Shown: one piece after another, positions 1-64,000 of the stretch | How the letters are laid out: each line of letters begins with the position of its first letter | Position numbering within the stretch: the first letter of the stretch is position 1 | Virus record (IMG/VR): IMGVR_UViG_3300042465_005116 | Span: 64,001-128,000 of that record | From: a virus | Taxonomy: Duplodnaviria; Caudoviricetes | Length of the DNA: 64,000 nucleotides | Reading direction: 5' to 3' (one strand) | The notes under the pieces: model-generated | What the model was told of the DNA's origin: nothing | Databases searched by the model: none | The model's input: only the letters and a program-made list of their open reading frames with translations | Program-made: the position numbers and the translations under genes

Positions 1-661
1 GTAAATCAAACTGATTTGTTAGAATATATCCTTTATGGTCGTTTAACCAATGTACACATTTTCTTGATTCAATACGAGAAGCAAATCCAATTTTACCATT
101 ATCAACATGAGTAGTGAGCGGTAAGTTATTTTTAAACTCATAAAAATTTGGAACGTTATATGTGTAGTTTGGATGTTCATCAATCATAGTTGTGGTATTA
201 TTACCTACCCAAATTCTACGATTAAATGTTGCTAAATACTCATCATAAAAATCTGAATCAACTTGAGTATTATATTGTAACCTTTTTAGTTCCGGAATAG
301 CAGAAATTGCGGCATCCATTTCTCTAGCATATGCATGAACAAAGACAGTTTTAAATTTATCTTCAAAATGCCAAATGTGCGGTCTTAAATGATAATGTGG
401 ATGTAATACATGAATTTCTTCACACTCATCTAACCACGTTCTAGTCTTTTCAGGGTCATCGTAGTGAAAATGATGAACCAATCCCTTCGGTAAGTATTTT
501 GATTCGAATGAAGCGGGTCTCTTGGAGTCAATAAGTAATCTCCAATCCCTTTTGACAGGTAGTGTTGGCCAAACTAATTCTAAAAAATAATTAGTCCATA
601 TATCGGCCCCACCCATAACAGTATTACCACATCCAGTTGTAACTAAAACCTTTATACTCAT
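1..661 (-). CDS. Glycosyltransferase, GT-B-like (runs off window edge; absent from ORF track)
   Basis: Manual translation from ATG at 661: MSIKVLVTTGCGNTVMGGADIWTNYF...GKIGFASRIESRKCVHW. The N-terminal GGAD loop and the GFASR..RK segment resemble GT-B/GT4 enzymes. Open to the window edge. Confidence 0.6.
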   Translation of the reverse strand, partial: MSIKVLVTTGCGNTVMGGADIWTNYFLELVWPTLPVKRDWRLLIDSKRPASFESKYLPKGLVHHFHYDDPEKTRTWLDECEEIHVLHPHYHLRPHIWHFEDKFKTVFVHAYAREMDAAISAIPELKRLQYNTQVDSDFYDEYLATFNRRIWVGNNTTTMIDEHPNYTYNVPNFYEFKNNLPLTTHVDNGKIGFASRIESRKCVHWLNDHKGYILTNQFDL

Positions 662-690
662 AACATATATAAATATATAAAAATTAAATT

Positions 691-1242
691 TTAAACAAAC
701 GATTTTTCTCTAACCCACACAATTGCAATCCACTTTGTACCACTAATAACTGGCAATCCTGCATGTAAACTTTCAAAATCTAAACTACCATCTATTTTTA
801 GATTACTCCACATTAACATACGACCAGTTTTTGGTGTTACTTTTATTTTTTTAGTAGGAAATTCGGTTTCACCCCCTTCAAATTCATCGTTTAAATAAAA
901 TAAACAAGATACCACCCTCTGACCACCTGATTTCATAGTAGTATCGTAATAATCAGTATTTGGATGGAAAAAATCATGATGTGTTTTATATTCACCACCA
1001 ACGTTATATTTTACAATATGTATTTGTTCTTGATTTTCAATTGGAAGTCCTGATTTACTTGAAATTATTTTTTTTATTTTTGTTGTTAATTCTGTTTTTG
1101 AATGAATCCACGTATTTTCAGCAACCCTATAATTTTCAATTGGAGTTCCTAATGTAGAAGCACTTATCATATTTGCAGAACCCATTTCAATTAGTTCTTT
1201 ACATTCTGCTTCAGATATTTCATAATCAATTATTGCTATCAT
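691..1242 (-). CDS. Prolyl 4-hydroxylase-like 2OG-Fe(II) dioxygenase
   Basis: EQIHIVKYNVGGEYKTHHDFF (HxD), QRVVSCLFYLND.FEGGETEFP, HAGLPVISGTKWIAIVW: P4H catalytic-domain pattern including the 2OG-binding Lys. Confidence 0.88.
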   Translation of the reverse strand: MIAIIDYEISEAECKELIEMGSANMISASTLGTPIENYRVAENTWIHSKTELTTKIKKIISSKSGLPIENQEQIHIVKYNVGGEYKTHHDFFHPNTDYYDTTMKSGGQRVVSCLFYLNDEFEGGETEFPTKKIKVTPKTGRMLMWSNLKIDGSLDFESLHAGLPVISGTKWIAIVWVREKSFV

Positions 1243-1245
1243 AAC

Positions 1246-2103
1246 TTATTTTTTACAAGTTGTACATTCTTTATAAACTTCATTTACCCATTCTAAAGTA
1301 GTTCTTTCAGTTCCACCATAATCTTTTAAACCAGTAACAAAATCCATATTTGGATTGAATTTACTCCAATTACATAATTCTCTATAAGAACTATTATAAT
1401 TTGGAATATATTTATGCCAAATTATATTTTTTCTAATTGCAAATACATCATAACCACTTTTAAATAGTAAAAGGGAATATATTTCTTGTTCTTTAGTTGG
1501 GTTGTAATATTCGTTTACTTTTAATATATTTACAATTTCACCACTACCAAATAAGTTACCTCCTGATATATTCATCACTTTTTCATAACCATCAATTGGG
1601 TGTCTCATACAATGTGGGGGAATAAATTCAGGTGTCCACGTCGGTGCATTAGATGTATATATTGTGGCAACGTTTCGTTTACTATATACATCATATGTTT
1701 CATTAAATTCAAAAATCTGTGGAAATACACTAATAACTCCCTTTGATGGTATTTCACTTAATTGATTAATATATTCATCATCCCACCCTATCAAAAATCT
1801 AGAATGAGAATCTACACATAAAAAATAATCTTCATTATTATATAAATTTTCCATTATTAAATTCCTAGCCCATCCACATCCTTGTGCATCAGAAGCTAGT
1901 ATTTGCATAAATTTTACATTTAAATAAAATAGATGGTTATTAATTAAATCTGTTATTCTTTTTTGTTCTACCTCAGTATCTTGCAAACACACTCCAATAA
2001 ATACATTATTTGGATTATTCGCTTTATTAAAACAATCTATTATAGTGTTAACAACATCAAAATCTTTATATGAAGCTATACTTACAAATATCGTTTTATT
2101 CAT
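1246..2103 (-). CDS. GT60-like (Gnt1/Skp1-type) polypeptide GlcNAc transferase
   Basis: TIFVSIASYKD start, GCGWARN, YFLCVDSHSRFLIGWD (DSH metal motif) and IWHKY match the GT-A GlcNAc-transferase family of Dictyostelium Gnt1. Confidence 0.8.
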   Translation of the reverse strand: MNKTIFVSIASYKDFDVVNTIIDCFNKANNPNNVFIGVCLQDTEVEQKRITDLINNHLFYLNVKFMQILASDAQGCGWARNLIMENLYNNEDYFLCVDSHSRFLIGWDDEYINQLSEIPSKGVISVFPQIFEFNETYDVYSKRNVATIYTSNAPTWTPEFIPPHCMRHPIDGYEKVMNISGGNLFGSGEIVNILKVNEYYNPTKEQEIYSLLLFKSGYDVFAIRKNIIWHKYIPNYNSSYRELCNWSKFNPNMDFVTGLKDYGGTERTTLEWVNEVYKECTTCKK

Positions 2104-2112
2104 AATTATTTA

Positions 2113-3732
2113 TTATTCTATTTGTTTTACTTCTGCTCGGTTATGTACTAATATACCACTGCCAAAGTATACGTCATCATCTTCAATATTAACACTAACA
2201 GTTTGACAAGTTTCATTAATGAATTCAATGTCGCGTATTCTAACCCATATATCATTGGTATTAAATAAATAATCACCCACTAATAAATTATAAACCTTAC
2301 AAAACTTATATTCATTACCTCTTTTTATAAACACAGGATGTTCATATGTTATTCGTATTGATTTATTTATAATATAATAATTGGAATAAGACCCATGCAT
2401 TAAAGTTACAACCCTTGCTGTTGATGGTTCAAACCAAAATTTAGTATCAGAAAAATTAACCCAATTTTTTTCAATATCCTTATCTAATCCTTCTATTGAT
2501 AAACTACTAAGAATATCTCCCAATACTAAATCTTCAATTAATTTATTACTACCATCAGCCATTTTAATTTCAGTACCATAAAGAAAACACGGGTCTTCTT
2601 CCGGTGGAGGAGGTGGTGGTGGAGTTGGTGTTGGTGGAGGCGGAGGTGGTGCCGGACAACTACTTACTGTATTAATAAACCCATTACCTTCTACATAGTA
2701 AACTGAAGTTCCGTTTGAATAATATCCATCGGCTGCATTCGAACTACCATCACTAGCTGATTTTAATACACATTGTGCAATAAGTGATGAACAAGTACTC
2801 CATACTTCCGTAGTTACACCCATAGCACATGCCAACGAATCATCTCCCGCATTATATCCAAAATTAAATGAATAATATGTTGGAGGTGCCGGCGTAGGCG
2901 GAGGTGGAGTTGGTGGTGCAACATAACATGCAACAGCACTTATCCCATATCTAACACCCGCTCCAGTTGTAGCGTTATAAATATAAACACCATAACTTCC
3001 ACCATAATCACCTACACCTGTAAAAGTGTACGATGTTGCACTACCAATTGATAACGTAGCCAATGCTGCAGGACTAGCAGTATCCACACTATATCCAACG
3101 TAACAATCACTTCCACCATTTGCTATATTTTCTATAAATATTCGACCACTTGCACCCGTTGTTCCACTACAATCTTGTGTAACAGTAGCAGTTACCGCAG
3201 GTGGTGGAGTTGGTGGTGGTGGAGTTGGTGGTGGTGGAGTTGGACACGTACATCCATTAATGCCAGTTGCACGAAAAAGATGAGTATCAGTTGGAGTGTA
3301 TGATGTTCCTACTGCTATATAACAAATTTCATTTACATCATCGTATATATTTGTTCCGTAATTATAACTTCCAAAAATATGTCCCTGTGCTACCCCACCC
3401 GTACCACATTGTGATAAATATGTATATACCTGAGGAGCCGGTGTTGGAGGTGGTGGAGTTGGAGGAGCCGGAGTTGGTGGAGCCGGTGTTGGTGGAGCCG
3501 GAGTTGGAGGTGCCGGTGTTGGAGGTGCTGGAGTTGGAGGTGCAGGTGTTGGAGGAGCTGGAGTTGGAGGAGTTCCTGTTCCTCTTCCAAGAAACTCATC
3601 CATACCATGTGGTTTTGTAGGAATCCCATATGCTATAGCAGCCGTATCCATATCAACTTGAGTACCTGATGCAATATTTCTATCGGTATTAAATAAATTA
3701 AATGATATTTCTCCTGTAGACGGTAATGCCAT
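2113..3732 (-). CDS. Pro/Thr-rich, probably virion-associated protein with C-terminal Hint domain
   Basis: (PPTPA)n tracts separate small Cys-containing domains. C-terminal CFLYGTEIKMADG...VYFGSGILVHN is a Hint fold. The MALPSTGEIS start is typical of proteins next to phage tail fibres. Stop/start overlaps the tail fibre gene. Confidence 0.75.
   Translation of the reverse strand: MALPSTGEISFNLFNTDRNIASGTQVDMDTAAIAYGIPTKPHGMDEFLGRGTGTPPTPAPPTPAPPTPAPPTPAPPTPAPPTPAPPTPAPPTPPPPTPAPQVYTYLSQCGTGGVAQGHIFGSYNYGTNIYDDVNEICYIAVGTSYTPTDTHLFRATGINGCTCPTPPPPTPPPPTPPPAVTATVTQDCSGTTGASGRIFIENIANGGSDCYVGYSVDTASPAALATLSIGSATSYTFTGVGDYGGSYGVYIYNATTGAGVRYGISAVACYVAPPTPPPPTPAPPTYYSFNFGYNAGDDSLACAMGVTTEVWSTCSSLIAQCVLKSASDGSSNAADGYYSNGTSVYYVEGNGFINTVSSCPAPPPPPPTPTPPPPPPPEEDPCFLYGTEIKMADGSNKLIEDLVLGDILSSLSIEGLDKDIEKNWVNFSDTKFWFEPSTARVVTLMHGSYSNYYIINKSIRITYEHPVFIKRGNEYKFCKVYNLLVGDYLFNTNDIWVRIRDIEFINETCQTVSVNIEDDDVYFGSGILVHNRAEVKQIE
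3436..3570 (-). repeat. Nine tandem 15-bp units encoding PPTPA/PPTPP
   Basis: Units vary mainly at synonymous positions (e.g. agccggagttggagg, tgcaggtgttggagg on +), which points to selection on the protein repeat. Confidence 0.9.
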
Positions 3733-6700
3733 TACTTATTCTCTTTTAACTCGTTAATTTCTTTTTTCAATTCCTTAATACACTCAACTAATAAGGGTAC
3801 AATTTTTTCGTATTTGATAGCAAGGTATCCATCTACTCTTTTTACCACAACCTCGGGTAAAATTGTTTCTACTTGTTGAGCAATTAAACCTACATCGTGT
3901 TTTCTTATAAAGTAATTATCTTCGCCCTTACCACCACTTTCTTTTTGAATATATTCATCTGTCCAATCAAATTCTACCCCATCTAATTTTTCTATTTTAT
4001 CAAGAGCTTTTCCTATTGGTATAATATTTTCTTTTAATCTTTTATCTGAAGTAGCGAATGCAGTTATATTTCCGGTAGCAGTAATACCACCACCAACTGC
4101 AACGAAATTAGTATTTGCCTCATTTCTTTCAACTTTAAGATATCTATCAGTACTTGCTACAACTTGGAAACCACCCGCAACTAATTCAGTTTTCGATACT
4201 TGTTGTGATACCGATATAGTACTTATCTTTGGAGTGTTATAAGAGACACTAACATCAAAAGTTGCAACTGTTCCTGAATCACGATACGCAACACATACTC
4301 CATTTTTAATATAAGGTACAAAATAATATGTTGTACTTGGTGATAATGAAATAGCCCCGGTTAAAGTACCAAACGCATCACCGCTGGCCCAACCAAATTG
4401 CTCTTCTATGATAGTGTTACCATATCCAAATACCTCTGAAAAATTTATTGCTTTCGATATATCTAAAACTTCATTAGCTATACCTGTACCACCCGCTCTA
4501 ACGGAAATCCCTATGGTATAGTAGTGTTGTACATAACTTATATAAGGAGTATTTCCCCCAAATGGTTGATTACCCGGTTCTAAATATACACTATAATTTG
4601 AAAGTACCCCATGCCATAAATTTGTACTTATGGAATAAATTCCAGTAGTCCCAGCACTTGTAGTAAAACTAGGTGATGAACCAGGAGTCCATTCTAAATA
4701 TGTTGGGTCCATATTAGCAGATATTTGTGTAACATATTGGGAAGTGTTACCAGCATATTGTTGCTGAGTATTATAATTTGTTACTGAAGTTGGACTTATT
4801 GTTACACTACCGGCACTTAAACTACTCAATGTAGAGGCGTTACTTATATCTACCCTTAATGCAGTACCCTCATAAATTTCAATAGCAGGTCTTGCTGCGT
4901 TTAATCTTAATTTTTCAGTTGAATCTCGTATACTTGTAGGAGTTACAGTCCAACCCCCAATGTTACCGGTGGTAGCCGAAACTCTACCAGTAATATCCGC
5001 ACCGGTTGCAAACAATATACCGGCATTAGTTACCCTAAACGGGGCATTACCAAATGTAGCATTTCCTAACCACATTCCATTACTATCTGCTTTAAAAATA
5101 GTATTTGAACTACCAATTGAAATTGCTCCGGTACTATCTAATATTGCTGCTCCACCTGTTAAAGTGGTTGCACCCAATGTCCACCCACCAATAGTACCAG
5201 AAGTTGCTTTTAAAACTCCCGCGGGTGTTACACTAAATTCTGCACTTCCAAATGTTTCATTACCTAAATAAATTCCACTAGTATCCGCAGTAAATACACT
5301 TTCACCACTACCAATTCGAATAGAACCATTAAACGTTCCTGTTGCTGCGGATAATGCACCACTAAACGTTCCTCCACCATTAACAGTTAAAGATGTTCCA
5401 TCCCATAATAGGGAATTACTAGCAGATTTTAAAGACAATCTATATACGGGTGAACTACTAACATTAACCACCCCCATAAAAATACCATTTACATTATACC
5501 CTTGTGAACCGGCTGATGAACTTTGTCCGATAGATATGTACGGATAGGCACTGCCACCTGCTAAAGTAATATTTGCTGCTGCCATTGCACCATTCGAATT
5601 CGTACCAATGTTTAAAGTGTTTTGAACAAACGAATCTTCAAATATACCTATTTTAGCTGCAACAAAGAAATCTTGTGCACCTAACGATATCCAACCCGTT
5701 TGTGCTGCTTGATGTGGTGCACCATTTATTACGTTTCCTGTTGCTGAAAGATGTTGTCTAGTAGTTGCGTAGTATGTATTATACGGAGCGTTTCCATTTG
5801 TACTCCATAAGACAGTATCTCTTCTACCAGTCCCCGTTGTTAACCCATCTGAAAATTGATAGGTTCTACCACTTGTCCAAACTCCGGTATGAACCACACC
5901 AGGACCTGTTTGACCCGTTGCACCATCATCTCCATCAGTTCCATCAGTTCCATCAGTTCCATCAGTTCCATCAGTTCCGTTAATTGTTACATTTACTTTA
6001 TGTTCTTTAGTTATTGTACCGGTAGTTCCTTCCGAATTTACATATGTTATAGTAATAGCTACAGTCGTACCTGCATCGGTAGTTGGTGTGGTTGGTGTTA
6101 TAGTTGTAGTTCCCGTTCCACCTGTTAATGAAATTTGATATGTATTTATTGCACCACCAGTTGAATATGTATAATTTGTTCCACCTTCGTTTACACTAAT
6201 TGTAAATGTAGCAGGTGTAGCATATACCCCAGCGTTTGTTTTTGTAATCGATTGACCTTCATTTGATAACGTTGCAATTACTACCGGTGCAGCTTTTTTA
6301 ACTTTTGATAAACTTAATGTATCAGTTAGAGTTCTACTTGTCCCTTCAGAATCCGTAACTACTGCTGATATTGCTATTGTTGTAGAATTTGTTCCCGCTG
6401 CTAAAGTTTTTCCATTTAACGTTACCAACCCACTTGCAGCAGTAGTTGATATTGATGTAATATCTGAAGATGTTGCAGTTAACGATGTTATTGTTTTTGT
6501 TGTAGTAGAACCATTATAAGTTTCCCTTACAACTATTGTTGAATTTGCAAATGAATCAATTTGTGCACCGGTTGATTTAGCAGTTACACTTTGGTCTTTT
6601 GGTGTTGCAGAAATTGCAAGAACCGGAGCAGCTTTTTTATTTTTTGTATAAGTTGCAGTTTTTATAACACTTGTGGTATCTCCGGCACCATCTTTATAAT

Positions 6701-9302
6701 TAATTGTAATATCTAAAGAACCAGAATCTGCTGCAAGTGCGGTTATACCATATACGTTTGTAGATGGATTTGTAATATTTGGAGTACAACCTATTCCGCT
6801 TAAATTAGTTATTGCAAATGTATTATTAGCTCTAAGATTATCATTATCATCATCAAATGTAATAGTCTCATTTCCCACTTTTACGTTTACCGAACCACTT
6901 GTAAAAACAAAATCACCATTTGCTACAACTCCAGTTGAAAGTGCAGGCAAGGATGTATTATCATTTGTTAATGTAACTGATAATCCATCTAATATTTTTA
7001 CAGGAGTTATGGTTACCGCATCTGAAAATTTATTTCCAAATTGGTCAGACCCTGTGAATGAATATGTAGTAGAACCACTTAAAAATGGATATGCAGAACC
7101 AGCTAATGTGAATAACGTTACACCTGAAGTAGCATCAGTTGCTCCAATAGTTAAAGGTGGTTTTAAACTACCAGAATTTACTTCTAATGTACCAGTAGTT
7201 GATGCTAAATTTTTTCTTTTAGCCTCTATTGTAATTACTTGGCCTGATGGATTTAAGGATAAATCAGTTGCCTTATAAATAAATTGGTTAGCGTTTGAAG
7301 TTGTAAATAGACCGGGTGCATTTTCTCCATCTTCAAATCTATAAATGGTTTCGAACTCATTTAACCCATCACATGATGCAGTATAAGTTATAGAACCAAT
7401 TAATACTGATGGTACACTACCACTAAAATTAGCAATAGTTAAACTTGCACCACCATCTCCTGCGTTTGTTAAAAGACCAGGATATGTTCCCGCATAACTA
7501 GCAGGAACTATATAATTACCATCTGTATCAAACGCAGCAGATGCATAAGTAACCGAACCTGTTAAATTAGTTCTACTAATTGAGAATCCAACTTGTTGAA
7601 AAGCAGGATTACCAAACGAACCACTCGTAAAACGAAATGCAGTTCTATCTGATTCAAATGTTAAGATTTTTGAGGTAGTTGTAAAACTGTTACCACCATT
7701 AAATGTTTTTGAAGTTTTTACATCAACGGGAATATAATTGTTATTTATATCGTAAAATTCAAATTTGAAATCATATGTCTCACTCGCAAGTTTACGAGGA
7801 ATATCTTGTATTAAAGTAAATTCATCAGGTGAAAACGAAGTTTCTTGTGCGTTTTGTAAACTCACATTTGCCAAATACCAATCATCACCCGCAAACTCAA
7901 ATACTAATTTAGCATCTCCAGTCTTAGTAGCCTTTACATTTTGAGTTACGTTTTGTTTTGTAGTATATATCGCCGAATTAGTAACATTTACGATAGTTTG
8001 TTGTGGATAATCCGAACCACTAAAATATGCTTTTAAAGTTTTAGTCGAATCATTTGAACCACTTAGGAGTGTTTTGAATGAAAGGGTATACTCAACTCCC
8101 TCTGTCAGAGATAGAGATTGAGATGTAATAAAAAGGGCAGTATTATCATAATTTGAACCACTATAATCTACCTTAACCGATGCGTTTAATTTATCTACAT
8201 TAATTGTAATTGGATGTGCAGTTGAACCACTTACCCAATAATTTTTTATATTGGTATCCGTAAACTGACCATAGGATAATTCCGTATTAGCAGTTGTTGT
8301 TATATCTTTTAGTATTTCTGATGATTCTAATTTAGTATCTTGTATGAATTGGTAATCACCAACTTCGTTTCTAGATTTTCTATAAACCTTTACTCTCGCT
8401 ACATCACCAACAAATGTTTTTAAATCTGATAATTGAATTTTAGCAAAAGAACCCGTCAACGCCGAGTTGATAATCGTCTGACCTTCAATATGGTCAAATG
8501 TAGTTGTGTAGGCAGTAGCAGGAAAATTTGAAACGGATGATGATACCGCATATGGAATATCTACAAATATTTCTTTGTTATTTAAGACCTCTCTTATAGT
8601 TGCCGAATACCCTAATGATGGTATTGTTATGGTATTTTCATCAACGGATGATGTCCAATTTGAACCATCGGTAATTTTTAATTTATATAAAGTTCCGGCT
8701 GTCCAAGTTCGAATATCAGTACCATAAACTGGTTGTTGTGGGATACCTTCAACCAATCCCGTTTGAGTAACTGATGGGGTTGTTATATTAAAAATGGGTT
8801 TATTTATCTCATCAATTGTAATTTTTGGTCTTTTATAAAACCTAACAATAGTTTCATTCGAAAGATTTTTATTTACATTAAACGTTCTCTCCCACTTAAT
8901 ATTATAGATACCACTCCACTCAGCAGGAATATCTCTAACTACTCCGGTCTCATCAATATAGGTTTTTAATTCACCTAATACAGTAATTTTTCCTAAACCA
9001 ATAGGGGTATCCTCATAGACATGAACTGATACAATTTTTGAAATTCCTTCGTAGTATTCTGGTATACCATTACCCGGCTCGTAATAAATCGGTGTGCCGG
9101 TAACATCTAATATCTCAATTTTAATTTCAGTTGTTTCCTTTAAATGTTCAGAACCCTCTATAAGAAACCCATTCTTACCACCGGTGAAGGTATCTTTAAA
9201 TTCGGTAATTCTAAAATATTCAGACGTTCTAACTTGGTCATTTATAAATGTACCAAAGTTTGATAAGTTTTGATACGAAGCGAACGATTTAATTATTGCC
9301 AT
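3732..9302 (-). CDS. Large tail fibre/tail protein with C-terminal peptidase S74 intramolecular chaperone
   Basis: C-terminal SDKRLKENI...GVEFDW...GLIAQQVETILPEVV...YEKIVPLLVECIKEL; beta-rich Gly/Thr/Ser repeats; short collagen-like segment. Confidence 0.85.
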   Translation of the reverse strand: MAIIKSFASYQNLSNFGTFINDQVRTSEYFRITEFKDTFTGGKNGFLIEGSEHLKETTEIKIEILDVTGTPIYYEPGNGIPEYYEGISKIVSVHVYEDTPIGLGKITVLGELKTYIDETGVVRDIPAEWSGIYNIKWERTFNVNKNLSNETIVRFYKRPKITIDEINKPIFNITTPSVTQTGLVEGIPQQPVYGTDIRTWTAGTLYKLKITDGSNWTSSVDENTITIPSLGYSATIREVLNNKEIFVDIPYAVSSSVSNFPATAYTTTFDHIEGQTIINSALTGSFAKIQLSDLKTFVGDVARVKVYRKSRNEVGDYQFIQDTKLESSEILKDITTTANTELSYGQFTDTNIKNYWVSGSTAHPITINVDKLNASVKVDYSGSNYDNTALFITSQSLSLTEGVEYTLSFKTLLSGSNDSTKTLKAYFSGSDYPQQTIVNVTNSAIYTTKQNVTQNVKATKTGDAKLVFEFAGDDWYLANVSLQNAQETSFSPDEFTLIQDIPRKLASETYDFKFEFYDINNNYIPVDVKTSKTFNGGNSFTTTSKILTFESDRTAFRFTSGSFGNPAFQQVGFSISRTNLTGSVTYASAAFDTDGNYIVPASYAGTYPGLLTNAGDGGASLTIANFSGSVPSVLIGSITYTASCDGLNEFETIYRFEDGENAPGLFTTSNANQFIYKATDLSLNPSGQVITIEAKRKNLASTTGTLEVNSGSLKPPLTIGATDATSGVTLFTLAGSAYPFLSGSTTYSFTGSDQFGNKFSDAVTITPVKILDGLSVTLTNDNTSLPALSTGVVANGDFVFTSGSVNVKVGNETITFDDDNDNLRANNTFAITNLSGIGCTPNITNPSTNVYGITALAADSGSLDITINYKDGAGDTTSVIKTATYTKNKKAAPVLAISATPKDQSVTAKSTGAQIDSFANSTIVVRETYNGSTTTKTITSLTATSSDITSISTTAASGLVTLNGKTLAAGTNSTTIAISAVVTDSEGTSRTLTDTLSLSKVKKAAPVVIATLSNEGQSITKTNAGVYATPATFTISVNEGGTNYTYSTGGAINTYQISLTGGTGTTTITPTTPTTDAGTTVAITITYVNSEGTTGTITKEHKVNVTINGTDGTDGTDGTDGTDGDDGATGQTGPGVVHTGVWTSGRTYQFSDGLTTGTGRRDTVLWSTNGNAPYNTYYATTRQHLSATGNVINGAPHQAAQTGWISLGAQDFFVAAKIGIFEDSFVQNTLNIGTNSNGAMAAANITLAGGSAYPYISIGQSSSAGSQGYNVNGIFMGVVNVSSSPVYRLSLKSASNSLLWDGTSLTVNGGGTFSGALSAATGTFNGSIRIGSGESVFTADTSGIYLGNETFGSAEFSVTPAGVLKATSGTIGGWTLGATTLTGGAAILDSTGAISIGSSNTIFKADSNGMWLGNATFGNAPFRVTNAGILFATGADITGRVSATTGNIGGWTVTPTSIRDSTEKLRLNAARPAIEIYEGTALRVDISNASTLSSLSAGSVTISPTSVTNYNTQQQYAGNTSQYVTQISANMDPTYLEWTPGSSPSFTTSAGTTGIYSISTNLWHGVLSNYSVYLEPGNQPFGGNTPYISYVQHYYTIGISVRAGGTGIANEVLDISKAINFSEVFGYGNTIIEEQFGWASGDAFGTLTGAISLSPSTTYYFVPYIKNGVCVAYRDSGTVATFDVSVSYNTPKISTISVSQQVSKTELVAGGFQVVASTDRYLKVERNEANTNFVAVGGGITATGNITAFATSDKRLKENIIPIGKALDKIEKLDGVEFDWTDEYIQKESGGKGEDNYFIRKHDVGLIAQQVETILPEVVVKRVDGYLAIKYEKIVPLLVECIKELKKEINELKENK
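5931..5975 (-). repeat. Five perfect 9-bp repeats encoding (TDG)n in a collagen-like Gly-X-Y segment
   Basis: tccatcagt x5 on +; protein NGTDGTDGTDGTDGTDGDDGATGQTGPG. Confidence 0.9.
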
Positions 9303-9386
9303 TGGAATCCTTTGTTATAGCAATAAATATAAGTAAAAAAGATTGTATTATATTTATTCTATGGAAACCCATAGAAACCAATAGAA

Positions 9387-9557
9387 ATGAACAAATATAC
9401 GACAATTCAAATAAAAAAAGATACCCATGCACTTCTACAAGAATATTGTAGAGAACACGGGTATACGTTAAGTGGGTTGGTAGACTCGTTAATTAAACAA
9501 AGAATTAACAAACCTAAACCAACCAATATATTAGCGGTTAAAACTTTACATAGCTAA
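9387..9557 (+). CDS. Ribbon-helix-helix (CopG/Arc-like) DNA-binding protein, 56 aa; only plus-strand gene found
   Basis: Manual translation MNKYTTIQIKKDTHALLQEYCREHGYTLSGLVDSLIKQRINKPKPTNILAVKTLHS: beta strand then two helices with a Gly turn; fills the gap between tail fibre and SbcCD genes. Confidence 0.7.
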   Translation: MNKYTTIQIKKDTHALLQEYCREHGYTLSGLVDSLIKQRINKPKPTNILAVKTLHS

Positions 9558-12500
9558 ATCCATTTGTTTTTTTAATTTCTATTAAACCATCCACCACATC
9601 TCTCATTGAGTCGATATGGGATATAATCATTACAAAATCAAATTGTGTCTTCAAATAAGTGAATAACATGAATAGGGATTGTAGGTTCTCACTATCTAAT
9701 GTTCCGAACCCTTCATCTATAACTAGGAAGTTAGGACGAGGAAGGTTACATACGTTGATTAAAGCCACCCTAATTGCAAGTCCAGAGATAAACCTCTCCA
9801 TACCACTACACATCTCCAAAGACCACTTATTATCCCCGTATACGAGGTAAGCGTTGATGTTTTTACCATCCATCTCTAATTGCATTCCAAACTCAACAAT
9901 TTGTGCCAAAATGTTATTAACCTCACCCTCAATCATTGGTAAAGATTTTTCAATCAATTCATATGATACCCCATCTTTATTTAGGGCGTTAAGATAATAT
10001 TCGTATAATTTCGATTGTTCCTCTAAATCCTTAACCTCTTTGATTTTATCCTCTAAGGTATCTCTTTGCGATTGTAGGGATGAAACTCTACCATTTAATT
10101 CTAATAACTTTTTATTTGTTTTTGTAAATAAAATTTTATTAGCATCTAAGGTTTCTCTTACAATTTTGATTTCTTCTCTGATTTCACCATTCTTTTTGAT
10201 TTGTTCTTCGTTCTTGTAATACTCATCAATTAGTTTAATTTGTTCGGCAATTTGTGTTTGAACTCTAATTTCTTCAGTTTCGGATGTTGATAACTTGTTA
10301 ATAAGTGAAGAAATTTCTCTATCAATTTTAACTTCTTTCTCCTTTGTATCGGTTAAATTAGTCCAATCCGTCTCATATTGGGTCAATGATGTAATCTTCA
10401 ACTCTAACGCCTCCTTTGTATTATTTGCAGTAACAATGAATCCATTTACTTCAATTAATGTTTTTTCTACATCATCTTTACTTTGTAGGATTGTTTCCGA
10501 ATTTTCCATACAAATATTACAATCTGGGTTATATTTGTGTAAATCCAAATGTTCTTTTTTATCAACTAACGATGTATGCCAAATCCCTAATTTATCTAAT
10601 TCGTGTTTAGTATTACCTAAATCCGTTTTAGCAACTCCTAGTTCCTTTATCTTTGTTTCTAACTCATCTTCATTAAAACCATCAATTATTTCTTCTAATT
10701 GTAATTGTAAAGCCTCTAACTTACCAATACGGTCTTGCGTAGCATTTTTAGTATCTAATACCTCAGTCTCCTTATCAGTAAGAATTTTCTTTCTTTTTTC
10801 TAATTCCTCTATTCCAATATTATCTGAGTTTAATTTTACAATTTTACCATTCAAACGAATTAAATCTTTATTTAAGGATTCCTCTTCAGTTTTAATTCCA
10901 CCCAATTCAATATCAACTAATTTGTATTCATTTGTTGATTCGGTCAATTGAGTTTTGATATCGGCTAACTTAGAAGTAAAATCATCAGATTTGAATTTTT
11001 TGATTAAAGTAGCATTATCTCTATTCTCATCTGCGGCAACTGTATATAATTTATCAAAAATATCTACGCCAATAAATTGAGAAAGTATCTCTTTTCTTTC
11101 TGATTGTGATTTATCGATGAATAGTGCGTTATTACCTTGTAGGGAAAGGGATGTTAGAACAAAATCCTCAAATTTACCTAAATATCTTTCAATATTTTTA
11201 TTAGTATCCCTTCGTTGTTCACCATTTAATGATGTAGTAACTCCGGCATCTTCTTTCCAAAAGTTTACGTTTACTGAAAGGTTTGTTCCCTTACGAGTCC
11301 ACCTTGCACTACGTTCAATGAAGTAATCCACTCCATCAATTTCAAAATTAAATTTACAATAGAAATTATCTTTTTGATTATTTAGGATATTTTTTGATGA
11401 TGAACTTCTTGATGTTTTATCAAAGATACAAAATGAAAGGGCATCAAAAAGAGATGATTTACCACTTGCATTCGGTGCAAATATACCTATCACTCCCTGT
11501 GCGTTTTCAAATCTAACTTTGTTACCTTCACCATATGAGAACATATTTGAGAACTCTAAAGTCTTAGGCACCCAAAGAATATTTTCAGCCAATTCTGAAT
11601 CATCAATTCGGTGATTAATCTCCTTATTGATTTCAGAAATTTTATCTAAATCAGAATCCTCTAATAGAAATTGTCTTTCTAAATAATCTCTAATCAATTG
11701 ATTTTGAAAAGTTTCATCTTTTACATTACCAACAATATTTTTGTTTAATTTTGAATTTGTTTTTAATTGACCAATAGTATCCGTTCTTGTGACTGTTACC
11801 TCTGCTACATTAAATAATTCTTTAAGTTCGGTAATACGCAACTTCATTTCTGATGCTTCGGTATTAGTGAATCTTAATCTTAAACGTGGGTTCTTAGGTA
11901 ATTTTGTATCAATCTCATCATATACCCATTGTGGTATCTGTCCGTTGACTACATCAATTGTAAGGAATCCATAATCATTATGAAGATGGTGTTCGGTAAA
12001 TGTACGAGTTGGAACATCCCATAATAAATACCCGTGATTCTCCAACATCTCTCCGTGATTTTGTTGAACCATTGAACCTGCATATGCTACGTGTTCCCAT
12101 CCTTCACCAAATGTTTGACGTTTGTGGATATCACCTAACATTGCCATATCAAATCCTTCAAACATATCGACGGTGAAAGAATTTGATGATACTACATACC
12201 CAATATCAGTTTGTGCTTTATTTACCGGCCCGTGGAAAAGACAGATTTTGTTTTCCCCTTCAATATCTTTCGCCAACGGCCAATTTTCCTTCTTATCCAA
12301 TATGGAATAAACAACAAAAGTAATATTATTGTAATTGTAGACACCAGTATCGCGGAGATAATGGATGTGAGGATTATTAAGATTATCGATAATAGGCGTA
12401 AGAACATCTAATCTATGGTTATTGTTTAAGTTACAATCATGGTTACCTGTTATTAAGAAAGTTTCCCTTAGTTTTGAACATTCTGTTAAGAACCAACTAA

Positions 12501-12693
12501 TCTCCCTAATAAGTTCAGGAGACATTTCAGTTTTAGCATGTGCAATATCCCCTGCTAAATAAATAATAGAATCTTGAATTTTATCGTCTTCTACTTGTTT
12601 TAAAAACTTTTTGAATACCTCTTTGTATTCTTTGTGTCTTTGCAAATTTCTAATGTGTAAATCTGCTAAGTGATATATTTTGTTAATAATCAT
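9538..12693 (-). CDS. sbcCD: Fused SbcD/Mre11 nuclease - SbcC/Rad50 ATPase (T4 gp47-gp46-like)
   Basis: Metallophosphoesterase motifs DLH, GD, GNHD, HG, GDIH; Walker A APNASGKSS; long coiled coil with central CNIC hook; signature CSGMERF; Walker B IDEGFG; H-loop ISH. Confidence 0.92.
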   Translation of the reverse strand: MIINKIYHLADLHIRNLQRHKEYKEVFKKFLKQVEDDKIQDSIIYLAGDIAHAKTEMSPELIREISWFLTECSKLRETFLITGNHDCNLNNNHRLDVLTPIIDNLNNPHIHYLRDTGVYNYNNITFVVYSILDKKENWPLAKDIEGENKICLFHGPVNKAQTDIGYVVSSNSFTVDMFEGFDMAMLGDIHKRQTFGEGWEHVAYAGSMVQQNHGEMLENHGYLLWDVPTRTFTEHHLHNDYGFLTIDVVNGQIPQWVYDEIDTKLPKNPRLRLRFTNTEASEMKLRITELKELFNVAEVTVTRTDTIGQLKTNSKLNKNIVGNVKDETFQNQLIRDYLERQFLLEDSDLDKISEINKEINHRIDDSELAENILWVPKTLEFSNMFSYGEGNKVRFENAQGVIGIFAPNASGKSSLFDALSFCIFDKTSRSSSSKNILNNQKDNFYCKFNFEIDGVDYFIERSARWTRKGTNLSVNVNFWKEDAGVTTSLNGEQRRDTNKNIERYLGKFEDFVLTSLSLQGNNALFIDKSQSERKEILSQFIGVDIFDKLYTVAADENRDNATLIKKFKSDDFTSKLADIKTQLTESTNEYKLVDIELGGIKTEEESLNKDLIRLNGKIVKLNSDNIGIEELEKRKKILTDKETEVLDTKNATQDRIGKLEALQLQLEEIIDGFNEDELETKIKELGVAKTDLGNTKHELDKLGIWHTSLVDKKEHLDLHKYNPDCNICMENSETILQSKDDVEKTLIEVNGFIVTANNTKEALELKITSLTQYETDWTNLTDTKEKEVKIDREISSLINKLSTSETEEIRVQTQIAEQIKLIDEYYKNEEQIKKNGEIREEIKIVRETLDANKILFTKTNKKLLELNGRVSSLQSQRDTLEDKIKEVKDLEEQSKLYEYYLNALNKDGVSYELIEKSLPMIEGEVNNILAQIVEFGMQLEMDGKNINAYLVYGDNKWSLEMCSGMERFISGLAIRVALINVCNLPRPNFLVIDEGFGTLDSENLQSLFMLFTYLKTQFDFVMIISHIDSMRDVVDGLIEIKKTNGFSYVKF

Positions 12694-13628
12694 AATTGAT
12701 TTAATTTCTGAAGAATTACATCTTCATAATTTGTTTCTGTTTTGTTTTTGATAATTTTATTGATTTCACTAAACCCAATATCAGCTGCATCTTTACCAGA
12801 TGGAATAATATTTTTTATTTGGAATCCTTGCTTTTGAAAATACATTGTATAGTATAGTGCTTGGTCTTGTGCATCGGTATCTAATAGAATGTTTAGATTA
12901 CGAACCCCTCTTTCATATATACTATCCATTAATTTTTTAGGAATAAATTTTCCTAATATTGGAATAGCGTTTCTCCTAACTGCCAATGCATCAAACGCAC
13001 CCTCACAAATAGTAATGGGTTCGTTCCAATTAATTTGGTTTTCAAACATAATTACATTCTTTGAAACAGGTGGGTTTTTATATTTGTATGGTTCATCATC
13101 AAATACGGAACGGGCGATAAAGTAATTTAATTTATTGTTTATATCATATGATGGTATAATAATTCTACCTGAATATAACCCACCATCACAATATCCAATA
13201 TTATATTTAATAATATCTGAATTTCGTATTCCTCTTAATGTTGCATAGTGTTTTACCTTTTTATATATGGGTTTAAAACCAGTTGGTATTTCTGCTAACG
13301 ATTTAAATTCTTTCGGTAATCGTAATTCAATTTGGTCTTCCTCTATTTGAGATGATACAATATAATCATCACCATATATCTCATATACCTTACGAAGTTT
13401 GGAAACATCGACTTGTAACTTTTTAAGTAATCCTTGTATTCTCTTACCCTTAGAATCACACACCCAACAATGCCATTGTTGTGTATCTAAATTCACTTGG
13501 AGTTTCTTTTTATGATGATGACAAAATGGACAATAATGAGCCTGTTCATTTCCTTTCAGAGATGAACCTGGTCCTAAGACATCATCTAAAATACTAACGA
13601 TTGTTAATTTATCTGTATTTGATACCAT
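12690..13628 (-). CDS. dnaG: DNA primase
   Basis: Zn finger CPFCHH...CWVC; TOPRIM motifs ICEGAFDA and LLDTDA. Confidence 0.88.
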   Translation of the reverse strand: MVSNTDKLTIVSILDDVLGPGSSLKGNEQAHYCPFCHHHKKKLQVNLDTQQWHCWVCDSKGKRIQGLLKKLQVDVSKLRKVYEIYGDDYIVSSQIEEDQIELRLPKEFKSLAEIPTGFKPIYKKVKHYATLRGIRNSDIIKYNIGYCDGGLYSGRIIIPSYDINNKLNYFIARSVFDDEPYKYKNPPVSKNVIMFENQINWNEPITICEGAFDALAVRRNAIPILGKFIPKKLMDSIYERGVRNLNILLDTDAQDQALYYTMYFQKQGFQIKNIIPSGKDAADIGFSEINKIIKNKTETNYEDVILQKLNQL

Positions 13629-13651
13629 ATATTATAACGCTACTAATATAG

Positions 13652-13750
13652 TAAAGATACGAAATAAATCTGATATTTCCAAATTTATGTACGTTTATTA
13701 TATTTGCATTAAGTCTAACAAAGATACAACAAATTTATGAGATTTCCAAA
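13652..13750 (-). promoter_or_regulatory. Two tandem Bacteroidota-type promoters upstream of primase
   Basis: Minus strand TTTG-N20-TATCTTTG (13750-13719) and TTTG-N20-TATCTTTA (13683-13652), matching -33 TTTG / -7 TAnnTTTG. Confidence 0.8.
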
Positions 13751-14139
13751 TCTCTTTTGAAGAATTTTCCCATTAAGTTCTCATTTAGGGATTTTTCATC
13801 TGCCAATACGTTGTTCGCAAATTGTTCTTGTAATTCGTAATATGTGAGGGCTTTCTTTGATTGACAAAATCGTAAGATTTCTTTGGTAATGGGTTCATTT
13901 GTCCATGTTTTAACAACATCATTTGATGAACAATAATCTTGCCATTTCATTTCTTTGACAACTTTACGATTTCGTTTATACCCCTTTAATGGGGCTAGAG
14001 TTCTATGTGAGTATAAACTTTTTTTACCAATATAATATTGGCCGGTTATATTGTGGGTTATTTTATAAATAAAACCAATTGTACCTTCGGGCATTTCAGA
14101 TATTTCTGATATAACCTTTTCTTTATATATCCAATTCAT
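13735..14139 (-). CDS. GIY-YIG endonuclease
   Basis: GFIYKITHNITGQYYIGKK motif; conserved downstream Glu and Asn (YYELQEQF, NENLMG). Confidence 0.75.
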   Translation of the reverse strand: MNWIYKEKVISEISEMPEGTIGFIYKITHNITGQYYIGKKSLYSHRTLAPLKGYKRNRKVVKEMKWQDYCSSNDVVKTWTNEPITKEILRFCQSKKALTYYELQEQFANNVLADEKSLNENLMGKFFKRDLEIS

Positions 14140-14695
14140 AATTAAAATTTTGAAAATCGTCTTTGTATTTAGTTCTAACCCAATCTTTTACCCAATCTTC
14201 CCTATACAAAGATTTATAATATTTGTGTTGATTTAAAGTTGGGTGTCTTTCGTATATAGTGTTTTTATTAAGATGTGGTATTCTAGGAATAGGGTGACCC
14301 AATTTTTTAAATAGAAAATTTATATCGTTTGTGTAATTTTCATACCTGCCTATAAAACTAATATTTCTTTTATCAGTTCTATTATTATTTAAAAAAAATG
14401 TTTGAGGATAATATAAAAAATTATGTTCAAAAATGGTTTTAATAAAATTACCAAAGGTTTTATCACACCCCATTCGTACTTCATGATGATACCACGATGC
14501 TAATCTTGTAAATGGGTTTCTTACAAATGTAAAAATAAAATAATCTTCAATATTACCAAATGCCGATAAATCGTCATGAGTAGTTACAAATTCCGTTCCT
14601 TTAATTGTTAGTAGAATTTCACTAAGGGAATTCCCACCTGTTTTAGGTATATGAAGAAACGCCCACTTTTCGGAATGGTTTATTAATAACGCCAA
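14123..14695 (-). CDS. Sulfotransferase family 2 protein
   Basis: 5'-PSB FLHIPKTGGNS, 3'-PB FVRNPFTRLASWY, IGRYEN, PHLN. Confidence 0.85.
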   Translation of the reverse strand: MALLINHSEKWAFLHIPKTGGNSLSEILLTIKGTEFVTTHDDLSAFGNIEDYFIFTFVRNPFTRLASWYHHEVRMGCDKTFGNFIKTIFEHNFLYYPQTFFLNNNRTDKRNISFIGRYENYTNDINFLFKKLGHPIPRIPHLNKNTIYERHPTLNQHKYYKSLYREDWVKDWVRTKYKDDFQNFNYELDI

Positions 14696-14705
14696 ACGGA
14701 TTTAT

Positions 14706-14888
14706 TTAAGGTTTAACAGTTGTAGAATACTTTGTATCCTTTAATTTACCACCTCTAGATTTTGCAAGTTTTGCTTCATCTACATTTGCTTTGAAAGATT
14801 TATCTTCAGAAAGAGGTGTCTTATCTTTAGATTTATCTGCCAATTTAGCAAAATCAGAATTTTTATATAAGTCTAATATACTAGCCAT
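14706..14888 (-). CDS. Small basic hypothetical protein, late motif upstream
   Basis: 60-aa ORF fills the gap; TATTTATA at 14916-14923 upstream. Confidence 0.6.
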   Translation of the reverse strand: MASILDLYKNSDFAKLADKSKDKTPLSEDKSFKANVDEAKLAKSRGGKLKDTKYSTTVKP

Positions 14889-14926
14889 AATTATTTACCT
14901 TGTTTGTTATATGCTTATAAATATCA

Positions 14927-16042
14927 TTAAGTATCAAAACGAACTAAAAAGTTAAGATTGTAATCCGGTAAGTTTTTTATTGGTTTTGGTAATTTGGCAA
15001 CAACTAATAGATTATCATCATCATCGTACAATCCAATTGTAGTGATGTAGGTTGTTAAATAAGAACCGGTCGGGTCAGTTGATACATTTGTATAATAATC
15101 CTCCCACGAACCACTAACTGAACCAATAGACCCGCTAAAAAACTCTCTACGTGATATATCTAATACTTCTTTTATTTTTCTAGTTCCTGCTGGGAATGAA
15201 TTGTTTACTCCTGTTATTTCAAAATCATATGAACCACTAACTAACACATTAACAGCGGATGGATTTTGTGAATAGTTGAACTCTCCACTATTAGCAGAAA
15301 TTAAAACCTCAGTTTCATATATTGTTTGAGTTGAACGATAATCTAATTGGTATTCATTAATTTCAATGTCATTAGTAAGGGTAATTAACCCATCGGTATA
15401 AAATATATTACCATGCGTTTTTAATTTTATATTAGTATTTTCAAAATTTAATTCTGCTGTAAAGTTTATTTTATTATTTTGAAAATCAATTGCAATTATA
15501 AAATACTCATCCGTATCTCCATTATAAATTAGAGTAGATGAGCCATCATTTAAATCCATTGATAGGACTTCAATATTATAAGTAGCAATACCATCAGTAA
15601 TAGTTAAATACCCAACTCCGTTATTGTCTAAATCAAGACTAACTAAAGTATAGGAATTACCAACTTCTCTAATAACACCATGTCCATCATCAACTAAATC
15701 TAATCCCCCTGCCGATAATACAACACTTTGTTTTTTTATCGCCTCACCAAATTTATTTCTATCAATTGGTATTATTTGAAATAAATTCGGTATTACTCTT
15801 TCTGATGTTAGTTCTGATAAATCGTTGGTTGCCCCAAATGTTGTAAATGCATTACCTTCATTCGAATAGTATTTACTTTTCAATGAATTATATAATGCGT
15901 GAACTAAATTTGCTTCATCTACAAACAAACCAGTTTTATTTTCTACCTTTATAATAGGATATTCACTTTCGCTGGTATTCCAAAGTTTGTATACATTGAA
16001 CGACCTATTTGAAATATTTGATTTGGGTATTGATTTAAACAT
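14927..16042 (-). CDS. Virion structural (tail/baseplate) protein
   Basis: C-terminal YITTIGLYDDDDNLLVVAKLPKPIK resembles tail-collar-fibre C-terminal segments; paralogue of the next gene; late motif upstream. Confidence 0.6.
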   Translation of the reverse strand: MFKSIPKSNISNRSFNVYKLWNTSESEYPIIKVENKTGLFVDEANLVHALYNSLKSKYYSNEGNAFTTFGATNDLSELTSERVIPNLFQIIPIDRNKFGEAIKKQSVVLSAGGLDLVDDGHGVIREVGNSYTLVSLDLDNNGVGYLTITDGIATYNIEVLSMDLNDGSSTLIYNGDTDEYFIIAIDFQNNKINFTAELNFENTNIKLKTHGNIFYTDGLITLTNDIEINEYQLDYRSTQTIYETEVLISANSGEFNYSQNPSAVNVLVSGSYDFEITGVNNSFPAGTRKIKEVLDISRREFFSGSIGSVSGSWEDYYTNVSTDPTGSYLTTYITTIGLYDDDDNLLVVAKLPKPIKNLPDYNLNFLVRFDT

Positions 16043-16074
16043 AGTGAATTCCTTACCTATATAAGTATTTTAAT

Positions 16075-16105
16075 AAACAAAAACCCAACTTTTTAGGGTT
16101 GGGTT
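16075..16105 (-). terminator. Rho-independent terminator
   Basis: Minus strand AACCCAAC-loop-GTTGGGTT followed by TTTGTTT, downstream of 16160..17377. Confidence 0.75.
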
Positions 16106-16159
16106 CGTTAAATATGTTATTTGGTTTTTGTTCTACGATACTCCCAAATAATTTTTTAA

Positions 16160-17377
16160 TTAGAAATCTAATTTAACCGCTATTAAAACTTCCTTATCAA
16201 ACGATTTTGCAATCGGTTGTGAAGTTTTAGCAACTGCTAACATTTCGTTAGCATCGTTGTATAGACCAATTGTTGTAATATATGTTTTTGGGTCTCTTTC
16301 AAATGTTGATTCAACAAATGAACCATCAGATGAACCACTTGTAAATGTTGGGTTATTTGAGAAGTTAAATTCTCTATTTGTTGCTCTTACAAAGTAATGA
16401 GAGGTTGAAACGTTTTCAGTTCTTCTTGCTTCAAAATCTGCTCCACCCTTAATTGCATTGTACAATAAGAATTGATTTTTACCTTCGTATTCAACACCAC
16501 TATAAATTGATTTTCCACTAACTGAACCACTATCTATTGATGAACCTATTTTTGAATGAATTGCTGTAGGGTTTAATACAATAAGGCCTTGGTCTGGATA
16601 AAATAATCCAAATCCCCTACCATTTGTATCATATCTACCATCAATACTTGCTTCAGCATCTTGTCCTAAATTTAAAGAACCAGATACAACATAAAATAAT
16701 CTACCTGCTTTACCGACAGTATCAGAGAATTTTTTACCACTATCATCAATAAATGTAGTTATACCATTTGAACCACTTAGGGATAATTCCCAATTACCAG
16801 CATCCATTGTTTCTTTATATCTAGCTCTTGCTACGTTAATAACATAGATATCGCTAGAGTCATGTAAACCTTCACCCGATGCTGAATCAAATGTGAAAAA
16901 TTCGTCCGTTTGGTCTAATAAAATAGAACGATATTGTGCATATGTTGCTTTTGTTGCTAAGGTTGAATCATCATCATTGTTTAATGAGATTGAACCACTT
17001 GCATATTTGTGTCCATATGCTATTGCAAATTGAATATCGGATGAACCAGATTGATATACATCTAAATAATAGTTTGAACTTGCTGCTACCGCTTGAGTTG
17101 AAGATGTTGCATAATAATTTAAACTTCCTACATCACCACTCCAAAGTCCAGTCGTTACAACTTCTACTTTACCTGTAATTTGGTCGAATTCGCCAAATCT
17201 TTTGTAAATGCCAGTTGTAATTGAACCACCTTGTGCAGCTAATTTATCACCACCTGTCACATATTGGTTTATAAGATTTGATAATTGCTCGGTAGTTATA
17301 TTTCCATTACTAGCTTGTAAATACGCTGCTAATTCTGATGTTAAGTTTACTCCTGCTTGTCCTGTAATTTGTGCCAT
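16160..17377 (-). CDS. Virion structural (tail/baseplate) protein
   Basis: C-terminal YITTIGLYNDANEMLAVAKTSQPIAK, paralogous to 14927..16042. Confidence 0.6.
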   Translation of the reverse strand: MAQITGQAGVNLTSELAAYLQASNGNITTEQLSNLINQYVTGGDKLAAQGGSITTGIYKRFGEFDQITGKVEVVTTGLWSGDVGSLNYYATSSTQAVAASSNYYLDVYQSGSSDIQFAIAYGHKYASGSISLNNDDDSTLATKATYAQYRSILLDQTDEFFTFDSASGEGLHDSSDIYVINVARARYKETMDAGNWELSLSGSNGITTFIDDSGKKFSDTVGKAGRLFYVVSGSLNLGQDAEASIDGRYDTNGRGFGLFYPDQGLIVLNPTAIHSKIGSSIDSGSVSGKSIYSGVEYEGKNQFLLYNAIKGGADFEARRTENVSTSHYFVRATNREFNFSNNPTFTSGSSDGSFVESTFERDPKTYITTIGLYNDANEMLAVAKTSQPIAKSFDKEVLIAVKLDF

Positions 17378-17394
17378 ATTATTTTATTCTCCGT

Positions 17395-18018
17395 TTAAGC
17401 TATATAAGATACGGTCACAGGAATAGTTTGAGAACCACCTGTTTCGTTACCATATACTGTTATAGTTGTCTTAATAGTTTGTGTTGTATTTGGGTTAGGA
17501 ATGAATGAGAACGTTAATCCTCTTTCTACTGCTGCAGTTGTTGTGATTTCATCGCCTAAGAATACCGGTATTGTACCCGTACCTGCTGCGATACCACTAC
17601 CAACAATTGAACCTGCATTTTTATTTGCTAATACAATTGTATATCCTGACTGTCCGTTTCCACTTGGTGATGTTGTTGGAGTTAAAGATACTTGACCACT
17701 TCTTTGGTTTACTGAAATAGAAGGAACACCAAATTCCACTTTAGGAATTTTAGTTGTACCCTTTGGTAAAGTTACCAATTTGTATTTTAGAACTTGAGTT
17801 TCATCAGGAGATGCTTCAGTTACAGGAATCGCTCTGATTGCTGCATCATAATAAGCAGAACCCTTTGGGTGTGCTGGTTCATAAAGTGTGTAATCAATCT
17901 CATCATCACCTAATGCGAATTTAGTAATGTTAAGACCTTGCCCAGATGCTAATTTTTCTCTACCTTTCTTAGTAAGAATCGCATCGACTGTGATTTCGGA
18001 ATTATCTAAGTATGCCAT
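17395..18018 (-). CDS. Virion structural protein resembling a tail-collar-fibre N-terminal segment
   Basis: AILTKKGREKLASG..LNITKFALGDDEIDY; late motif at 18049-18062. Confidence 0.55.
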   Translation of the reverse strand: MAYLDNSEITVDAILTKKGREKLASGQGLNITKFALGDDEIDYTLYEPAHPKGSAYYDAAIRAIPVTEASPDETQVLKYKLVTLPKGTTKIPKVEFGVPSISVNQRSGQVSLTPTTSPSGNGQSGYTIVLANKNAGSIVGSGIAAGTGTIPVFLGDEITTTAAVERGLTFSFIPNPNTTQTIKTTITVYGNETGGSQTIPVTVSYIA

Positions 18019-18076
18019 AATTTTTGTATTTTCTTTTTTACTTTCGTATATAAATATAAGTATTTAATAATTTTCA

Positions 18077-21000
18077 TTAATCAACTACTAAAATTGGTTC
18101 TCCACTTCCTCTTCCTGTATCTGAAACTTTTAGTATATTCGGGTTAGTTGTGAATGTTTGAACCGGTGAACCACCTAAAATATTAGTTGTAGAGGTTTGT
18201 TTAGACCCATTAAAATAACTATTTTGTAATCCGGTTGATAAATCACCAGTATTTCTATAATGGGTTGAGAAATAACCATTTAACGGAGTTACCTCTACAA
18301 TATTACCACCAACTGTTGGAGTTGCACCATCCCAATCTAATATAGTAACTTTTGTTCTATAAAAAGTAGTCGAAACTAATTGTGTTCCCATACTTTTATC
18401 TAACGCGTTTATGTTTTCAGGTATATTTTTTGAATAACTTTCTTTTATTAAAAATACTTTATTTCTTTCTTTTATAAAATTACCCCAAACATCTCTATAT
18501 GTTCTAATTACATTTCCATTAGAACCAAACAATCCAAATCCGGCAACAGATAAAGAATTTTTATCTAATCCAACTTGAGTAAACTCAGTTTGGTCGTATT
18601 CACCTCGTATTGAACCTGTTATTTTAGCATCGATTGGTGCAAATATACCACCCATTGTTTTGGTTGAATCAGTTGTAATTGTTCCAAATACATTTGTAGT
18701 ACTAAATGTATCTACTTCTCCATTATAAGAATTATTTGTTGCAACTAAATTTAAATCCCCTTGTGTTTGAATTTTAACGGAATATTGTGGGTTTGTTACA
18801 TTTAAATCAATTGCATTAGATGTAGAAATAAACGCATTTATATTTTGGTATGATGCAAATTGATTTGTAGTTTCATTTGTATCAATAGTAACTTGATGTT
18901 GAATATTTACAGCACTTGGTCTATTCCATTTAACTTTACTTCTTTCTAAAATATGTGGCTCTATTAATAAACCAGATGAAACCTTTGCCCTTGCAGGAAC
19001 TAATGATTCTAATGTTTCAAAAAGTGATTTATCAATATATCTTACTAATTGAATATATTCGTGTGTATTTAAATCATATCTTTGGAAATAATAATTTCTT
19101 AAAGTAGTTAAATCTGAATATGAATCGTTATATTCATCTGCAGGATTACCAATATAATCATCTATATTAAATTCACCCAAAGAACGTAGAATATCCATAT
19201 TCACTTCTTTCATAGGTGAGAAAAATAATCCCAATCTATCCGTATCTATTGGTGCTTGGTCAAATGATTTTTTAGTTGCTCTACTTTTATAGTTTAAATC
19301 ACCTGATAGGGTTTGTGTTTCGAATCGAAATTTATTTCCTACCGTCAATCCACTTGAAGGAACTTTTGCCGTTACTGTTCTTTCATATGGTATGTATTGA
19401 TATGGGTATGTGGTAGTTGTACTAAATCCACTTGCAACCGCAGAACCCGTATATGTTTGTAATATTGCTACATTTTTAACATTATTTATTACACCTAAAT
19501 TTTTTGGATATTCAAAATCCAAACGGAATAATAAATCAACCGATGATGCAGAAATATGTGAACCATCAATTGCATCAGGTAATAAAGTATGGTTATCGAT
19601 ACGAGATTCTGATAATGGAGTTCTCCATAAACGGAATTCATCTAATGAACCAGTTAAACCCTCACCAACATATAATATAGAACCCGATTTCCAAGTAGTT
19701 GAACCGATTGGTAATGATAAAGTAGCATTTGCTTCATTTCTAATTCTTCCTTGAAATCCTTCTTTGAAATATAATTCAAAGACTTCGGTAGTAGACCCAG
19801 TTCTTCTATTTAAAACAATATTTGTATATGCATCATTGTAGAATGGTATATAATCAGTAGATACCGATTCTGTTACATTACTACCTGTAATTTTAAATTC
19901 TAATTTAGCAAGAGAACCCGTTCCTGGTACTAAATCTAATACCCATTTATCAGTTCTTAATAGGCTTTGAGTAACACTACTTTGTAAAGTATTAATACTA
20001 AACTCAATTGCGTTAGGAAAATCAGTTCCATTAGAATCTGAGTAATCTTTAAACGGAATTTGTAAGAATGAACCGGTTTCAAAATGTAAAGAACAGGTTC
20101 TATCATCAAATGTAAACGTTGTAGTTGCAGCAGTAGATGGGTCGTTCGGTCCACCATATTCCATTATTGTTAACATGGATGATGGAACACCATAACAAGC
20201 CATTGCCGCACTTAATGCCCTTTTTGTACCCTTATGTTTCAATAGGTATGGTAGGTTATTTAGTATTCGTCTCCATACTTGATGTTGACGAGATTTCCCA
20301 CTCATTGAAGATGAAGATGAACCATCTGCATTTTTACCAAACGCATATTCCCATAGGTATTGTGATTGAACTCCCATATCGGCGTTCCAACCTAATGATT
20401 CTAACATATGATATATTAAATCATTACCAATACCATCTTCGTATTTGTGTTCTAATTTTTTAGATTGTGCAATTCCTTTTGTATATGACCATAGGGTATC
20501 AAAGTGTTGACCCATCATATTTAAAAATAAAACAAACTCAGCATTTTCAGCATCGTTTGTAATATGTGCAGGAATATTATTTACTAATATATTTTTGTTG
20601 TTGTAATCATATTGTTGTGCATCATATATAATTCCATTATACCAATCGGTAACTGAAGAATCAGTAGATTGACTTACCAAATAACCACCTGCTCCTGGAT
20701 ATGTTAATGTACCATCCGAACCAGATGTTGTATATAAATATTTTTCAAATCCATCAAATCCGGCTTTAACTTTATTTTTACTTTGAACGTGTTTTTGTAA
20801 TTCTAATGATGATGTTACTGAACCCGATGTATACGATAAACTACTTGATACAAAATTTATTTTAGTATCATAAAATTCAATTAATTCTACTTTATATAAA
20901 AAGTTTTTAACTCTTTCTTCTGCTGATGAGTATTTTACAAAGTTAGACCACGCATAAGTTGAACCACTTTCATATTGAATATTTAAATTCTCCAATGAAA

Positions 21001-23152
21001 ATTCACTTGAACTTACATATGAGTTAATTAAATCAGTAGAGGTATTAGAACCGCTTGAAATTAAATCATCTAATATTTGATATCCAATTTCATCACCAAT
21101 TGTTACATTAAAATTTGGTTTTAATGGTGTACAATCACTTTTTAATTCATCAATAATAGTAACTTGTTCTATTATAGGAATCGATTGAATTTTAGATATC
21201 CATAATTGTTGATTAGGTTGTATCTCACGAGGAAGTGGTTCATACAACTTTAAAACTAATGATTTTTGTTCTTTAGTTTTTGTACGAGTTCCCGTTTCTG
21301 CATCAGTTTTATATTCAGAAAAAGTTTCAGTATCAACTCCCCACGTTGCAATTAATTTATTATCACCATCACCTAAGTGCAGATAGTGAGTTAAAAATTT
21401 AGAAATTTCTTCTTCTAATATTTTTTGGTCTAAGTTAATTTCAAACGCACTTCTAATATCTGCAATTACACTACCTCTTCGTAATTTTAAATCTCCCTTA
21501 TCAAATAAAATGGAAATTCTTTCAATCTTACCTTCGGTTAATTCATCACCTTCTGCGTTAAACGGAACTAATAAAATTTCAAATTGAACTTTATCAGTAT
21601 CTTCATTAAATTGATTTTGTGCTTTCTTTAAAACATCTTCTACATTTAATGTAATTAAACCAGAAGGTGATAGTTTACCAAGTGCATATTGTTTATCATA
21701 CTTTGAGACATACATCTCAATGTAGTTTGTATTAATTGATTGCCAACTAATATCAAAATCAACATTAAATCCTTTAAAATCCGCACCTTTAATATTCTGC
21801 GGATAATTAATATGTGTAATATCTGGTCCTGGTAAATAGTATTTATTAACTACATTAATTGTAATCTTTGTAGTTTGACCACTACCTGCTCTATCTGAAC
21901 GAGGTTGTAAATAAACTATGTAGTTACCAACACCATTATAAAAATCGTTTTTAGATAAAACAATTGAACCATTTGGGGATAGGGTACGCTGGGTAGAACC
22001 TAATGAATAGATAATCTCCGATGCGTTAACACTATTATATGGTATGTTTAAATTATTATTACCTGCTATATTAAATTCAAACGATATACCTTCAGTTCGT
22101 AATGTAGGTGCATCTGCTTGGGGTATATTATCATTTGATTTTTTAGAAACGGAAATATTAACTATTACATTGTCAATTCCTGGTTCTAATTTAAAATCTA
22201 ATCTATCATACTTAACACTATTTCCTTTTGTAATTACTTCGTATATAACTGAATGTGTTTGTGTAGATAATCCATTTGAAATAAAATCAATACAATACCC
22301 ACCTGAACTAGGTGAAAAATCAAATTCAGTTCTTCCAGATGTAACATTTCCAGTTATACCATTTGTTGCACGATATGATATTAAATCATTTTGATAAACA
22401 TCACCATTTATTTGTATCCTTGCAACTGCTTCAGGAAGTGGGTCAATTGGTATTGGAAATGATTTTAAATCAAATTTTAATGTAGTACTTAATACAGCAT
22501 CAGTTTCAGTACTTGCTTCTAATATATTTTGTTGAATAAAATTACCATCAATTAATTTTTCAACTATTAATTGATAATAAGTAAAGTATACTAAACTTTC
22601 ATATACCTTTGGTCTTTCTTCCCTTTTTCTAATTACTGCGTTTGGATTATTGGGGTCTTGTTCAAACGTATAACCAATCACATCATCAAATGGAATTTCT
22701 ACCGGTATTTGTTTTCTATTTTCCTTTTTTAAAGTATAAACTTTATAAACATCTGAAGATTCTAATCCTGATTTTTGAAGTGTTATTTGTTTAGGAGTAA
22801 GTAATTCTTTTTGATTAAAACTTAATTGAGTAGGTGTTGTTTTTACATTTTGTATTACACCATCTACCAATACTATTCCATCTTGTGGATTAGATTGTAT
22901 TCCTATTTCAACTACTAAATTTTGTGTATTGTATACGTTAGTTGGTGCATAGGAACACGAACCATCATTATATGTAGCAGATGCGTTATAATTACTAGCA
23001 CGCGGGTCAGTACAACCAAATATTGGCGAGGTTGGGTTTCCCCCTCCGCCTCCGCCACCTCCGCCACGATTATCATTGACGAAATCATTGACGTACGCAG
23101 CATCTTGATTGTTTGGGGTATTACCTCCCTCTTGTTTATTCATTTCTGCCAT
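18077..23152 (-). CDS. Large baseplate wedge-like protein (gp7/P2-I-like segment plus LamG-like region)
   Basis: LPYLLKHKGTKRALSAAMACYG resembles baseplate wedge/tail-I proteins; LDEFRLWR LamG-like end; lies in the baseplate block. Confidence 0.6.
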   Translation of the reverse strand: MAEMNKQEGGNTPNNQDAAYVNDFVNDNRGGGGGGGGGNPTSPIFGCTDPRASNYNASATYNDGSCSYAPTNVYNTQNLVVEIGIQSNPQDGIVLVDGVIQNVKTTPTQLSFNQKELLTPKQITLQKSGLESSDVYKVYTLKKENRKQIPVEIPFDDVIGYTFEQDPNNPNAVIRKREERPKVYESLVYFTYYQLIVEKLIDGNFIQQNILEASTETDAVLSTTLKFDLKSFPIPIDPLPEAVARIQINGDVYQNDLISYRATNGITGNVTSGRTEFDFSPSSGGYCIDFISNGLSTQTHSVIYEVITKGNSVKYDRLDFKLEPGIDNVIVNISVSKKSNDNIPQADAPTLRTEGISFEFNIAGNNNLNIPYNSVNASEIIYSLGSTQRTLSPNGSIVLSKNDFYNGVGNYIVYLQPRSDRAGSGQTTKITINVVNKYYLPGPDITHINYPQNIKGADFKGFNVDFDISWQSINTNYIEMYVSKYDKQYALGKLSPSGLITLNVEDVLKKAQNQFNEDTDKVQFEILLVPFNAEGDELTEGKIERISILFDKGDLKLRRGSVIADIRSAFEINLDQKILEEEISKFLTHYLHLGDGDNKLIATWGVDTETFSEYKTDAETGTRTKTKEQKSLVLKLYEPLPREIQPNQQLWISKIQSIPIIEQVTIIDELKSDCTPLKPNFNVTIGDEIGYQILDDLISSGSNTSTDLINSYVSSSEFSLENLNIQYESGSTYAWSNFVKYSSAEERVKNFLYKVELIEFYDTKINFVSSSLSYTSGSVTSSLELQKHVQSKNKVKAGFDGFEKYLYTTSGSDGTLTYPGAGGYLVSQSTDSSVTDWYNGIIYDAQQYDYNNKNILVNNIPAHITNDAENAEFVLFLNMMGQHFDTLWSYTKGIAQSKKLEHKYEDGIGNDLIYHMLESLGWNADMGVQSQYLWEYAFGKNADGSSSSSMSGKSRQHQVWRRILNNLPYLLKHKGTKRALSAAMACYGVPSSMLTIMEYGGPNDPSTAATTTFTFDDRTCSLHFETGSFLQIPFKDYSDSNGTDFPNAIEFSINTLQSSVTQSLLRTDKWVLDLVPGTGSLAKLEFKITGSNVTESVSTDYIPFYNDAYTNIVLNRRTGSTTEVFELYFKEGFQGRIRNEANATLSLPIGSTTWKSGSILYVGEGLTGSLDEFRLWRTPLSESRIDNHTLLPDAIDGSHISASSVDLLFRLDFEYPKNLGVINNVKNVAILQTYTGSAVASGFSTTTTYPYQYIPYERTVTAKVPSSGLTVGNKFRFETQTLSGDLNYKSRATKKSFDQAPIDTDRLGLFFSPMKEVNMDILRSLGEFNIDDYIGNPADEYNDSYSDLTTLRNYYFQRYDLNTHEYIQLVRYIDKSLFETLESLVPARAKVSSGLLIEPHILERSKVKWNRPSAVNIQHQVTIDTNETTNQFASYQNINAFISTSNAIDLNVTNPQYSVKIQTQGDLNLVATNNSYNGEVDTFSTTNVFGTITTDSTKTMGGIFAPIDAKITGSIRGEYDQTEFTQVGLDKNSLSVAGFGLFGSNGNVIRTYRDVWGNFIKERNKVFLIKESYSKNIPENINALDKSMGTQLVSTTFYRTKVTILDWDGATPTVGGNIVEVTPLNGYFSTHYRNTGDLSTGLQNSYFNGSKQTSTTNILGGSPVQTFTTNPNILKVSDTGRGSGEPILVVD

Positions 23153-23196
23153 TTATCCTAATCCCTTATTTATATAAGTATCTTTTTATCTATTAC

Positions 23197-25029
23197 TTAT
23201 GTAAAATTTTGTAATGATTGTGTATCGAACTGTCCACCGCCTCCACCGCCGCCAAAACTACCATCATATCCTGCTCCACCACCGAATGTATTTCCGCCAC
23301 CGCCACCTCCGCCTGATATAGGAGTGCTTGGAGTAGTAGGTGTAGTTACACCACCACATGAACCTATAAATGTAACTCGTATATTCGGTCCTTCAGATAT
23401 AGTATTTTCAACTGCACATATTTCTACTGATTGACCGGGTAGTAATGAATGTATTGTTGCTGGTGCACCTGATGAATCTTTATAAAATATAGGAACAGAT
23501 GTTCCATTATTATAATTATATCCATTATTATTATAGTATTGATATCCATTATATCCCGTTCCGCCATACGAATCATATCCATTATAACCATATGGATTAT
23601 AGGTATAATATGAATCATTTAAAACTCTATATAATCCCGTTGTTAACACTTCTCTAATTTTTGGTACTTCTCTTACATCGCCACTAAATGACTCGATTGT
23701 TTGGTATGTAATTGTCAATGATTCATATTCTCTACCAAATACATTAGTTTGTTTATTACCATTCGCATCAGTAAATAGGATTCCACCTTCAGATGACCAA
23801 ACATAGAATGTTTTAGTTGTTGTTACTGCTCTGGTAACATCTGCGTATTTACAAGAACCATCATCTTCAACTGCAAATTTATTATAATTTAAAGCAGATG
23901 AATCCATACAACCTTTAATCTTTTCAATTGGAGTTGCATCTGGTATTGGATTGTATTGACATGAACCATCTGATTCAGTCGCCAATGGATTATAGTTCTT
24001 AGCGTTTCTATCAGTACATCCTCTAACTACTCCTTGTTTGTTACCGATACCAGTAGCCTCATTTGTATTAGCACTGATTATTGATTTTAAAATTTCTTTG
24101 GTTGCATCTAATGTAATTTGTTCTTCTTTTGTTAATATATTATCTTCTTGTATATCTTGTTTAGGTAAATAAAAACTTATAATTTGAATAAGTGAACTAA
24201 TTATAAATTCTTTTATTTTAACTATTGATAATTCTATTGGTTTTGCACTAGGAAGTGGTTTACCATAGTTAAGAGAAGTTATATTAGTATCTCTATTACC
24301 AATAAAATGTTTAGTAGTCTCAACTAATTTTTCTCTAATTGTATTTATAAAATTTTCCCAATTTTGAATTTTGAATTCGGTTTGAATTAACTTTCTATAT
24401 TGTTCTCCCTCTGCAATCGTTCCCTTTTGCATTAAGAATGATTTTAGAATATTTTCTACTTTTAATGATTGTATAAATGGTTCTACAAAATAAATTGTAT
24501 CATCTTTAAATTGACCATCTTTTAATAAAATATTTAATCTGATATCTAAATCTTCAATTGTATTTTCATTAACATCTTTTAATGGTAAAACTCTGATTTC
24601 AGTACGAGATGGTGATATTTCATGTATCCATAATTTATCCTTATCAACTGTTTCAGAACCAACTCTTCTATTTAATAGGGTTGTTTGAGTTTTAAATATA
24701 CCATTAGAATAGCCAGAATCTCTTACTAATTTTTCAGTATCAATAATATATTCCCTAGCACCATTTGTTTTTATATTAGATTTATTTTCACTAAAAATAA
24801 AATATTTTGTAATATTTGCATCATCTAAAAAAATATATCTAACTAAATCTCCATTCTCACCTTGTGGTAATAAATTATCACTAGAATCATACAATATAAA
24901 TTCAATAGTATCGGCATCACCTAACCCAAAGTAAGATTTGGCAACTTCTTTTTCAAAAATTGCTCTATCTTTACTATCAACTTTGTAGCCTTTTTTATCT
25001 ACTATTTCTTTGAATTGATTTATTGCCAT
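23197..25029 (-). CDS. Virion-associated protein with two GCxD..NYN..DGSC repeats and Tyr/Gly/Asn low-complexity segments
   Basis: GCTDRNAKNYNPLATESDGSCQY and GCMDSSALNYNKFAVEDDGSCKY; position in structural block. Confidence 0.5.
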   Translation of the reverse strand: MAINQFKEIVDKKGYKVDSKDRAIFEKEVAKSYFGLGDADTIEFILYDSSDNLLPQGENGDLVRYIFLDDANITKYFIFSENKSNIKTNGAREYIIDTEKLVRDSGYSNGIFKTQTTLLNRRVGSETVDKDKLWIHEISPSRTEIRVLPLKDVNENTIEDLDIRLNILLKDGQFKDDTIYFVEPFIQSLKVENILKSFLMQKGTIAEGEQYRKLIQTEFKIQNWENFINTIREKLVETTKHFIGNRDTNITSLNYGKPLPSAKPIELSIVKIKEFIISSLIQIISFYLPKQDIQEDNILTKEEQITLDATKEILKSIISANTNEATGIGNKQGVVRGCTDRNAKNYNPLATESDGSCQYNPIPDATPIEKIKGCMDSSALNYNKFAVEDDGSCKYADVTRAVTTTKTFYVWSSEGGILFTDANGNKQTNVFGREYESLTITYQTIESFSGDVREVPKIREVLTTGLYRVLNDSYYTYNPYGYNGYDSYGGTGYNGYQYYNNNGYNYNNGTSVPIFYKDSSGAPATIHSLLPGQSVEICAVENTISEGPNIRVTFIGSCGGVTTPTTPSTPISGGGGGGGNTFGGGAGYDGSFGGGGGGGQFDTQSLQNFT

Positions 25030-26114
25030 GCTAGTATTTTTCTTTTACTCATTTGTTTATTATAAACATAATAACAATATTGTTTACCAAATTTATGAAT
25101 TAACTTTCCTATCCAATTATCGTTAGGTAGGATTCCAACTTCGTATGCCATATGTTCTGTCCACGGCTTTACCATTGTATAAATCCATTTTGTATATTGT
25201 GGTTTTGCTTTCATAAAGTTAACCACATTCTTAGCCCACATCATATATCCTAAAACTAATGATGGGTCTTTCTTATACATCATTTCACCATATAGTTCAT
25301 CCGCGTTCCAAATATGTTGAGGTAAGAATCCTTGTTTGTAAAGTTCATTACAAATAATCTTTTTCTTTTTGGTATTGGCAAGTTGTGCTTGGGTGGCTGA
25401 TGCACTTGCGGTTGCAGCAGCTGCTTGGGCCTGTGATGCTGTAATTTGAGCTTGTGCTAGTAATTGTTGTGCGTTTGTAACTTGATTTTGTAATTCAATT
25501 GCCCTTGCATTTGCAGCTTCTAATTGTGCAGTTAAATTCTTTTGTAATTCATCAAAGGTTTGTTTCTCGGCCTGTAATCCTCTAAGTTGTGCTTCTAATG
25601 AAACCCTTTCAATACCTTCTTTAATACCCTTTGAAAGTGCATTTTGAAAATCTTGAATTAGCGAAACATATTTATTATTTGTAATTTGTGATTCGTTCTC
25701 TGCCGATGCTCTTAATAATCTTTCTACATCTATTTGAGTAGCCAATGCCTCGTTTGCAGTATTTAGAGTTTCAATCTCAGCCAGGGCATCACTTAATTGT
25801 TTACTTAAATCAGTATTTTTTCCTAATGATTCATTATATAATGTTTCTAATCTATCGTATGTTTTTTGAGGAACAACTTTTGGTTGTGGTTTAGCAGGTG
25901 CTGCTATTAATTCATCAACAACTACATTAACTGCTTTTTTTAATTGCTCTTCATTATACTTTGGTCTTTCAACATAACCAGAAGTTTCACCATCAAAATC
26001 TTCAGCAGTGGGTTTGACATAAAAAGTATGATTACCTTGCTCGTTTTGAGAGGTAATCACAGCAGAACCACTTGATATTAATTCTGAAACTCTAAATTCG
26101 TTTTGTAATGACAT
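25020..26114 (-). CDS. Coiled-coil virion-associated protein with a distinct C-terminal domain
   Basis: Long Ala/Gln/Glu heptad region, then KKKKIICNELYKQG...GYMMWAK. Confidence 0.5.
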   Translation of the reverse strand: MSLQNEFRVSELISSGSAVITSQNEQGNHTFYVKPTAEDFDGETSGYVERPKYNEEQLKKAVNVVVDELIAAPAKPQPKVVPQKTYDRLETLYNESLGKNTDLSKQLSDALAEIETLNTANEALATQIDVERLLRASAENESQITNNKYVSLIQDFQNALSKGIKEGIERVSLEAQLRGLQAEKQTFDELQKNLTAQLEAANARAIELQNQVTNAQQLLAQAQITASQAQAAAATASASATQAQLANTKKKKIICNELYKQGFLPQHIWNADELYGEMMYKKDPSLVLGYMMWAKNVVNFMKAKPQYTKWIYTMVKPWTEHMAYEVGILPNDNWIGKLIHKFGKQYCYYVYNKQMSKRKILAWQ

Positions 26115-26117
26115 ATC

Positions 26118-27182
26118 TTATTTCTCTATTGTAAACGTTAAATCTTTATCTGAAAAATATTCTATTACACCACTTCTATCTATTTTTATTTCAACATAAT
26201 AACTTCTATTAGTTTCCCAATTCGTTAAATTTAATTTGAAATAATTTCCGTTACTATTACAACTTACTTTTGTATAATCACTAAATGGAATAATAACCTC
26301 ATCAGTAATAACATCTTTAATTTGATAATAAGTTGTAGATGGTAAATATTTTATATCGTTATATGCAAAGGTATTTGAGTAAGTTTTAAGTGGATATTTT
26401 TCTCTAGCAAAAACTCCAATTTCAGGAGTACTTCCTACTTTATATTTTGTTTTTAATTTTTTAAATGTTACATGAATATCATCAGAAGTCAGTTGAGTTA
26501 ACGAACCCGTTATAAATGATTGGTCATTCCAACCAATTCTAACCTTTGGTTGATATATGGTATTGGTTTCTTTTGAAAAGAATTTTAATTGGCCATAATC
26601 TTCCGTATCATTTTCTAATACACTCGAATGTCTTAAAATTATACCCTCATTTGGTAAAGAACCTGATATCCAAGAAGTAAACATAGTTTTTACATTCATA
26701 TTAATATCTGCACTTTGATAACTAAATGATTGTGATGTTGCTGAACCAGTCCACCATACACCACCCTTACCATTATATGAACCCGTTACACTACCTGTAA
26801 TATATAATTCATTTGTAATCCAATCTATTCCAGTTGTTCTATGATTCCATGTAACACCATCCGTTGAGATATCATCAAAACGAGTACCAATTCCCATATC
26901 CCAACTTTGTGTAATTGGATTTGCATAGATTACATAATCTATTGGTATTTCATTTGCTTCACATTCTCTAAGAATTAATTCTGCAGAACTCATAGTAACC
27001 GCACCACTAGCAAGAGATGCAGAAAGAGCAGTTGTTTCAAACTTTATTAGAGTATGAGCAACATCTTTTGAATTTCCATAATAAGTTTTAGAAATTTCTA
27101 ATATTTCATCTAAACCAGTGTTTTGAGTTGGTTGTTGTAAATAGATTGTTGCATCTTTTGATGCTGTTAAAAAAGTATACAT
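26118..27182 (-). CDS. Structural protein with DNRLRE/CBM96-like domain
   Basis: ASKDATIY...NTGLDEILEI...TLIKF...SAELILR...P+L pattern; sits directly after gp6. Confidence 0.5.
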   Translation of the reverse strand: MYTFLTASKDATIYLQQPTQNTGLDEILEISKTYYGNSKDVAHTLIKFETTALSASLASGAVTMSSAELILRECEANEIPIDYVIYANPITQSWDMGIGTRFDDISTDGVTWNHRTTGIDWITNELYITGSVTGSYNGKGGVWWTGSATSQSFSYQSADINMNVKTMFTSWISGSLPNEGIILRHSSVLENDTEDYGQLKFFSKETNTIYQPKVRIGWNDQSFITGSLTQLTSDDIHVTFKKLKTKYKVGSTPEIGVFAREKYPLKTYSNTFAYNDIKYLPSTTYYQIKDVITDEVIIPFSDYTKVSCNSNGNYFKLNLTNWETNRSYYVEIKIDRSGVIEYFSDKDLTFTIEK

Positions 27183-29200
27183 TAAACAACCCTCCCTTTA
27201 ATATCTTTTGCTGGAAACTTAACTTCAAATATTGATGGGTCTAATGATGGGTACACCATTTTACCTTTTGTTGCTTCTGCAATGTTATATGAATTACTTG
27301 AATATTGACCTAAACATTTATTTACTATTTCACATTTTGGAACTGACTGAACTCCTTCTATTCCTGCAATTAATAATTCTAATTCACTTATGTTAATTGC
27401 CATATTAAATGTCCAATCATCTATATTAAAGTAATTTGTAATTTCATCAATACATCTTACTAATACTTCCCTTTTATTATATCCACTATAAGTTCTAATT
27501 TCAAAATCAACACCAATGTTTATAATAAATCCATCCATTAAATTCACACCATCTGTCAACAAACGATATTCATTTAAATAAGTTTTAAGATTTTCTTTTA
27601 GTGCCTGATTTGTTCCAATTTGAACTAAATTCTTATTAGAATTATATCCTAAAATATATAAGTTAATTGCAAATGGATTATTCTTTTCGTTTGTATTATT
27701 TTTCTTTCCTACTAAAAATTTGTTAACCGCATCTTTAATTTCCATTTCACTCTTACCTTGCAAACTTGTTACAATACCTGTAAATTCACTTAGAGTATCT
27801 GGGTTTGCGAGAATAGATGATGGTGAGTTATTATCCAATTCTCCATCCGGTGCACAATATGCTTTAGCAATACCACCATACTTTGCAGGAAGTGATAAGG
27901 CTCTTACTTGATAATCTTTACGAGTCACTGCTCGGTTTTGAGAACCAAACGTTGCCAGGGCGTTCTCTCTAATTTCATCAATAGTTTCCGCTCCCCTTGC
28001 CCCATTTGCTGCTGTTTCGTTTTCAACTGCAATTGAACCCTTAGCTACTCTATATGCCGCCAATTCATCTCCACTAAGTGAAATTGTATCTTCATCAAAG
28101 GAAACGTTTGTTATTCTATTTATTTCACCTTTTGGGGTATTTGCTGAAATACCACCACCCACTAAGTACGAAACTGTAATAGTAGTATTAGCAGGTGCCT
28201 GACCATAACTCCTTGTCTTTAAAAAGTTTGCAGGGTCGAATGATGCACCTAAATTATCTATTGATGAATTTAACCCTAATCCCACATTTTTAAAATTTGG
28301 TATAAGAGTTTCATCAGATGAAGTAGAATTACCACCACCAAATACAATTGTTGTAGTATTATCCGGGTTTACCTTTGTTACAAATCTACGAGAAGTTTTT
28401 ATTAACTTTAAAATATTCGCAACTGAATCTTTAAATTGAACTAAATCTTTATCAGTTTGGTTTGATACCGGATAATCAACAAATACCATCTCTTGTGCAA
28501 GATATGGAACTTCATACCATTTATTTCCACTACTATCTCTTACATCATATATTTGAATTATATTTGTTTCTGCCAAATCTATTTTTGAAAATTCTTGTGC
28601 AGTTCCAAATGCAATATCTACTGTCTTTAATTCTGCAGATATTGCATTAACATACTTTTTAACTAAATAAAAGGTTGGTTCGTTATCAGTATCTTTTCTA
28701 TATATTGTAATCTCTCTTTCATCATCAACACTAAAATCTAATAGCTCAGTTGTTCTAAATAGTGTACCGGTTGTATTTGCTTCTACTACCATCCCCTCTT
28801 TAACTCTAAGAAAATAATCAGAATCAGGCCTATTATTTACACCTAATCCAGTTGCAGGAACTAATTGATAAACTGATAATCTTACTAATGCAGGTGATGT
28901 TACTTTTGGTTTGTATCCTAAATATTGTGCAAGTGCGATAACATTTTCTTTATCTTCCGCATATAACATTAAGGATTCTTTTAATGTATCATCTATATAA
29001 TACCCCAAAACATCTCCAATATACGATGCCATTTCGATGAACATCATACCCGGTGAGGTTTCGTTAAAATCTGAATATGTTTGTGGGAAATAAGTTTTTG
29101 CGTACTCAATTAAGTTTTGACGGAAACCGGCAAAATCTTTATTAAGATATTTTATATCTCTACCTTGATTACTTTTTCTTGTTATACTATTTAATGCCAT
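27182..29200 (-). CDS. Baseplate wedge subunit (T4 gp6 / baseplate J-like)
   Basis: KDFAGFRQNLIEY, MFIEMASYIGDVL.YY, GGGISAN, ETIDEIRENA...RAVTRKDY. Confidence 0.88.
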   Translation of the reverse strand: MALNSITRKSNQGRDIKYLNKDFAGFRQNLIEYAKTYFPQTYSDFNETSPGMMFIEMASYIGDVLGYYIDDTLKESLMLYAEDKENVIALAQYLGYKPKVTSPALVRLSVYQLVPATGLGVNNRPDSDYFLRVKEGMVVEANTTGTLFRTTELLDFSVDDEREITIYRKDTDNEPTFYLVKKYVNAISAELKTVDIAFGTAQEFSKIDLAETNIIQIYDVRDSSGNKWYEVPYLAQEMVFVDYPVSNQTDKDLVQFKDSVANILKLIKTSRRFVTKVNPDNTTTIVFGGGNSTSSDETLIPNFKNVGLGLNSSIDNLGASFDPANFLKTRSYGQAPANTTITVSYLVGGGISANTPKGEINRITNVSFDEDTISLSGDELAAYRVAKGSIAVENETAANGARGAETIDEIRENALATFGSQNRAVTRKDYQVRALSLPAKYGGIAKAYCAPDGELDNNSPSSILANPDTLSEFTGIVTSLQGKSEMEIKDAVNKFLVGKKNNTNEKNNPFAINLYILGYNSNKNLVQIGTNQALKENLKTYLNEYRLLTDGVNLMDGFIINIGVDFEIRTYSGYNKREVLVRCIDEITNYFNIDDWTFNMAINISELELLIAGIEGVQSVPKCEIVNKCLGQYSSNSYNIAEATKGKMVYPSLDPSIFEVKFPAKDIKGRVV

Positions 29201-29205
29201 TATTA

Positions 29206-29637
29206 TTATCCCCTAACTGTAAAAGTTATTTCTTGTGTTTCAATTGTATTTCCGACCGTAAACTGAATTGTCATATGTGCTGTGTGGTTATCCTTCATAG
29301 CATCAGTCATTTCTACATCAATTTCTTCAATATTAATATATGGTAACCAATAACTGACAGTTTGGGTAATTACATCTTGTAATTGTGATTCAAACGTATC
29401 ATCCATTGGTTCAAACAAAAGTGATTGTAATCCTGTACCAAACTCTGGTTGCATTACTCTTTCACCTTTTGCCGTTAATAGTAAATTTTTTAAATTTGCT
29501 TTTGCTTGTTCGAAAGATGTAAAGGCTTGTTCAAAATAACCAGTATTACCTCTTTTAATAGGTAAAGTTATTCCATACGCGTAAGAATCAAATTCTTGCG
29601 TATCCTTTACAATTTTACTACCAAGTACATAAGCCAT
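29206..29637 (-). CDS. Baseplate wedge subunit gp25 (GPW/gp25 family)
   Basis: NLKNLLLTAKGERVMQPEFGTGLQSLLFE...WLPYINIEEI. Confidence 0.92.
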   Translation of the reverse strand: MAYVLGSKIVKDTQEFDSYAYGITLPIKRGNTGYFEQAFTSFEQAKANLKNLLLTAKGERVMQPEFGTGLQSLLFEPMDDTFESQLQDVITQTVSYWLPYINIEEIDVEMTDAMKDNHTAHMTIQFTVGNTIETQEITFTVRG

Positions 29638-29638
29638 A

Positions 29639-30271
29639 TTATTTCTTAAACCTCTTAACTAATTCCGAATTATCTCTATTTAAAATTCTGTCTAATCCTG
29701 CTAATCCAGTCGTAACACCTAACCCACCTTTTTTAATACCACTTCCTCCCATATCACCATATCCCATTTTAGAAGCCATTTGACTTCTCATTGTTTCAAT
29801 CCCACCTTGTGCACCGCCTCCGTATGATATTGTTTCATCTATATCAGGTTCTGCATCCATATAGTTTGGAATATGTGAATTTGAGTAACTTTCATTTATT
29901 GGTTGTTCCATTTGGTAATTATCTAAAATAGATGAACCACCTCCCACTTGTCCCGCACTTCTTTGTGCAGCAGTAAATGGTTTTGTTTGGTTTAGTATTT
30001 CATTTATAGTTGAATTTCTACTCAATTGTTTTACTGGTTGAACTTGTCTTACTTCTTCTTTAATAGTAGTAGTAGTTGTTCTATCTTTTTCCAATAATAG
30101 AGTTGCTAATTCAAACGGGTCAACTTCTTCCAAAATATCCTTTTTAGGTTTTGGAGCAGAAGTTTCGTTCAATAACTTACTAACTTCCTCCTTAATCATT
30201 TTAGGAAGCTGTTTCTTAATTTCTTGTTCTACAACTAATTTGATTAGTTGTGCTAATTTTTTAGAATCCAT
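29639..30271 (-). CDS. Hypothetical late protein rich in I/L-x-E motifs
   Basis: 210-aa ORF; late motif at 30295-30302. Confidence 0.6.
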   Translation of the reverse strand: MDSKKLAQLIKLVVEQEIKKQLPKMIKEEVSKLLNETSAPKPKKDILEEVDPFELATLLLEKDRTTTTTIKEEVRQVQPVKQLSRNSTINEILNQTKPFTAAQRSAGQVGGGSSILDNYQMEQPINESYSNSHIPNYMDAEPDIDETISYGGGAQGGIETMRSQMASKMGYGDMGGSGIKKGGLGVTTGLAGLDRILNRDNSELVKRFKK

Positions 30272-30352
30272 TTTAAAAATATTTGTTAACTTACTATAAA
30301 TATATGTTTTGAGTATTTTGCATTTTTATAAAGGATTTTAACCTAATTTATA

Positions 30353-31366
30353 TTATGCTTTTTTATTTTTCTGAGATGCAACTGCAGCTTTACCATTTTC
30401 ATTTAATCTCCACATAGCAATGGTTGTATTATCAACATGGTTTGCTTGGATGACATTTTGAGAAAAATCACTAACCCATTTCCACCCCGTCCAAACTTGA
30501 ATATGACCATATAATTTACCACCTAAATACCCCATAACAACTATATCACCCACTTGCCATTGTGCAGGATTTTTAGTATAAACCGAATTTATTTTTACTT
30601 TTTCGTTGTAATAAACTTTACCACCTATGTTTCCTGCAAAAGATGCCCTACCACCACCGGTAGATGGGTCTTTGAATGAAAACCAATCTGCATTACCACT
30701 TATTCTACCTAATCCACTTACACCCGTTAATGCAACTACAACCGATTGTGTACCTTGTGGACATAATCCATGTACACCTTTGATATAACCACTTCTTAAA
30801 TTTCCATAATTAACTCTTGGATTTTTACCCAACTTAGGTGCCCATGCACCTGCAATTTTTAATAACTCATCTAAATTTTTATATCCACTCTTCAAATCCG
30901 TATCAGGTTCAAGTGGTTTAAGAATTCCCTGGTCATAAAGTGCTTGGTCTATTTTTTCTGCTTTAGAATTATCTAATTGAGATACCCTTGCACTACCACC
31001 TTCTAAATCATCTTCTACATATGGGTCTTCAAAAATCTTTTTACTAATTTTTTTAACATCTGGATTTATTATATCTTGCACTTCGGGGTCATCTTTATCC
31101 AATCCAACTTTAGACCAATCTAATTTATCATATAATGTTTTGTTATCAGCAATTTGTTCTTCTGCATTAATCGGTGGGTTTGGTGGACTTGGTGATGCCG
31201 GTGGAATAGTATATCCAACAAACGGAACTGCTCCTGGCCCTGGTGTTAATAAGGGTGGATATAGGGATGTAGTTAAAAACATTCCTTGAATCGTAGGTAA
31301 GTGAGTTTGAATCGATGCAATCAATTGGTCTAAAAATACTGCCGAATCATCTGTTGGTTTTGCCAT
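30353..31366 (-). CDS. Baseplate-associated protein with C-terminal NlpC/P60-like amidase domain
   Basis: Putative catalytic Cys (GLCPQG) and His (YGHIQVW); WVSDFSQ motif. Confidence 0.6.
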   Translation of the reverse strand: MAKPTDDSAVFLDQLIASIQTHLPTIQGMFLTTSLYPPLLTPGPGAVPFVGYTIPPASPSPPNPPINAEEQIADNKTLYDKLDWSKVGLDKDDPEVQDIINPDVKKISKKIFEDPYVEDDLEGGSARVSQLDNSKAEKIDQALYDQGILKPLEPDTDLKSGYKNLDELLKIAGAWAPKLGKNPRVNYGNLRSGYIKGVHGLCPQGTQSVVVALTGVSGLGRISGNADWFSFKDPSTGGGRASFAGNIGGKVYYNEKVKINSVYTKNPAQWQVGDIVVMGYLGGKLYGHIQVWTGWKWVSDFSQNVIQANHVDNTTIAMWRLNENGKAAVASQKNKKA

Positions 31367-31388
31367 TTTGTTTAACTATACTATAATT

Positions 31389-32636
31389 TTATTTTTTATC
31401 TACACAAGTTGGTGGAATTACAAACCCAGAAATAGTTGATACTCTTGGAGTTTTTACAAAACATCCACACCCATTTCTATTGAATCCACCACCACCGGTA
31501 TTCCCTTCTATTGTGGTTATCTTACCATCTTTTGATATTGCTGCTACAACTCCAATGTGATGTTCTTTACCTTCAGGTCCATACAACGCTGCAGCTCCTA
31601 TTTTTGGAGTTTTACTATATGTACCATTTTTTTTACCCCACGTAGCCCAATTCTTACACGACGCAGCACCAGGAGGAGTTTTTAACCCCGCAGATTTCCA
31701 CCAAGCAGTTACAGCAGATGCACACCAGTAATATCCCTCACCTGTTGCTCGGACCTGTCCTTGATTATCTAATCCCGTTAGTTGAACCATTATATCAATA
31801 CGGCCAGGTTTACCCGGCGGGGTCTCTCCTCCCGCTTGATTTCCTCCATAGTTCAATCCTGCACCTTTATTTGCCTTCGTGCCGGTTTCTAATATACCAA
31901 CATCTTTTTTGGCAAATTCAACTATCTTTAATCCAATAGGACATGACGTATCAACATTACCATCAATTTTAACCGGAGTTGAATTTATAGGTTCATTTGA
32001 TTCTATTGAACTTGCTTGTCTTGTATCAATTTCCTTTTGTGTTTTATCAATATATTCTCTAGCACCATCACGTTGTTCTTCCGTTGCACCGGAATTATTA
32101 ATTGTGTTAGAGGCCTTTTTAATTTCTTCTTTTTTCACCTCAATATCTTCATCTGATAATTCATATGGGTCTTCAAATACTTTGTTAGATGAAGTAGCAG
32201 TAACATCCTCTATTGGGGTTATTAATACCGGTTCTAAACTTTGTATATCAGTTGGTTGCCAAGTTCCTGGATTTGTAATCATACTACTAACTGTCGCAAT
32301 ATTCACAACCGCACCGGGAGATGGTATTATTGGAGGTGGGACTGCAGACATTGTAGCACCAGTCCAATATGATATAAACGCAGGGCCCATATTGGTAATG
32401 ATAGGATGTTCACCCGATGGTTGTTGAAATGCGGTTGCAAGAATTCCATTTAAGGTTGCTTCCATTAATTCAGTATTACCCTTTGCAACTGTAATACTAT
32501 TGACAGTATCAAATCCTCTTTTAACTGCCATATCATATTCTAATGTAAGTTTTTTTGCAAAATCACCATAGGAACTAATTCCTGCTTGGTTTTGCATATA
32601 ACTCAACATATTTTGTTTGAATATTTCTAATGACAT
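31389..32636 (-). CDS. Baseplate-associated protein with C-terminal CHAP domain
   Basis: YYWCASAVTAWW...HHIGVV...TTIEGNT. Confidence 0.82.
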   Translation of the reverse strand: MSLEIFKQNMLSYMQNQAGISSYGDFAKKLTLEYDMAVKRGFDTVNSITVAKGNTELMEATLNGILATAFQQPSGEHPIITNMGPAFISYWTGATMSAVPPPIIPSPGAVVNIATVSSMITNPGTWQPTDIQSLEPVLITPIEDVTATSSNKVFEDPYELSDEDIEVKKEEIKKASNTINNSGATEEQRDGAREYIDKTQKEIDTRQASSIESNEPINSTPVKIDGNVDTSCPIGLKIVEFAKKDVGILETGTKANKGAGLNYGGNQAGGETPPGKPGRIDIMVQLTGLDNQGQVRATGEGYYWCASAVTAWWKSAGLKTPPGAASCKNWATWGKKNGTYSKTPKIGAAALYGPEGKEHHIGVVAAISKDGKITTIEGNTGGGGFNRNGCGCFVKTPRVSTISGFVIPPTCVDKK

Positions 32637-32637
32637 C

Positions 32638-33906
32638 TTATTCAGTAAAATTTAAAGTTGATTTGAATTTTTCCAATCTACCTTTAATATCGTTAAATGT
32701 ACCTCTATTTTCAGGACCAGTTGCAGTTGGGCCAGATGGGGTTTTAAATATTTGTGCATTAATAGCATCAATAAGTTCCTCTAATAATCCTTGAAGAGTA
32801 TCACCTCTCACTAATGGTTCAGCATCACTTTCGGTATTAAGATATATTTGTCCTTTACCACCTAAGATGTAAGTGTTGTTATCATTTGTTGTAATTCTAA
32901 CATCACCATTAAAATCTAAATCTGCACCAGCCTTACCATTATCAATTGACATTTTACCATCTGATATAAATCCGTAATTTCCTTTTGAATAGAAAATCAT
33001 TTCTTTAGATTTAGCAGATAGTATAATTCTTTCAGAATTTACTAATAATTGGTCACTACCTTTTAATTCCGATGGATATGCTTCAAAATGAGTTGGTTTG
33101 GTTTCAAAATTTGAAGAACCACCATCATCTATAATACCTGGTTGAAAATTTAATTTGTAATCACCTGATGTAATTGCAATAATTGTACCGTCTTTATTTA
33201 CATCTTCTTCCGTTAAGGACCCTTTTTTTAGTTTATTAAGTGATTCACTATTTTGTCTATTTCTTAAAATAATAGTTGGTGCAAATTTTCTATCTTCACC
33301 ATCACCATTATTGTATCCACTAAAACGAATTGATTGACCAAATCGTGATTGTATCACTTTATCACCTTCATATAATTTTAAGGGATTAACTTGTTGTTCT
33401 TTAAAATATTTACCTATTTCAGTTTTTCTATCATCAGTACCACTCCCTCCACTTGGCGTACCGGTAGCACTTACAGTACTAAGTTCATTAGTACCGCTTC
33501 CAGCTGGTTGAGTATGTGGATATGTTTTAATATCTACATCTTTTCTAGCGTTACCTATATTAATATTTCCAGTGACCGTTCTTTTATAATGTAATTTACC
33601 TGCTACATCTATAAGTTGAACCGTCTCACCTACTAATGGAATACCTTCCTCTGGATTAAATGGTGGATATGCTTTGTTTTGTTTAGTAGCAGATGTAGCA
33701 TCTTTTACTGGTCTTATTGCGGCGTATCCAATAGTAGATGTATTTTTTTGTTCTACTTCACTAAAATCATATTTAAGTAATAACTCACTTGTATCATCTA
33801 ATATAATATCTACTACAATACCTACTGTGTTACTTGCACTTCCTGCTGTAGATGTTGAGTTGGGATTGAATCCACTATTTGATATACTTAATCTACTATT
33901 AGCCAT
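32638..33906 (-). CDS. Baseplate hub/spike protein (gp5-like)
   Basis: PLVGETV OB-like N-terminus; EGDKVIQSRFGQSIRF; beta-helix-like middle; C-terminal LVRGDTL...TPSGPT. Confidence 0.7.
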   Translation of the reverse strand: MANSRLSISNSGFNPNSTSTAGSASNTVGIVVDIILDDTSELLLKYDFSEVEQKNTSTIGYAAIRPVKDATSATKQNKAYPPFNPEEGIPLVGETVQLIDVAGKLHYKRTVTGNINIGNARKDVDIKTYPHTQPAGSGTNELSTVSATGTPSGGSGTDDRKTEIGKYFKEQQVNPLKLYEGDKVIQSRFGQSIRFSGYNNGDGEDRKFAPTIILRNRQNSESLNKLKKGSLTEEDVNKDGTIIAITSGDYKLNFQPGIIDDGGSSNFETKPTHFEAYPSELKGSDQLLVNSERIILSAKSKEMIFYSKGNYGFISDGKMSIDNGKAGADLDFNGDVRITTNDNNTYILGGKGQIYLNTESDAEPLVRGDTLQGLLEELIDAINAQIFKTPSGPTATGPENRGTFNDIKGRLEKFKSTLNFTE

Positions 33907-34316
33907 TACTTCTTAATTTTTTGTTTTATCTCTTCTACTTCATTTGTTAACTCATCAACCTTAGCATCTTGTTCATCTTTTACCTCTAAGACAGTTATTT
34001 CAATTTCTCTTAATAATTGCTCCTTCTCTGCATCAGATAAAAATCCAACATCTCCTTCAGATTTTGAATTCGCACTAATTATTCTTTGTGCAATTGCTGC
34101 TAATTTTATTAGAGAATCATCGTTCCTAACCGATACATCGACTAGGTCTTTTATGATTGGGCCGATAACTGCCATATCACCCGCGTGACGAATAATATTT
34201 TTCATTTCTGCTATTAACTCAGAAATTCTTTTTCTTTTGTTTTGTTGGTTATCGTAGATGTCTTTAAACAATCCACTTAAATCCTTACCAGGAAATAACT
34301 CAAAATTTATACTCAT
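33906..34316 (-). CDS. Hypothetical helical late protein (start reassigned to MSINF)
   Basis: The late motif at 34339-34346 lies inside the longer ORF-track version, so ATG at 34316 is preferred. Confidence 0.6.
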   Translation of the reverse strand: MSINFELFPGKDLSGLFKDIYDNQQNKRKRISELIAEMKNIIRHAGDMAVIGPIIKDLVDVSVRNDDSLIKLAAIAQRIISANSKSEGDVGFLSDAEKEQLLREIEITVLEVKDEQDAKVDELTNEVEEIKQKIKK

Positions 34317-34354
34317 ATTTTTATAATTAAGTTCACTATATAAATATAAGGAAT

Positions 34355-34382
34355 AAAAAAACCCCATTTTAGTGGGGTTTTT
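34355..34382. terminator. Intrinsic terminator, possibly bidirectional
   Basis: AAAAAACCCCA-TTTTAG-TGGGGTTTTT hairpin with an A-tract on one side and a T-tract on the other. Confidence 0.75.
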
Positions 34383-34387
34383 CTCAA

Positions 34388-34492
34388 TTATGATTTCTTT
34401 TTATAATTTCCTTTTTTCTGCTGTTCTGATACTGTCTTTTTAGCAATTTTCTTTCGGTTCTTTTCTTTTACTTCTTTTTTTGTGGTTGCCAT
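34388..34492 (-). CDS. 34-aa Lys-rich small protein (absent from ORF track)
   Basis: MATTKKEVKEKNRKKIAKKTVSEQQKKGNYKKKS fills the gap exactly before the terminator. Confidence 0.55.
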   Translation of the reverse strand: MATTKKEVKEKNRKKIAKKTVSEQQKKGNYKKKS

Positions 34493-34496
34493 TGCA

Positions 34497-35324
34497 TTAT
34501 TCCTTTTCTAGTTTGTTTATAATAATTTTTATTTTAGGGGTATATCCTTTAGGTAGTTTATTGATAATTCCTTTAAACGATTTGATTTTATGGTCATAAT
34601 AGTTTACCTCTAATATAGTTTCGGTTAAGTTCATTATAGTTTGAGATGATGTCCACATTTTAGGAGTATCCTTTCTCATATTCAATACACTATCTTTTTT
34701 AAAGAATTGTTTTCTTAATGCAATACCTACTTGTTTCCAATTTGTGATTTTATCAATTATCTTTTCAGCACTTAATTTTCTCATTTTAGAACTTAAATAC
34801 TTTTTACCATCAGAATAACCAGTACCAACATAAACATGTCCGTGATTTGTTCTAACAACTGGACTTTCAGTATTTCGTAATTCTAATTGTGGTTTAAGGT
34901 TTGGGATATTTTCAACACTTACCATTTGTTTAGGAGTAGAAATAAATGTATGACCAGTTAATCCCTTTTTCTTGTTTCCTTTCCAAACTATTGTTGCTTT
35001 GATTGCTTCTTTAAGAGTTTTCTTTGAGAATATACTTCTCATCTTAGCACCGTCTTCACCATACCCTTTCATATTTTGAACTAACTTTCCTTCCGCCTCA
35101 TCGTATCCAACTAAAAGTGCCGAATTAACTACCCCTAATCCGTATTCATTCATCCCCTCACTCCAATCAGTTACCTCATCGTGTAGATATGCAACTTCAA
35201 CTCCATCGATTAATTCGTGGATTACTTCTAATTTAGGATGATACCCTCTATCGCGATTCTTTGCTAAAATAAATTTATCATCTATTTCTTTAGAAACTAT
35301 AATACATTCTTGTATGATATTCAT
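34497..35324 (-). CDS. Ntn-hydrolase (C45/C59, choloylglycine-hydrolase-like)
   Basis: Cys7 followed by ILAKNRDR; SEGMNEYGLGVVNS; VRTNHG. Confidence 0.72.
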   Translation of the reverse strand: MNIIQECIIVSKEIDDKFILAKNRDRGYHPKLEVIHELIDGVEVAYLHDEVTDWSEGMNEYGLGVVNSALLVGYDEAEGKLVQNMKGYGEDGAKMRSIFSKKTLKEAIKATIVWKGNKKKGLTGHTFISTPKQMVSVENIPNLKPQLELRNTESPVVRTNHGHVYVGTGYSDGKKYLSSKMRKLSAEKIIDKITNWKQVGIALRKQFFKKDSVLNMRKDTPKMWTSSQTIMNLTETILEVNYYDHKIKSFKGIINKLPKGYTPKIKIIINKLEKE

Positions 35325-35379
35325 TTTAGGTGTTCGTATGAGTTGGTTACAAATCTCTATAATAAATATAGTTATAAAT

Positions 35380-35403
35380 AAAAAAAGGAGATAAACTCCT
35401 TTC
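35380..35403 (-). terminator. Rho-independent terminator after carbamoyltransferase
   Basis: Minus strand AAGGAG-TTTAT-CTCCTT followed by a T-run. Confidence 0.65.
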
Positions 35404-35417
35404 TTATTAATTGTATT

Positions 35418-37133
35418 CTATTTTATTTTTTTCTTAACGATGTAGTTGTTAAGAACTAACGTATCCATATCACAATCTAAAAACGTATCTATTGCATCTT
35501 TAGGGGTGTTTACAATGGTCTTATCTTTAACGTTAAATGATGTATTCAAAACAATTGGATACCCATTATCCTCTTCTAATTGTCTAAGCAAGGAATATAC
35601 TCTACGATGTTGTTTAAAATTTAAAGTTTGTATTCGTGCAGAACCATCTATATGTGTGATAGCAGGTAGATTTTTTATATGTTCTTCTTTTACCTGAACT
35701 ACCTGATTCATATAAGGAACTAATGGTTTGTAATCAAAGTATTTTAATCTGTCTTCCTCTTTTACAATTGGAGCAAATGGTCTAAATCCTTCTCTTTTCT
35801 TAATTACCTTGTTTACCCTTGCTTTCATTTGAGGGTCTCGCGGGTTAGCAAATATAGAACGATTACCGAGTGCTCTTGAACCAAATTCCATTCTACCCTC
35901 GTACCAACCGATAACGTTACCATTTGTAATTTCTCTAGAAATTGTTTTAACAATCTGCGAATGATTTTTAAATTCATACCATACTTCATTTTCATAGTTT
36001 TTTAATTCAGTTTCAATTTCATCATTAGTATTAAACGTACCTAAATACGGATTTGTATTTGGAACTCTAACGGCGGATTCGGTATGGGTATAATAGTAAT
36101 TCAGTGCACATCCAATAGCAGAACCTGCATCAGATGGAGCAGGTGGAATCCATAATTGTTTATAACCTGTATTTTTTAAAATCTTACCATTTGCAGTTCC
36201 GTTATATGCACATCCACCACTTAGACACAAATTGTTTGTGGCCCTAATAGCAAACATTTTATTTAATAATCTAAAAAATAGAAATTCGTATTGATGTTGA
36301 ATTGTTGCTGCTAAATCTTTATGTTCTTGTGTTAATTCATCCTCTGGTAATCTATTAGGAAGTTCAAACAACTCCGCTAATTTTTCATTAAACATTGAAT
36401 TATTCGAATAATCATATGTAAAATAATTCATATTGATTTCAAACCCACCATCTTCCGTTAATTTATATAATTGTTTAAATTTATTTAAATACGTTTCTGA
36501 ATTACCATATGGTGCTAAACCCATTACTTTATACTCACCTTCATTTGGTTTAAATCCTAAGAAAGCTGTCATTGTAGAATATAACATTCCTAATGAATGT
36601 GGGAATTTAATATTTTGTAATTTTGTAATATTCTTACCTTCTGCAAATGCTAAAACAGTAGTTTCCCATTCACCCACCCCATCTACTGATAATATGGTTG
36701 CTCTTTCAAACGGAGATGTGTAATAGGAATATGCTATATGTGATAGGTGATGGTCACCATATGCTAAGATTATATTTGGATTTGTAATCTCATATATTTT
36801 AGATTCAATTTCTTTAGCCTGTTCTTTATTTGAATCAATAATAGATTTTCGTTTAAAGAAATTAACTAATCCACCTCTTTTAGTAGATTCTTCAATTCGT
36901 TCTAATTTTAATTTAGGGTTTTCGTAAAAGGTAACAACTGATATATCATCACCTGTTATTTTATTATCCTTATACAACCAATTGATAGCATTAGTTGGAA
37001 ATGTGGAATCATGTTTTACTCCTGTAAAACGTTCTTCCTCCATTGCACCAATAACCAACCCATCTAATATTAATGCCGCTGAAGAATCATGATAACCACA
37101 TGCTATACCTAAAATATATTTTTTATTCATCAT
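35418..37133 (-). CDS. O-carbamoyltransferase (NodU/CmcH/TobZ family)
   Basis: YHDSSAAL, HHLSH, DGVGE, GEYKVMGLAPYG, GGCAYN, DAGSAIG, EFGSRALGNRS, FRPFAP, LNTSFN. Confidence 0.93.
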   Translation of the reverse strand: MMNKKYILGIACGYHDSSAALILDGLVIGAMEEERFTGVKHDSTFPTNAINWLYKDNKITGDDISVVTFYENPKLKLERIEESTKRGGLVNFFKRKSIIDSNKEQAKEIESKIYEITNPNIILAYGDHHLSHIAYSYYTSPFERATILSVDGVGEWETTVLAFAEGKNITKLQNIKFPHSLGMLYSTMTAFLGFKPNEGEYKVMGLAPYGNSETYLNKFKQLYKLTEDGGFEINMNYFTYDYSNNSMFNEKLAELFELPNRLPEDELTQEHKDLAATIQHQYEFLFFRLLNKMFAIRATNNLCLSGGCAYNGTANGKILKNTGYKQLWIPPAPSDAGSAIGCALNYYYTHTESAVRVPNTNPYLGTFNTNDEIETELKNYENEVWYEFKNHSQIVKTISREITNGNVIGWYEGRMEFGSRALGNRSIFANPRDPQMKARVNKVIKKREGFRPFAPIVKEEDRLKYFDYKPLVPYMNQVVQVKEEHIKNLPAITHIDGSARIQTLNFKQHRRVYSLLRQLEEDNGYPIVLNTSFNVKDKTIVNTPKDAIDTFLDCDMDTLVLNNYIVKKKIK

Positions 37134-37884
37134 CTATATCATCTTCGGTTAAATCAATTTTTGAAATATCAACCCAAAATGGTTCGCTTTTAACTGTAAA
37201 ATCTCCGGTTTCTAAATAATCATTTAACATTTTTTTCTGATGTTGTTTCATTATATTTACCACCTTTGTAATATAATGAGTTTTACAATCAGTCATTTCT
37301 CTTATAAGTAGATATAAATGTTTCTTATTAAAATTTTCTATAAACTCACTTCTACGGAATAATTCTAATACTGCATCTGCAATTTGTATATCTCTTTTTT
37401 TATTAAAAATAGTAGTAAGATGTTTATCCCAATACAATAACATTAGGTCTTTAAATTCTCTAAACTCACTACCTTCCTCTACTTCATAAAAATCATTCTC
37501 CGGATTCCAACTTTCTGGCATATCGGATATTAATGCATTTTGCTTCCAACGTTTGTAGTTACCATTATTTTTTAAAATCAAATGATTCTTTGCAATAATA
37601 GTAAAATATGAAAATGCTCTTCCTTTACCTTCTTGAAACATATGCATTTTCTCTACCAATGTAGATACAACTTCGGTTTGAATATCTTTTTTAGGAACAT
37701 CAAAATATGAAAATTTAAAAGTGTTAATTACATTTTCTGCTAATTTCTCAAAAGGTGCTTTAATTTTTTCTTCGTAAAGTTTACTACGTTTTACTGGGTC
37801 TTTTAATTTATTATACTCTACAATTGCATCTTGTGCAGGTGTACCGAAATATATTTTTGATTTTGGTTTTCTTTGTTTTGCCAT
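37123..37884 (-). CDS. Late-transcription sigma factor (T4 gp55-like)
   Basis: AIVEYN...KLAENVIN..FSY...EKMHMFQEGKGRAFSYFTIIAKN resembles gp55 region 2 (AFxYFT). Confidence 0.72.
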   Translation of the reverse strand: MAKQRKPKSKIYFGTPAQDAIVEYNKLKDPVKRSKLYEEKIKAPFEKLAENVINTFKFSYFDVPKKDIQTEVVSTLVEKMHMFQEGKGRAFSYFTIIAKNHLILKNNGNYKRWKQNALISDMPESWNPENDFYEVEEGSEFREFKDLMLLYWDKHLTTIFNKKRDIQIADAVLELFRRSEFIENFNKKHLYLLIREMTDCKTHYITKVVNIMKQHQKKMLNDYLETGDFTVKSEPFWVDISKIDLTEDDIDDE

Positions 37885-37892
37885 TTTGGTAA

Positions 37893-38156
37893 TTATAATA
37901 TTTCGTTTAGGTTTTCAACAATTGTTTTTAATTCGGTAAAAGTTGCACCTACTTCATCATCGGATTCAAATGAACCACGAGTATCGATGTTCCTTAAATT
38001 CTCTAATGCTTTAGATACTTTAAATTTAACTTCTAATGTAGTTTCTACAAGAGTGTCTTCCAATTCTTCATTTTGTCTCAGTAAATTGAATATACCGATA
38101 GTAAATGTTATATTTAACACTACTGAAATCAGTAAAATGATGTAAATGTATGTCAT
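37893..38156 (-). CDS. Small membrane-anchored coiled-coil protein
   Basis: N-terminal hydrophobic helix followed by a charged helix. Confidence 0.6.
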   Translation of the reverse strand: MTYIYIILLISVVLNITFTIGIFNLLRQNEELEDTLVETTLEVKFKVSKALENLRNIDTRGSFESDDEVGATFTELKTIVENLNEIL

Positions 38157-38165
38157 AGTTTGTTT

Positions 38166-38420
38166 TTATGCTTCACCCATCGGTCCATAATATATTCCTA
38201 ATTTAGAATCATCATCGGATGGTTGAGTATTTGTTTTTTTTATATTATCTTCTATTTGTTTTACTTTTGATTCAACTTTTTTATACCATTCTTTTTCTGA
38301 TATTATACCTTTATCTATTAAAAGATTTACGAGAGAATCTATTACAATACTATGATTTAAAGTATGTTGTTCTATCTGTTGAAGAATCAGTTTCTTCTGC
38401 TCCTTTTTTGTTAATTTCAT
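38166..38420 (-). CDS. Hypothetical protein
   Basis: 84-aa ORF in a contiguous minus-strand run; overlaps the next gene by 71 nt, so the start is uncertain. Confidence 0.55.
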   Translation of the reverse strand: MKLTKKEQKKLILQQIEQHTLNHSIVIDSLVNLLIDKGIISEKEWYKKVESKVKQIEDNIKKTNTQPSDDDSKLGIYYGPMGEA

Positions 38421-38640
38421 TTATTAAATCTTTTATAGTAAAATTATTAGTTTCATCTAAGTTACCAAATGCTTTTTTGATTGATTCTTCATGATAACCC
38501 AATGCAGCTGCTAATCTTGCACATATGGTTTTAAATTCAAAGATATTCAATTCATCTGGTATTACAAACTCTATTTCGGATGCTTCTCTTGCATGTTCAA
38601 TGTAATCATTATCGGTGTACTTAAATATTAATCTTGCCAT
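38350..38640 (-). CDS. Hypothetical protein
   Basis: 96-aa ORF directly after def. Confidence 0.55.
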   Translation of the reverse strand: MARLIFKYTDNDYIEHAREASEIEFVIPDELNIFEFKTICARLAAALGYHEESIKKAFGNLDETNNFTIKDLINEINKKGAEETDSSTDRTTYFKS

Positions 38641-38643
38641 AAT

Positions 38644-39261
38644 TTATAATATTTTTCCTCCTTGTTCAATTAAACTTTGTGCTTTTTTATACTTCACAAA
38701 TTCAGTAGTACCATCTTTTAATTGTACCATTACCATCTCATTTCTACCATAAGTTTTTGGTGCAATATAAGTTGTTGAATATCTACGATTTGGATTTGTA
38801 ATTAGAATTCCATTTAAGTGGTCTATTTCATGTTGTGCAACAACACATTCCATTAATCCTAAATCATTAAAAAATTCTTCGGAATCTTTCCAATCACCCA
38901 ATTCATTATCAGGTGAAAATACAACTGTCCCTAAGTTATCACATTCGACCGTAATCTTCTTTGCACGGATAGTTTTAACGGGACTCTTCATTGTTTTATC
39001 AATTGACAAACATTGTTCTACATACGCAACTGAATCCTGTGAGTATTCTACAATCTTTGGATTGATTAATACTAATGGGTCTTTTACATTAATTATACAT
39101 GCTCTAACATCTAATCCTAATTGATTAGCGGATAACCCAATACCACCGAACTTAACTAATCCACTTGCTAATATTGTAGAAATAGATTCTATATCAGCAG
39201 GTGTGAATTTAGTTTCACTAATTGATTTTGATAATTTTAATTTGTCTTTTACTATGTTCAT
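38644..39261 (-). CDS. def: Peptide deformylase
   Basis: GIGLSANQLG, EQCLS (variant of EGCLS), QHEIDHLNG. Confidence 0.92.
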   Translation of the reverse strand: MNIVKDKLKLSKSISETKFTPADIESISTILASGLVKFGGIGLSANQLGLDVRACIINVKDPLVLINPKIVEYSQDSVAYVEQCLSIDKTMKSPVKTIRAKKITVECDNLGTVVFSPDNELGDWKDSEEFFNDLGLMECVVAQHEIDHLNGILITNPNRRYSTTYIAPKTYGRNEMVMVQLKDGTTEFVKYKKAQSLIEQGGKIL

Positions 39262-39266
39262 TTTAA

Positions 39267-39482
39267 TTATTTTCTTAATGGATGATATGGATTTATATAA
39301 TTTGGTTTAAAATATTCATCAGTATATTCTAACTCCTCTGGAAATATGGATAATTGTTTACCATATTCATTTTTAGGTTCTACTAATTTGTTTGCTAACT
39401 TTCTAACTTGCTCACCCAATTCATAATTGTTTGGTGTTTCGTTTATTAAAGAAAGTGGAATTTCAATTGTTAATTTATTCAT
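39267..39482 (-). CDS. Hypothetical protein
   Basis: 71-aa ORF after the promoter at 39509-39540. Confidence 0.55.
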   Translation of the reverse strand: MNKLTIEIPLSLINETPNNYELGEQVRKLANKLVEPKNEYGKQLSIFPEELEYTDEYFKPNYINPYHPLRK

Positions 39483-39508
39483 ACTATTTAATTTAAAATA
39501 TTATCTTA

Positions 39509-39540
39509 CAAAGATACAACATTTTTTTGATAAAACCAAA
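39509..39540 (-). promoter_or_regulatory. Bacteroidota-type promoter
   Basis: TTTG-N20-TATCTTTG, perfect consensus. Confidence 0.85.
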
Positions 39541-39549
39541 TGTTTTTTA

Positions 39550-39795
39550 TTATTTGAATTTAGATAATGTTTTTTCATTACTTTTTGTTTTTGCTTTCTT
39601 TGCCTCTTTGGTTTGAGTTTCTATTAATTTCATTCGTTGTGTCCAAGCAGGTTTGTATTTAAATTCAACTGATATTGGGCCGTTGGCAAATTTAGTTTTA
39701 TCATATTTCCAAATAGAAATACAATCATCATCTTCATAGATGTGTTCAAATTTTAATGGTTTATCTTTTACGGATGGTTCTGGTTTCTTTGCCAT
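39550..39795 (-). CDS. Hypothetical protein
   Basis: 81-aa ORF in a contiguous run. Confidence 0.55.
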   Translation of the reverse strand: MAKKPEPSVKDKPLKFEHIYEDDDCISIWKYDKTKFANGPISVEFKYKPAWTQRMKLIETQTKEAKKAKTKSNEKTLSKFK

Positions 39796-39804
39796 ATAGT
39801 AAAT

Positions 39805-40137
39805 TTAAAATATAAAAAATTTATTTATCAATCCCAATAGTATATACGATAGTTTATAACCAACAAACGCACCTATTGCTGATGGGAATGGGAATATTAT
39901 TAATTTTCCAAAATCAGTTACATATTTAGGTCTATTTACAATTCTACCCATAAAGGTATAATACGTTATGTATCCTATTAGTACTGCAATATCTGCTCGA
40001 GTTGCAATGAATACAACTAACATTGCACCTAAAAATCCAAAAATGAAATTATCTCTTACACCTTCCCATATTTCTTGCGTGGTGCAATCTTTCCATTCTT
40101 TAATTATCTTATCTATTTTAGCCCTTTGCTTTCCCAT
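39805..40137 (-). CDS. Small membrane protein
   Basis: Two to three hydrophobic segments. Confidence 0.6.
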   Translation of the reverse strand: MGKQRAKIDKIIKEWKDCTTQEIWEGVRDNFIFGFLGAMLVVFIATRADIAVLIGYITYYTFMGRIVNRPKYVTDFGKLIIFPFPSAIGAFVGYKLSYILLGLINKFFIF

Positions 40138-40142
40138 TCTAT

Positions 40143-41300
40143 TTAATTACTTAGGGGTGCTTTAATTTTTGGATGAGATTCATATCCTATTAATTCAAAA
40201 CAATCAGGTCTATAACTTTTAAGTTTTTCATCTAAAGTTTTTTCACCTAATCTTTCTTTAACCAACTGATGTTGATACCAATTCCTTTCCGTTATTTGAA
40301 TTTTTGGTAAGTTATACGGGGTTCTACTGATTTGTTCTTTTGCCTGTTCAATATGGTTTTTATATAAATGAACATCTCCTAAGTTTCCAATCAATTCATC
40401 AGGTATCATATTCACTTCCTTTGCAATAATCTCTAATAGTAATCCATAAGAAGCAATGTTAAATGGTAATCCTAAAAATGTATCCACACTTCTTTGATTC
40501 CACATTAGGGATAGTGTCCTCTTTGGTGTTGGAGTATAATATGAATTATCAAAATCAGGTAAATTATTAGGGTCAAAGAATCGTTCCATACCTGTTTCAT
40601 AATTGTTATTGAACCAAATATTATATCGTCTCTCATCACTTAACTCATGTGTATACAATTGAAATCCATAATGACAAGGTGGTAATACCATTTGGTCTAA
40701 TTCACCTACATTCCAAGCATTAACCATTAATCTTCTACTATCTGGATTTGTTTTAAGTTCGTTGATTAGGTTTTCAATTTGGTCTATTGGTTCTTGTCTT
40801 ATACTTGTTTGATTATCTACATAAGAATCCCATCTTAAATATTCCCATTTTGAACCTAATTTGCAAGGTTCTATTTGTATTCTACCACCCCACTGTCTCC
40901 ATTGTTTACCATAGATAGGTCCTAAATCTCCCCATTGTTTAGCAAACTCATTATTGGTTTTGACCTCTTTGATAAATTCTTCTTTTGTAAGTTGTCCATC
41001 TACATCCATTGATGTTTTGGCTGCATAGTTTTTATACGCATCACCATCCCAAATATGGCAATCATAATCCAATAGGAATTTGATGTTAGTATCACCTCTT
41101 AAAAACCATAGGAGTTCGGTTACGATAGAGTTCCAATGCATCTTCTTTGTAGTAAGTAAAGGAAATCCTTCACTCATCTTATGACGTATCTGATGACCAA
41201 ATTCTGATATAGTACCAGTTCCGGTTCTATCTTTTTTCTCTACACCAAACGCAATGATATCACTAAGTAATTGTTGATACTTTTTATCTAAGGTATTCAT
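40143..41300 (-). CDS. thyA: Thymidylate synthase
   Basis: DRTGTGT, FPLLTTKK, ELLWFLRG, LGPIYGKQWR, SRRLMV, LPPCHY, QRSVDTFLGLPFNIASY, GDVHLY. Confidence 0.96.
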   Translation of the reverse strand: MNTLDKKYQQLLSDIIAFGVEKKDRTGTGTISEFGHQIRHKMSEGFPLLTTKKMHWNSIVTELLWFLRGDTNIKFLLDYDCHIWDGDAYKNYAAKTSMDVDGQLTKEEFIKEVKTNNEFAKQWGDLGPIYGKQWRQWGGRIQIEPCKLGSKWEYLRWDSYVDNQTSIRQEPIDQIENLINELKTNPDSRRLMVNAWNVGELDQMVLPPCHYGFQLYTHELSDERRYNIWFNNNYETGMERFFDPNNLPDFDNSYYTPTPKRTLSLMWNQRSVDTFLGLPFNIASYGLLLEIIAKEVNMIPDELIGNLGDVHLYKNHIEQAKEQISRTPYNLPKIQITERNWYQHQLVKERLGEKTLDEKLKSYRPDCFELIGYESHPKIKAPLSN

Positions 41301-41572
41301 TAAGCAATTGCTTTTACTTTTGTAAAATTAAAACTTCTCCAACCTGTTTTTTCTACATCAAATACGGTAATCAAATCTGATTCAACTACATTTCCACTTT
41401 CATCTAATCTAACAACCTTATCAGTTTTAGGATGAAACTCTTGTGGAATTTTACTAATTAGTTTTGTACATAACATTGTTCTATCCGTACCATCTGCTTT
41501 TGTAAATGTTACTGATACAACTTCAGTTTGTAATTTCTCTACTAATTCTTGTTTTGTGATAATTAATTCCAT
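41300..41572 (-). CDS. Small SH3/WYL-like beta-barrel phage protein
   Basis: VVSVTFTKADGTDRTMLCT...VFDVEKTGWRSF, a pattern common in T4-like phages. Confidence 0.65.
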   Translation of the reverse strand: MELIITKQELVEKLQTEVVSVTFTKADGTDRTMLCTKLISKIPQEFHPKTDKVVRLDESGNVVESDLITVFDVEKTGWRSFNFTKVKAIA

Positions 41573-41579
41573 TTTTCGT

Positions 41580-41942
41580 TTATTTTATTGCTTTTAAATT
41601 GTTTCTTTCTCTAAATTCTCTTTCAGTATTTCTATCATAGCGTTCTTTAAATTGTGAAATTCTAACAAACTCTTCATATGCTTCTCTATGATAATGTTTG
41701 ATATGTTCTATTCCTAGTTCATATCTGAATATGGTTTCTTCATATCTTAATTCTTTATAATCGAACCCATCTCCTTGAACTTTTATTTCAAGTTGTAATG
41801 AATCAATTGTACGTTGTAATGAATCTATATTATTATAACTAATTGTAGTAATTTGCTTTTCCGATGAATTTCTACTCAATCCATATGCAATTATTATAAT
41901 TATTATTACTAATATTATAGCTAATATATTTGTAGTTCTCAT
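41580..41942 (-). CDS. Membrane-anchored coiled-coil protein
   Basis: N-terminal hydrophobic helix, IDSLQRTIDSLQ. Confidence 0.6.
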   Translation of the reverse strand: MRTTNILAIILVIIIIIIAYGLSRNSSEKQITTISYNNIDSLQRTIDSLQLEIKVQGDGFDYKELRYEETIFRYELGIEHIKHYHREAYEEFVRISQFKERYDRNTEREFRERNNLKAIK

Positions 41943-41943
41943 A

Positions 41944-42228
41944 TTATTTTATTTGTATATATTCTGAACGTTTATACTCTTTTTTCAGTTGGTAATCCAA
42001 TTTCCAATTTTTAATAATTTCTTCTGCTTGAAATTTATTTTGAAATGGATAATCACCTGATACCCATACTTTAAATGGTAGTGTACCCATGCTTGTTCTA
42101 AACCACACTTTTTGTTGTGGTTGATACATTCGGGTTCCGTTGACAACAAAAGTTTCGATTCGATACTTTGGTTTTGCTTCTAACGTTATTACTCCCAATA
42201 ACATTAGTACTATTAATAGTTTTTTCAT
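41944..42228 (-). CDS. Small exported protein
   Basis: Sec signal peptide MKKLLIVLMLLGVITLEA. Confidence 0.6.
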   Translation of the reverse strand: MKKLLIVLMLLGVITLEAKPKYRIETFVVNGTRMYQPQQKVWFRTSMGTLPFKVWVSGDYPFQNKFQAEEIIKNWKLDYQLKKEYKRSEYIQIK

Positions 42229-42236
42229 ATCAAAAG

Positions 42237-42268
42237 CTAAGATACGAAAAAAATCTTAGAATACCAAA
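42237..42268 (-). promoter_or_regulatory. Bacteroidota-type promoter
   Basis: TTTG-N20-TATCTTAG. Confidence 0.75.
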
Positions 42269-43654
42269 TTATTTCCTAAGATTTTCTAAACGAAGAATTT
42301 CATCTTTAATTTTCTGATTGTATGGATTCCATTTTATGTTATCCAATAACCATTTACGATAGTAGGGTGGAATGGATGCTACTGGTTTGTTTGCATACTT
42401 ACCAAACGTCATATAAATCTTTTGTATCTCCCCCTCTTCGTTTCGTTGTTCTGATAAATTGATACCACCCTCTAAGTGGATTCCAATTTCATGCATTGGG
42501 ATACCTGTAAGTTTCTTTTTATTTTCACCATACAATTCCCATATACCATCCTCATCTTCTTTATAGTAAAGAGATTCTACCTTACCGAACTTATCAACTG
42601 CTCCAACAAAATCCACAACTAAACAATTTTGTTTATTATCGTGAATACGAGTTCCTCTCCCCACAAACTGATACCACCACGAAATTGATGCAGTAGGTCG
42701 ACCTGTGATTAAACAATCTAATTCTGGATAATCAAATCCAACGGTCAATACATTTACTTGAACGATAACTCTAATTTTTTGATTACGAAATTCTTCAATG
42801 ATTCGATTACGTTCTCCGGTTGGAGTTTCTCCATGTACTACTGCGGCAGATGGAATTTTTCCTGCTAATTGGGTTGCTTGTTCAATGGTTGGTACTGCAA
42901 TTAATATTGATTTTCTATCTTGTAGTTCTCTAACTTTCTTTACAATTTTATCTTGTAAATTTTGATTCTCATATGCACGTGCAATGGAATCATTTGTATA
43001 TTCAGCACCAGATGAATTATATACTAATGCTCCGGTATCGAAATCATACGATTGATATTCTAATGGAGTCCAAAATCCCATCTTTACAATTTCTTCAATT
43101 TGAGAAACGTGAATGATGTGTTTAAAAAATGTTCCATGTTTAGAACGATTGGTTAACATTACTAATTTAGAATATGGGCCAGTCTCTCCCATATTAGTTT
43201 GTAGTTTAAGTGGAGTTGCAGTTAAACCCAATACATGAGTTGCCTTCATTCCATCTATAAATTTTCTTAGTTGGCCATTCTTATCTCTTGGATATCTATC
43301 ACACTCATCTATGATAACTTTGGTAATTCCTAATTCTCTGAACTTCCAAGCAATGTTTATGATAGAACCGATTGTTGCATAAGTAATATCACCAATCTCC
43401 TTCTCACCCATTGATGCAGAATAGATTGATGCCTTACCACCTAAGTTAATAAGTTTATTGTAGTTTTGTTCTAATAATTCTTTTGAAGGTTGGATTACTA
43501 ATACCTTTTCATTAATACCCTTTGCGATATAGGCAATAACAATCGACTTACCGAATGCAGTGGGTGCAACGATAATTGATGGTGCCATTTTTGGTGTATT
43601 AAAAAACTCAATACCAATAGCAACTGGTTCTAACTGATAATCTCTTAATTTCAT
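42269..43654 (-). CDS. SF2 DEAD/H-like helicase (UvsW/YejH-like)
   Basis: LRDYQ, APTAFGKS, IIDECD, GLTATP, VNVLTVGFDYP, QFVGRGTR. Confidence 0.9.
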   Translation of the reverse strand: MKLRDYQLEPVAIGIEFFNTPKMAPSIIVAPTAFGKSIVIAYIAKGINEKVLVIQPSKELLEQNYNKLINLGGKASIYSASMGEKEIGDITYATIGSIINIAWKFRELGITKVIIDECDRYPRDKNGQLRKFIDGMKATHVLGLTATPLKLQTNMGETGPYSKLVMLTNRSKHGTFFKHIIHVSQIEEIVKMGFWTPLEYQSYDFDTGALVYNSSGAEYTNDSIARAYENQNLQDKIVKKVRELQDRKSILIAVPTIEQATQLAGKIPSAAVVHGETPTGERNRIIEEFRNQKIRVIVQVNVLTVGFDYPELDCLITGRPTASISWWYQFVGRGTRIHDNKQNCLVVDFVGAVDKFGKVESLYYKEDEDGIWELYGENKKKLTGIPMHEIGIHLEGGINLSEQRNEEGEIQKIYMTFGKYANKPVASIPPYYRKWLLDNIKWNPYNQKIKDEILRLENLRK

Positions 43655-43774
43655 CTAAAAAAATAATTCAGTCAAAATTATACCCAATAGAGTAAGGATT
43701 CCTCCAACTACTGCTATTGATGTGAAATTTTCTGAATCTTCAACCTGTTGTTTTGTTTTTCCTTGATTTTCCAT
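43655..43774 (-). CDS. 39-aa single-pass membrane protein (absent from ORF track)
   Basis: MENQGKTKQQVEDSENFTSIAVVGGILTLLGIILTELFF; its TAG stop directly abuts the helicase ATG. Confidence 0.6.
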   Translation of the reverse strand: MENQGKTKQQVEDSENFTSIAVVGGILTLLGIILTELFF

Positions 43775-43775
43775 A

Positions 43776-44669
43776 TTATTTTATAAAAGGTAATATTGCT
43801 AATTCTTTTGCTTTGGCCTCAACCATAATATCTACATTGTTACCATATGTGTTAGGTAATGAATTGATATAAAGTGAATGGGCTTGTGGTTTTTCTTTTG
43901 GATTATTTTCGTGTAATGCTTTTGATTCCGAATAGTGAACTACTGGCGTAATATCCTTTGGCCAAGTTGTGATTGCTAACTCTAACGCTTGTTGTTCTGA
44001 TAAATCACCAGTACAAAATTGGTGGTGGTGATAATCAAAAACAATAGGAATACCGATTGCATTATGGACATACATAAGGTCTTTAACCGAATACATAGAT
44101 GCCTTGTCATCATTCTCAATTGTTAACCGCTTACGAACCGATGGGGAGAGTCTTTTGAAGTTAGTGATAAATCTATCTAATGCGGATTTTTTATCTCCGT
44201 AAACACCATTACAATGAATATTAATTTTATTGTAAGGAGTTTTAGATAATCCCATCATATCGAATATTTTACCATGCAATTCTAAATCAGCAAGTGTTTT
44301 TAATACAACTGATTCGTTAGGTGAAACTAATACGTTGAATGGGCCGGGATGTGATGTAATACGCATATTATGGAATTTAGCAAACAAACCGGCTTTTTTT
44401 AATTCCCATTTAATCTCTTTGTAATCTTTGAGTTGTGTAATATCGATATGGTCACCCCACGGGATAAGAGCAGATGATAAACGAAATAATTTAATTCCGT
44501 TCATTCTATTCCATTCTAAAATCTTAATAATATCTTTGGAGTTAAGTAGAGCTAGTTCGGAAACATAATCCATACCTTTGGCTTGGAATGTCCGGTTAAC
44601 CATACTTCGGTTAGTGGTTACTTTCTTACCCATACTCATATTAATACAAGCATATCCTAAATTCATCAT
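43776..44669 (-). CDS. uvsE: UV-damage endonuclease (UvsE/UvdE)
   Basis: LGYACIN, IKLFRLSS, TSHPGPF, INIHCNG, RLTIENDD, VFDYHHH, HYSES, MVEAKAKE. Confidence 0.92.
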   Translation of the reverse strand: MMNLGYACINMSMGKKVTTNRSMVNRTFQAKGMDYVSELALLNSKDIIKILEWNRMNGIKLFRLSSALIPWGDHIDITQLKDYKEIKWELKKAGLFAKFHNMRITSHPGPFNVLVSPNESVVLKTLADLELHGKIFDMMGLSKTPYNKINIHCNGVYGDKKSALDRFITNFKRLSPSVRKRLTIENDDKASMYSVKDLMYVHNAIGIPIVFDYHHHQFCTGDLSEQQALELAITTWPKDITPVVHYSESKALHENNPKEKPQAHSLYINSLPNTYGNNVDIMVEAKAKELAILPFIK

Positions 44670-44691
44670 TCTAATACAATTTGTTGTTATA

Positions 44692-44723
44692 CAAATATAC
44701 GAAATATATCTGATAATACCAAA
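44692..44723 (-). promoter_or_regulatory. Bacteroidota-type promoter
   Basis: TTTG-N20-TATATTTG, perfect consensus. Confidence 0.85.
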
Positions 44724-44734
44724 TATTAATGGGG

Positions 44735-45388
44735 TTATTTTATATCTAAAAAATCGTATATGTGATTAGCCAATATTATATTAGAATTATTACCAATATG
44801 ATTATCATTCCATACGCCATTGGTTTCATCATTTAAGCTAGGTAAGTTTAAAGGAGTTACAAAATTTTTACCATTTATTTTTATATTTCTAGCATCATCA
44901 ATTATCTTTATAATAAAGGGGGGTGTCCAATATAATGCATAGCATTTTATACCATAGTTTTCTAAAAAATTAAATAGAGAATAAACTTTTTTCATTTCAT
45001 ACCAACTTCTACGTTCTTCAAATTTTTCAAAATAAGTTAAAATTGCAACACGGTCTTCTAATGGGATATCAATAGTATCTAATACATCATGGGTATGTAC
45101 AGCTAAATCTTTCCAACCCACATTATTTTCATCAAACCTTAAATACGCATTTTGAAAAAATTGAAATTGAAAAATAACTATCTTACCATTATTAATAATG
45201 GATTGTAAATTATCAATAAAAATTTGAATATTGTTTACAAGATTACTACCCGGTATACCTAAATTTGTATACTCTGAATTTAATAGGTTAGATAAATAAT
45301 GAGGATATGGGTTATACTCATATTTTTCTTTGATTGGATTTGAATGTGATATTCCGGCGGTGTGAGAATCACCTATATAATAAATCAT
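44735..45388 (-). CDS. SGNH/GDSL-like protein
   Basis: IGDSHTAG, NLGIPG, C-terminal DNHIG..SN. Confidence 0.6.
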   Translation of the reverse strand: MIYYIGDSHTAGISHSNPIKEKYEYNPYPHYLSNLLNSEYTNLGIPGSNLVNNIQIFIDNLQSIINNGKIVIFQFQFFQNAYLRFDENNVGWKDLAVHTHDVLDTIDIPLEDRVAILTYFEKFEERRSWYEMKKVYSLFNFLENYGIKCYALYWTPPFIIKIIDDARNIKINGKNFVTPLNLPSLNDETNGVWNDNHIGNNSNIILANHIYDFLDIK

Positions 45389-45399
45389 TAAGTTAAAAA

Positions 45400-45798
45400 T
45401 TATCTATTGTATAATTTATTTATTATATGAGTTGAACTAAAGCCTTCCATCTTAGGGAAATATACGATTTCACCTACATATTCACTCCCTACAATTCGTT
45501 TACCCCTATATTCTTCTCCAATAACCATAATGGCCGGTCTCATTGTTTTAATGTGGGTTTCCAATTGTTCATCCGAATCAAATATTACAACTCTATCAAC
45601 ATATTTGATAGCTTCTAATAAGGTGATTCTACTTACAATATTATTTATAGGTCGTTGTTCTCCTTTTAATTCGGTAACCCTCTTGTCACCATCAACTCCA
45701 ACAATTAGGAAATCCCCTAACTCTGCTGCCCTCTTTAATAATTGAATGTGTCCTAAATGAACAATATCAAATGTACCATTTACCCAAACTTTTATCAT
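45400..45798 (-). CDS. Cytidylyl/adenylyltransferase (RfaE-II/TagD-like)
   Basis: NGTFDIVHLGH (HxGH), LIVGVDGD..V..LKG..RP, GFSST. Confidence 0.88.
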   Translation of the reverse strand: MIKVWVNGTFDIVHLGHIQLLKRAAELGDFLIVGVDGDKRVTELKGEQRPINNIVSRITLLEAIKYVDRVVIFDSDEQLETHIKTMRPAIMVIGEEYRGKRIVGSEYVGEIVYFPKMEGFSSTHIINKLYNR

Positions 45799-46169
45799 AA
45801 CAAATCATTTGGCGTTTTTCTATAAATTCTGTATGAATCCGAATCAAAATGTTCAGTACTTACCTCATATACAACTCCCCTTTCTTGTAAAGAAGTAAGT
45901 TGGTGTGGTGTACCTTTTTCAATATAAACTGAATCGCCTTCGTTTAAGATTTCTTTTTTTATTATACCGATTTTAGTATCAATCCATTTGAACTCAAATT
46001 GTCCATCTTGAATATACCACGATTCGTTTTTAAGCATATGGTAATGCATTGAAAACTTATCACCCTTTTCTGCGAAAACTAAAAGTTTACCACAATATTG
46101 TGCATCGTTATGAACCCATAGTTCATATCCCCACGACTTTTGTACTTTTGTTGGTCTTGTTATTATCAT
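45795..46169 (-). CDS. Cupin (mannose-6-phosphate isomerase C-terminal-like); start probably MIITRP
   Basis: KSWGYE, FSMHYHMLKNESWY, PHQL, YEVST. Confidence 0.75.
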   Translation of the reverse strand: MIITRPTKVQKSWGYELWVHNDAQYCGKLLVFAEKGDKFSMHYHMLKNESWYIQDGQFEFKWIDTKIGIIKKEILNEGDSVYIEKGTPHQLTSLQERGVVYEVSTEHFDSDSYRIYRKTPNDLL

Positions 46170-46489
46170 ACTGCGAAAGATTCTCCACACCCACATGTAC
46201 GGGATGCATTTGGGTTTATAAATTCAAATCCCTTACCATTCAATCCATCTGAGAAATTTAATTCTGTTCCGTAAAGATATAATAATGATTTGTTGTCTAC
46301 TAAAATTTTTACTCCTTTATCTTCTGCAAGATTATCTCCTGCACGTTGGTCGGTATCAAATGAAAGGTCGTATGACAATCCACTACATCCACCACCTTTA
46401 ATTGAAACTCTAACAAACGGAGTTTTAAATCCACTTTCTTCAATGAGTGAACTTAATTTTTTAGCTGCGGTTTCTGATACTGTTACCAT
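46166..46489 (-). CDS. iscA: Fe-S cluster A-type carrier IscA/HesB
   Basis: GGGCSGLSY, NPNASRTCGCGESF. Confidence 0.95.
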   Translation of the reverse strand: MVTVSETAAKKLSSLIEESGFKTPFVRVSIKGGGCSGLSYDLSFDTDQRAGDNLAEDKGVKILVDNKSLLYLYGTELNFSDGLNGKGFEFINPNASRTCGCGESFAV

Positions 46490-46491
46490 TG

Positions 46492-47694
46492 TTAATAAGT
46501 TTTAGTTTCAAAATCAGTCGGATATTGAGATGGTTTTATATATCTAATCCAATAATTAACTGCGTTTTGGTCATTTATCCATTTTGCTTTATCACTCCAA
46601 TCAAATCCAGATAATGCGTAATAGGGTTTATAATCTCTAATTATCTGAGCTCTATTTGGATGTGCGGTTACTTCATTTATTAATCCATCACCATCAGTAT
46701 CATAACCATCAATAGAACCATCTCTATCATAATCAATCGGTCTGACTGTATAATCAGGTTTGAGGTTTAATAAATCTTCATCCGGTTCATCTATTAATGG
46801 ATTTTCAAATGGTGGCTCGTATAATCCTGTTTGTTGATTAGTTTCCACCATATCACCTAAAATATCTTCCTTTGTAGAATTTTTTCCACTATCTTTGTAT
46901 ATTTGATAATTTTTTTCCATTAAGGGTTCTTTTTCACCATACATATTTTTCTTACCAATCAATCCATTGAATGCAATGATAAGTGCAACTGCAAGTGGGT
47001 CAAACACAAATACTATAATGAATATAAAAAATTTAACAACGGAGTTAAGTGGTACGTTAAAAGCTTCTGCCACAAAACGAAACCCACCAACTTCTTTTTC
47101 TAATTCGATATTGTTATTTTTAATAACATTTATAGAATCTAACGCTGCATTATTTTTTATAGTTAATTCATCAATTCGTTTTGATATAGAAGTAATTTCC
47201 TTATCTGCAGAACGAATCATCTGAGATACTCTAGATGTAGATTTATCCTTATCAATTTGTTTAGATAAGTTACTCTCTTGTGAATTACGAATATTTTGTT
47301 GGTTAGTTAGTTGAGTAGTGTATCTTACTATCTCCCCATCATTCTTAGTGATTTGAGTTTGATACACTGCAATATCTCTATCTATCTTTTGTAATCCTAA
47401 ATTTTGTTGTTGGAACGCATTAGAAAGATATCCAAAAATACCGGCAGAGGTAATCAACATAAGTATACCTACGGCACTTGTTAGATACCATTTATTAAAC
47501 CCACCAATATCTTCCCACTTTTGTTTTAGATAAGTAGCGGCAACTAATTTAGCAAATTCTAACGAACTCGCCATTACCATTACTGCCGTTGATGCTCCGG
47601 CGAATAAAACACCCAATCCCGTTACTGAAAAGTACGCAGCACATCCGGCAACGATTACCGCTGATAATCCGACTAAATACTTTAACCAATTCAT
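46492..47694 (-). CDS. Membrane coiled-coil protein with DxDxDG motifs
   Basis: Three N-terminal TM helices, a coiled coil, a further TM, then DYDRDGSIDGYDTDGDG. Confidence 0.6.
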   Translation of the reverse strand: MNWLKYLVGLSAVIVAGCAAYFSVTGLGVLFAGASTAVMVMASSLEFAKLVAATYLKQKWEDIGGFNKWYLTSAVGILMLITSAGIFGYLSNAFQQQNLGLQKIDRDIAVYQTQITKNDGEIVRYTTQLTNQQNIRNSQESNLSKQIDKDKSTSRVSQMIRSADKEITSISKRIDELTIKNNAALDSINVIKNNNIELEKEVGGFRFVAEAFNVPLNSVVKFFIFIIVFVFDPLAVALIIAFNGLIGKKNMYGEKEPLMEKNYQIYKDSGKNSTKEDILGDMVETNQQTGLYEPPFENPLIDEPDEDLLNLKPDYTVRPIDYDRDGSIDGYDTDGDGLINEVTAHPNRAQIIRDYKPYYALSGFDWSDKAKWINDQNAVNYWIRYIKPSQYPTDFETKTY

Positions 47695-47695
47695 T

Positions 47696-47875
47696 TTACG
47701 ATAAATCTACGATGTTTGTTGTTAGTTCTACTAATTTTTCAATTTCATTTGATAACTTAACAGCTTCTGCTTGATTAGCAGGGCGTTCACCCTTTAACAT
47801 TTCTGCGATAACTTTAGCTCTTTTAGTAATTGCTTCTAAATTTTCCTGAGCTCTCATTTTGTATTCTGGTTTCAT
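47696..47875 (-). CDS. 59-aa helical protein (absent from ORF track)
   Basis: MKPEYKMRAQENLEAITKRAKVIAEMLKGERPANQAEAVKLSNEIEKLVELTTNIVDLS; late motif at 47898-47905. Confidence 0.65.
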   Translation of the reverse strand: MKPEYKMRAQENLEAITKRAKVIAEMLKGERPANQAEAVKLSNEIEKLVELTTNIVDLS

Positions 47876-47948
47876 AATTTGTATTTAAATGTACATCTAT
47901 AAATATGTCGGATATAAAAAAGAGGTAATTTTATATATTTATATATTG

Positions 47949-48605
47949 TTAAATAAGTTTTGATTTAGTAATCAATTCTGAATAAGGTTTCCAATTATCT
48001 CCTTTTCTAATTATTGAATAGGGTTTCCAATTCACTCCCATTTGAATATATTGTAACTCTGCATTACATCTATTTGTAATATCAACATTACTTATGTCTA
48101 TTGTTTTAGCGTATTGTCCAGTCATCCACCAAAAATTACCAGAGTACATTATATTTGTAGGGTTACTTGCTACTTCTAATAAAAAACCATATGTGTTAAA
48201 AACTTCATTATCCAAAATTCCAAATACGTTATCAATATATTGAATATTATGTAATTGCATTACATTTCTCCATCGGATAGATTCAGAATCGGTTTGTTTA
48301 GATGCCCCCTTTGTGTGTAGATAAAAAATATAATCATTATTATTAAATGATGATTTATCTCTTTCTATTAAATTTAAAGTTACAAACTCATTATTCATTA
48401 ATTTAGTATCACCAATTATAATTTTTGAATCATACTCATACATTAATTTGATTATATCGTCTACTGAATTATTATTTTCTGATATTGAGATGCCAATAGT
48501 TAATGAGTATGGTTGATTAATATATTTTTTTATTAATGCAAGTTGTTCATGTATTATAGATTCAACCCCCTCTATTGCATAGATGTGATAATATATCCGT
48601 ATCAT
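47949..48605 (-). CDS. Glycosyltransferase-like hypothetical protein
   Basis: IYYHI, FYLHTKG, YSGNFWW pattern seen in GT-A-like phage proteins. Confidence 0.45.
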   Translation of the reverse strand: MIRIYYHIYAIEGVESIIHEQLALIKKYINQPYSLTIGISISENNNSVDDIIKLMYEYDSKIIIGDTKLMNNEFVTLNLIERDKSSFNNNDYIFYLHTKGASKQTDSESIRWRNVMQLHNIQYIDNVFGILDNEVFNTYGFLLEVASNPTNIMYSGNFWWMTGQYAKTIDISNVDITNRCNAELQYIQMGVNWKPYSIIRKGDNWKPYSELITKSKLI

Positions 48606-49648
48606 ATTAAATTCGTATGGGTAGTATCAATAAATTCGTATAGGTTATGAAATAGATTTGTATTTCTACCTATCTTATTAAATTCTTTTTTAAATAATTC
48701 ATGTTCTGGGTGATTAGAATCCCAAACTTGTTTTAATTTAAATTCCGCTTCAGAAAATGTTCCCCAATTAGTTATTTTACCAAAAAAAACATTTACCTTT
48801 TTGCCAAAAATAGAATACATTATATTATAAAAGGTTTCCATTTCCATATAGTTACTATCTTGAACAACAAACGAAGTCTTTACCGATTTTAATGTTTTTA
48901 TTGTAGAAATAAAATTTAAATTATTTATTAAAGTATCCCATTTACCACCTAATCTGGTTTTATTTTCATAGGTGTCACGTGTTCCGGCATCTATTGATAT
49001 CTCACAAGATGTTACATACTTATGCACATTTGGCATACTATCCCACATTTCTTTTGTCCACATTGATGCGTTTGTGTGGAAATGTATTCTTGTTAATTTT
49101 GGATATTTTTTTGGATTAAAATTTCTTAAATAATTTCTAAAACTAACCGAAACAAATGGGTCGCCTGTCCCCGTGATGTACAAAGTTTTAACGTTTGCTG
49201 AATAGTAGGTATCAATTTCATCTATTGTTTTTTCTATTCGTTCTATTCCTTTACTGCTTTCAACAATTAAATCTACTCTGCACGATGGACATTTATAATT
49301 ACAAGTCCTATCAAAATTCATTATAACATTAGTCGGTGTATTTGGTTCAACGATTGGAGTTGTATACTTTGAATTTGATTTTAAAGTAATTGGACCAGAT
49401 ACTACACTATCTGATAATAATTTACTTAAATATGGACATAATTCTTTGTTACAATATTTAAATGAACCATCTAATATAGAATTTCTAATATCAATGATTG
49501 GTTCACTATTATATACATCTTTTAAAGGATACTCACTAAGTTCTATTTTATTTGGCAACCAGGATGGACAACAAACAAACCCAACATTATTATGTATTTC
49601 TAAAGTAGTAAATGGAGTACTACAGGTGTATTGTTTTAAATCTATCAT
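48602..49648 (-). CDS. Radical SAM enzyme with N-terminal SPASM/twitch-like Cys cluster
   Basis: CNYKCPSC (CxxxCxxC), TGTGDPF, HTN, ISIDAG; extra Cys motifs CSTPF, VCC, CNKELCP. Confidence 0.88.
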   Translation of the reverse strand: MIDLKQYTCSTPFTTLEIHNNVGFVCCPSWLPNKIELSEYPLKDVYNSEPIIDIRNSILDGSFKYCNKELCPYLSKLLSDSVVSGPITLKSNSKYTTPIVEPNTPTNVIMNFDRTCNYKCPSCRVDLIVESSKGIERIEKTIDEIDTYYSANVKTLYITGTGDPFVSVSFRNYLRNFNPKKYPKLTRIHFHTNASMWTKEMWDSMPNVHKYVTSCEISIDAGTRDTYENKTRLGGKWDTLINNLNFISTIKTLKSVKTSFVVQDSNYMEMETFYNIMYSIFGKKVNVFFGKITNWGTFSEAEFKLKQVWDSNHPEHELFKKEFNKIGRNTNLFHNLYEFIDTTHTNLI

Positions 49649-50139
49649 AATAATTTTTCGATATTACTTCTACTTCCCTTGCGTAATCTATCTGAATGGG
49701 TTCTATCATATATATCTTCGTAATAAGTAATTGGTATATTAAGTTTAAATGCCAATTCGTTCAAATCATTATTCCATTTTAAAATATCATTATAACATAA
49801 TTCAAATATATCAGACGGAACTTCTTCGTAGTAATATGGATTATTTGAATTATAGTTTTTTGTTTTTGAAAAATAAGTTTGGTATGCATGAGATTCTGCA
49901 CATTCTAATATATTTTTTCTAGATAATAATATTACTCTATCGAACTCCTTACTTAATTGAAAATTGTTTGGATGATGACATATTATTGTTTTGAGGATTA
50001 CATTCTTTTCACCATTATATTGAACTCTACCACTTCCATCAAATGGTTCAAATAACGGAGTTAATCCATTTTCTTTTGCTAATTTATGTAACAAAGAAGT
50101 CGAACCGGTTCTGGGTAATGCAATTATTAATATACTCAT
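49645..50139 (-). CDS. Short sulfotransferase-like (P-loop) protein
   Basis: IIALPRTGSTSL, LFEPF, ILLSRKN..AES, YYEDI. Confidence 0.65.
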   Translation of the reverse strand: MSILIIALPRTGSTSLLHKLAKENGLTPLFEPFDGSGRVQYNGEKNVILKTIICHHPNNFQLSKEFDRVILLSRKNILECAESHAYQTYFSKTKNYNSNNPYYYEEVPSDIFELCYNDILKWNNDLNELAFKLNIPITYYEDIYDRTHSDRLRKGSRSNIEKLL

Positions 50140-50654
50140 ATGATATTAAATTTTGCTTTCTTTTTAGAAAACCATATTATCAATACATCTCGTTCCCCAC
50201 TAATTATCTTTTTTACCTCGTGGGATTCACTACCGCCGTTAAACACAACATAATCTCCTTCATTTTTTAATGATACGTTTTTATCATTTATATACATTTC
50301 ACCACCTGTAAAATCAGATGATAATAGGATACTAATCGTCTTATGTGTTGTAAATCTATCTTTATGTTTTTTAGCATAACCATTTTCACCATATATCAAT
50401 CTATGCATTATATATAAGTTATCAATTGGTTCTTCAAATTTATTACAAATAAATTCATTTAAATTTTTATTTTCTAAAGTATATACCCAACTATTATTTG
50501 GAAAAAGAGAAACACCTTCATCTTTTTTAAGATGGGTTGCAAAATACAATTGAGGGTGGGATGCTTTTATGTATGCTAAGTCTTCCTCATTCATTATTCT
50601 AGTAGTACTTAATTCTGATTTTAAAAAAAGTAAATCTTCTGTTGATAATTTCAT
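50136..50654 (-). CDS. 2OG-Fe(II) oxygenase
   Basis: HKD, FTGGE, HEVKKIISGERDVLIIW. Confidence 0.82.
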   Translation of the reverse strand: MKLSTEDLLFLKSELSTTRIMNEEDLAYIKASHPQLYFATHLKKDEGVSLFPNNSWVYTLENKNLNEFICNKFEEPIDNLYIMHRLIYGENGYAKKHKDRFTTHKTISILLSSDFTGGEMYINDKNVSLKNEGDYVVFNGGSESHEVKKIISGERDVLIIWFSKKKAKFNII

Positions 50655-51283
50655 ATAAGTTTATTTTTTTTATTTTCAAATTCTACAACCAATTCGTCTA
50701 TATTTAAAAATTGGTGGAGTTTAAGATAAAAATCATAACAACCTTTTGAACCGGGATGCCAATCTATCGGGTCACCACCTTCATCTGCTATAGAAGTTAC
50801 TTTTATTAATTCTACAAACTCCTTTGTCTTTTCATAAAAATCATCGTTCCATGTTACAAAGATTGGTTCATATTTTTTATAAAAATATTTTAATTTTTTA
50901 ATAAATAATATTTCAGAATCCCTATCCCCATTATGCCAATGTTCAGTTTCTTTGACCCTTAGTTCTAATAGTTTTTTAGCAAACGATTTATCACTATACC
51001 ATTCCCAATTTAAATATTTTAAGTTGTGATTTGTATCTCTTTCCCCAAAATATCTTCGTGGGAATCTGCCGGGTGCGGTAAATACTATAACTAATCTATC
51101 GCCTTCTACATAATTTGGTATATTTCCAGTTTGATATAATATAGAATTATTGTCAGACCCAAATTTTCCCAATTTAATAACATTATAATGATTAGATAAA
51201 TAATCTGTCCAATGTATTTCTGGTAAATCCCAATCTACAAAACTATCACCACAAATGTATATGTTATTTTTTTTATTTGACAC
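50651..51283 (-). CDS. SGNH/GDSL-like protein
   Basis: CGDSF, GSDN, C-terminal DWHPG. Confidence 0.6.
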   Translation of the reverse strand: MSNKKNNIYICGDSFVDWDLPEIHWTDYLSNHYNVIKLGKFGSDNNSILYQTGNIPNYVEGDRLVIVFTAPGRFPRRYFGERDTNHNLKYLNWEWYSDKSFAKKLLELRVKETEHWHNGDRDSEILFIKKLKYFYKKYEPIFVTWNDDFYEKTKEFVELIKVTSIADEGGDPIDWHPGSKGCYDFYLKLHQFLNIDELVVEFENKKNKLI

Positions 51284-51813
51284 TATATAATAGTTTTATT
51301 TGTTGGGCTATTTCCTTTTCTTAATCGGCCGGGCCCATTTAAATCAAATATATCTTCGTAATATGTTATAGGTATATTAATACTTTTAGAAATAAATTCT
51401 AAATCAGTATGATACGAAAGAACTTGTTCATATCTCCATTGGTCATGTGGAGTAGTCTTCCAAAGATAATTTTCATAAAACATAAATTTTTTCATATCAT
51501 GATAATAATTTAAATAAGCCCAACTTTCTCCACACGCTTTTAAATCTTTTCTTGATAATAAAATAACTTCATCAAATTCTTTTGTTAAATTTATTAACCA
51601 CTCAATCCTATCTTCTTGTTTAATTTCATCCAAACTTTGAAAAACAAGTGTTTTAACTACAATATTATTTTCGTTAGAATTATATCTTTCAATACCAATG
51701 CTTAGTGGATTAAATGGTTCAAATAAATATTTTTTTATATTGTATTTTTTTCTCATCGTTTCCCCTAAACTCGTAGAACCTGTTCTCGGTAATGCAATTA
51801 TTAAAATTTTCAT
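51283..51813 (-). CDS. Short sulfotransferase-like protein, paralogue of 49645..50139
   Basis: IIALPRTGSTSL, LFEPFN, ILLSRKD, ITYYEDI, RLRKG. Confidence 0.65.
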   Translation of the reverse strand: MKILIIALPRTGSTSLGETMRKKYNIKKYLFEPFNPLSIGIERYNSNENNIVVKTLVFQSLDEIKQEDRIEWLINLTKEFDEVILLSRKDLKACGESWAYLNYYHDMKKFMFYENYLWKTTPHDQWRYEQVLSYHTDLEFISKSINIPITYYEDIFDLNGPGRLRKGNSPTNKTII

Positions 51814-52376
51814 AACAATGTTTTATTAGATTTTAATTTAGGATAATCAAAATCAGTTTCCGTCATCCAAATATTTAATGCGTAACGCGTACCACTTACA
51901 ACTGGTAGTACTCCATGATAAGTAGTCGAACCATTAAATGATATGGAATCTCCTAATTTCAAATCGGATAGTGTTAATCCATTTAATGTTTCAAAATGAT
52001 AAGGAGGATTCACATCTTCGGTTAAAGCAAATTGACCCCCTTCAAAATTATCAGAAAGAACAATTACTGTGGTTAATTCACTTGATTTATCCTTATGTAG
52101 ATTAAGATATCTACCATCATAATATGAAGTTAGACTGATATTAAAATTCTTTAAATTAAATGATAGGTAATCAAACCATAATTTAAAGTTTCCGTTTTTA
52201 TAATTATCGGTTAATAAATTAATTATTCTTTTTTTAAATTCTTCATCATACATTCTTCTACAATCCCAATGTTCGGTTGGACTATATGAAAAGGGTTCAC
52301 CAAATTTAAGACAAAAATCAATTATATCATTGGCAGTTTCTCTATTACAAAAATTATTATTTATGGTATAATTCAT
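51810..52376 (-). CDS. 2OG-Fe(II) oxygenase
   Basis: LHKD, FEGGQF, HGVLPVVSGTRYALNIW. Confidence 0.85.
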   Translation of the reverse strand: MNYTINNNFCNRETANDIIDFCLKFGEPFSYSPTEHWDCRRMYDEEFKKRIINLLTDNYKNGNFKLWFDYLSFNLKNFNISLTSYYDGRYLNLHKDKSSELTTVIVLSDNFEGGQFALTEDVNPPYHFETLNGLTLSDLKLGDSISFNGSTTYHGVLPVVSGTRYALNIWMTETDFDYPKLKSNKTLL

Positions 52377-53194
52377 AATAGATGCGAATTTTTTGGTTTA
52401 GTATGTGTTAATAAATTACCTTCACTTATAAATTTATATAATTCATCGGCAATTAATTTATATCCATTATTACTTGGATGTTTACCTGCGGTAGTACTTA
52501 TCCAATTATTACCATCCTCCCATACATCTTTTCTATTGGTATCAATTAATAAATTTGCCATTGTTTTAGTTTGATAACCCCAATATTTATCACTCTCGAT
52601 TAAATTGGTTTTATCAACTAACTTATGAATATTTTTATTAATCATTATATCAAACGCGTCACAAAAAAGATATCTGATTCCTAATTCTTTAAATATAAAT
52701 TGAAGATGTAAAATATAGTTTTGATTCACTATATCATAGTAAGTATCATTGAATAAATTACCTATGTAATAATCTCTAAAATTTTTTTCCGCCCTATTAT
52801 AGTTTATATTATCACTATTAACTCCATCAAAAATATACTTTAAAAGGTGTTCTTTACTTTTATATCGTTTGCCCCATATAAAAAAATCATCTTTGGTTGG
52901 GAAAAAAGGTAACGGGTCTCTTAGAGAAGATGACCACATAATAACAACAAAATCATCTTGAGTGATGATTTCATTTTTTAACTGATAAGATACTGCGTTA
53001 AATATTGCATTATTTGAGAATGCACCAACTCCATTATTTTTAACTTCACATTTTAATAGTTCTGATAAGTGTTTCGGCCAACAATATTTTTGTCTTATTA
53101 TTGTCCTTTGTTCTGGATTATCAGTAGTATATTCATCTTCAATATTTCCACCAACCCCCTCAGTCCAACTATCCCCAAAGGTAAACAATTTCAT
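52373..53194 (-). CDS. SGNH/GDSL-like protein
   Basis: FGDSWTEG, NNGVGAFSN, C-terminal KHPSNNGY. Confidence 0.65.
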   Translation of the reverse strand: MKLFTFGDSWTEGVGGNIEDEYTTDNPEQRTIIRQKYCWPKHLSELLKCEVKNNGVGAFSNNAIFNAVSYQLKNEIITQDDFVVIMWSSSLRDPLPFFPTKDDFFIWGKRYKSKEHLLKYIFDGVNSDNINYNRAEKNFRDYYIGNLFNDTYYDIVNQNYILHLQFIFKELGIRYLFCDAFDIMINKNIHKLVDKTNLIESDKYWGYQTKTMANLLIDTNRKDVWEDGNNWISTTAGKHPSNNGYKLIADELYKFISEGNLLTHTKPKNSHLL

Positions 53195-53205
53195 AATGCA
53201 TAATA

Positions 53206-53349
53206 TTAAAGATGTGTTTCTTTAATTTTAGCTACAACTGCTTGAAATGCAGATGCTATTTTTGTTTTAACATCGGTTGATAAAGAACCAATAACCGGTT
53301 TAATAACGGTAAGTGGTCTTTCTTCTTTAATTTTTGGTGTCTTTGCCAT
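53206..53349 (-). CDS. 47-aa basic amphipathic peptide (absent from ORF track)
   Basis: MAKTPKIKEERPLTVIKPVIGSLSTDVKTKIASAFQAVVAKIKETHL fills the gap after the ATP-grasp-Hint gene. Confidence 0.65.
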   Translation of the reverse strand: MAKTPKIKEERPLTVIKPVIGSLSTDVKTKIASAFQAVVAKIKETHL

Positions 53350-53379
53350 AATATTTTTTTATTTTAATTTTTATTTTAA

Positions 53380-54867
53380 TTAAAGTTTAGGTGGGAGCCC
53401 TTGATTACAAACCGGACACCAGCTACTACAAGGACCAGACCCGCAATAATAACTACCACATCCCCAACAACCATTATGCATCACACTAAATACTCCATCT
53501 CCTATATCCGCTAAAAATAAATCACCTGGTTCAAAGTCTAATGAATATATTGTTTTATATTCAAACACCATTTCTAATCCAGTAATTTCAATGGTTGTTA
53601 ATTCATTTGTATTTATATCGGTTACAACTAATTTATCGCCAATATATAAACTATTTACTTTTTCAAATCTAGTTGCGGTTGAATCTTTTTCTTCAATATA
53701 ATACACACATGATGGAGTATCACTCCAAGTTTTACCATCTGCAAGTGTTATCTGTATCATTACCGTTTCAACTGATGCAGATACCATTGCCGTTAATTCG
53801 GATTGTAATGATGTTAAGGTATCGTTTGATTGCTGTAGTGTACTATCCCATCCATATGTCACTATTTCATTTGTAAAAGCTTTAGCTTCATTTTCATTTG
53901 AATCTATAAAATTTATAGAACGAACATGGTCACCTAATTGTATAGTACTAACATTTGTTAATGAACCATCATAGTTTAGGATATTTGAATCATCATCGGT
54001 ATGGTAATCGTTCTCAGTTTTACCTATTTCCTTTGTAATATATTTATATCTTGTTTTTTGATTTAATTTTTTGGTGCCAGTAACAAATTCATCAGCGGTA
54101 AACGAAACTGGTATTATTGAAGATTGAGTGTATCCACCCATATTAATAATATCTAAATTTGAACCATATATAATATCAATTCCTCTTATAATTGAGTATC
54201 TACCGTCTACCAAATTATCCTCTGAAAATATGAATTCTTGTATTAAATAATTACTTTCCGTTAAATTTATGGTATCAACTAATTCAGTATTATTTGAAAC
54301 TGTATATAATGCAGGATATTGTGTTTTATCGTACTGAGGATAACGATATTTTATTAATATGTTTGGATTTGTGGTAGTAGTATAATCTACTTCATCTAAT
54401 GTATTTAAATTTAATGTATCAGATGTATAATTCGTTTTTGGAATATACCCCGAATCTTTCATTAAATTAAAAAATTCAAATTTATCAGCACAATACGTTT
54501 CATCCACTAATGCGGTTGTATCAAACGCCTGTCTTAAAATAAATTTAGTATCAGTATCTTCTATAAATGGTACAGTAACCGAACCTTGCGGTACAGCATG
54601 GTCAATATATGTTATATTATTTTCTACACATTTTTCTTGTAATATTTTTTTAAATCTATTTGGTTGATTTAAGGGTTTGTGTGAATCGCCTTCTGTCCAT
54701 ATATAATGGAACTCAGTAATATTATTACTACTTAACATATTGAATAACGTAGTATAATCTAATAAATCTGCACCATCATTATAAATTGTGGTATTTGTGT
54801 TTATTTCTAAAAACTTAACCGAATTATTTTTTTGTAGATAATCACTACCAATTATTGTTGCTTTCAT
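53380..54867 (-). CDS. Circularly permuted ATP-grasp-like ligase fused to a Hint-like domain and a 30-aa six-Cys C-terminal peptide
   Basis: N-terminal GSDY..VKFLEINTN, YIPKT, ILIKY, YLIQEFI (ATP-grasp elements); ILNYDGS...IQLGDHVRS...IYSLDFEPGDLFLA...VMHN (Hint blocks); tail GCWGCGSYYCGSGPCSSWCPVCNQGLPPKL. Confidence 0.68.
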   Translation of the reverse strand: MKATIIGSDYLQKNNSVKFLEINTNTTIYNDGADLLDYTTLFNMLSSNNITEFHYIWTEGDSHKPLNQPNRFKKILQEKCVENNITYIDHAVPQGSVTVPFIEDTDTKFILRQAFDTTALVDETYCADKFEFFNLMKDSGYIPKTNYTSDTLNLNTLDEVDYTTTTNPNILIKYRYPQYDKTQYPALYTVSNNTELVDTINLTESNYLIQEFIFSEDNLVDGRYSIIRGIDIIYGSNLDIINMGGYTQSSIIPVSFTADEFVTGTKKLNQKTRYKYITKEIGKTENDYHTDDDSNILNYDGSLTNVSTIQLGDHVRSINFIDSNENEAKAFTNEIVTYGWDSTLQQSNDTLTSLQSELTAMVSASVETVMIQITLADGKTWSDTPSCVYYIEEKDSTATRFEKVNSLYIGDKLVVTDINTNELTTIEITGLEMVFEYKTIYSLDFEPGDLFLADIGDGVFSVMHNGCWGCGSYYCGSGPCSSWCPVCNQGLPPKL

Positions 54868-54931
54868 AAATATTTTATTTATTTCTTCTGAATGTATCTA
54901 TAAATATATTAAAATTGAATTTAAGACCATT

Positions 54932-55234
54932 TTAAATGATGGTGGGATTTTTTTTAATTTCTAGAGGTTCTAAATAGTTAGAATCAACTTCATTCCATTT
55001 TTTTAATCCACATGCATTATAAGTTGTTGAAAATACTTTTTTATTCAATGGACACCCACATTCACCACAATATGCACTCCATTTTATTCCCTTTATTACT
55101 TCCTTTCTATAATCACATCCTAAACAAACATCAAGTCTTAATTTAGCTAATTCCTCTTGTTGAATATTTGGGTTGTATGAAATTTTCCAAGCTTCAAATA
55201 TTTCTTTATAATTAATCTTAGGTATAAGGGGCAT
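54932..55234 (-). CDS. Small Cys-rich putative metal-binding protein
   Basis: CLGC, CGECGC, CGLKKW. Confidence 0.65.
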   Translation of the reverse strand: MPLIPKINYKEIFEAWKISYNPNIQQEELAKLRLDVCLGCDYRKEVIKGIKWSAYCGECGCPLNKKVFSTTYNACGLKKWNEVDSNYLEPLEIKKNPTII

Positions 55235-55235
55235 A

Positions 55236-55973
55236 TTATATTAATGTTTTATTATTTTTTTGAATATCGTAATAATCATAAATATCGTTATATTTTTTTA
55301 TAAACTCATCATTTAATTTTAATTCACATTCAAAGTGTTGACTTCCGTTTGATTTTTCCATTTTAAATGGTTTACCGGTTTTATTAGATACCCATTCCTC
55401 TAATTCTCCAAAATTTCCAAATTCAAACCATTTTATTCTTTTGTTATTATTATGCCAATATGATACCGGCCGGAATAAAATTAATAAAATATTTTCCATA
55501 TAATCATCAACATACTTTTCTATTCCATTTCTTTTTGTAAATTCTTTAATTACTAACATTTGAGAAGTTGGTGAGATTAAATCTAAATCTTTAAAAAATA
55601 ATATATCATCTATATTTAATTTTTTAAGTACATTTACTAATTCGGTTGGATATTTTATACGTTCCATTTCGACCAAATCAATTATATGTTTCCACAATGA
55701 AATGAATCGTTCATATCTATTTCTTTTAATTGTTATAATGTCATATTCATTTCCAAATTTGGTAATCAAACCATTTAATGATTCATGACTATGTACCATA
55801 TAATCGGCCAACTCCTCATTACTCATAGATAAATCTATTCTACTCTTCCATTTATTAATGAATTTTTGGTCAAGATATTTTATATCAAATTCACTTCTTA
55901 AACATGATATATAAAAAGAAGTTGATGCACATCTTGGTAATGAAATAAATAAAAATTTATTCTCTACTAACAC
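55236..55973 (-). CDS. Sulfotransferase family protein
   Basis: FISLPRCASTS, KRNRYERFISLW. Confidence 0.7.
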   Translation of the reverse strand: MLVENKFLFISLPRCASTSFYISCLRSEFDIKYLDQKFINKWKSRIDLSMSNEELADYMVHSHESLNGLITKFGNEYDIITIKRNRYERFISLWKHIIDLVEMERIKYPTELVNVLKKLNIDDILFFKDLDLISPTSQMLVIKEFTKRNGIEKYVDDYMENILLILFRPVSYWHNNNKRIKWFEFGNFGELEEWVSNKTGKPFKMEKSNGSQHFECELKLNDEFIKKYNDIYDYYDIQKNNKTLI

Positions 55974-56611
55974 TATATTAACGATTTTTGGTTTTTAATA
56001 AAATCAAATCCAACATTACCTGCCATAACAATTCTATCTAACGTTGAATTTGATGCAGCATTTGGAGAATGTGGAACATCTGCCTTCATTATAATTAAAT
56101 CATCTTCTTCTGGTCTTATCCAATATTCCTTATCTTCTTTTGATTTAAAATATAAAACACCGTCATCACCATTCATTATATCTGGCATTTGAATGTAATA
56201 AACGTATGTATAGTGTGGAATAAAGTCTTTATTTTTTTTATTAATTTCGGTATGTATATGATATTTTTCATCAGTATAAAAATTTTCTTGTACAGGATTT
56301 TTAGAACGAACTACATTTACCCAAGCATCTGTATTAATCTTATTATAATTTATACCGATTTCATTATAAATTTCTTTACATTTATTAATACCAATTTGAA
56401 CAATTTCATCCAATTTTGTTTCTACCTTAATATCACCAATAAAATTTAAATGTTCATTCCATTCTTTTTTATAACCAAACCCATCAGTTTTAACATTAGG
56501 CTGGGATTCTATAATAGAATATGCCTCTTTTAAAAACAATTGTTTATCACTTATTCGATTTAATTTTACTTTCCAAATATAAGTTGTCTCATCAAAAAAT
56601 ATCTTTTCCAT
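55973..56611 (-). CDS. 2OG-Fe(II)-like double-stranded beta-helix protein
   Basis: AWVN, HIHTE, YTYVYYIQMP, HSP, RIVMAGN. Confidence 0.65.
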   Translation of the reverse strand: MEKIFFDETTYIWKVKLNRISDKQLFLKEAYSIIESQPNVKTDGFGYKKEWNEHLNFIGDIKVETKLDEIVQIGINKCKEIYNEIGINYNKINTDAWVNVVRSKNPVQENFYTDEKYHIHTEINKKNKDFIPHYTYVYYIQMPDIMNGDDGVLYFKSKEDKEYWIRPEEDDLIIMKADVPHSPNAASNSTLDRIVMAGNVGFDFIKNQKSLI

Positions 56612-56617
56612 ATTATA

Positions 56618-57253
56618 TTAATTTAGTTTTTTATAAAATATATCAGCTAATTCTTTATGACCTACTTCAGAAAAATGGGCATCGTTAATTACGCCATTAG
56701 TTTCATCTTGTAATCTATTTAATAAAGTTCCCACATACCAATCTGTTGGTAGTAATTGTTTTTTAAGATGAACATCAGTACATAAAGCAAAGGGTGACCA
56801 AAAAATAACTTTAATGCCTTTTAATTTAAATATAGTACTAAGTAATTTAGACCAATTAACTATTTCATCCCAATATAACCTACTCATCCTATTAATCCGA
56901 ATTTGCTCTAATGTATTTGTATCAATAAATTTATGTAATTCTAATTCAGATTGTACATGTCGAATAGTAACCCATTTGTTATTTTTTTCTAATCGAAATC
57001 GGGAAGGATGTGACCAACCTATTATAACAATATCACCACTATTTATCGTGTCCATTTTAGTAATAATAGTGTCAAATATAGTATTATTATCTGCACCTCC
57101 AACACCTAGTTGAATAACATCAGTATTTAACATGATTGCTAAATGGTCTGAAAATATTTTTGGGGTATAACCTTTCCATTCACTATATTGTTTACCCAAC
57201 CCACCTTGTTTTTCCCATGTTGTGGAAAATGAATCACCAAATACCCAAATCAT
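56618..57253 (-). CDS. SGNH/GDSL-like protein
   Basis: FGDSF, GVGGADN, IIGWSHPSR, DAHFSEVGH. Confidence 0.65.
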   Translation of the reverse strand: MIWVFGDSFSTTWEKQGGLGKQYSEWKGYTPKIFSDHLAIMLNTDVIQLGVGGADNNTIFDTIITKMDTINSGDIVIIGWSHPSRFRLEKNNKWVTIRHVQSELELHKFIDTNTLEQIRINRMSRLYWDEIVNWSKLLSTIFKLKGIKVIFWSPFALCTDVHLKKQLLPTDWYVGTLLNRLQDETNGVINDAHFSEVGHKELADIFYKKLN

Positions 57254-57813
57254 AAAAGATTTTGTTTTGTTGAATTAGTTTTAACTAATGATATCCAATT
57301 TACTAATGAATATCTAATGCCGGCTCTGATGGGAGTTACCCTATGTGTTAATCTCGAATTAAAAATATATAATGTTCCAATTTTATTTTCTATTGGTACT
57401 AACTCACCTTTAAGGTTTTTAATTTCTAATACACCACCTTCATATGAATTATTTAATTGAATTACTATCGATGTAAATCTATCTCTATATATAGTATCGG
57501 TACTATCGACATGCCAATCAAAATATTCACCTTCTTTATATTCAGTAAATTGAAAATCTCCCAAACCAGTAACTTCCATTCCATTTATATTGAAAGTTTC
57601 TCTTAATTTATTTGTTAATCTTTCATTTAAAAATCCTAAATCAGATATCCAAGCAACCGATGATTTTCTAGTTTTTTTAGTAGGTATGGTATTAGAATCA
57701 CCGGTATATACTTCTGCATCTGATAATGTTAATTCTTTTTTGCAATTATTTAAAATGAAATCACACTCTTCGGGTGATAGAAAGTTTTCAAATATGTCTA
57801 TATTGTCAATCAT
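57250..57813 (-). CDS. 2OG-Fe(II) oxygenase (PKHD-type)
   Basis: QFTEY..GEYFDWHVD, YEGGVL, HRVTPIRAGIRYSLVNW. Confidence 0.88.
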   Translation of the reverse strand: MIDNIDIFENFLSPEECDFILNNCKKELTLSDAEVYTGDSNTIPTKKTRKSSVAWISDLGFLNERLTNKLRETFNINGMEVTGLGDFQFTEYKEGEYFDWHVDSTDTIYRDRFTSIVIQLNNSYEGGVLEIKNLKGELVPIENKIGTLYIFNSRLTHRVTPIRAGIRYSLVNWISLVKTNSTKQNLL

Positions 57814-57834
57814 ATATATAAATATATAAATAAT

Positions 57835-57866
57835 AAAAAAAGGGTCACCTTTTGATGATGACCCTT
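57835..57866 (-). terminator. Rho-independent terminator after hsp20
   Basis: Minus strand AAGGGTCA-loop-TGACCCTT followed by a T-run. Confidence 0.8.
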
Positions 57867-57884
57867 ATCAGTTTTTTAATTAGA

Positions 57885-58265
57885 TTATCCGATTTTGATT
57901 TGAACTTTCTTTGGTTTTGCTTCGTCTTTTTTATCGGTTGTAATGATTAATAAACCATTATCAAATTTAGCATCTGATTTAGTTCCATCATAATCTTTAC
58001 CCAATGCAAAAGTTAAATCAATATCCGAAACCAATGAAGAACTACCTTCTTCTTTTTTTGATTTAATTAGAATTTGAGTTTCAGTAACTTCTAATTTAAT
58101 GTTCTTTGGATTGTGACCTAATACATTTAGAGTTAATTGATACTTACCATCTTCTAATACCTTACCCTCATATCTACTGAAAGTAGAATAGGTTGATGTT
58201 GATTTCCAAGTCGGTAATTCGGATTCAAATAAATCCAATAAGTTTGTAATGTTTGCTGTGTACAT
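57885..58265 (-). CDS. Small heat-shock protein Hsp20
   Basis: Alpha-crystallin pattern YQLTLNVLGH.PKNIKLEV...AKFDNGLLII. Confidence 0.85.
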   Translation of the reverse strand: MYTANITNLLDLFESELPTWKSTSTYSTFSRYEGKVLEDGKYQLTLNVLGHNPKNIKLEVTETQILIKSKKEEGSSSLVSDIDLTFALGKDYDGTKSDAKFDNGLLIITTDKKDEAKPKKVQIKIG

Positions 58266-58300
58266 AATTTTTTTATTTTAGTTAAACAATATCTCTAATA

Positions 58301-58373
58301 CTACAATTGGTATACCAAATGGTACTTTATGACATATTGTCAGTATTTTAAAATTCCATTTGACAACTTGTCA
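58301..58373 (-). promoter_or_regulatory. Two TGACA-N3-TGTCA palindromes and a sigma54-like TGG-N10-GT box upstream of hsp20
   Basis: Perfect inverted repeats at 58330-58342 and 58361-58373, 31 bp apart; minus-strand TGGTATACCAATTGT at 58317-58303. Confidence 0.6.
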
Positions 58374-58374
58374 G

Positions 58375-59034
58375 TTAGAAAGGTTTTGAATCTTCCCATT
58401 GTTTATTCTCCTGTCTACAACTCATATGGTCAGCCCAATGTAGAATGTATGGTAGGTCGGTTTTTAACCTCATCTCGGGACGGAAACTGATATAGTAAGG
58501 TTTAGTACCTTCGTTGTATAATCCGTCTGCTAACATAATCCCAATCATCTCCTTTTCGGAATAGGTAATACCATATTGGTTAAGTAACCACAATGCCCTA
58601 TGTGTTACATCCATATAATGATTCTCTCCATTAATCTTAAACAATGCACCTTGATTCTTTTTATGCCAATCAGAACCCTCCTCTACATAATGAGGCTGAC
58701 CCTTCACTCCTAACTTACCCAAATCATGATGAAAGGCTGCAAAGAATAATTCCTCATCGGTAAAATCTACTTTGATTCCACCCTCCTCATAAATCTTTTT
58801 CATCTTATATGCATTTCGGGCAACGTTCATCACGTGGTCTAAATATCCACCAACATATGCAGAGTGATAATGTTCTTTACTACTTGCAGGGGCAAGAACT
58901 AATTCAGTTCCCAATTCCTCCTGTGAATACATGAACTTTAATTTTTCTAAACGTTCACCACTAAATACTTTACTTAATGCCTCAATGAATTTATCATAAT
59001 TCTTTTGTAGGTCTTCTGCTGAATAGTTTTTCAT
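58375..59034 (-). CDS. HD-domain phosphohydrolase
   Basis: APAS...HS...LDHVMNV, FHHDLGK, LHWAD. Confidence 0.85.
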   Translation of the reverse strand: MKNYSAEDLQKNYDKFIEALSKVFSGERLEKLKFMYSQEELGTELVLAPASSKEHYHSAYVGGYLDHVMNVARNAYKMKKIYEEGGIKVDFTDEELFFAAFHHDLGKLGVKGQPHYVEEGSDWHKKNQGALFKINGENHYMDVTHRALWLLNQYGITYSEKEMIGIMLADGLYNEGTKPYYISFRPEMRLKTDLPYILHWADHMSCRQENKQWEDSKPF

Positions 59035-59044
59035 AATTTATATT

Positions 59045-59392
59045 TTAATCTTCAATTTCTTGTCCTGTCAATGCCCTATATAGAATTTCTAATTGTTCTT
59101 CACTCTCACAATATCCCAACCCAACCGCATCACCAATCTCAACTATATAACTTCCCTTTGGTAATTCCATATGTTTCCATTCATCGTTTATAGATGATAT
59201 TAAACAAGGTGCATCTTCAGATGGATTATCCTTTGGTAATGGTAATACATAATAGTACATTCCACTTGGAGCAGATTCCTCGTCATCACCCTCTTCTGTC
59301 ATTTCATCTACCTTTTCCCATCCCTGTCTTTCAAATGTATCTTCGGTTATAGGTGTTTCTGGAAATTCTATTGGGGTTTCTTCTATACTCAT
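59045..59392 (-). CDS. Acidic hypothetical protein
   Basis: 115-aa ORF in a contiguous run. Confidence 0.6.
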   Translation of the reverse strand: MSIEETPIEFPETPITEDTFERQGWEKVDEMTEEGDDEESAPSGMYYYVLPLPKDNPSEDAPCLISSINDEWKHMELPKGSYIVEIGDAVGLGYCESEEQLEILYRALTGQEIED

Positions 59393-59958
59393 TCTAAAAC
59401 TATATTGATTTGTTTAGTAATTTTTGCTTCAATCATTGTACATTTTAAACGTAGGGTATCCCCTCTCATTTTATTAACCGGTGCAATCATTGTGTTTATC
59501 TCACCATTCGTTCCACTATATGATGCTGGATTGCAAGTAGGTATTAGTACATCTCTCCAATTCGTAAGTGGTGGTAAGTTTACATAAGTAAGTTGACCGG
59601 TAAATTCATTGATGTAGGTTTTAGTAATCTTTGCTACAACATCATCTTTCCATAACCACCAATATAAATTACTTTCCCATTCAACTTTAATTGGTTCTTT
59701 GGTATTTTTGAGAGTACCAGTAACCCTATGTGTTGTTTGGTTTGTATTTGGATTTAATTGTAAATGATAATACCCATTCGCATCTTGTGGTAATCGACCA
59801 TCTAATGTAAAATCATTCGGATTATAAGTAACCTTTGTGGGTGTGGTATTTGTTTTTGTTTGAACATCCGGTCCCCATTTTGAAATAGGAGTGGGTATAT
59901 CATCTTTACTGCAAGCAGTAAATAATAAAGAACTTAATACTAACCATTTGATTCTCAT
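59389..59958 (-). CDS. Lipoprotein (start MRIKW)
   Basis: MRIKWLVLSSLLFTA|CSKDD lipobox followed by a K-D-D signal. Confidence 0.75.
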   Translation of the reverse strand: MRIKWLVLSSLLFTACSKDDIPTPISKWGPDVQTKTNTTPTKVTYNPNDFTLDGRLPQDANGYYHLQLNPNTNQTTHRVTGTLKNTKEPIKVEWESNLYWWLWKDDVVAKITKTYINEFTGQLTYVNLPPLTNWRDVLIPTCNPASYSGTNGEINTMIAPVNKMRGDTLRLKCTMIEAKITKQINIVLE

Positions 59959-60440
59959 AACAATTTGTTTAAGATTGATTCCCAAGTCGGATATTCATTC
60001 CATTCTTTTGTTTCATATGCCCAACCAAATTTAAGTAACTCACCTTTGAACTCTCCTGCCCCATTCTTAATTCGGTCATCAATTAGATAATCACCTGCCA
60101 AAAGGTCTTTTCGGTGAGTAACAACCATTTTTTTGTGAAAGAGATTTCCAAAGTGATTCTCAATCCAATATCGTTTGTCAGTTGAAGCATCAGGGTTTCC
60201 CCACGGTGCTGCAGTTGCGATAAACATTTCATACTTACCACTTTCGGCCAACTTCTTAACAGCCTCAATAGCTCCTTCATATGGAGGTGGGTTTCGGAAT
60301 ATACCGGGAATATGGTCAGGACATTTTTTGTATTTATCAACTAAGTGTGGGTGGAGTTCAAACCACTTGTCAAACTCGGCTTTTAAATCTACTAAAACGC
60401 CATCCATGTCAATGTAAAGTATCTTTTTATTTTCAGTCAT
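59955..60440 (-). CDS. 5'(3')-deoxyribonucleotidase (NT5C, HAD)
   Basis: YIDMDGVLVD, PPYEGAIEAV, ATAAPW, LIDDR. Confidence 0.88.
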   Translation of the reverse strand: MTENKKILYIDMDGVLVDLKAEFDKWFELHPHLVDKYKKCPDHIPGIFRNPPPYEGAIEAVKKLAESGKYEMFIATAAPWGNPDASTDKRYWIENHFGNLFHKKMVVTHRKDLLAGDYLIDDRIKNGAGEFKGELLKFGWAYETKEWNEYPTWESILNKLL

Positions 60441-60478
60441 AATGTTAATTGTTGTTATTATCTCTCTTTCTTATACAA

Positions 60479-60510
60479 TAAAGATACGAAGAATAATTGA
60501 ATTTTCCAAA
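60479..60510 (-). promoter_or_regulatory. Bacteroidota-type promoter
   Basis: TTTG-N20-TATCTTTA. Confidence 0.78.
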
Positions 60511-60552
60511 TCTTTTGTAATTTATTTGCAAACTAATTTTAAGTATATTGGA

Positions 60553-60604
60553 TATCTGATTGAGTATCAATGAATTAGCTAACTCGTTGATTATCAATAA
60601 GTTA
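60553..60604. repeat. Two tandem 25-bp imperfect palindromes
   Basis: TATCTGATTGAGTATCAATGAATTA and TAACTCGTTGATTATCAATAAGTTA, 27-bp period. Confidence 0.65.
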
Positions 60605-61873
60605 AAATTTATATTGATAAAATTTACCATTTGTGTTTAATTTAAATGAGTTAAAATTAGGTTCTACCCATCCCCCATTTTCTTTCTTATGGTTTTTACC
60701 CTCTATAAGAATTTCTATTACACCATCTTTATCATAATCACATACTTTAATCCAATCAATTGCGTAATGATTTAATACTTTATATGAATTACTTTCAAAT
60801 ATAAGTTTAGTTTTATTTTCAAATTGGTTACCTCCTTTATTTTCAAAGTACTGAATATAGTATTCATCTTCATAATTAAAATTACTATTTGAAAAAATAT
60901 CAATATCACCATCCTTATCAAAATCGTAAAAAGCAAAATCTAATGTTATATTTGAATTCGGTTCAATCGTTTCCAAATATTGTTTATCACCAAAATATGG
61001 ATAACCTGCTTTACCAAAATTAATAACCATTGATTTTCCAAATAAGTTTCCGGGTTGGTCATATGGATTATTATGAAACCCTCTAACTAAATCCAAATAT
61101 CCATCTTTATTTAAATCTATTAAATCCATACAGGTTGACCCAAAATAATCACCCATTTGAATTGGGCCTTTTTCTAAAAGATTGGTTGGCCAGTTTGTTT
61201 TTGTAAATGTAAAATCACCATTACCCATTAAAAAATAGGTAGGACCTGATATTACAATATCCGGTTTACCATCTTTATTTATATCACCAGTAGTAATACC
61301 ATGATAAAATTCATTACTATTGTTTGAGTATTTGATTAAATCGAATCCATCTTTATCTCCCTTTAAAAAATATAATCCTCGCTGAGTGGTATCGTTATCA
61401 TCTGCTAATGCTAATACAAAATCTACATACTTATCATTATTAATATCAGTTGCAACAATTCTACGAGTTCCTTTTAATTGAATCGATTTACCTTTAGTGT
61501 AATCTTCTTTAGTATATCCATTACCAGATTTTATCCAAAACTCAAATACTCCTGTATTTTCATTCTTTAGTAAAAAATCTATTTGTGAATCTCCGTTGAA
61601 ATCAAAATACACAATACCAACTGCTACATCTTTGGTAGGGGTGTTTGTTAAATGACTACTATACCATCCAATATTATTTTCTTGATTTATAACACTTTCT
61701 GTTGAAATAGTTAAATTTTGTTTTAACTTATCAGTATTTACAATAGGGGGTTCTATTGGTTTTGGTTGGGGGAGTGGTATATCCTCTTTACTACAACTAG
61801 CTAAAAGTAGGAGGGGTAGTAGTAAAATAGGTAAGTAGTGCTTCAGATTTTTCTTTTTCAAATTGTTTTTCAT
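60602..61873 (-). CDS. FG-GAP/VCBS beta-propeller lipoprotein
   Basis: LLLLAS|CSKED lipobox; repeated DFNGD, DINND, DINKDG, DLNKDG, DFDKDGD, DYDKDG motifs. Confidence 0.85.
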   Translation of the reverse strand: MKNNLKKKNLKHYLPILLLPLLLLASCSKEDIPLPQPKPIEPPIVNTDKLKQNLTISTESVINQENNIGWYSSHLTNTPTKDVAVGIVYFDFNGDSQIDFLLKNENTGVFEFWIKSGNGYTKEDYTKGKSIQLKGTRRIVATDINNDKYVDFVLALADDNDTTQRGLYFLKGDKDGFDLIKYSNNSNEFYHGITTGDINKDGKPDIVISGPTYFLMGNGDFTFTKTNWPTNLLEKGPIQMGDYFGSTCMDLIDLNKDGYLDLVRGFHNNPYDQPGNLFGKSMVINFGKAGYPYFGDKQYLETIEPNSNITLDFAFYDFDKDGDIDIFSNSNFNYEDEYYIQYFENKGGNQFENKTKLIFESNSYKVLNHYAIDWIKVCDYDKDGVIEILIEGKNHKKENGGWVEPNFNSFKLNTNGKFYQYKF

Positions 61874-62231
61874 TTATTTTAAGGTTTAATTTTTTAGCTA
61901 TTTCCATTCCGCGATTCCACGCATCTAATTCGTTTAAGAACTGACCCATCATAAATTCTTTTGGGTGGTCGGTATCATCAATGTTTTTATATGCATTACA
62001 TCCAATATTAGTTGCAGGTTGTAGGACGTGGCCGCATTCATGCAATAGGGCATATAACCCGTTATTATTTAAATCATAATTATGATGTATCGTTATACGA
62101 CGTGTAAAGTGTCCCATAAACAAAGTGGAATCACTCAATATAACATCAACTCCTTTTGTATCAGAAATCCAATCAACTACTTTTTGAAATTGAATTGGAA
62201 ACTTACGATTTTTAAATTTATATTTACCCAT
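61797..62231 (-). CDS. HExxH zincin-like (ImmA/IrrE-like) protein
   Basis: LLHECGH...ELDAW. Confidence 0.7.
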   Translation of the reverse strand: MGKYKFKNRKFPIQFQKVVDWISDTKGVDVILSDSTLFMGHFTRRITIHHNYDLNNNGLYALLHECGHVLQPATNIGCNAYKNIDDTDHPKEFMMGQFLNELDAWNRGMEIAKKLNLKINEKQFEKEKSEALLTYFTTTPPTFS

Positions 62232-62239
62232 AGTATATT

Positions 62240-62617
62240 TTAATATTTTATTCCGTGTCTTTCTTCAAACTTATCTTTAACCATTTGTGCAGATTTGGTA
62301 TAACCTTTATCATCTAACATTTGGTATGCTAATCTATCTGCCTCAATCTCTTCTTCTGCCGAATTATTCTTTGTTAATCCATGTCCTAATATGAAGTGTG
62401 CAACTTCATGTGCTTCAATCCATTTTAGAATATGTTTATTTAATTTTTGTTCACCATCAATTAACATCAATTTTTCAGATATGTTAGCGGGTATCATAAA
62501 CCCAAATCCATATGATTCAAATAATGGTTTAACAACTGAATAACGGAAATCATCAGAGCCAATTATATTGACAATGATATCATTACCAAATTCACTTCTA
62601 AATTGTTTCGTTTTCAT
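62240..62617 (-). CDS. HExxH zincin-like protein (start probably MKTKQF)
   Basis: AHEVAH...EIEAD; a shorter start avoids the long overlap with the upstream gene. Confidence 0.7.
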   Translation of the reverse strand: MKTKQFRSEFGNDIIVNIIGSDDFRYSVVKPLFESYGFGFMIPANISEKLMLIDGEQKLNKHILKWIEAHEVAHFILGHGLTKNNSAEEEIEADRLAYQMLDDKGYTKSAQMVKDKFEERHGIKY

Positions 62618-62975
62618 AAAATAAGTTATATTCGTTTTCCTTTGCATAAGCAATAACTTCATATGGGTGAGTGTGATAATCACATCCCATATTATAGTAT
62701 CGTGTCATCCAAGCAGGAGATTGTAAATAATGTTGATATTCGTGAATAAGAGTACGAACTAAATCCTCGATAGATTTGATATTTTTCCAATATACAATCA
62801 ATTCATTTTCATCAGAACAATACTCACCGATTAAATCAGGTTCGTCTGCATCTGAGTATGGGGAATCCTCAATTGATAAGTACGGAAATGATTCTTGATA
62901 TTTAGAATATCCATAGTGTTTGCATATCTTATCATAGTAAACATTAACTATATTTGTAATATCTTTCTTAGTCAT
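62598..62975 (-). CDS. HExxH zincin-like protein
   Basis: TLIHEYQHYLQ...PYEVIA. Confidence 0.7.
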   Translation of the reverse strand: MTKKDITNIVNVYYDKICKHYGYSKYQESFPYLSIEDSPYSDADEPDLIGEYCSDENELIVYWKNIKSIEDLVRTLIHEYQHYLQSPAWMTRYYNMGCDYHTHPYEVIAYAKENEYNLFYENETI

Positions 62976-62981
62976 ATAAAG

Positions 62982-63013
62982 CTAATATACGAACAATTAT
63001 TGGTATTACCAAA
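62982..63013 (-). promoter_or_regulatory. Bacteroidota-type promoter
   Basis: TTTG-N20-TATATTAG. Confidence 0.72.
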
Positions 63014-63054
63014 TATTTTTTGATGTTTTTTCGAACCAATTGATAACCAATTAG

Positions 63055-63777
63055 TTAGCGAGTAGGGTTACTTTTTTCCTTAAATTCTTCGTATGCATCT
63101 AATAGGGCATCTACGACTGGGTGGCGGTGATTTGTAAGTAGAGTCTGAGAATCCATATCCTTAATTTTCTTTGCTGCGGTTACTAAGAATTTGAATCCAC
63201 TATCTCCTCTATACTTTAAATCCACTTGTTGTGAATCGCCACATACTACCATCTTGCTCCTCAATCCCAAGCGAGATGTAATCATTTCCATTTGGTCATT
63301 AGTGCAGTTTTGTGCTTCATCTACAATAATGAATGCATCTAAGAAAGTTCTACCTCTCATAAATGCAAGGGGTACGATTTCAACTTCACCACTTTCTAAT
63401 ATTTTATCAATCTTTTCTTTATTGTATAATTGATAAAAATTGGAATAGATTGGTTGCATCCACGGCTCCATCTTTTCTCTAAGGTCACCGGGTAAGAAAC
63501 CGATTTCCTCCTTACTAACTGTCGGACGAGTAATGATAATTTTGTTTATGGATTTTTTAAAAAGTAAATCTAAAGCTACCTGGCATGCCAAAAGTGTCTT
63601 ACCACTTCCAGCCTTACCACTTAAAATGGTAATTGCATTATTTAGGATTTTATCTTTAGCTTCTTTTTGTTCTTCGTTAAGAGTTAATTGAAATTTTATT
63701 GGACTCTTAGGTCTTTGTTTTAGGTCTTTGATATTTTCTGTAATCTCTTTATGCTTTGATGATGAATTATCCGCCAT
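63055..63777 (-). CDS. phoH: PhoH family ATPase
   Basis: GKAGSGKT, ITRP, GFLPGDLREK, AFMRGRTF, VDEAQN, GDSQQVD, RHPVV. Confidence 0.95.
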   Translation of the reverse strand: MADNSSSKHKEITENIKDLKQRPKSPIKFQLTLNEEQKEAKDKILNNAITILSGKAGSGKTLLACQVALDLLFKKSINKIIITRPTVSKEEIGFLPGDLREKMEPWMQPIYSNFYQLYNKEKIDKILESGEVEIVPLAFMRGRTFLDAFIIVDEAQNCTNDQMEMITSRLGLRSKMVVCGDSQQVDLKYRGDSGFKFLVTAAKKIKDMDSQTLLTNHRHPVVDALLDAYEEFKEKSNPTR

Positions 63778-63796
63778 AAGTTTTTTGTTATAAAAG

Positions 63797-64000
63797 TTAA
63801 ATTAATTTTCTTACCTCTTTTTTTTTCTGAATAGGTTTTCTTGTATTTTGGATGTCTTCTTTATATTTGACTATCTTTGCACATATTTCATATTCTTCCT
63901 TTTCTTGAAACCAATTTTTACAATGGTCTAATGCTTCAATGAAATCACTCTTAGGTACGATTGAAATTGCACTAGCATTTGGATGAACTAATATAGCAAC
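63797..64000 (-). CDS. Partial protein with UVR-like motif (5' end outside window)
   Basis: ...EALDHCKNWFQEKEEYEICAKIVKYKEDIQ...RKLI-stop. Confidence 0.55.
   Translation of the reverse strand, partial: VAILVHPNASAISIVPKSDFIEALDHCKNWFQEKEEYEICAKIVKYKEDIQNTRKPIQKKKEVRKLI

Follow-up and report, generated by a model that had tools for sequence, protein, structure and literature searches.

The window analysed here (the whole 64-kb stretch of DNA, from a large lake-water phage) carries a cassette directly after a tail-fibre gene, with all five genes on the minus strand. The tail-fibre gene (3732-9302, 1856 aa) matches phrog_5668 tail fiber (E 2.9e-33) and, at aa 1752-1819, PF13884 Peptidase_S74 (E 4.8e-15), its C-terminal self-cleaving chaperone domain. 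It is followed by genes for a Pro-rich tract protein (2113-3732, 539 aa), which is the candidate substrate, a GT60 glycosyltransferase (1246-2103, 285 aa), a prolyl 4-hydroxylase (P4H; 691-1242, 183 aa) and a GT4-like GT-B enzyme (2-661), of which the first 220 of 345 aa are present before the gene runs off the window. The fibre stop overlaps the start of the Pro-rich gene in a TAATG junction, and the following intergenic gaps are 9 nt (Pro-rich/GT60), 3 nt (GT60/P4H) and 29 nt (P4H/GT-B gene), with no terminator-like site between the overlapping or near-abutting cassette genes. These identities, their order and the tight spacing of the first four genes agree with the sequence-only reading of this DNA. 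Dense Pro tracts occur in no other real gene of the whole window, whose long ORFs have an overall Pro content of 3.7%, and we take the presence of such tracts in the Pro-rich gene as more than chance. The GT60 and P4H genes lie outside the coverage of the metatranscriptome contigs.

Modules and tracts of the candidate substrate

The 539-aa protein is a chain of globular modules, like beads on a string, in which four Pro/Thr tracts serve as spacers and hold 66 of its 73 Pro residues. Its N-terminal module (3577-3732, minus strand; aa 1-52, MALPSTGEIS...MDEF) opens genes sitting directly after a tail-fibre gene and is common to loci L001, L002, L009 and L060. It also occurs in gp019 of Alteromonas phage AD45-P1 (41% identity, pairwise E 4e-8), a gene whose start codon likewise overlaps the fibre stop. 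Atlas models of the module resemble Gp38-type N-termini, which is a lead only, and Pfam gives no support for aa 1-52. All four tracts are likewise encoded on the minus strand. Tract 1 (3418-3576, aa 53-105) has about nine PPTPA units, which at the DNA level correspond to 9.4 copies of a 15-nt tandem repeat (3432-3572); tract 2 (3181-3252, aa 161-184) has PPPPT units; tract 3 (2866-2928, aa 269-289) precedes a globular module with a G-[WY]-Y-S-[DN]-G core (2668-2865, minus strand; aa 290-355); and tract 4 (2590-2667, aa 356-381) has P6-P7 runs and an EEDP end that abuts the Hint cysteine. The G-[WY]-Y-S-[DN]-G module has jackhmmer matches in the tract proteins of 22 loci, crAss-like ones included, and its predicted fold reaches a pLDDT of only 54.

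The protein ends in a Hint (intein-like) domain (2143-2589, minus strand; Cys382, T462-x-x-H465, H529-N530). Pfam Hint/intein matches are weak, the region matches phrog_38766 'virion structural protein' (E 1.9e-10), and in the PDB it comes closest to mini-inteins and to an intein-like domain from a bacterium. The same domain forms the C-terminus of virion and tail proteins in jumbo phages. Splicing is impossible here because H529-N530 is followed by Arg and eight more residues, and judging from these motifs the domain would be a non-splicing one that could nevertheless perform cleavage or transfer. The (PPTPA)n and poly-Pro tracts described earlier are real features of a Pro-rich protein, but this protein also has globular modules and the Hint domain, and the extensin-like rod that had been proposed gives way to small Cys-containing modules joined by Pro/Thr linkers with a Hint domain at the end.

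Hydroxylase and glycosyltransferases

The requested family assignment of the GT60 is borne out by its match to PF11397 (E 3.5e-36; 125.8 bits, cut-off 21). The enzyme has both the SIASYKD and the DSH motif, D98-S-H100 and H230 are invariant among 18 homologues, and bacterial GT60s reach no more than 34% identity with it. No hydrophobic segment was found in it, and it is predicted to be a soluble GT-A glycosyltransferase that transfers the initiating sugar. The P4H is an Fe(II)/2-oxoglutarate enzyme consisting of the catalytic domain alone (PF13640, E 8e-18), and in an alignment with the Bacillus anthracis P4H its H88-x-D90, H160 and K170 fall on the catalytic residues. PDB matches include the B. 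anthracis enzyme (4e-28), Chlamydomonas P4H-1 (2e-24), human C-P4H alpha-2 (4e-23) and PBCV-1 P4H (1e-15), and the nearest solved relatives act on extended Pro-rich peptides. The gene had been correctly called a prolyl 4-hydroxylase, but it is of the collagen/algal type and not of the PhyA/PHD type with which it had been compared. No membrane segment is predicted in the tract protein, the GT60 or the P4H, which fits action in the cytoplasm.

The GT-B gene is complete in locus L003 (L003:10582-11619, 345 aa). The AF2 model of this full form (pLDDT 92.5) gave Foldseek matches to the GT4 enzymes 7fg9, BshA and PimA (E about 1e-9, TM 0.6-0.68), confirming the fold that had been named from the letters and placing it as GT4-like. 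This gene is conserved in close relatives only and is the first of a larger glycan island beyond the window start, whose downstream genes encode three GT7 enzymes, two of them carrying a LamG domain, together with a methyltransferase and a radical SAM enzyme.

Linkage in other phages

A survey of IMG/VR yielded 30 non-giant-virus GT60 clusters, and P4H was adjacent in 23 of them, often overlapping by 0-4 nt. Neighbours with Pro/Thr tracts of at least 40 aa were found for 15 of the 23 clusters with P4H versus 0 of the 7 without; in the remaining 8 clusters with P4H, no tract lay within the flanking DNA covered. Conservation of the P4H, GT60 and Pro-rich linkage in relatives had been set beforehand as a test of the proposal, and the linkage holds in the close relatives L001, L002, L009 and L016. 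Close relatives retain the order of fibre, tract protein(s), GT60 and P4H. The linkage recurs on a second, unrelated backbone, that of crAss-like phages, where the tracts lie within or beside the muzzle (tail) protein, and muzzle and MUZ_C proteins bearing (PT)n stand on either side of P4H (with or without radical SAM) and GT60. A homologous module is common to the tract proteins of both backbones, so substrate and enzymes appear to travel together.

As an in-lineage negative control, 40 crAss-like loci with homologous muzzle proteins were compared. All five loci with an oxygenase had 97-179 tract residues, whereas all 35 without one had 21 or fewer. The state of tracts and oxygenase is explained by about two changes on the muzzle tree, and Fisher values therefore overstate the independence of these loci. 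This control bears on the idea that the cassette genes are coincidental neighbours, with P4H and the transferases being host-takeover or auxiliary genes that act on host proteins or DNA and the Pro/Thr linkers just common tail spacers. In bacteria, EF-Tu is a target of prolyl hydroxylases; aquatic phages commonly encode 2OG oxygenases (two further weak paralogues lie in the window itself); and phrog_61 and phrog_24687 are catalogued as 'moron, auxiliary metabolic gene and host takeover'. However, the tracts are missing from every homologous muzzle locus without an oxygenase, the rest of the window has none, and the P4H is closest to enzymes of extended Pro-rich peptides and not to those of the PHD type, which makes coincidence very improbable.

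The control also shows that the link between tracts and oxygenase is stricter than that between tracts and GT60, which occurs in only two of the five tract-plus-oxygenase loci; the other three have one O-FucT-family enzyme (L241) and two uncharacterised 280-aa genes. This could mean that the P4H only stiffens the linkers by hydroxylation, while GT60 and the island act elsewhere, on some other virion protein (fibre or capsid, for instance), a host envelope polymer or a lipid-linked glycan. The GT60 gene stands at the head of an island that also encodes a radical SAM enzyme, a methyltransferase and GT7 enzymes and that could build a free-standing glycan, and the GT60-like genes of cultured Xanthomonas jumbo phages lie among replication genes with no P4H. 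On the other hand, many lineages without any glycan island show translational coupling of P4H and GT60, the GT60 has no membrane segment for lipid-linked work, and every GT60 enzyme characterised so far transfers sugar to a polypeptide (PMC8724618, PMC6939170). Hydroxylation by itself is thus an unlikely account of the cassette.

A stronger competitor, though still a rather doubtful one, is that GT60 puts the first sugar on tract Thr or Ser, like protist pp-alpha-GlcNAc transferases, while P4H works on the linkers independently, for example by stabilising a polyproline-II helix or making extra sites. This leaves the substrate as it is in the favoured reading and changes the chemistry. The tracts consist of 49% P, 27% T, 8.5% S, 7% A and 3% V, and Thr or Ser is present in 129 of 130 distinct tracts, which suggests that GT60 could work without hydroxylation. 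The repeat in the window reads T-P-A-P, with Pro at +1/+3 of Thr, the arrangement classically preferred by the sister family GT27. Tracts and GT60 are found without a classical P4H domain in L019 and L022, where a second oxygenase-like domain remains, and the enzyme paired with tracts in L241 belongs to the O-FucT family, which acts on Ser/Thr. Family membership leaves room for both chemistries, as GT60 spans Ser/Thr-directed enzymes and Hyp-directed ones (PMC8724618, PMC6939170), Gnt1 being specific for hydroxyproline (PMC6939170). However, P4H adjoins or overlaps GT60 in most of the phage clusters, tract proteins are beside none of the seven that lack P4H, and L214, with GT60 alone and no oxygenase, has only 21 tract residues, in line with tracts following the oxygenase perfectly in the crAss-like control.

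Proposed mechanism

The occurrence of the same trio in unrelated aquatic phages suggests that these phages probably hydroxylate and sugar-coat their own tail proteins. The favoured reading, to which we give a probability of about 0.5, is a phage-encoded system acting in the host cytoplasm in which P4H and then GT60 modify the Pro/Thr linkers, most likely to GlcNAc-Hyp. From the genes we infer the chemical steps, sugar, acceptor residue, virion location and benefit as follows. The 539-aa protein would be made late in infection and probably rides on the tail fibre via its N-terminal module. P4H would hydroxylate Pro in the linkers with Fe(II), 2-oxoglutarate and O2, after which the soluble GT60 would initiate O-glycosylation of these linkers, most likely by adding GlcNAc to the newly formed hydroxyproline, the reaction of Gnt1 on Skp1. 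The island transferases (the GT4-like GT-B and GT7 enzymes) may extend this glycan. The linkers would thereby become stiff, hydrated and resistant to proteases, and would join small globular modules that are presumably adhesive. During assembly the Hint domain would probably cleave itself off or else transfer the glycoprotein. To our knowledge, the only earlier descriptions of proline hydroxylation combined with glycosylation come from plants, algae and protists; in this phage a gene for a candidate substrate adjoins the P4H and GT60 genes and co-varies with the enzymes.

Comparison with known systems

In the Skp1 pathway of Dictyostelium and Toxoplasma, PhyA is followed by Gnt1 (GT60), PgtA and further enzymes (PMC6939170, PMC3515798). 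The proposed phage system would resemble it in being cytoplasmic and soluble, with P4H preceding GT60 and further transferases extending the chain. However, the phage hydroxylase is not of the PHD/PhyA type, it would act on dozens of sites in long repetitive linkers instead of on one proline, the genes form a viral operon, and the purpose would be structural and not oxygen sensing. The analogy with Skp1 drawn at the outset holds only for the GT60 step; for both the hydroxylase and the motifs of the substrate, the likeness is to plants and algae.

The phage P4H belongs to the same subfamily as those of plant and green-algal hydroxyproline-rich glycoproteins (HRGPs: extensins, arabinogalactan proteins), as its match to Chlamydomonas P4H-1 (PDB 2jig/3gze, E 2e-24) indicates. 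The contexts in which plant and algal P4Hs act are [T/S/A/V]-Pro and poly-Pro, and the make-up of the phage tracts matches these, with the same grammar of [S/T/A/V]-Pro dipeptides and contiguous Pro runs. In contrast to HRGPs, the phage system has no secretory pathway, and none of the plant Hyp-transferase families (GT31 GALT, GT95 HPAT, GT77) was seen among its enzymes, which are GT60, GT4-like and GT7.

Among viruses, the chlorovirus PBCV-1 encodes a small P4H that hydroxylates Pro-rich repeat peptides in vitro, though hydroxyproline was not detected in virions and its role is not known (PMC7019647). The phage enzyme is likewise small, virus-encoded and related (E 1e-15), but PBCV-1 has a eukaryotic host, and no linked GT60 or adjacent substrate gene has been described for it. 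Mycobacteriophages use transferases of their own to decorate flexible extensions of their structural proteins (Freeman et al. 2023, cited in PMC12619734), and the transferases here would also target the phage's own structural proteins. As far as that system is described there, it works without a hydroxylase on capsid and tail-tube C-termini, and its transferase families and host group are different. In bacterial and fungal cellulases, O-glycosylated and thereby protease-protected PT-box linkers, (PT)n, lie between small binding modules. Cellulases are secreted and are glycosylated on Thr/Ser by host machinery with no dedicated hydroxylase gene alongside, but the phage proteins share with them the arrangement of (PT)n-type linkers between small modules.

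A hydroxylase and a glycosyltransferase behind the tail fibre

The first 9.3 kb of the window holds five genes, all co-oriented on the minus strand. Read along that strand, they encode a tail fibre of 1856 aa (3732-9302) with a self-cleaving S74 chaperone domain at its end (PF13884, E 4.8e-15), a Pro-rich protein of 539 aa (2113-3732), a GT60-family transferase of 285 aa (1246-2103; PF11397, E 3.5e-36, 125.8 bits against a cut-off of 21), a prolyl 4-hydroxylase (P4H) of 183 aa (691-1242; PF13640, E 8e-18, 65.6 bits against a cut-off of 27) and a GT-B transferase of which the first 220 aa lie at 2-661 and the rest beyond the window start. The stop codon of the fibre gene and the start codon of the Pro-rich gene have one base in common (TAATG), and the later gaps are 9, 3 and 29 nt. 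The sequence-only reading had named these five proteins and had placed the first four genes within a few nucleotides of one another; the gene identities and the spacing were both confirmed, the P4Hc and GT60 calls by profile scores above cut-off. A promoter/terminator scan, which itself performed at chance level, placed no terminator-like site between the five genes.

The longest contig carrying the window GT60 protein is 229 kb and the window DNA is present in at least 12 lake-water metagenome runs, so the phage is large and lives in fresh water. The backbone genes, which include a baseplate wedge protein, an SbcC-like protein and a primase, are of myovirus type. When 9.4 kb were searched by megablast, none of 50,697 phage records matched. 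Freshwater metatranscriptome contigs, from RNA libraries that may also contain DNA, fell on the GT-B gene, the fibre gene and the tract gene of a relative, and none fell on GT60 or P4H. Within the fibre, a collagen-like Gly-X-Y run of (GTD)n at aa 1109-1133 (5904-5978, minus strand) gave a weak Pfam Collagen match and varies in length, in frame, among other lake-sample contigs, one example being an 18-nt deletion at 5932.

Properties of the two enzymes

By profile, nearest structures and catalytic motif, the hydroxylase is a P4Hc enzyme of the collagen/algal type, with predicted activity on peptides. Its PDB matches include the P4Hs of Bacillus anthracis (3itq, 4e-28), Chlamydomonas (P4H-1; 2jig, 2e-24), human (collagen P4H alpha-2; 7zsc, 4e-23) and PBCV-1 (5c5t, 1e-15); all matches at E <= 0.01 were collagen, algal, viral or transmembrane P4Hs, with no PHD, EGLN or PhyA chain among them. 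H88-x-D90 and H160, for iron, and K170, for 2-oxoglutarate, align with the corresponding B. anthracis residues. P4Hc enzymes hydroxylate Pro in extended (PPII) peptides.

A second oxygenase-like domain (HxD...H), which matches nothing in Pfam or NCBIfam, is fused or appended to the P4H in most relatives, for example at 9300-10406 of comparison locus L001, 10307-10804 of L002 and in the C-terminal half of 5909-7078 of the crAss-like L011. It is absent from the window phage, and it is the sole oxygenase-like domain in loci L019, L022 and L241.

The GT60 protein keeps the N-terminal SIASY.D strand-loop, and its putative GT-A metal site, made of D98-S-H100 (DxH) and the downstream H230, is unchanged across 18 homologues, the most distant at 26% identity. 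A sequence search of the PDB found no solved GT60 structure. Members of the family use UDP-GlcNAc as donor and form a retaining alpha linkage. The protein is soluble, with a maximum 19-residue hydropathy of 1.0, a Rossmann strand from residue 4 and no membrane anchor. Neither hydrophobic nor signal segments were found in the Pro-rich protein, GT60 or P4H, so all three would meet in the host cytoplasm.

Bacterial relatives of GT60 share no more than 34% identity with the phage clade, and a profile search found a neighbouring P4H in only 2 of the top 80; high-GC frames yield spurious Pro-rich ORFs in these bacterial neighbourhoods. When GT60 was compared with cultured phages by tblastn, the only two matches were in Xanthomonas jumbo phages (24-27% identity), and these genes were rejected as instances of the same module given their replication/carbamoyltransferase context and lack of a P4H. 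A phage-type P4H and GT60 pair, the latter 32% identical to the window GT60, also occurs on a 41-kb contig of the uncultured Bacteroidetes single-cell genome AG-470-E04 (L103), which is a possible hint of a Bacteroidetes host for that lineage.

The Pro-rich protein as candidate substrate

Dense Pro tracts occur in only one real gene of the 64-kb window, where Pro makes up 3.7% of the proteome. The Pro-rich protein has 73 Pro, 66 of them inside four tracts (dense Pro/Thr stretches; aa 53-105, 161-184, 269-289 and 356-381), and the first tract consists of about nine PPTPA units coded by a 15-nt tandem repeat. Pro is preceded in these tracts by P (35 cases), T (17) or A (11), and the [S/T/A/V]-Pro and contiguous-Pro substrate motifs of the plant/algal HRGP pathway are present. 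Such [T/S/A/V]-Pro and poly-Pro motifs are the substrate grammar of plant and algal P4Hs. Tract composition across loci is 49% P, 27% T, 8.5% S, 7% A and 3% V. The tracts alternate with small, Cys-containing globular modules; the protein is not a uniform rod of the extensin kind.

The N-terminal 52 residues are common to the starts of the equivalent proteins in loci L001, L002, L009 and L060, and the same stretch opens a protein of a cultured phage, gp019 of Alteromonas phage AD45-P1 (pairwise E 4e-8 at 41% identity), where the start again sits on the stop codon of the tail-fibre gene. Atlas models of this module reached TM 0.62-0.80 over 52 residues to GP38/Gp38_N clusters, and no Pfam match, Gp38_N included, was found even at E 10. 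The position of the gene directly after the fibre gene is that of gp38-type tip proteins. We infer that the module is a 'fibre-following' domain and that the Pro-rich protein is associated with the fibre. The gp019 gene of this N4-like phage, vB_AmaP_AD45-P1 (L256:4001-4744), has the 'MxLPSTGxIS' module without Pro tracts.

The protein closes with 158 residues of Hint (intein-like) type, in which Cys382 stands as Cys1, T462xxH465 as block B and H529-N530 as the terminal His-Asn. In the PDB this domain comes closest to mini-inteins and a BIL domain, with weak E-values; the Pfam scores (PF05203, 16.7 bits; PF14890, 16 bits) are both under cut-off, and phrog_38766 matches at E 1.9e-10. Position +1 holds Arg in the window phage and Ala in L016, a relative from the same sample series, rather than a Cys, Ser or Thr nucleophile. 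Splicing should therefore be impossible, and cleavage or transfer could occur. Proteins annotated as virion structural, tail-fibre or tail proteins end in the same domain in jumbo phages of Erwinia, in phage NCTB and in a small number of other phages. In L016 a 234-aa protein (6556-7260) combines a single globular module with a P11 run and this Hint domain, and the next gene (7282-9186) encodes 634 aa with GT60 at the start and about 350 extra residues.

In L060 a 523-aa relative (2406-3974) has the same N-terminal module, (APTP)n tracts and, at its end, where the open frame stops, a collagen-like GPPGPPGPPGPPGVPG run. Collagen-like repeats of this type are a classical P4H substrate motif. The tract-coding stretches 3141-3454 and 2513-2826 of the window attract many unrelated metagenome contigs from lake and marine runs at a depth 10-30x that of the flanks, and coding repeats for Pro/Thr tracts seem to be common in these communities.

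Linkage of tracts, oxygenase and GT60 across phages

The order of fibre, tract protein or proteins, GT60 and P4H is kept in L001, L002, L009 and L016, which also carry a GT2-like gene and often the second oxygenase-like domain beside or fused to the P4H. A second backbone is formed by crAss-like contigs whose GT60 homologues are 45-50% identical. Here a P4H of 390-420 aa, often accompanied by a radical SAM/SPASM gene, and GT60 directly follow large proteins in which (PT)n, (PTPS)n or (PTPA)n repeats form long tracts. These are tail proteins: each is either the crAss muzzle protein or shares the C-terminal domain of the muzzle (PF25731, PF25729, phrog_14478). The prediction that P4H, GT60 and a Pro-rich protein would stay linked in relatives was thus upheld on both backbones. 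A module at aa 290-355 of the window protein, with the core G-[WY]-Y-S-[DN]-G, recurs with significant similarity in the tract proteins from 22 loci spread over both backbones; its AF2 model reached a pLDDT of only 54, and an Atlas search of the middle modules gave scores of at most 0.80 with TM below 0.5.

A scan of IMG/VR with the GT60 alignment found at least 515 encoding stretches, of which 80 were kept, forming 30 non-giant-virus clusters at 70% identity. P4H lies within 5 kb in 23 of these clusters, and its overlap with GT60 is often 0-4 nt. Same-strand neighbours contain at least 40 tract residues in 15 of the 23 clusters with P4H, compared with 0 of the 7 without it (Fisher 0.006, uncorrected for relatedness). 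As a control, 80 loci with a muzzle 50-97% identical to that of L011 were collected, and 40 of these had at least 5 kb downstream. The 5 with an oxygenase have 97-179 tract residues, compared with at most 21 in the 35 without. Mapped on a muzzle tree built from the N-terminal part, this state needs only 2 changes, so the control amounts to about two events, not forty; at each event tracts and oxygenase change together. Given the aa 290-355 homologues on both backbones, candidate substrate and enzymes appear to move as one cassette.

GT60 is absent from three of the five crAss-like loci with oxygenase and tracts, one of which has an O-FucT-family enzyme and a carbamoyltransferase and two of which have 280-aa genes. 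The tract-oxygenase link is therefore the strictest, and the transferase varies. The O-FucT-family enzyme (PF10250, E 7e-10) and carbamoyltransferase take the place of the missing GT60 at L241:17357-19883. The 280-aa protein that follows P4H in the other two (L177:9897-10760 and L180:17406-18239) is conserved, with 67% mutual identity and a D-[AS]-D-L motif, and may be an unrecognised glycosyltransferase. In several crAss-like loci (L011:7078-7986, L013:7099-8001 and L189:11708-12622) a radical SAM/SPASM enzyme of peptide-modifying type lies between P4H and GT60, a hint that these proteins may receive a third modification.

Proposed modification and its acceptor

The most economical reading of this comparative genomics is that P4H would hydroxylate Pro of the linkers, GT60 would begin an O-glycan on the same linkers, and the adjoining transferases may lengthen the glycan, the outcome being stiff, hydrated, protease-resistant linkers on a protein associated with the tail fibre. 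The tracts are likely to be the joint target of P4H and GT60. Hydroxyproline (Hyp) is only somewhat more likely than Thr to be the GT60 acceptor. Hydroxylation followed by glycosylation of Hyp is suggested by the tight coupling of P4H and GT60 and by the precedent of Gnt1, whose activity depends on PhyA (PMC6939170). Several points weigh against that order: Ser/Thr-directed enzymes are also found within GT60 (PMC8724618), Ser or Thr occurs in 129 of the 130 distinct tracts, L019 and L022 combine tracts and GT60 with only the second oxygenase-like domain, and GT60 is dispensed with in the three crAss-like loci. The adjacency of P4H and GT60 in most clusters argues against a Thr acceptor, which is left somewhat the less likely of the two. 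The complete reading, in which a mobile cassette of aquatic phages (Pro/Thr-linker tail protein, P4H and GT60) performs true Hyp O-glycosylation in the bacterial cytoplasm and the window glycoprotein is also released or covalently passed on by its Hint domain, is given a chance of roughly one in three (0.35). The glycosylation pathway of the sequence-only reading, P4H to GT60 to GT-B, is partly supported: the enzyme identities and the linkage stand, and the extensin-like rod does not.

Relation to known systems

The GT60 step and the cytoplasmic setting resemble the Skp1 pathway of protists, and to that extent the parallel drawn earlier holds. It fails for the hydroxylase, which is of PhyA/PHD type in the Skp1 pathway and of collagen/algal type in the phage, and for target and purpose, the candidate target here being a tail protein with Pro/Thr linkers. 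Plant and algal HRGPs share the P4H subfamily and the substrate grammar; however, they have GT31, GT95 and GT77 Hyp transferases and secretory passage. None of these three families was recognised in the phage locus, where only GT60, a GT4-like fold and GT7 were found and a secretory route is lacking. PBCV-1 likewise has a viral P4H that acts on Pro-rich repeats, with Hyp not found in its virions and the role of the enzyme unassigned (PMC7019647). Mycobacteriophages glycosylate their own virions (as cited in PMC12619734), as is proposed here, but without a hydroxylase. Among the papers searched, no description was found of a phage system of P4H, GT60 and Pro tracts.

The comparative data point to known chemistry in a new biological setting. 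It is textbook knowledge that plants, green algae and a handful of protists carry Hyp-linked glycans. If the proposal is true, Hyp glycosylation would gain a third independent setting besides plant/algal walls and the Skp1 of protists, and its first among viruses that infect prokaryotes; the chemistry, reduced to one simple operon, could be reconstituted in E. coli. It would give a substrate to the many unexplained 2OG-oxygenase/P4H genes of aquatic phages and would be a second, chemically different case, after the mycobacteriophages, of phages glycosylating their own virions, which bears on host recognition, particle stability and protease resistance in water. Hydroxylase, transferase and linker form a compact set with which bacteria could also be made to produce linkers that are both hydroxylated and glycosylated.

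Other genes around the locus

The GT-B gene is complete in L003, the same contig extended by 10 kb, where it encodes 345 aa (L003:10582-11619, of which the window has 2-661). The protein has no Pfam or NCBIfam match. An AF2 model built on an alignment of 22 homologues (pLDDT 92.5, pTM 0.89) predicts the two-Rossmann GT-B fold that had been called from the sequence; its top 50 PDB matches are all GT-B and nearly all GT4-type, among them 7fg9, BshA and PimA (E about 1e-9, TM 0.6-0.68). In aquatic metagenomes this GT4-like family counts over 400 homologues, 55-79% identical. Behind it in L003 are a methyltransferase, three GT7 enzymes, two of them with a LamG domain, and a radical SAM enzyme.

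A carbamoyltransferase adjoins the GT60-like gene in the Xanthomonas jumbo phages XacN1 and Xoo-sp13. Elsewhere in the window, two minus-strand ORFs at 51813-52397 and 57253-57864 are weakly P4H-like (phmmer E 8e-7 and 5e-4) and may be further 2OG oxygenase paralogues.

Follow-up and report, generated by a model that had tools for sequence, protein, structure and literature searches.

Genes of the island and their shared C-termini

The window analysed here is a 64,000-nt stretch (record positions 64,001-128,000) of IMGVR_UViG_3300042465_005116, an uncultured giant lake phage of the Caudoviricetes, and it contains an island of 15 ORFs (47949-57813), all on the minus strand. Listed by descending coordinates, with those that carry the C-terminal tail discussed below marked as tagged, they are:

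57250..57813, minus: 2OG-Fe(II) oxygenase of the P4H type (PF13640, E 4.5e-14), tagged TKQNLL-COOH (codons 57253-57270), ATGA overlap with the next gene
56618..57253, minus: SGNH-like hydrolase (family 8), untagged copy, ends KKLN
55973..56611, minus: 2OG-oxygenase-like protein (family 6; PF13640, E 1.8e-4), tagged NQKSLI-COOH (55976-55993), TAGTG 1-nt overlap
55236..55973, minus: P-loop sulfotransferase-like protein (family 1), GTG start, tagged NNKTLI-COOH (55239-55256), 1-nt gap
54932..55234, minus: Cys-rich small protein of 100 aa (family 4), tagged KNPTII-COOH (54935-54952), 64-nt downstream gap
53380..54867, minus: central ATP-grasp-Hint-Cys-rich peptide protein, untagged (AF2 pLDDT 85)
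53206..53349, minus: conserved 47-aa peptide (family 7; alignment of 35 orthologues), untagged, ends ETHL
52373..53194, minus: SGNH/GDSL-like hydrolase (DUF6071, E 2e-4; Lipase_GDSL, E 3e-3), tagged KNSHLL-COOH (52376-52393), ATGA overlap
51810..52376, minus: 2OG-Fe(II) oxygenase (PF13640, E 1.8e-8), tagged SNKTLL-COOH (51813-51830), ATGA overlap
51283..51813, minus: P-loop sulfotransferase-like protein (family 3; AF2 model), tagged TNKTII-COOH (51286-51303), TAGTG overlap
50651..51283, minus: SGNH-like protein with a GDSF motif (family 84), GTG start, tagged KKNKLI-COOH (50654-50671), ATGA overlap
50136..50654, minus: 2OG-Fe(II) oxygenase (PF13640, E 1.6e-6), tagged AKFNII-COOH (50139-50156), ATGA overlap
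49645..50139, minus: second sulfotransferase-like paralogue of family 3, tagged NIEKLL-COOH (49648-49665), ATGA overlap
48602..49648, minus: radical SAM (rSAM) enzyme (PF04055, E 2.4e-6), tagged THTNLI-COOH (48605-48622), ATGA overlap
47949..48605, minus: 218-aa protein (family 35), last gene of the island, tagged TKSKLI-COOH (47952-47969), 73-nt downstream gap

Ends of the form [LI][LI] are found in 12 of these 15 ORFs, as compared to about 4/53 in the rest of the window (Fisher p = 9e-8). All 12 C-termini and the 15 ORFs reported in the original prediction are present in the sequence, and so are its exceptions, namely the ATP-grasp fusion (which ends PPKL), the 47-aa peptide and the SGNH copy at 56618-57253. 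The tail was also said to persist across several gene junctions: ATGA overlaps, a 1-nt gap (TAA T ATG, after gene 55236) and genes without overlap (47949 and 54932) do occur, but the two 1-nt overlaps of the window, at 51283 and 55973, are TAGTG junctions with GTG starts and not TAATG.

The tail as a protein-level motif

Comparison with related phages refined the consensus to K(-6) x x K/N(-3) T/S(-2) L(-1) I(0)-COOH, that is K-x-x-[KN]-[TS]-[LI]-[LI]-COOH, with T or S at position -2 in 58% and I or L at position 0 in 92% of cases; most of the departures from it are conservative (VI, ML, LM, FI, FL). The strict pattern [KRNQ]-x-[LIVM][LIVM]-COOH was matched by 477/629 in tagged families, against 6/545 for comparison.

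The original prediction had itself warned that A-rich Bacteroidota initiation regions combined with stop/start overlap could bias the ends of genes towards such residues, and a DNA junction left by cassette shuffling would be a variant of the same explanation. An ATGA overlap does require A as the third base of the last codon (ATA, TTA or CTA), and a mild bias exists, with ATGA genes carrying the motif outside the island in 3/19 cases in the relative G003 and in 25% within the other families. We compared 117 related phage loci and stratified 1,587 non-redundant ORFs by junction geometry. Of the 24 tagged families, the 14 largest kept the motif in 83-93% of their members whatever the stop/start geometry. 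With ATGA overlaps the rate was 93% and with 1-nt overlaps 88%; gaps of 0-10, 11-30 and more than 30 nt gave 87%, 92% and 83%, respectively, and genes without a start inside the next 100 nt gave 83%. The other families showed it in 5-25% across the geometry classes; 55 of them lack the tail, some with ATGA overlaps, and the motif never occurs in families 13 and 32, whose genes overlap the adjacent ones in this way. In non-overlapping genes the tail codons match background usage and the Ser at -2 is divided between AGT and TCN codons, which indicates that selection acts on the protein, and the same tail is retained across clades with different neighbours. The overlap bias is thus far too small to account for the island enrichment, which survives every control for geometry, composition and codon usage, and we reject the artefact as extremely improbable.

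Orthologues retained the tail also where they overlapped no neighbour. In the Cys-rich family 4, usually encoded directly upstream of the ATP-grasp gene, gaps exceed 30 nt in 34/58 orthologues and yet [LI][LI] is found in 78% and a relaxed hydrophobic pair in 95%. Retention is similarly high elsewhere: all 72 orthologues of the sulfotransferase-like protein 55236..55973 near the central gene are tagged, as are 97% of the 63 orthologues of family 3, 95% of the 44 of the radical SAM enzyme (TNKTLI being the commonest end), 3/3 members of family 84 and 5/6 of family 35, while a hydrophobic pair ends 45/45 members of family 6 near the central gene. Even in family 8, which includes the untagged SGNH copy, 73% of members end in [LI][LI] and 85% in the relaxed pair.

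The hydrophobic pair remains terminal despite linker indels of up to ~15 residues (families 1, 3, 4 and 5), as in 55236..55973, whose tail is preceded by an indel-rich linker, so that the motif occupies the extreme free C-terminus whatever precedes it. In the model of the family 3 protein 51283..51813 (mean pLDDT 92.6) the last block, residues 171-176, averages a pLDDT of 47, with residues 173-176 below 50, and this end is predicted to be disordered and exposed. Homology of the oxygenase 57250..57813 to an untagged cyanophage 2OG protein stops at residue 175, which makes its last 12 residues an appended extension. The shared ends are therefore a true short linear motif, carried by unrelated folds under selection at the protein level, and the core of the original prediction is borne out.

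Tagged and untagged families

At least 24 unrelated families carry the tail, including 2OG oxygenases, radical SAM enzymes, Trp halogenases, SET proteins, Asp/Asn hydroxylases, SGNH hydrolases and P-loop proteins, and the tagged proteins are probably peptide-tailoring enzymes. For the sulfotransferase-like families 1 and 3 no Pfam match was found; by fold, the family 3 model comes closest to the Stf0 sulfotransferase, a weak match (E 3e-3) that stands among P-loop kinases. Near the central gene tagging is bimodal by enzyme role: 85-100% of the oxygenases, radical SAM enzymes, halogenases, SET proteins, beta-hydroxylases, sulfotransferase-like proteins and SGNH families are tagged, against 0% of APS kinase, DUF2061, carbamoyltransferase, the 47-aa peptide and the central protein itself. 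The enzymes of PAPS supply are untagged, the APS kinase gene being located in related islands. The 2OG arrays of cyanophages carry no tag.

The central protein and its neighbourhood in related phages

The product of 53380..54867 consists of an ATP-grasp domain (residues 1-282), a Hint domain (285-467) and a hypervariable Cys-rich peptide of ~30 aa. Residues 1-282 combine the ATP-grasp fold with the Mg-binding E-x-N motif, in which E21 and N23 are invariant; together with other invariant polar residues, this suggests an active enzyme. The closest fold matches are YgiC (Z 10.1 over 199 aligned residues), GspS (9.2) and eukaryotic glutathione synthetases (8-9), followed more weakly by TTLL, RimK and LysX (5.5-6.6; LysX 6.1), and the modelled domain accordingly groups with ligases that bind a peptide C-terminal carboxylate. 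Residues 285-467 match a bacterial intein-like domain (Z 16.4) and the hedgehog autoprocessing domain (Foldseek E 9e-9), and close with an invariant His464-Asn465 just before the putatively released segment; the Hint domain is predicted to be self-cleaving. The C-termini of central proteins are hypervariable, the core peptides of clade 1 ending in K-hydrophobic. The protein was absent from cultured phages and, by a pattern scan of conserved stretches, from GTDB genomes.

The lineage that bears the tag consists of uncultured, low-GC giant aquatic phages, and within it the central gene is present in 55/55 loci of at least 15 kb. Tagged genes cluster within ~5 genes of it: 64-94% of the genes at positions -5 to -1 and +2 to +5 carry the tail, a share that drops to mostly 0-18% more than 11 genes away in either direction. 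Position +1, with 29%, is usually occupied by the untagged 47-aa peptide gene, which is found in clade 1 and distant lineages and absent in clade 2. Over the whole genomes of two complete relatives the motif is concentrated in the island, with 8/12 tagged in the island against 14/393 elsewhere in G003 (288,673 bp; p = 8e-9; 2.5% expected from composition) and 10/16 against 25/402 in G001 (335,630 bp; p = 3e-8). Some of the carriers off the island are again of tailoring type (B12-rSAM and GDSL/DUF6071 proteins); others are small-molecule enzymes (UDP-glucose dehydrogenase, NT5C nucleotidase) and may be due to chance, given a background of 3-5%.

The profile of the tail is equal in two clades whose central proteins share only ~28% identity, and in a lineage whose central protein lacks the Cys-rich peptide (N-domain 32% identical) 13 neighbours are still tagged. 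In distant marine lineages the tail is kept by only one to three neighbours. A shifted hydrophobic pair occurs in 6% overall; in lineage L105 it affects 6/10 different families simultaneously, as would be expected if all families answered to one reader.

Possible function of the tail

The functions originally proposed (docking, targeting or degradation, on a scaffold, compartment or virion) proved too wide a list: the comparative data favor docking to the ATP-grasp-Hint protein, and nothing in them points to a compartment or the virion. The tail is most likely a docking label hitherto undescribed, as no published description was found in the literature. Both the binding and the identity of the binder we infer from sequence comparison. 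The motif, which follows a variable linker behind the final fold element of each enzyme, would present a free, flexible C-terminus to one common receptor, for which the constant ATP-grasp-Hint part of the central protein is the best candidate; that the enzymes dock there we hold to be an even chance. Docking would keep these enzymes, single domains that lack a recognition domain, beside a core peptide too variable for them to recognize directly. The central protein would thus be both candidate reader of the tag and candidate peptide precursor, with the Cys-rich peptide as the putative substrate of the tagged enzymes, and new enzymes could be plugged in by the gain of ~six residues.

The label might instead be read by something else, such as a phage scaffold or chaperone (e.g., HSP20), a host PDZ-like or TPR-like protein or a compartment, which we consider unlikely although it has more in its favor than the readings that follow. 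In form the tail agrees with class I PDZ ligands ([ST]-x-hydrophobic-COOH), by virtue of the T/S frequent at -2, and the shift in L105 could equally follow a change of host; for PDZ_2 (PF13180), the one PDZ family searched, no match was found, however, in the phage genome records of four relatives, three of them CheckV-complete. In clade 1 loci, as in the window, HSP20 adjoins the island, but it lies away from it in clade 2 and is common in untagged cyanophages. A stand-alone ATP-grasp homologue without Hint (L159:1036-1911, two contigs) itself ends SSKLI, and fits the ATP-grasp as a bearer of the tag rather than its socket, unless it docks on itself. This suggests that a reader within the central protein may be its Hint part, or that something else altogether reads the tag. 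Any outside reader would leave the tight centring of tagged genes on the ATP-grasp-Hint gene without explanation.

A degradation signal, which would give the tailoring enzymes a short life or submit them to remodelling by an AAA+ unfoldase of the host, appears decidedly improbable. Tails such as KRKNLI and KRKNII recall the MuA C-terminal degron RRKKAI recognized by ClpX (PMC8138137), with basic residues before a hydrophobic free C-terminus, and in the model the tail is both exposed and disordered. The resemblance is nevertheless loose, and degradation predicts neither the link to the central gene nor which island proteins are tagged, with its clean split between peptide-acting and cofactor-supply enzymes of the same operon; to destabilize ~ten enzymes would also be costly in a short infection.

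We give as little credence to the tail being a covalent substrate, its terminal Ile/Leu carboxylate bound in the acyl site of the ATP-grasp, activated there and joined to an amine; Lys(-3), an amino acid serving as a cap, or the N-terminus of the peptide that the Hint domain would release could each supply it. Every one of the nearest folds is a ligase acting on the C-terminal carboxylate of peptides or proteins, and the invariant residues suggest an active enzyme. The ATP-grasp could equally act on the core peptide, however, and clade 1 cores also end in K-hydrophobic; the tagged stand-alone ATP-grasp is awkward to fit. If true, an ATP-driven system of protein C-terminal ligation would organize the whole enzyme set.

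Comparison with known terminal signals

If docking on the central protein is the function of the tail, its nearest analogs are short terminal peptides read by a common partner. In eukaryotes, the CIA targeting complex recognizes the tripeptide [LIM]-[DES]-[WF]-COOH on cytosolic Fe-S proteins (PMC10245660), likewise a very short free C-terminal motif on unrelated enzymes that one complex reads in all of them. That motif is acidic-aromatic, with a known reader and a role in cofactor delivery, whereas the phage tail is of Lys-Thr-Leu-Ile type, has only a candidate reader and sits on tailoring enzymes, many of which are not metalloproteins; its profile of K/N(-3), T/S(-2), L(-1) and I(0) does not conform to the CIA tripeptide. 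Nor does it match PTS1 ([SAC]-[KRH]-[LM]-COOH; SKL-type, read by Pex5), which resembles it, as do encapsulin cargo peptides, in being a C-terminal address common to unrelated cargo enzymes; the phage genes differ in centring on a ligase-Hint gene, with no compartment evident.

The docking tails of NRPS/PKS and the clamp-binding and SSB-tail motifs also assemble different enzymes on one hub through short terminal peptides, but they share no sequence similarity with the phage tail and their hubs are synthetase modules, sliding clamps and SSB partners. RiPP leader peptides and their RREs bring several tailoring enzymes to a variable core via a constant element; in the phages the polarity is reversed, with the short peptide on the enzymes, which are small single domains, and a constant 465-aa ATP-grasp-Hint part on the putative precursor. 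LysW and LysX, finally, resemble the island in that the gene of a small Cys-rich protein whose C-terminal tail is conserved lies beside that of an ATP-grasp acting on C-terminal carboxylates, the tail of LysW being acidic (EDWGE) and confined to the carrier, while that of the phages is basic-hydrophobic and spread over more than 20 enzyme families.

Results

The window comes from an uncultured giant phage, as judged from its relatives, IMG/VR contigs reaching 335 kb, of which at least three are CheckV-complete and one has terminal repeats. All window genes lie on the minus strand, and their products include baseplate, SbcC-like, thymidylate synthase and helicase proteins together with a Nol-type carbamoyltransferase, a set usual for large myophages of marine and fresh waters. 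GC content is 25–29% in the island and around 30% elsewhere in the window. Among 50,697 cultured phage records no match was found to the island (DNA search) or to its central protein (protein search). The features discussed below are:

45795-46196, minus strand: cupin gene, two genes past the island
47949-57813, minus strand: island of 15 ORFs
53206-53349, minus strand: gene for a 47-aa peptide
53380-54867, minus strand: central gene, encoding ATP-grasp, Hint and a hypervariable Cys-rich peptide
57885-58265, minus strand: phage HSP20 gene
59955-60440, minus strand: NT5C nucleotidase gene

Translation of the 15 island ORFs reproduced exactly the C-termini listed in the original prediction, and the observation of a shared tail is confirmed: 12 ORFs end in [LI][LI] with K or N two or three residues before, and the exceptions are, as had been claimed, the ATP-grasp fusion, the 47-aa peptide and one SGNH paralogue. 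Of the roughly 53 remaining window ORFs, 4 have such ends (Fisher p = 9e-8). The overlaps described as TAATG need correction, both 1-nt overlaps being TAGTG with GTG starts.

ORFs were called uniformly in 117 related loci, the 2,324 proteins were clustered into families, and each stop was classed according to where the next start lies. In the 14 largest tagged families the motif was kept at 93% of ATGA overlaps, 88% of 1-nt overlaps, 87% of gaps of 0–10 nt, 92% of gaps of 11–30 nt, and 83% both at gaps above 30 nt and where no start lay within 100 nt; the rate in all other families was 5–25%. The motif belongs to the family and not to the stop/start geometry. Untagged families overlapping by ATGA score 0%, for example APS kinase (21/26 ATGA) and a 908-aa protein (8/10 ATGA). 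Of the families with three or more members, 24 carry the tag, 55 lack it and 7 are mixed, and a stricter pattern matched 477/629 in tagged families vs. 6/545 in untagged ones. Misses within tagged families are mostly conservative (VI, ML, LM, FI, FL), and when these pairs are allowed the families near the central gene are tagged at either 85–100% or 0%.

The genome-wide comparison proposed in the original prediction upheld the enrichment: in the complete relative G003 (288,673 bp) the motif occurs in 8/12 island genes vs. 14/393 elsewhere (p = 8e-9), with 2.5% expected from composition, and outside the island in 3 of 19 ATGA-overlapping genes and in 1 of 32 with 1-nt overlaps. The complete relative G001 (335,630 bp) gave 10/16 in the island vs. 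25/402 elsewhere. Off-island carriers include tailoring-type enzymes such as a B12-binding radical SAM and GDSL/DUF6071 proteins. In the window, the cupin ends in NDLL and the NT5C nucleotidase, always with an ATGA overlap, in NKLL; both keep LL in all orthologues seen, and these ends may be tag or chance.

In genes without a nearby downstream start, tail codons match the genes' own codon usage, Ile being encoded by ATT (58%) or ATA (39%) and Leu by TTA, TTG, CTT and CTA, while for Ser at position −2 both AGT and the TCN box are used. A conserved DNA junction, cassette shuffling or an initiation-region signal are ruled out, because the tail codons follow background usage and Ser is split between AGT and TCN. 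The position profile reads K(−6), K/N(−3), T/S(−2), L(−1), I(0), and the motif stays at the extreme C-terminus although the preceding linker varies in length. The final residues of a family 3 (P-loop sulfotransferase-like) enzyme are predicted to be disordered, the last 10-residue block of an otherwise confident model having a mean pLDDT of 47 and residues 173–176 falling below 50. When a tagged protein is compared with an untagged cyanophage 2OG oxygenase, homology ends with the last strand, leaving the final 12 residues as an extra segment; for the tagged halogenase, 120/120 of the closest database relatives have hydrophobic-pair ends. Inheritance by paralogy alone is ruled out, as 24 unrelated families are tagged and the tail is added beyond the fold.

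The tail is carried by P4H-type 2OG oxygenases, an Asp/Asn beta-hydroxylase, a tryptophan halogenase, a SET-domain protein, radical SAM enzymes, two P-loop sulfotransferase-like families, SGNH hydrolases and a small Cys-rich protein. Untagged in the same operons are APS kinase, an adjacent 126-aa protein, DUF2061, the carbamoyltransferase, the 47-aa peptide and the central protein. The dividing line separates enzymes whose expected substrate is a peptide or protein from those supplying cofactors. APS kinase, the 126-aa protein and DUF2061 lie just upstream of tagged genes (L012:5566-6586 and L062:579-1605, two related loci), a set that fits PAPS supply for the sulfotransferase-like enzymes; the APS kinase tails are L-x-[LI] (KLSL, KLKI) and differ from the tag. 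Four tandem radical SAM/SPASM paralogues at L012:257-5527 carry the tag on alternate copies only, which hints at tagged/untagged pairs. The tag is absent from cyanophage oxygenase arrays; the 2OG arrays of cyanophages adjoin tail-fibre genes. Just downstream of the island, several relatives encode large proteins with an N-terminal ..ISGSL.. motif (L012:13829-20429; G001 294170-296197), taken to be putatively tail-fibre-like.

The central gene was found in 55/55 loci of at least 15 kb, including those fetched via the radical SAM gene. Around it the tagged fraction is 64–94% at positions −5 to −1 and +2 to +5, and mostly 0–18% more than 11 genes away on either side; at +1, usually occupied by the untagged 47-aa peptide gene, it is 29%. 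That gene is conserved (41–47 aa, ERP..VIK..IK.KHL) and lies immediately after the ATP-grasp-Hint gene both in the window and in the distant lineages L152, L155, L156, L157 and L159, and is absent from clade 2, the group of loci with G001. Two clades whose central proteins are about 28% identical have the same tail profile, and in a lineage whose central protein lacks the Cys-rich peptide 13 neighbours are still tagged; in distant marine lineages the tail is on one to three neighbours only. At locus L105, 6/10 tagged-family proteins end in VV, VL, LF, LM or FI, vs. 6% overall. The L105 central protein is among the most divergent, and its changes (G7A, F132L, E211R, Y234C, D411S, F451Y) form no interpretable pattern.

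The product of 53380-54867 has a confident predicted fold (pLDDT 85). Residues 1–282 form an ATP-grasp domain with an invariant E-x-N metal motif, whose closest solved folds are YgiC, glutathionylspermidine synthetase, eukaryotic glutathione synthetases, TTLLs, RimK and LysX; residues 285–467 form a Hint domain (Z 16 to intein-like domains) with an invariant His-Asn at its end, followed by a hypervariable tail of about 30 residues with at least 6 Cys. A search of 1.8 billion representatives returned about 260 clusters of N-domain homologues, in which this domain is always N-terminal and Hint nearly always comes next in full-length members. The central-protein profile gave only a weak intein match against PDB sequences and found no homologue in the GTDB genomes scanned, and no description of the tag or of an ATP-grasp-Hint-peptide protein was found in the literature.

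Discussion

These data show that the tail is a label at the C-terminus, maintained by selection and linked to the ATP-grasp-Hint gene. The original prediction interpreted it as a common docking, targeting or degradation signal; this interpretation is partly supported, in that the tail is a real tag and docking is favoured among the proposed functions, with the central protein as candidate reader. The most economical reading of the sequence patterns, held with moderate confidence, is that the tail docks enzymes on the central protein, the enzymes binding by their tails to the ATP-grasp-Hint protein. Docking is favoured because each enzyme is a small single domain, the core peptide varies too much for direct recognition, and nothing is constant except the enzyme tails and a 465-residue stretch of the precursor. 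A joint shift of hydrophobic pairs, as in the six L105 families, is what one common reader would predict. Fold class favours the ATP-grasp domain as candidate socket. At L159:1036-1911 there is a stand-alone ATP-grasp homologue (291 aa, ending in ..SSKLI) without Hint or core peptide; a small peptide gene comes next, the SGNH neighbour is untagged, and the arrangement occurs on two contigs from different samples. This tagged homologue argues for a Hint socket, self-docking or an outside reader.

A reader lying elsewhere than the central protein is nonetheless unlikely in our judgement. HSP20 was considered for this role and rejected, having no link to the island in clade 2 and a groove motif that does not match adjacent hydrophobic residues: the HSP20 groove binds I-x-I motifs, not neighbouring hydrophobic residues. 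The HSP20 gene abuts the island in the window and in clade 1 loci, and its product has an I-x-I type end of its own (IKIG). We give little credence to a ClpX-type degron; the MuA C-terminus RRKKAI is such a signal and resembles the tail (PMC8138137), but the split between peptide-acting and cofactor-supplying proteins is not predicted by a degradation or translation explanation. It is similarly improbable that the ATP-grasp domain uses the tail covalently; the ligases matched to this domain all use a peptide or protein C-terminal carboxylate. An artefact is scarcely credible, as the overlap bias is real but small and cannot yield the island enrichment. T9SS or other secretion signals, CaaX-type lipidation and prohead-protease sites are dismissed for wrong length or pattern and because the enzymes depend on cytoplasmic cofactors.

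In logic the tail comes nearest to the C-terminal tripeptide that guides Fe-S client proteins to the CIA targeting complex (PMC10245660), to PTS1, encapsulin cargo peptides, megasynthase docking tails and, with reversed polarity, RiPP leader/RRE recruitment; in sequence it resembles none of these. Should the tail be a docking plug, these phages would use a so far undescribed organisation of a biosynthetic pathway, where a six-residue label recruits any small enzyme to the tailoring set of a hypervariable, self-releasing peptide; such a plug-in label would explain the free change of island enzyme content between phages. The tail could serve as a bioinformatic marker, already flagging radical SAM and SGNH genes scattered outside the island, and might offer a ready-made tag to recruit enzymes in engineered peptide pathways. 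Probing the tail peptide against the central protein would give a handle on what the large, so far unexplained arrays of 2OG oxygenases and further enzymes do in aquatic phages.

Central-protein variants differ in what surrounds the peptide. At L059:10001-11695 the Cys-rich core lies between Hint (..MHN/GCWC..) and a Peptidase-S74-like chaperone domain (..GGFK/SDISFKEN..GIIAQELIG..), self-cleaving domains that would set free a roughly 26-aa peptide with both ends precisely defined. The 626-aa product of L155:3394-5274 (P0123) carries, after the core peptide, a second, canonical intein, starting with CFIAGTEI and ending in ILVHN/KK, a natural Hint-peptide-intein layout like that of the engineered SICLOPPS, which could give a peptide C-terminal thioester and head-to-tail cyclisation. 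A further variant, P0222, has three tandem Hints.

Follow-up and report, generated by a model that had tools for sequence, protein, structure and literature searches.

Introduction

Hint domains take part in toxin release, in Hedgehog lipidation and in the conjugation of ubiquitin-like proteins. Among them, BIL domains cleave instead of splicing and have no +1 nucleophile. In the BUBL protein of Tetrahymena, a ubiquitin-like cargo lies between two BIL domains, and in the PT-HINT polymorphic toxins (PF07591) the Hint stands directly before a variable C-terminal module that is thought to be released and whose allele replacement is limited to the C-terminal part.

YgiC and YjfC, the glutathionylspermidine and trypanothione synthetases and eukaryotic glutathione synthetase share a permuted ATP-grasp fold with an acidic-x11-E-x-N Mg-site motif ahead of the ATP-binding Lys. 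GspS/YgiC-type ligases couple a peptide C-terminal carboxylate to an amine, and YgiC and YjfC are reported to be peptide-spermidine ligases (Pederick 2023, cited in PMC12568646). Graspetide/microviridin, SCIFF and ranthipeptide systems combine a ribosomal peptide bearing a conserved Cys framework with tailoring-type enzymes and a protease function that frees the core. Finally, cyanophage genomes contain arrays of dioxygenases, halogenases and sulfotransferases for which peptide modification was predicted and no substrate was named (Iyer et al. 2010, PMC2938197).

Here, we analyzed a single gene that brings such modules together. It lies in a window of 64,000 nucleotides of a Caudoviricetes genome (positions 64,001 to 128,000 of IMG/VR record IMGVR_UViG_3300042465_005116). 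Each module is known singly; the combination of ligase, Hint and Cys peptide was found described nowhere in the literature that we searched, which covered ATP-grasp/Hint/Cys-peptide fusions, PT-HINT in phages and BUBL.

Results

The open reading frame at 53380-54867 is a real gene, since its product has 570 homologues at E<=1e-3, the ligase-Hint fusion homologues make up 318 clusters at 50% identity, 152 IMG/VR loci contain a homologue and the body of the gene has a dN/dS of ~0.21. It encodes one polypeptide of 495 aa with three modules, the last of them a 30-aa tail, exactly as in the preliminary description, which had suggested a check by AlphaFold and Foldseek; both the ATP-grasp fold (residues 1-282) and the Hint fold (residues 289-465) are predicted. 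The features of the gene are as follows.

53380..54867, (-) strand: whole CDS, fusion of ATP-grasp, Hint and Cys-rich tail (495 aa plus stop; AF2 pLDDT 91, pTM 0.84)
54022..54867, (-) strand: residues 1-282, predicted amide ligase with a circularly permuted ATP-grasp fold, GspS/YgiC/eukaryotic glutathione synthetase type (structure alignment, conservation, Mg-site motif alignment)
53473..54003, (-) strand: residues 289-465, predicted Hint domain (Foldseek, VIA-align, HMM)
53473..53478, (-) strand: codons of His464-Asn465, predicted scissile junction with cleavage after Asn465 (near-invariance)
53383..53472, (-) strand: residues 466-495, 30-aa tail C-x2-C-x4-C-x4-C-x3-C-x2-C with C-terminus Pro-Pro-Lys-Leu (local divergence hot spot between near-identical phages)

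The pLDDT of 91 was obtained with a deep alignment; with 41 close homologues it was 53. Neither Pfam nor PHROGs matched the 495-aa protein, and a profile of close homologues returned nothing useful from the PDB sequences (E 0.6-3 only). We detected no match by tblastn of the whole protein, its C-terminal half and the window reference against 50,697 deposited phage records, and no relative in a scan of 185,579 prokaryote genomes. The layout is found across hundreds of uncultured large freshwater phages. Residue conservation is counted below in an alignment of 123 sequences, and the tail framework in 121 close homologues.

Alignment of residues 1-282 to solved structures using VIA-align revealed YgiC (7uka, Z 10.2) and GspS (2io7, Z 9.2) as the nearest, with the eukaryotic glutathione synthetases 5oeu, 2wyo and 3kaj at Z 8.5-8.9. 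All of these align across the full length of the N-domain; the classical RimK, ArgX and TTLL match it partially, from ~residue 50 onward (Z 5.6-6.5). This profile places the modelled ligase domain in the GspS/YgiC/eukaryotic-GS clade with its permuted strand order. The segment at 9-35 can be aligned to the Mg-site motif that classical ATP-grasps carry C-terminally, the E...E-x-N of biotin-carboxylase-type enzymes and D-Ala-D-Ala ligase, and as in the YgiC/GspS/GS enzymes it precedes the putative ATP-binding Lys, K173, which is assigned by position only. E21, N23, R112 and D122 are invariant among the 123 sequences, and conservation is at least 90% for D9, K173 and R228. Based on these models and conserved residues, we predict that the N-terminal domain is a permuted ATP-grasp ligase with its catalytic function intact. 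It differs from YgiC, GspS and the GS enzymes in that roughly the first 90-145 residues are missing, in its fusion to a Hint and a peptide, and in having no sequence-level family match (Pfam GSP_synth and GSH_synth_ATP do not match the ligase domain).

The ligase residues are invariant in every tail class of the family, equally where the tail is reduced to 7-12 residues. The ligase is therefore not dependent on the Cys-rich peptide, and it may serve another substrate. The same observation bears on the view advanced earlier that the protein is enzyme, protease and precursor in one: the three modules are real, with Hint chemistry limited to the C-terminal reaction, and, given the invariance of the ligase in proteins with almost no tail, the remainder of that view is a hypothesis.

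Residues 289-465 match Hint structures in Foldseek and VIA-align searches (1at0, Z 16.8; 4o1r, Z 16.8; 6tmm, Z 16.5; 2lwy, Z 16.4), the fold neighbours at Z 16-17 being Hedgehog proteins, inteins and BILs, and an HMM built from the canonical second Hints of relatives finds the same residues with an E value of 5e-4. The best identities are with BIL2 of Tetrahymena BUBL (22%, Z 16.5) and with the BIL of C. thermocellum (Z 16.4). It had been proposed, by manual alignment to another Hint of the window, that position 1 is His rather than Cys and that the terminal His-Asn is kept. Both points hold. Alignment of residues 199-363 of Sonic hedgehog to residues 290-465 makes His289 position 1, a column that contains H, K, G, I, S or L, and Cys in 0/123 sequences. 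H464 is found in 117/123 and N465 in 122/123 sequences, the His-Asn pair is invariant in the 121 close homologues, and only the class whose tail is nearly absent is relaxed at the penultimate His (Tyr in 3/8). The other Hint of the window, used for that comparison, is present in the ORF at 2113-3732; the fused Mre11-Rad50-like gene and ThyA, which we also considered as its site, do not contain one.

The other catalytic positions of the Hint have drifted. The block-B His position is occupied by Cys387 in a column of S51 T20 A14 C11 N9 over the 123 sequences. The residue at +1 after Asn465 is variable (A, P, G, V, S, Y or I, with Pro in 14/123), and a conserved Cys is located at +2, not +1 (75/123 sequences). 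Within residues 286-465, Cys occupies no column in more than 11/123 sequences, and residue 449, whose assignment to block F is by position only, is either Asp or His; a conserved internal block-F Cys, as in the WCT triad of class 3 inteins, is lacking. Judged from sequence, the elements of a class 1 intein would thus be reduced to the terminal His-Asn, with no position-1 nucleophile, block-B TxxH or +1 nucleophile. Because the elements of the N-terminal reaction are all lost and the C-terminal His-Asn is kept, release of the tail by Asn cyclization would be the sole Hint chemistry left. Fold, terminal Asn and variable tail together predict a Hint of the C-terminal-cleaving type, BIL-like or PT-HINT-like. 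Unlike in BIL domains and BUBL, Cys1 is absent altogether, the cargo is a Cys-rich 30-mer and not a ubiquitin fold, and an ATP-grasp ligase stands in front.

The 30-aa tail contains six Cys and is rich in W, Y, G and P. Six Cys are found in 120 of the 121 close homologues and a single framework in 105, a positive answer to the question raised earlier of whether the peptide after His-Asn varies while its Cys framework is kept. In the short Cys-rich tails of distant relatives, the number of Cys (6, 8, 10, 12 or 16) is even in 66/66 cases (p 2.7e-20). A Lys occurs within the last four residues in 78/113 representatives, compared to ~20% expected. Between pairs of phages with a body dS of 0.05-0.07, identity drops to 56-80% only in the ~100 nt coding for the tail, and past the tail three of the five close pairs examined are again 93-100% identical. 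The peptide is functional given its pooled dN/dS of 0.27. Overall, tail identity tracks body identity (Spearman 0.63), so tails are not, as a rule, shuffled wholesale from one distant backbone to another. We rejected a DGR or a silent cassette as the origin of the variation: the window contains no template repeat, neither the tail DNA nor a Cys-framework ORF occurs in it a second time, and the changes hit synonymous sites and all bases and include indels, instead of being confined to adenines as a DGR requires.

Other architectures exist among the relatives, in which the tail is replaced or extended by a second canonical Hint followed by Lys, by a Peptidase_S74 chaperone, or by almost nothing. 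In all architectures the Cys-rich segment is bounded by self-cleaving modules. The first Hint precedes it, and it is followed by the natural end of the protein, by a Peptidase_S74 chaperone or by a canonical Hint with C1, TxxH and HN. Six relatives carry the peptide between the terminal HN of the first Hint and Cys1 of the second, and these long forms repeat the Hint-cargo-Hint layout of BUBL (BIL, ubiquitin-like cargo, BIL).

The surroundings of the gene comprise two small partners, an enzyme island and a promoter-like motif.

54932..55234, (-) strand: upstream partner of 100 aa, Cys invariant at six positions (CxxC ... CxxCxC ... C), directly upstream in 78/81 loci with room (Atlas lead DUF6171)
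53206..53349, (-) strand: downstream partner, 47-aa protein, directly downstream in 77/83 loci
47949..57813, (-) strand: island of tailoring-type enzymes (four 2OG-Fe(II) oxygenases, three sulfotransferase-like, three SGNH/GDSL-like, one radical SAM)
54898-54909, (-) strand: promoter-like motif ATATATTTATAG, 31 nt upstream of the ATG

The order of the 100-aa Cys protein gene, the ligase-Hint gene and the 47-aa gene is conserved, mostly in related phages, so that it may reflect common descent; an ORF of 45-51 aa holds the downstream position even in distant relatives. The Cys pattern of the upstream protein suggests that it is probably Zn-binding. Most island proteins end in a shared C-terminal tag. 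The late motif reported earlier at 54899 corresponds to an exact ATATATTTATAG at 54898-54909 that recurs before a few genes (a second exact copy at 30294-30305, and copies with one mismatch before other genes); its total count is not above chance. RNA evidence comes from contigs of relatives in one metatranscriptome library only and could be carried-over DNA. The hsp20, carbamoyltransferase and 2OG arrays had raised the possibility of a marine T4-like cyanophage, which we discarded since the helicase best matches Bacteroidota and crAss-like phages (34-38%) and the DNA is found in lake-water metagenomes.

Discussion

Our results are best explained as a whole by a self-processing carrier protein that releases a variable peptide, with a ligase acting on products of the cassette, an interpretation to which we give about an even chance. 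In this model, the Hint, devoid of N-terminal chemistry, would use His464-Asn465 and Asn465 would cyclize, which would free the last 30 residues with a new amino terminus. The released 30-mer would be a variable cargo whose six Cys pair, most likely as three disulfides once outside the reducing cytoplasm, and whose non-Cys positions may be exchanged or diversified between otherwise near-identical phages. Self-release of such a pairwise cross-linked variable peptide is likely according to the models. The ligase would most likely act on the cassette's own products, where the free C-terminal carboxylate could be that of the released peptide (ending in Lys-Leu), of the 47-aa partner or of the tagged island enzymes, and where the new N-terminus, the side chain of a Lys or a polyamine could supply the amine. 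The biological role is probably one of conflict or recognition because of the allele turnover of the tail. Counting against this explanation, no signal peptide is present in the 495-aa protein, the AF2 model shows a disordered tail, the +1 residue is variable, including the Pro counted above, and the ligase residues are no less invariant where the tail has only 7-12 residues.

Alternatively, the Hint could simply free a variable C-terminal effector, i.e. a toxin, signal or receptor ligand, as in PT-HINT proteins, the ATP-grasp domain being a carrier with an unrelated job on another protein or on a small molecule of the glutathione/polyamine type. Viral PT-HINT clusters are indeed the Atlas look-alikes of the protein, Pretoxin HINT and RHS proteins are among its afdb_clusters matches, the allele turnover is confined to the tail's own coding region, the ligase residues are invariant even with a tiny tail, and the relatives of the ligase fold handle small molecules (glutathione, spermidine). 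We regard this interpretation as possible and, on balance, doubtful. The fusion is kept across the 318 clusters, which therefore favours a functional link between ligase and Hint. Furthermore, unlike in PT-HINT polymorphic toxins, there is no match to PF07591, no known toxin fold or domain and no N-terminal trafficking domain, the N-terminal part is not of the RHS/filamentous type, and the 47-aa neighbour does not behave as a co-varying immunity gene, as it is 93-100% identical in three of the five close pairs whose tails differ.

A more ambitious model, which we find unlikely, is that of a peptide factory on one chain, in which precursor, Asn-cyclizing Hint protease and amide ligase would cooperate, and in which the ligase or, through a thioester, the second Hint would close or conjugate a cystine-knotted peptide. 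The hypervariable product, perhaps a peptide cyclized head to tail or a tag ligated onto the C-terminally tagged island enzymes or a polyamine, would serve in phage-phage or phage-host recognition. Head-to-tail cyclization in the strict sense, in which the fused ATP-grasp would link the released peptide's C-terminal carboxylate with its new N-terminal amine to give a cyclic cystine-stabilized peptide, was among the options listed in the preliminary description and in our opinion is quite improbable. Hint cleavage would provide the free amine, GspS/YgiC-type ligases use peptide C-terminal carboxylates, and in six relatives that carboxylate would be turned into an activated thioester by the second Hint, as in engineered intein cyclization (5ol6 is among the fold matches). 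However, no nucleophile stands at +1, the ligase occurs whether or not a second Hint follows and even where there is no Cys-rich peptide, the model leaves the conserved C-terminal Lys unexplained, and the loop sizes of the six-Cys tail are presumably unlike those of cyclotides.

We also give little credence to a protein that is never cleaved, in which the Hint would be a scaffold and the tail either a permanent knot that binds metal or has a redox function, or an element that autoinhibits or regulates the ligase. The tail has CxxC-like pairs, its six Cys could make a Zn2Cys6-type site, and the Hint is packed firmly on the ligase (pTM 0.84). On the contrary, the His-Asn is near-invariant while the other Hint catalytic positions drift, the tail is aromatic-rich, hypervariable and predicted to be disordered, and the same segment is closed off by a second self-cleaving module in relatives. 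What the Cys numbers given above always share is evenness rather than divisibility by 3 or 4; metal binding by the CWGC and CPVC pairs, another of the options listed earlier, thus seems to fit less well than pairwise Cys pairing.

Thioether formation by the island's radical SAM enzyme, in the manner of SCIFF or ranthipeptides, had been suggested as well. We consider that conversion of the six Cys into thioethers by this enzyme is very improbable. The gene (48602-49648) belongs to the island, is found in 23/85 related loci, and in one distant relative two radical SAM genes lie directly upstream. Nevertheless, it is missing from most loci and in the window lies 3.7 kb away; the enzyme has the Cx3Cx2C motif with a Pfam score below the gathering threshold, and it lacks the C-terminal SPASM Cys cluster, with no Cys in its C-terminal half, so that the SPASM label of the preliminary description finds no support; and thioethers to non-Cys partners need no even Cys count. 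Classical graspetide crosslinks are excluded, as stated in the preliminary description, with a ligase of GspS and not RimK type and no Asp/Glu in the 30-aa tail (46/121 close homologues have Asp/Glu in theirs). Compared to these RiPP systems, the phage system would combine precursor, protease and ligase in one chain that has no leader peptide. Lastly, true splicing by a class 2 or class 3 type intein joining the ligase domain to the tail, brought up by KlbA (class 2) and class 3 inteins among the fold matches, deserves virtually no credence given the absence of a +1 nucleophile with the conserved Cys at +2, the absence of a conserved Cys inside the Hint (at most 11/123) and of a block-B His, and an ATP-grasp fold already complete before the Hint starts.

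A self-processing carrier of a variable peptide would place a Hint apparently reduced to Asn cyclization between an amide ligase and a fast-changing Cys-framework peptide. If the peptide is released, this organization would be a protease-free and leader-free phage route to small disulfide-type peptides; if the ligase acts on the peptide, the biosynthetic logic would be new, and cyclic or conjugated peptides could be made with a compact tool. Should the one-chain factory prove true, it would constitute a new processed-peptide route and a natural counterpart of engineered intein cyclization. Allele turnover localized in this way suggests a role in an arms race or in recognition.

The peptide also offers a first candidate substrate for the long-unexplained dioxygenase/sulfotransferase/halogenase-like arrays of phages. 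As in the cyanophage arrays (PMC2938197), tandem 2OG-Fe(II) oxygenases and sulfotransferases occur in a phage genome; unlike in those arrays, a candidate peptide is encoded inside the island itself. Trp-halogenase-like and APS-kinase genes are found in the arrays of relatives.

A widespread viral gene with a cysteine-rich tail

The preliminary description interpreted one open reading frame of the window as an ATP-grasp – Hint – six-Cys peptide fusion. Translation of the window confirmed this frame and the quoted tail:

53380–54867 (−): 495-aa protein (hereafter the target), with a 30-residue six-Cys tail at its end

The target has no Pfam or PHROG match, and tblastn against 50,697 deposited phage records returned no match. 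Searching a collection of 5.8 billion proteins yielded 570 homologues at E ≤ 1e-3, the best 120 of which share 65–99% identity with the target and are 491–501 aa long. Exhaustive HMMER analysis delineated a family of 318 clusters at 50% identity, and relatives were located at 152 IMG/VR loci on contigs of up to 333 kb. The target is thus a real, widespread gene. Its relatives were absent from the 185,579 prokaryote genomes scanned, and no description of this domain layout was found in the literature searched. The source of the window is a large uncultured myovirus, with genes for a baseplate wedge protein, a Peptidase_S74 tail fibre, a primase, ThyA and a carbamoyltransferase, and with a helicase nearest to those of Bacteroidota and crAss-like phages (34–38%). 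Its DNA was found in lake-water metagenomes of at least 12 studies.

A permuted ATP-grasp domain precedes a predicted C-terminally cleaving Hint

An AF2 model of the target built from a 123-sequence alignment reaching down to 20% identity had a pLDDT of 91 and a pTM of 0.84, with disorder confined to residues 469–495; close homologues alone gave a pLDDT of 53. Residues 1–282 matched as a whole domain YgiC (Z 10.2), GspS (Z 9.2), eukaryotic glutathione synthetases (Z 8.5–8.9) and trypanothione synthetase, and RimK, ArgX and TTLLs aligned from about residue 50 onward only. These fold matches bear out the circularly permuted ATP-grasp N-terminus initially proposed, and residues 1–282 of the model are best described as an ATP-grasp domain of the permuted type. 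Residues 9–35 (Asp9 ... Glu21-x-Asn23) align, with weak E-values, to the ATP-grasp Mg-site motif, which lies at about residue 290 of 480 in biotin-carboxylase-type enzymes and 290 of 334 in D-Ala-D-Ala ligase; all five of the five weak motif-level matches to this segment are ATP-grasps, at the same motif. Two deposited models, A0A2E0BTD6 (afdb_clusters, 473 aa) and the viral A0A1C3NFC6 (BFVD, 506 aa), match the two-domain model over most of its length and may be distant family members.

Residues 286–467 adopt a Hint fold in the model, as had been suspected, with best matches to Hedgehog (1at0, Z 16.8), the NpuDnaB intein (Z 16.8), BIL2 of the Tetrahymena BUBL locus (Z 16.5, 22% identity) and a C. 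thermocellum BIL (Z 16.4). Alignment to Sonic hedgehog places His289 at position 1, a column occupied by H, K, G, I, S or L and by Cys in none of the 123 sequences. The terminal His and Asn are kept in 117/123 and 122/123, respectively, in agreement with the manual alignment of the preliminary description. The block-B His position (residue 387, from alignment to canonical Hints) holds S, T, A, C or N and never His (0/123), no conserved Cys was found inside the domain (best column ≤11/123), and the +1 residue varies, with Cys at +2 in 75/123. Because the residues needed are missing, class 1, 2 and 3 splicing is excluded. Judging by the retained residues, Asn cyclisation, with cleavage after Asn465, is the sole reaction left to this Hint. 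Only in eight representatives, those with tails of ≤12 residues, is the penultimate His relaxed, with Tyr in three of the eight (small numbers), the pattern that would be expected if His-Asn serves cargo release.

The tail varies around an even number of cysteines

The check proposed in the preliminary description has a positive outcome: the tail varies among homologues with its Cys framework kept. In 121 close homologues all Cys columns of the tail are invariant, six Cys are present in 120, and non-Cys positions have an entropy of 1.64 bits versus 0.80 for the body. The framework C-x1-C-x4-C-x3-C-x4-C-x2-C occurs in 105/121, and that of the window, C-x2-C-x4-C-x4-C-x3-C-x2-C, in 8/121. Trp accounts for 10% of residues in the tail versus 0.7% in the body; relatives' tails are unusually Trp-rich and have a conserved Cys-Trp-Cys start.

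We also surveyed 113 representatives of the distant family at 50% identity, in which a ligase-Hint unit of about 460 aa is conserved and what follows it differs. Short Cys-rich tails of 21–119 aa follow in 66, almost nothing in 8, other long extensions in 10, a second Hint in 21, and a Cys-rich stretch with a Peptidase_S74 self-cleaving chaperone in 8. The number of Cys, mostly 6 or 8 but also 4, 10, 12 or 16, is even in all 66 short tails (binomial p 2.7e-20) and therefore points to pairwise use; disulfides would be the simplest reading, and Zn(Cys)4 sites fit poorly. Lys is among the last four residues in 78/113 representatives versus about 20% expected. The second Hint is fully canonical (Cys1, TxxH, HN) and either follows the ligase-Hint unit directly or is separated from it by a 6- or 8-Cys peptide. 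The Cys-rich segment, where present, is always bounded by self-cleaving modules or the natural C-terminus, as would be expected for released cargo. In the Hint-cargo-Hint relatives the domain order parallels that of the BUBL locus (BIL-ubiquitin-like-BIL), and the BIL2 structure of this locus ranks among the closest fold matches to the target Hint. Lys comes directly after the second Hint in all 21 cases (P0124, P0126, P0130, P0132, P0133, P0135 and 15 other representatives; K, KK, KF, KKF, KL or similar), the same residue that ends short tails. This could reflect either a BIL-type insertion just before the terminal Lys or a Lys amine acting as acceptor of the Hint thioester.

The tail diverges locally between near-identical phages

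Codon alignments of 51 distinct target-family genes gave dN/dS values of about 0.21 for the body and 0.27 (pooled) for the tail, so both are under purifying selection. Between pairs with near-identical bodies (dS 0.05–0.07), the tail differs at 44–63% of synonymous and 9–17% of non-synonymous sites, including whole-codon replacements and indels. Sliding-window identity falls to 56–80% only at about −130 to 0 nt from the stop codon, remains at 97–100% upstream, and returns to 93–100% in the next gene in 3/5 pairs. A DGR was rejected because neither a template repeat nor a silent copy of the tail was found in the window. The pattern resembles replacement of alleles, or a selected local hot spot, rather than drift; tail identity still follows body identity overall (Spearman 0.63). 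A 693-nt freshwater metatranscriptome contig aligns with the downstream 47-aa gene and the Hint-coding part but not between them (window 53349–53443), that is, over the tail-coding region and a short intergenic spacer. The local divergence of the tail is thus also seen in an independent sample. Contigs 88–93% identical to the target gene are present in one metatranscriptome library, which is weak evidence of its transcription.

The gene lies in an island of tailoring-type enzymes

53206–53349 (−): 47-aa gene
54932–55234 (−): Cys protein
48602–49648 (−): radical SAM enzyme, with the canonical Cx3Cx2C plus, within its first 71 residues, five Cys
47949–57813 (−): island whose genes share a C-terminal tag, [K/N/Q]-x(1-3)-[L/I]-[L/I], in 12 of 15 versus 6 of 46 elsewhere in the window

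Across 85 related loci, a 100-aa protein with six invariant Cys is encoded immediately upstream of the target gene in 78 of 81 with room for it, and a 47-aa protein immediately downstream in 77/83; an ORF of 45–51 aa follows even in distant relatives. The usual order is 2OG oxygenase, sulfotransferase-like, Cys protein, target, 47-aa gene, SGNH/DUF6071, 2OG oxygenase, sulfotransferase-like. Trp-halogenase-like, APS kinase, radical SAM and methyltransferase genes occur nearby in relatives. Trp-halogenase-family flavoenzymes lie near the cassette at related loci L001 (4831–7608), L003 (7752–9002 and 16985–18535) and L004 (1220–2446), one of which also carries APS kinase; the window's own island has no Pfam match to either. 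These neighbourhoods resemble the dioxygenase, halogenase and sulfotransferase arrays of cyanophages, for which peptide modification was predicted with the substrate unnamed (Iyer et al. 2010, PMC2938197).

The tagged proteins have unrelated folds; the last two residues are Lys-Leu in the target and His-Leu in the 47-aa protein. Many of the island genes share 4 nt with the following start, an overlap that by itself does not impose Leu or Ile. Of the late motif attributed to the target gene, an exact ATATATTTATAG is indeed present, 31 nt before the ATG, and it is seen again ahead of a few other genes. Its overall count is not above chance.

Fate of the peptide

That a variable peptide is freed by a Hint predicted to cut only C-terminally, and that it is pairwise cross-linked, are both well founded on sequence grounds. 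The observation underlying the preliminary description thus stands, and its interpretation is partly supported. It is plausible that the fused ligase acts on the released peptide, in view of the chemistry of its relatives and the persistence of the fusion; both YgiC and YjfC have been reported as peptide-spermidine ligases (Pederick et al. 2023, as cited in PMC12568646). Tail-less relatives weaken this proposal. Since all five architecture classes retain D9, E21, N23, R112, D122, K173 and R228, the ligase is predicted to be active in every class independently of the Cys-rich peptide, the main argument against its acting on its own tail. The proposed cyclisation and SPASM thioethers, like graspetide links, find little or no support. 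No SPASM cluster was found in the radical SAM enzyme of the window, the C-terminal half of which lacks any Cys; any auxiliary cluster or substrate-binding part that it may have would be N-terminal.

Other genes of the window

2113–3732 (−): second Hint protein of the window, directly downstream of the Peptidase_S74 tail-fibre gene (HMM of relatives' second Hints, E 1e-22)
9538–12693 (−): one 1051-aa ORF with N-terminal Mre11/SbcD-like metallophosphoesterase motifs and, from about residue 378 onward, a Rad50/SbcC-like SMC ATPase
40143–41300 (−): ThyA thymidylate synthase, 385 aa versus a 266-position Pfam profile, with about 120 aa of insertions

No intein motifs were seen in the ThyA translation. 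In T4-like phages the Mre11/SbcD-like and Rad50/SbcC-like parts are usually encoded separately, by gp47 and gp46. The protein encoded at 2113–3732, which weakly matches a PHROG of virion structural proteins, consists of long Pro-Thr/Pro-Ala linkers and Cys-containing modules followed by a fully canonical Hint (Cys1, TxxH-type block B, terminal His-Asn), then Arg and seven residues. Since it lacks a +1 nucleophile, this Hint is classed by its sequence as BIL-like.
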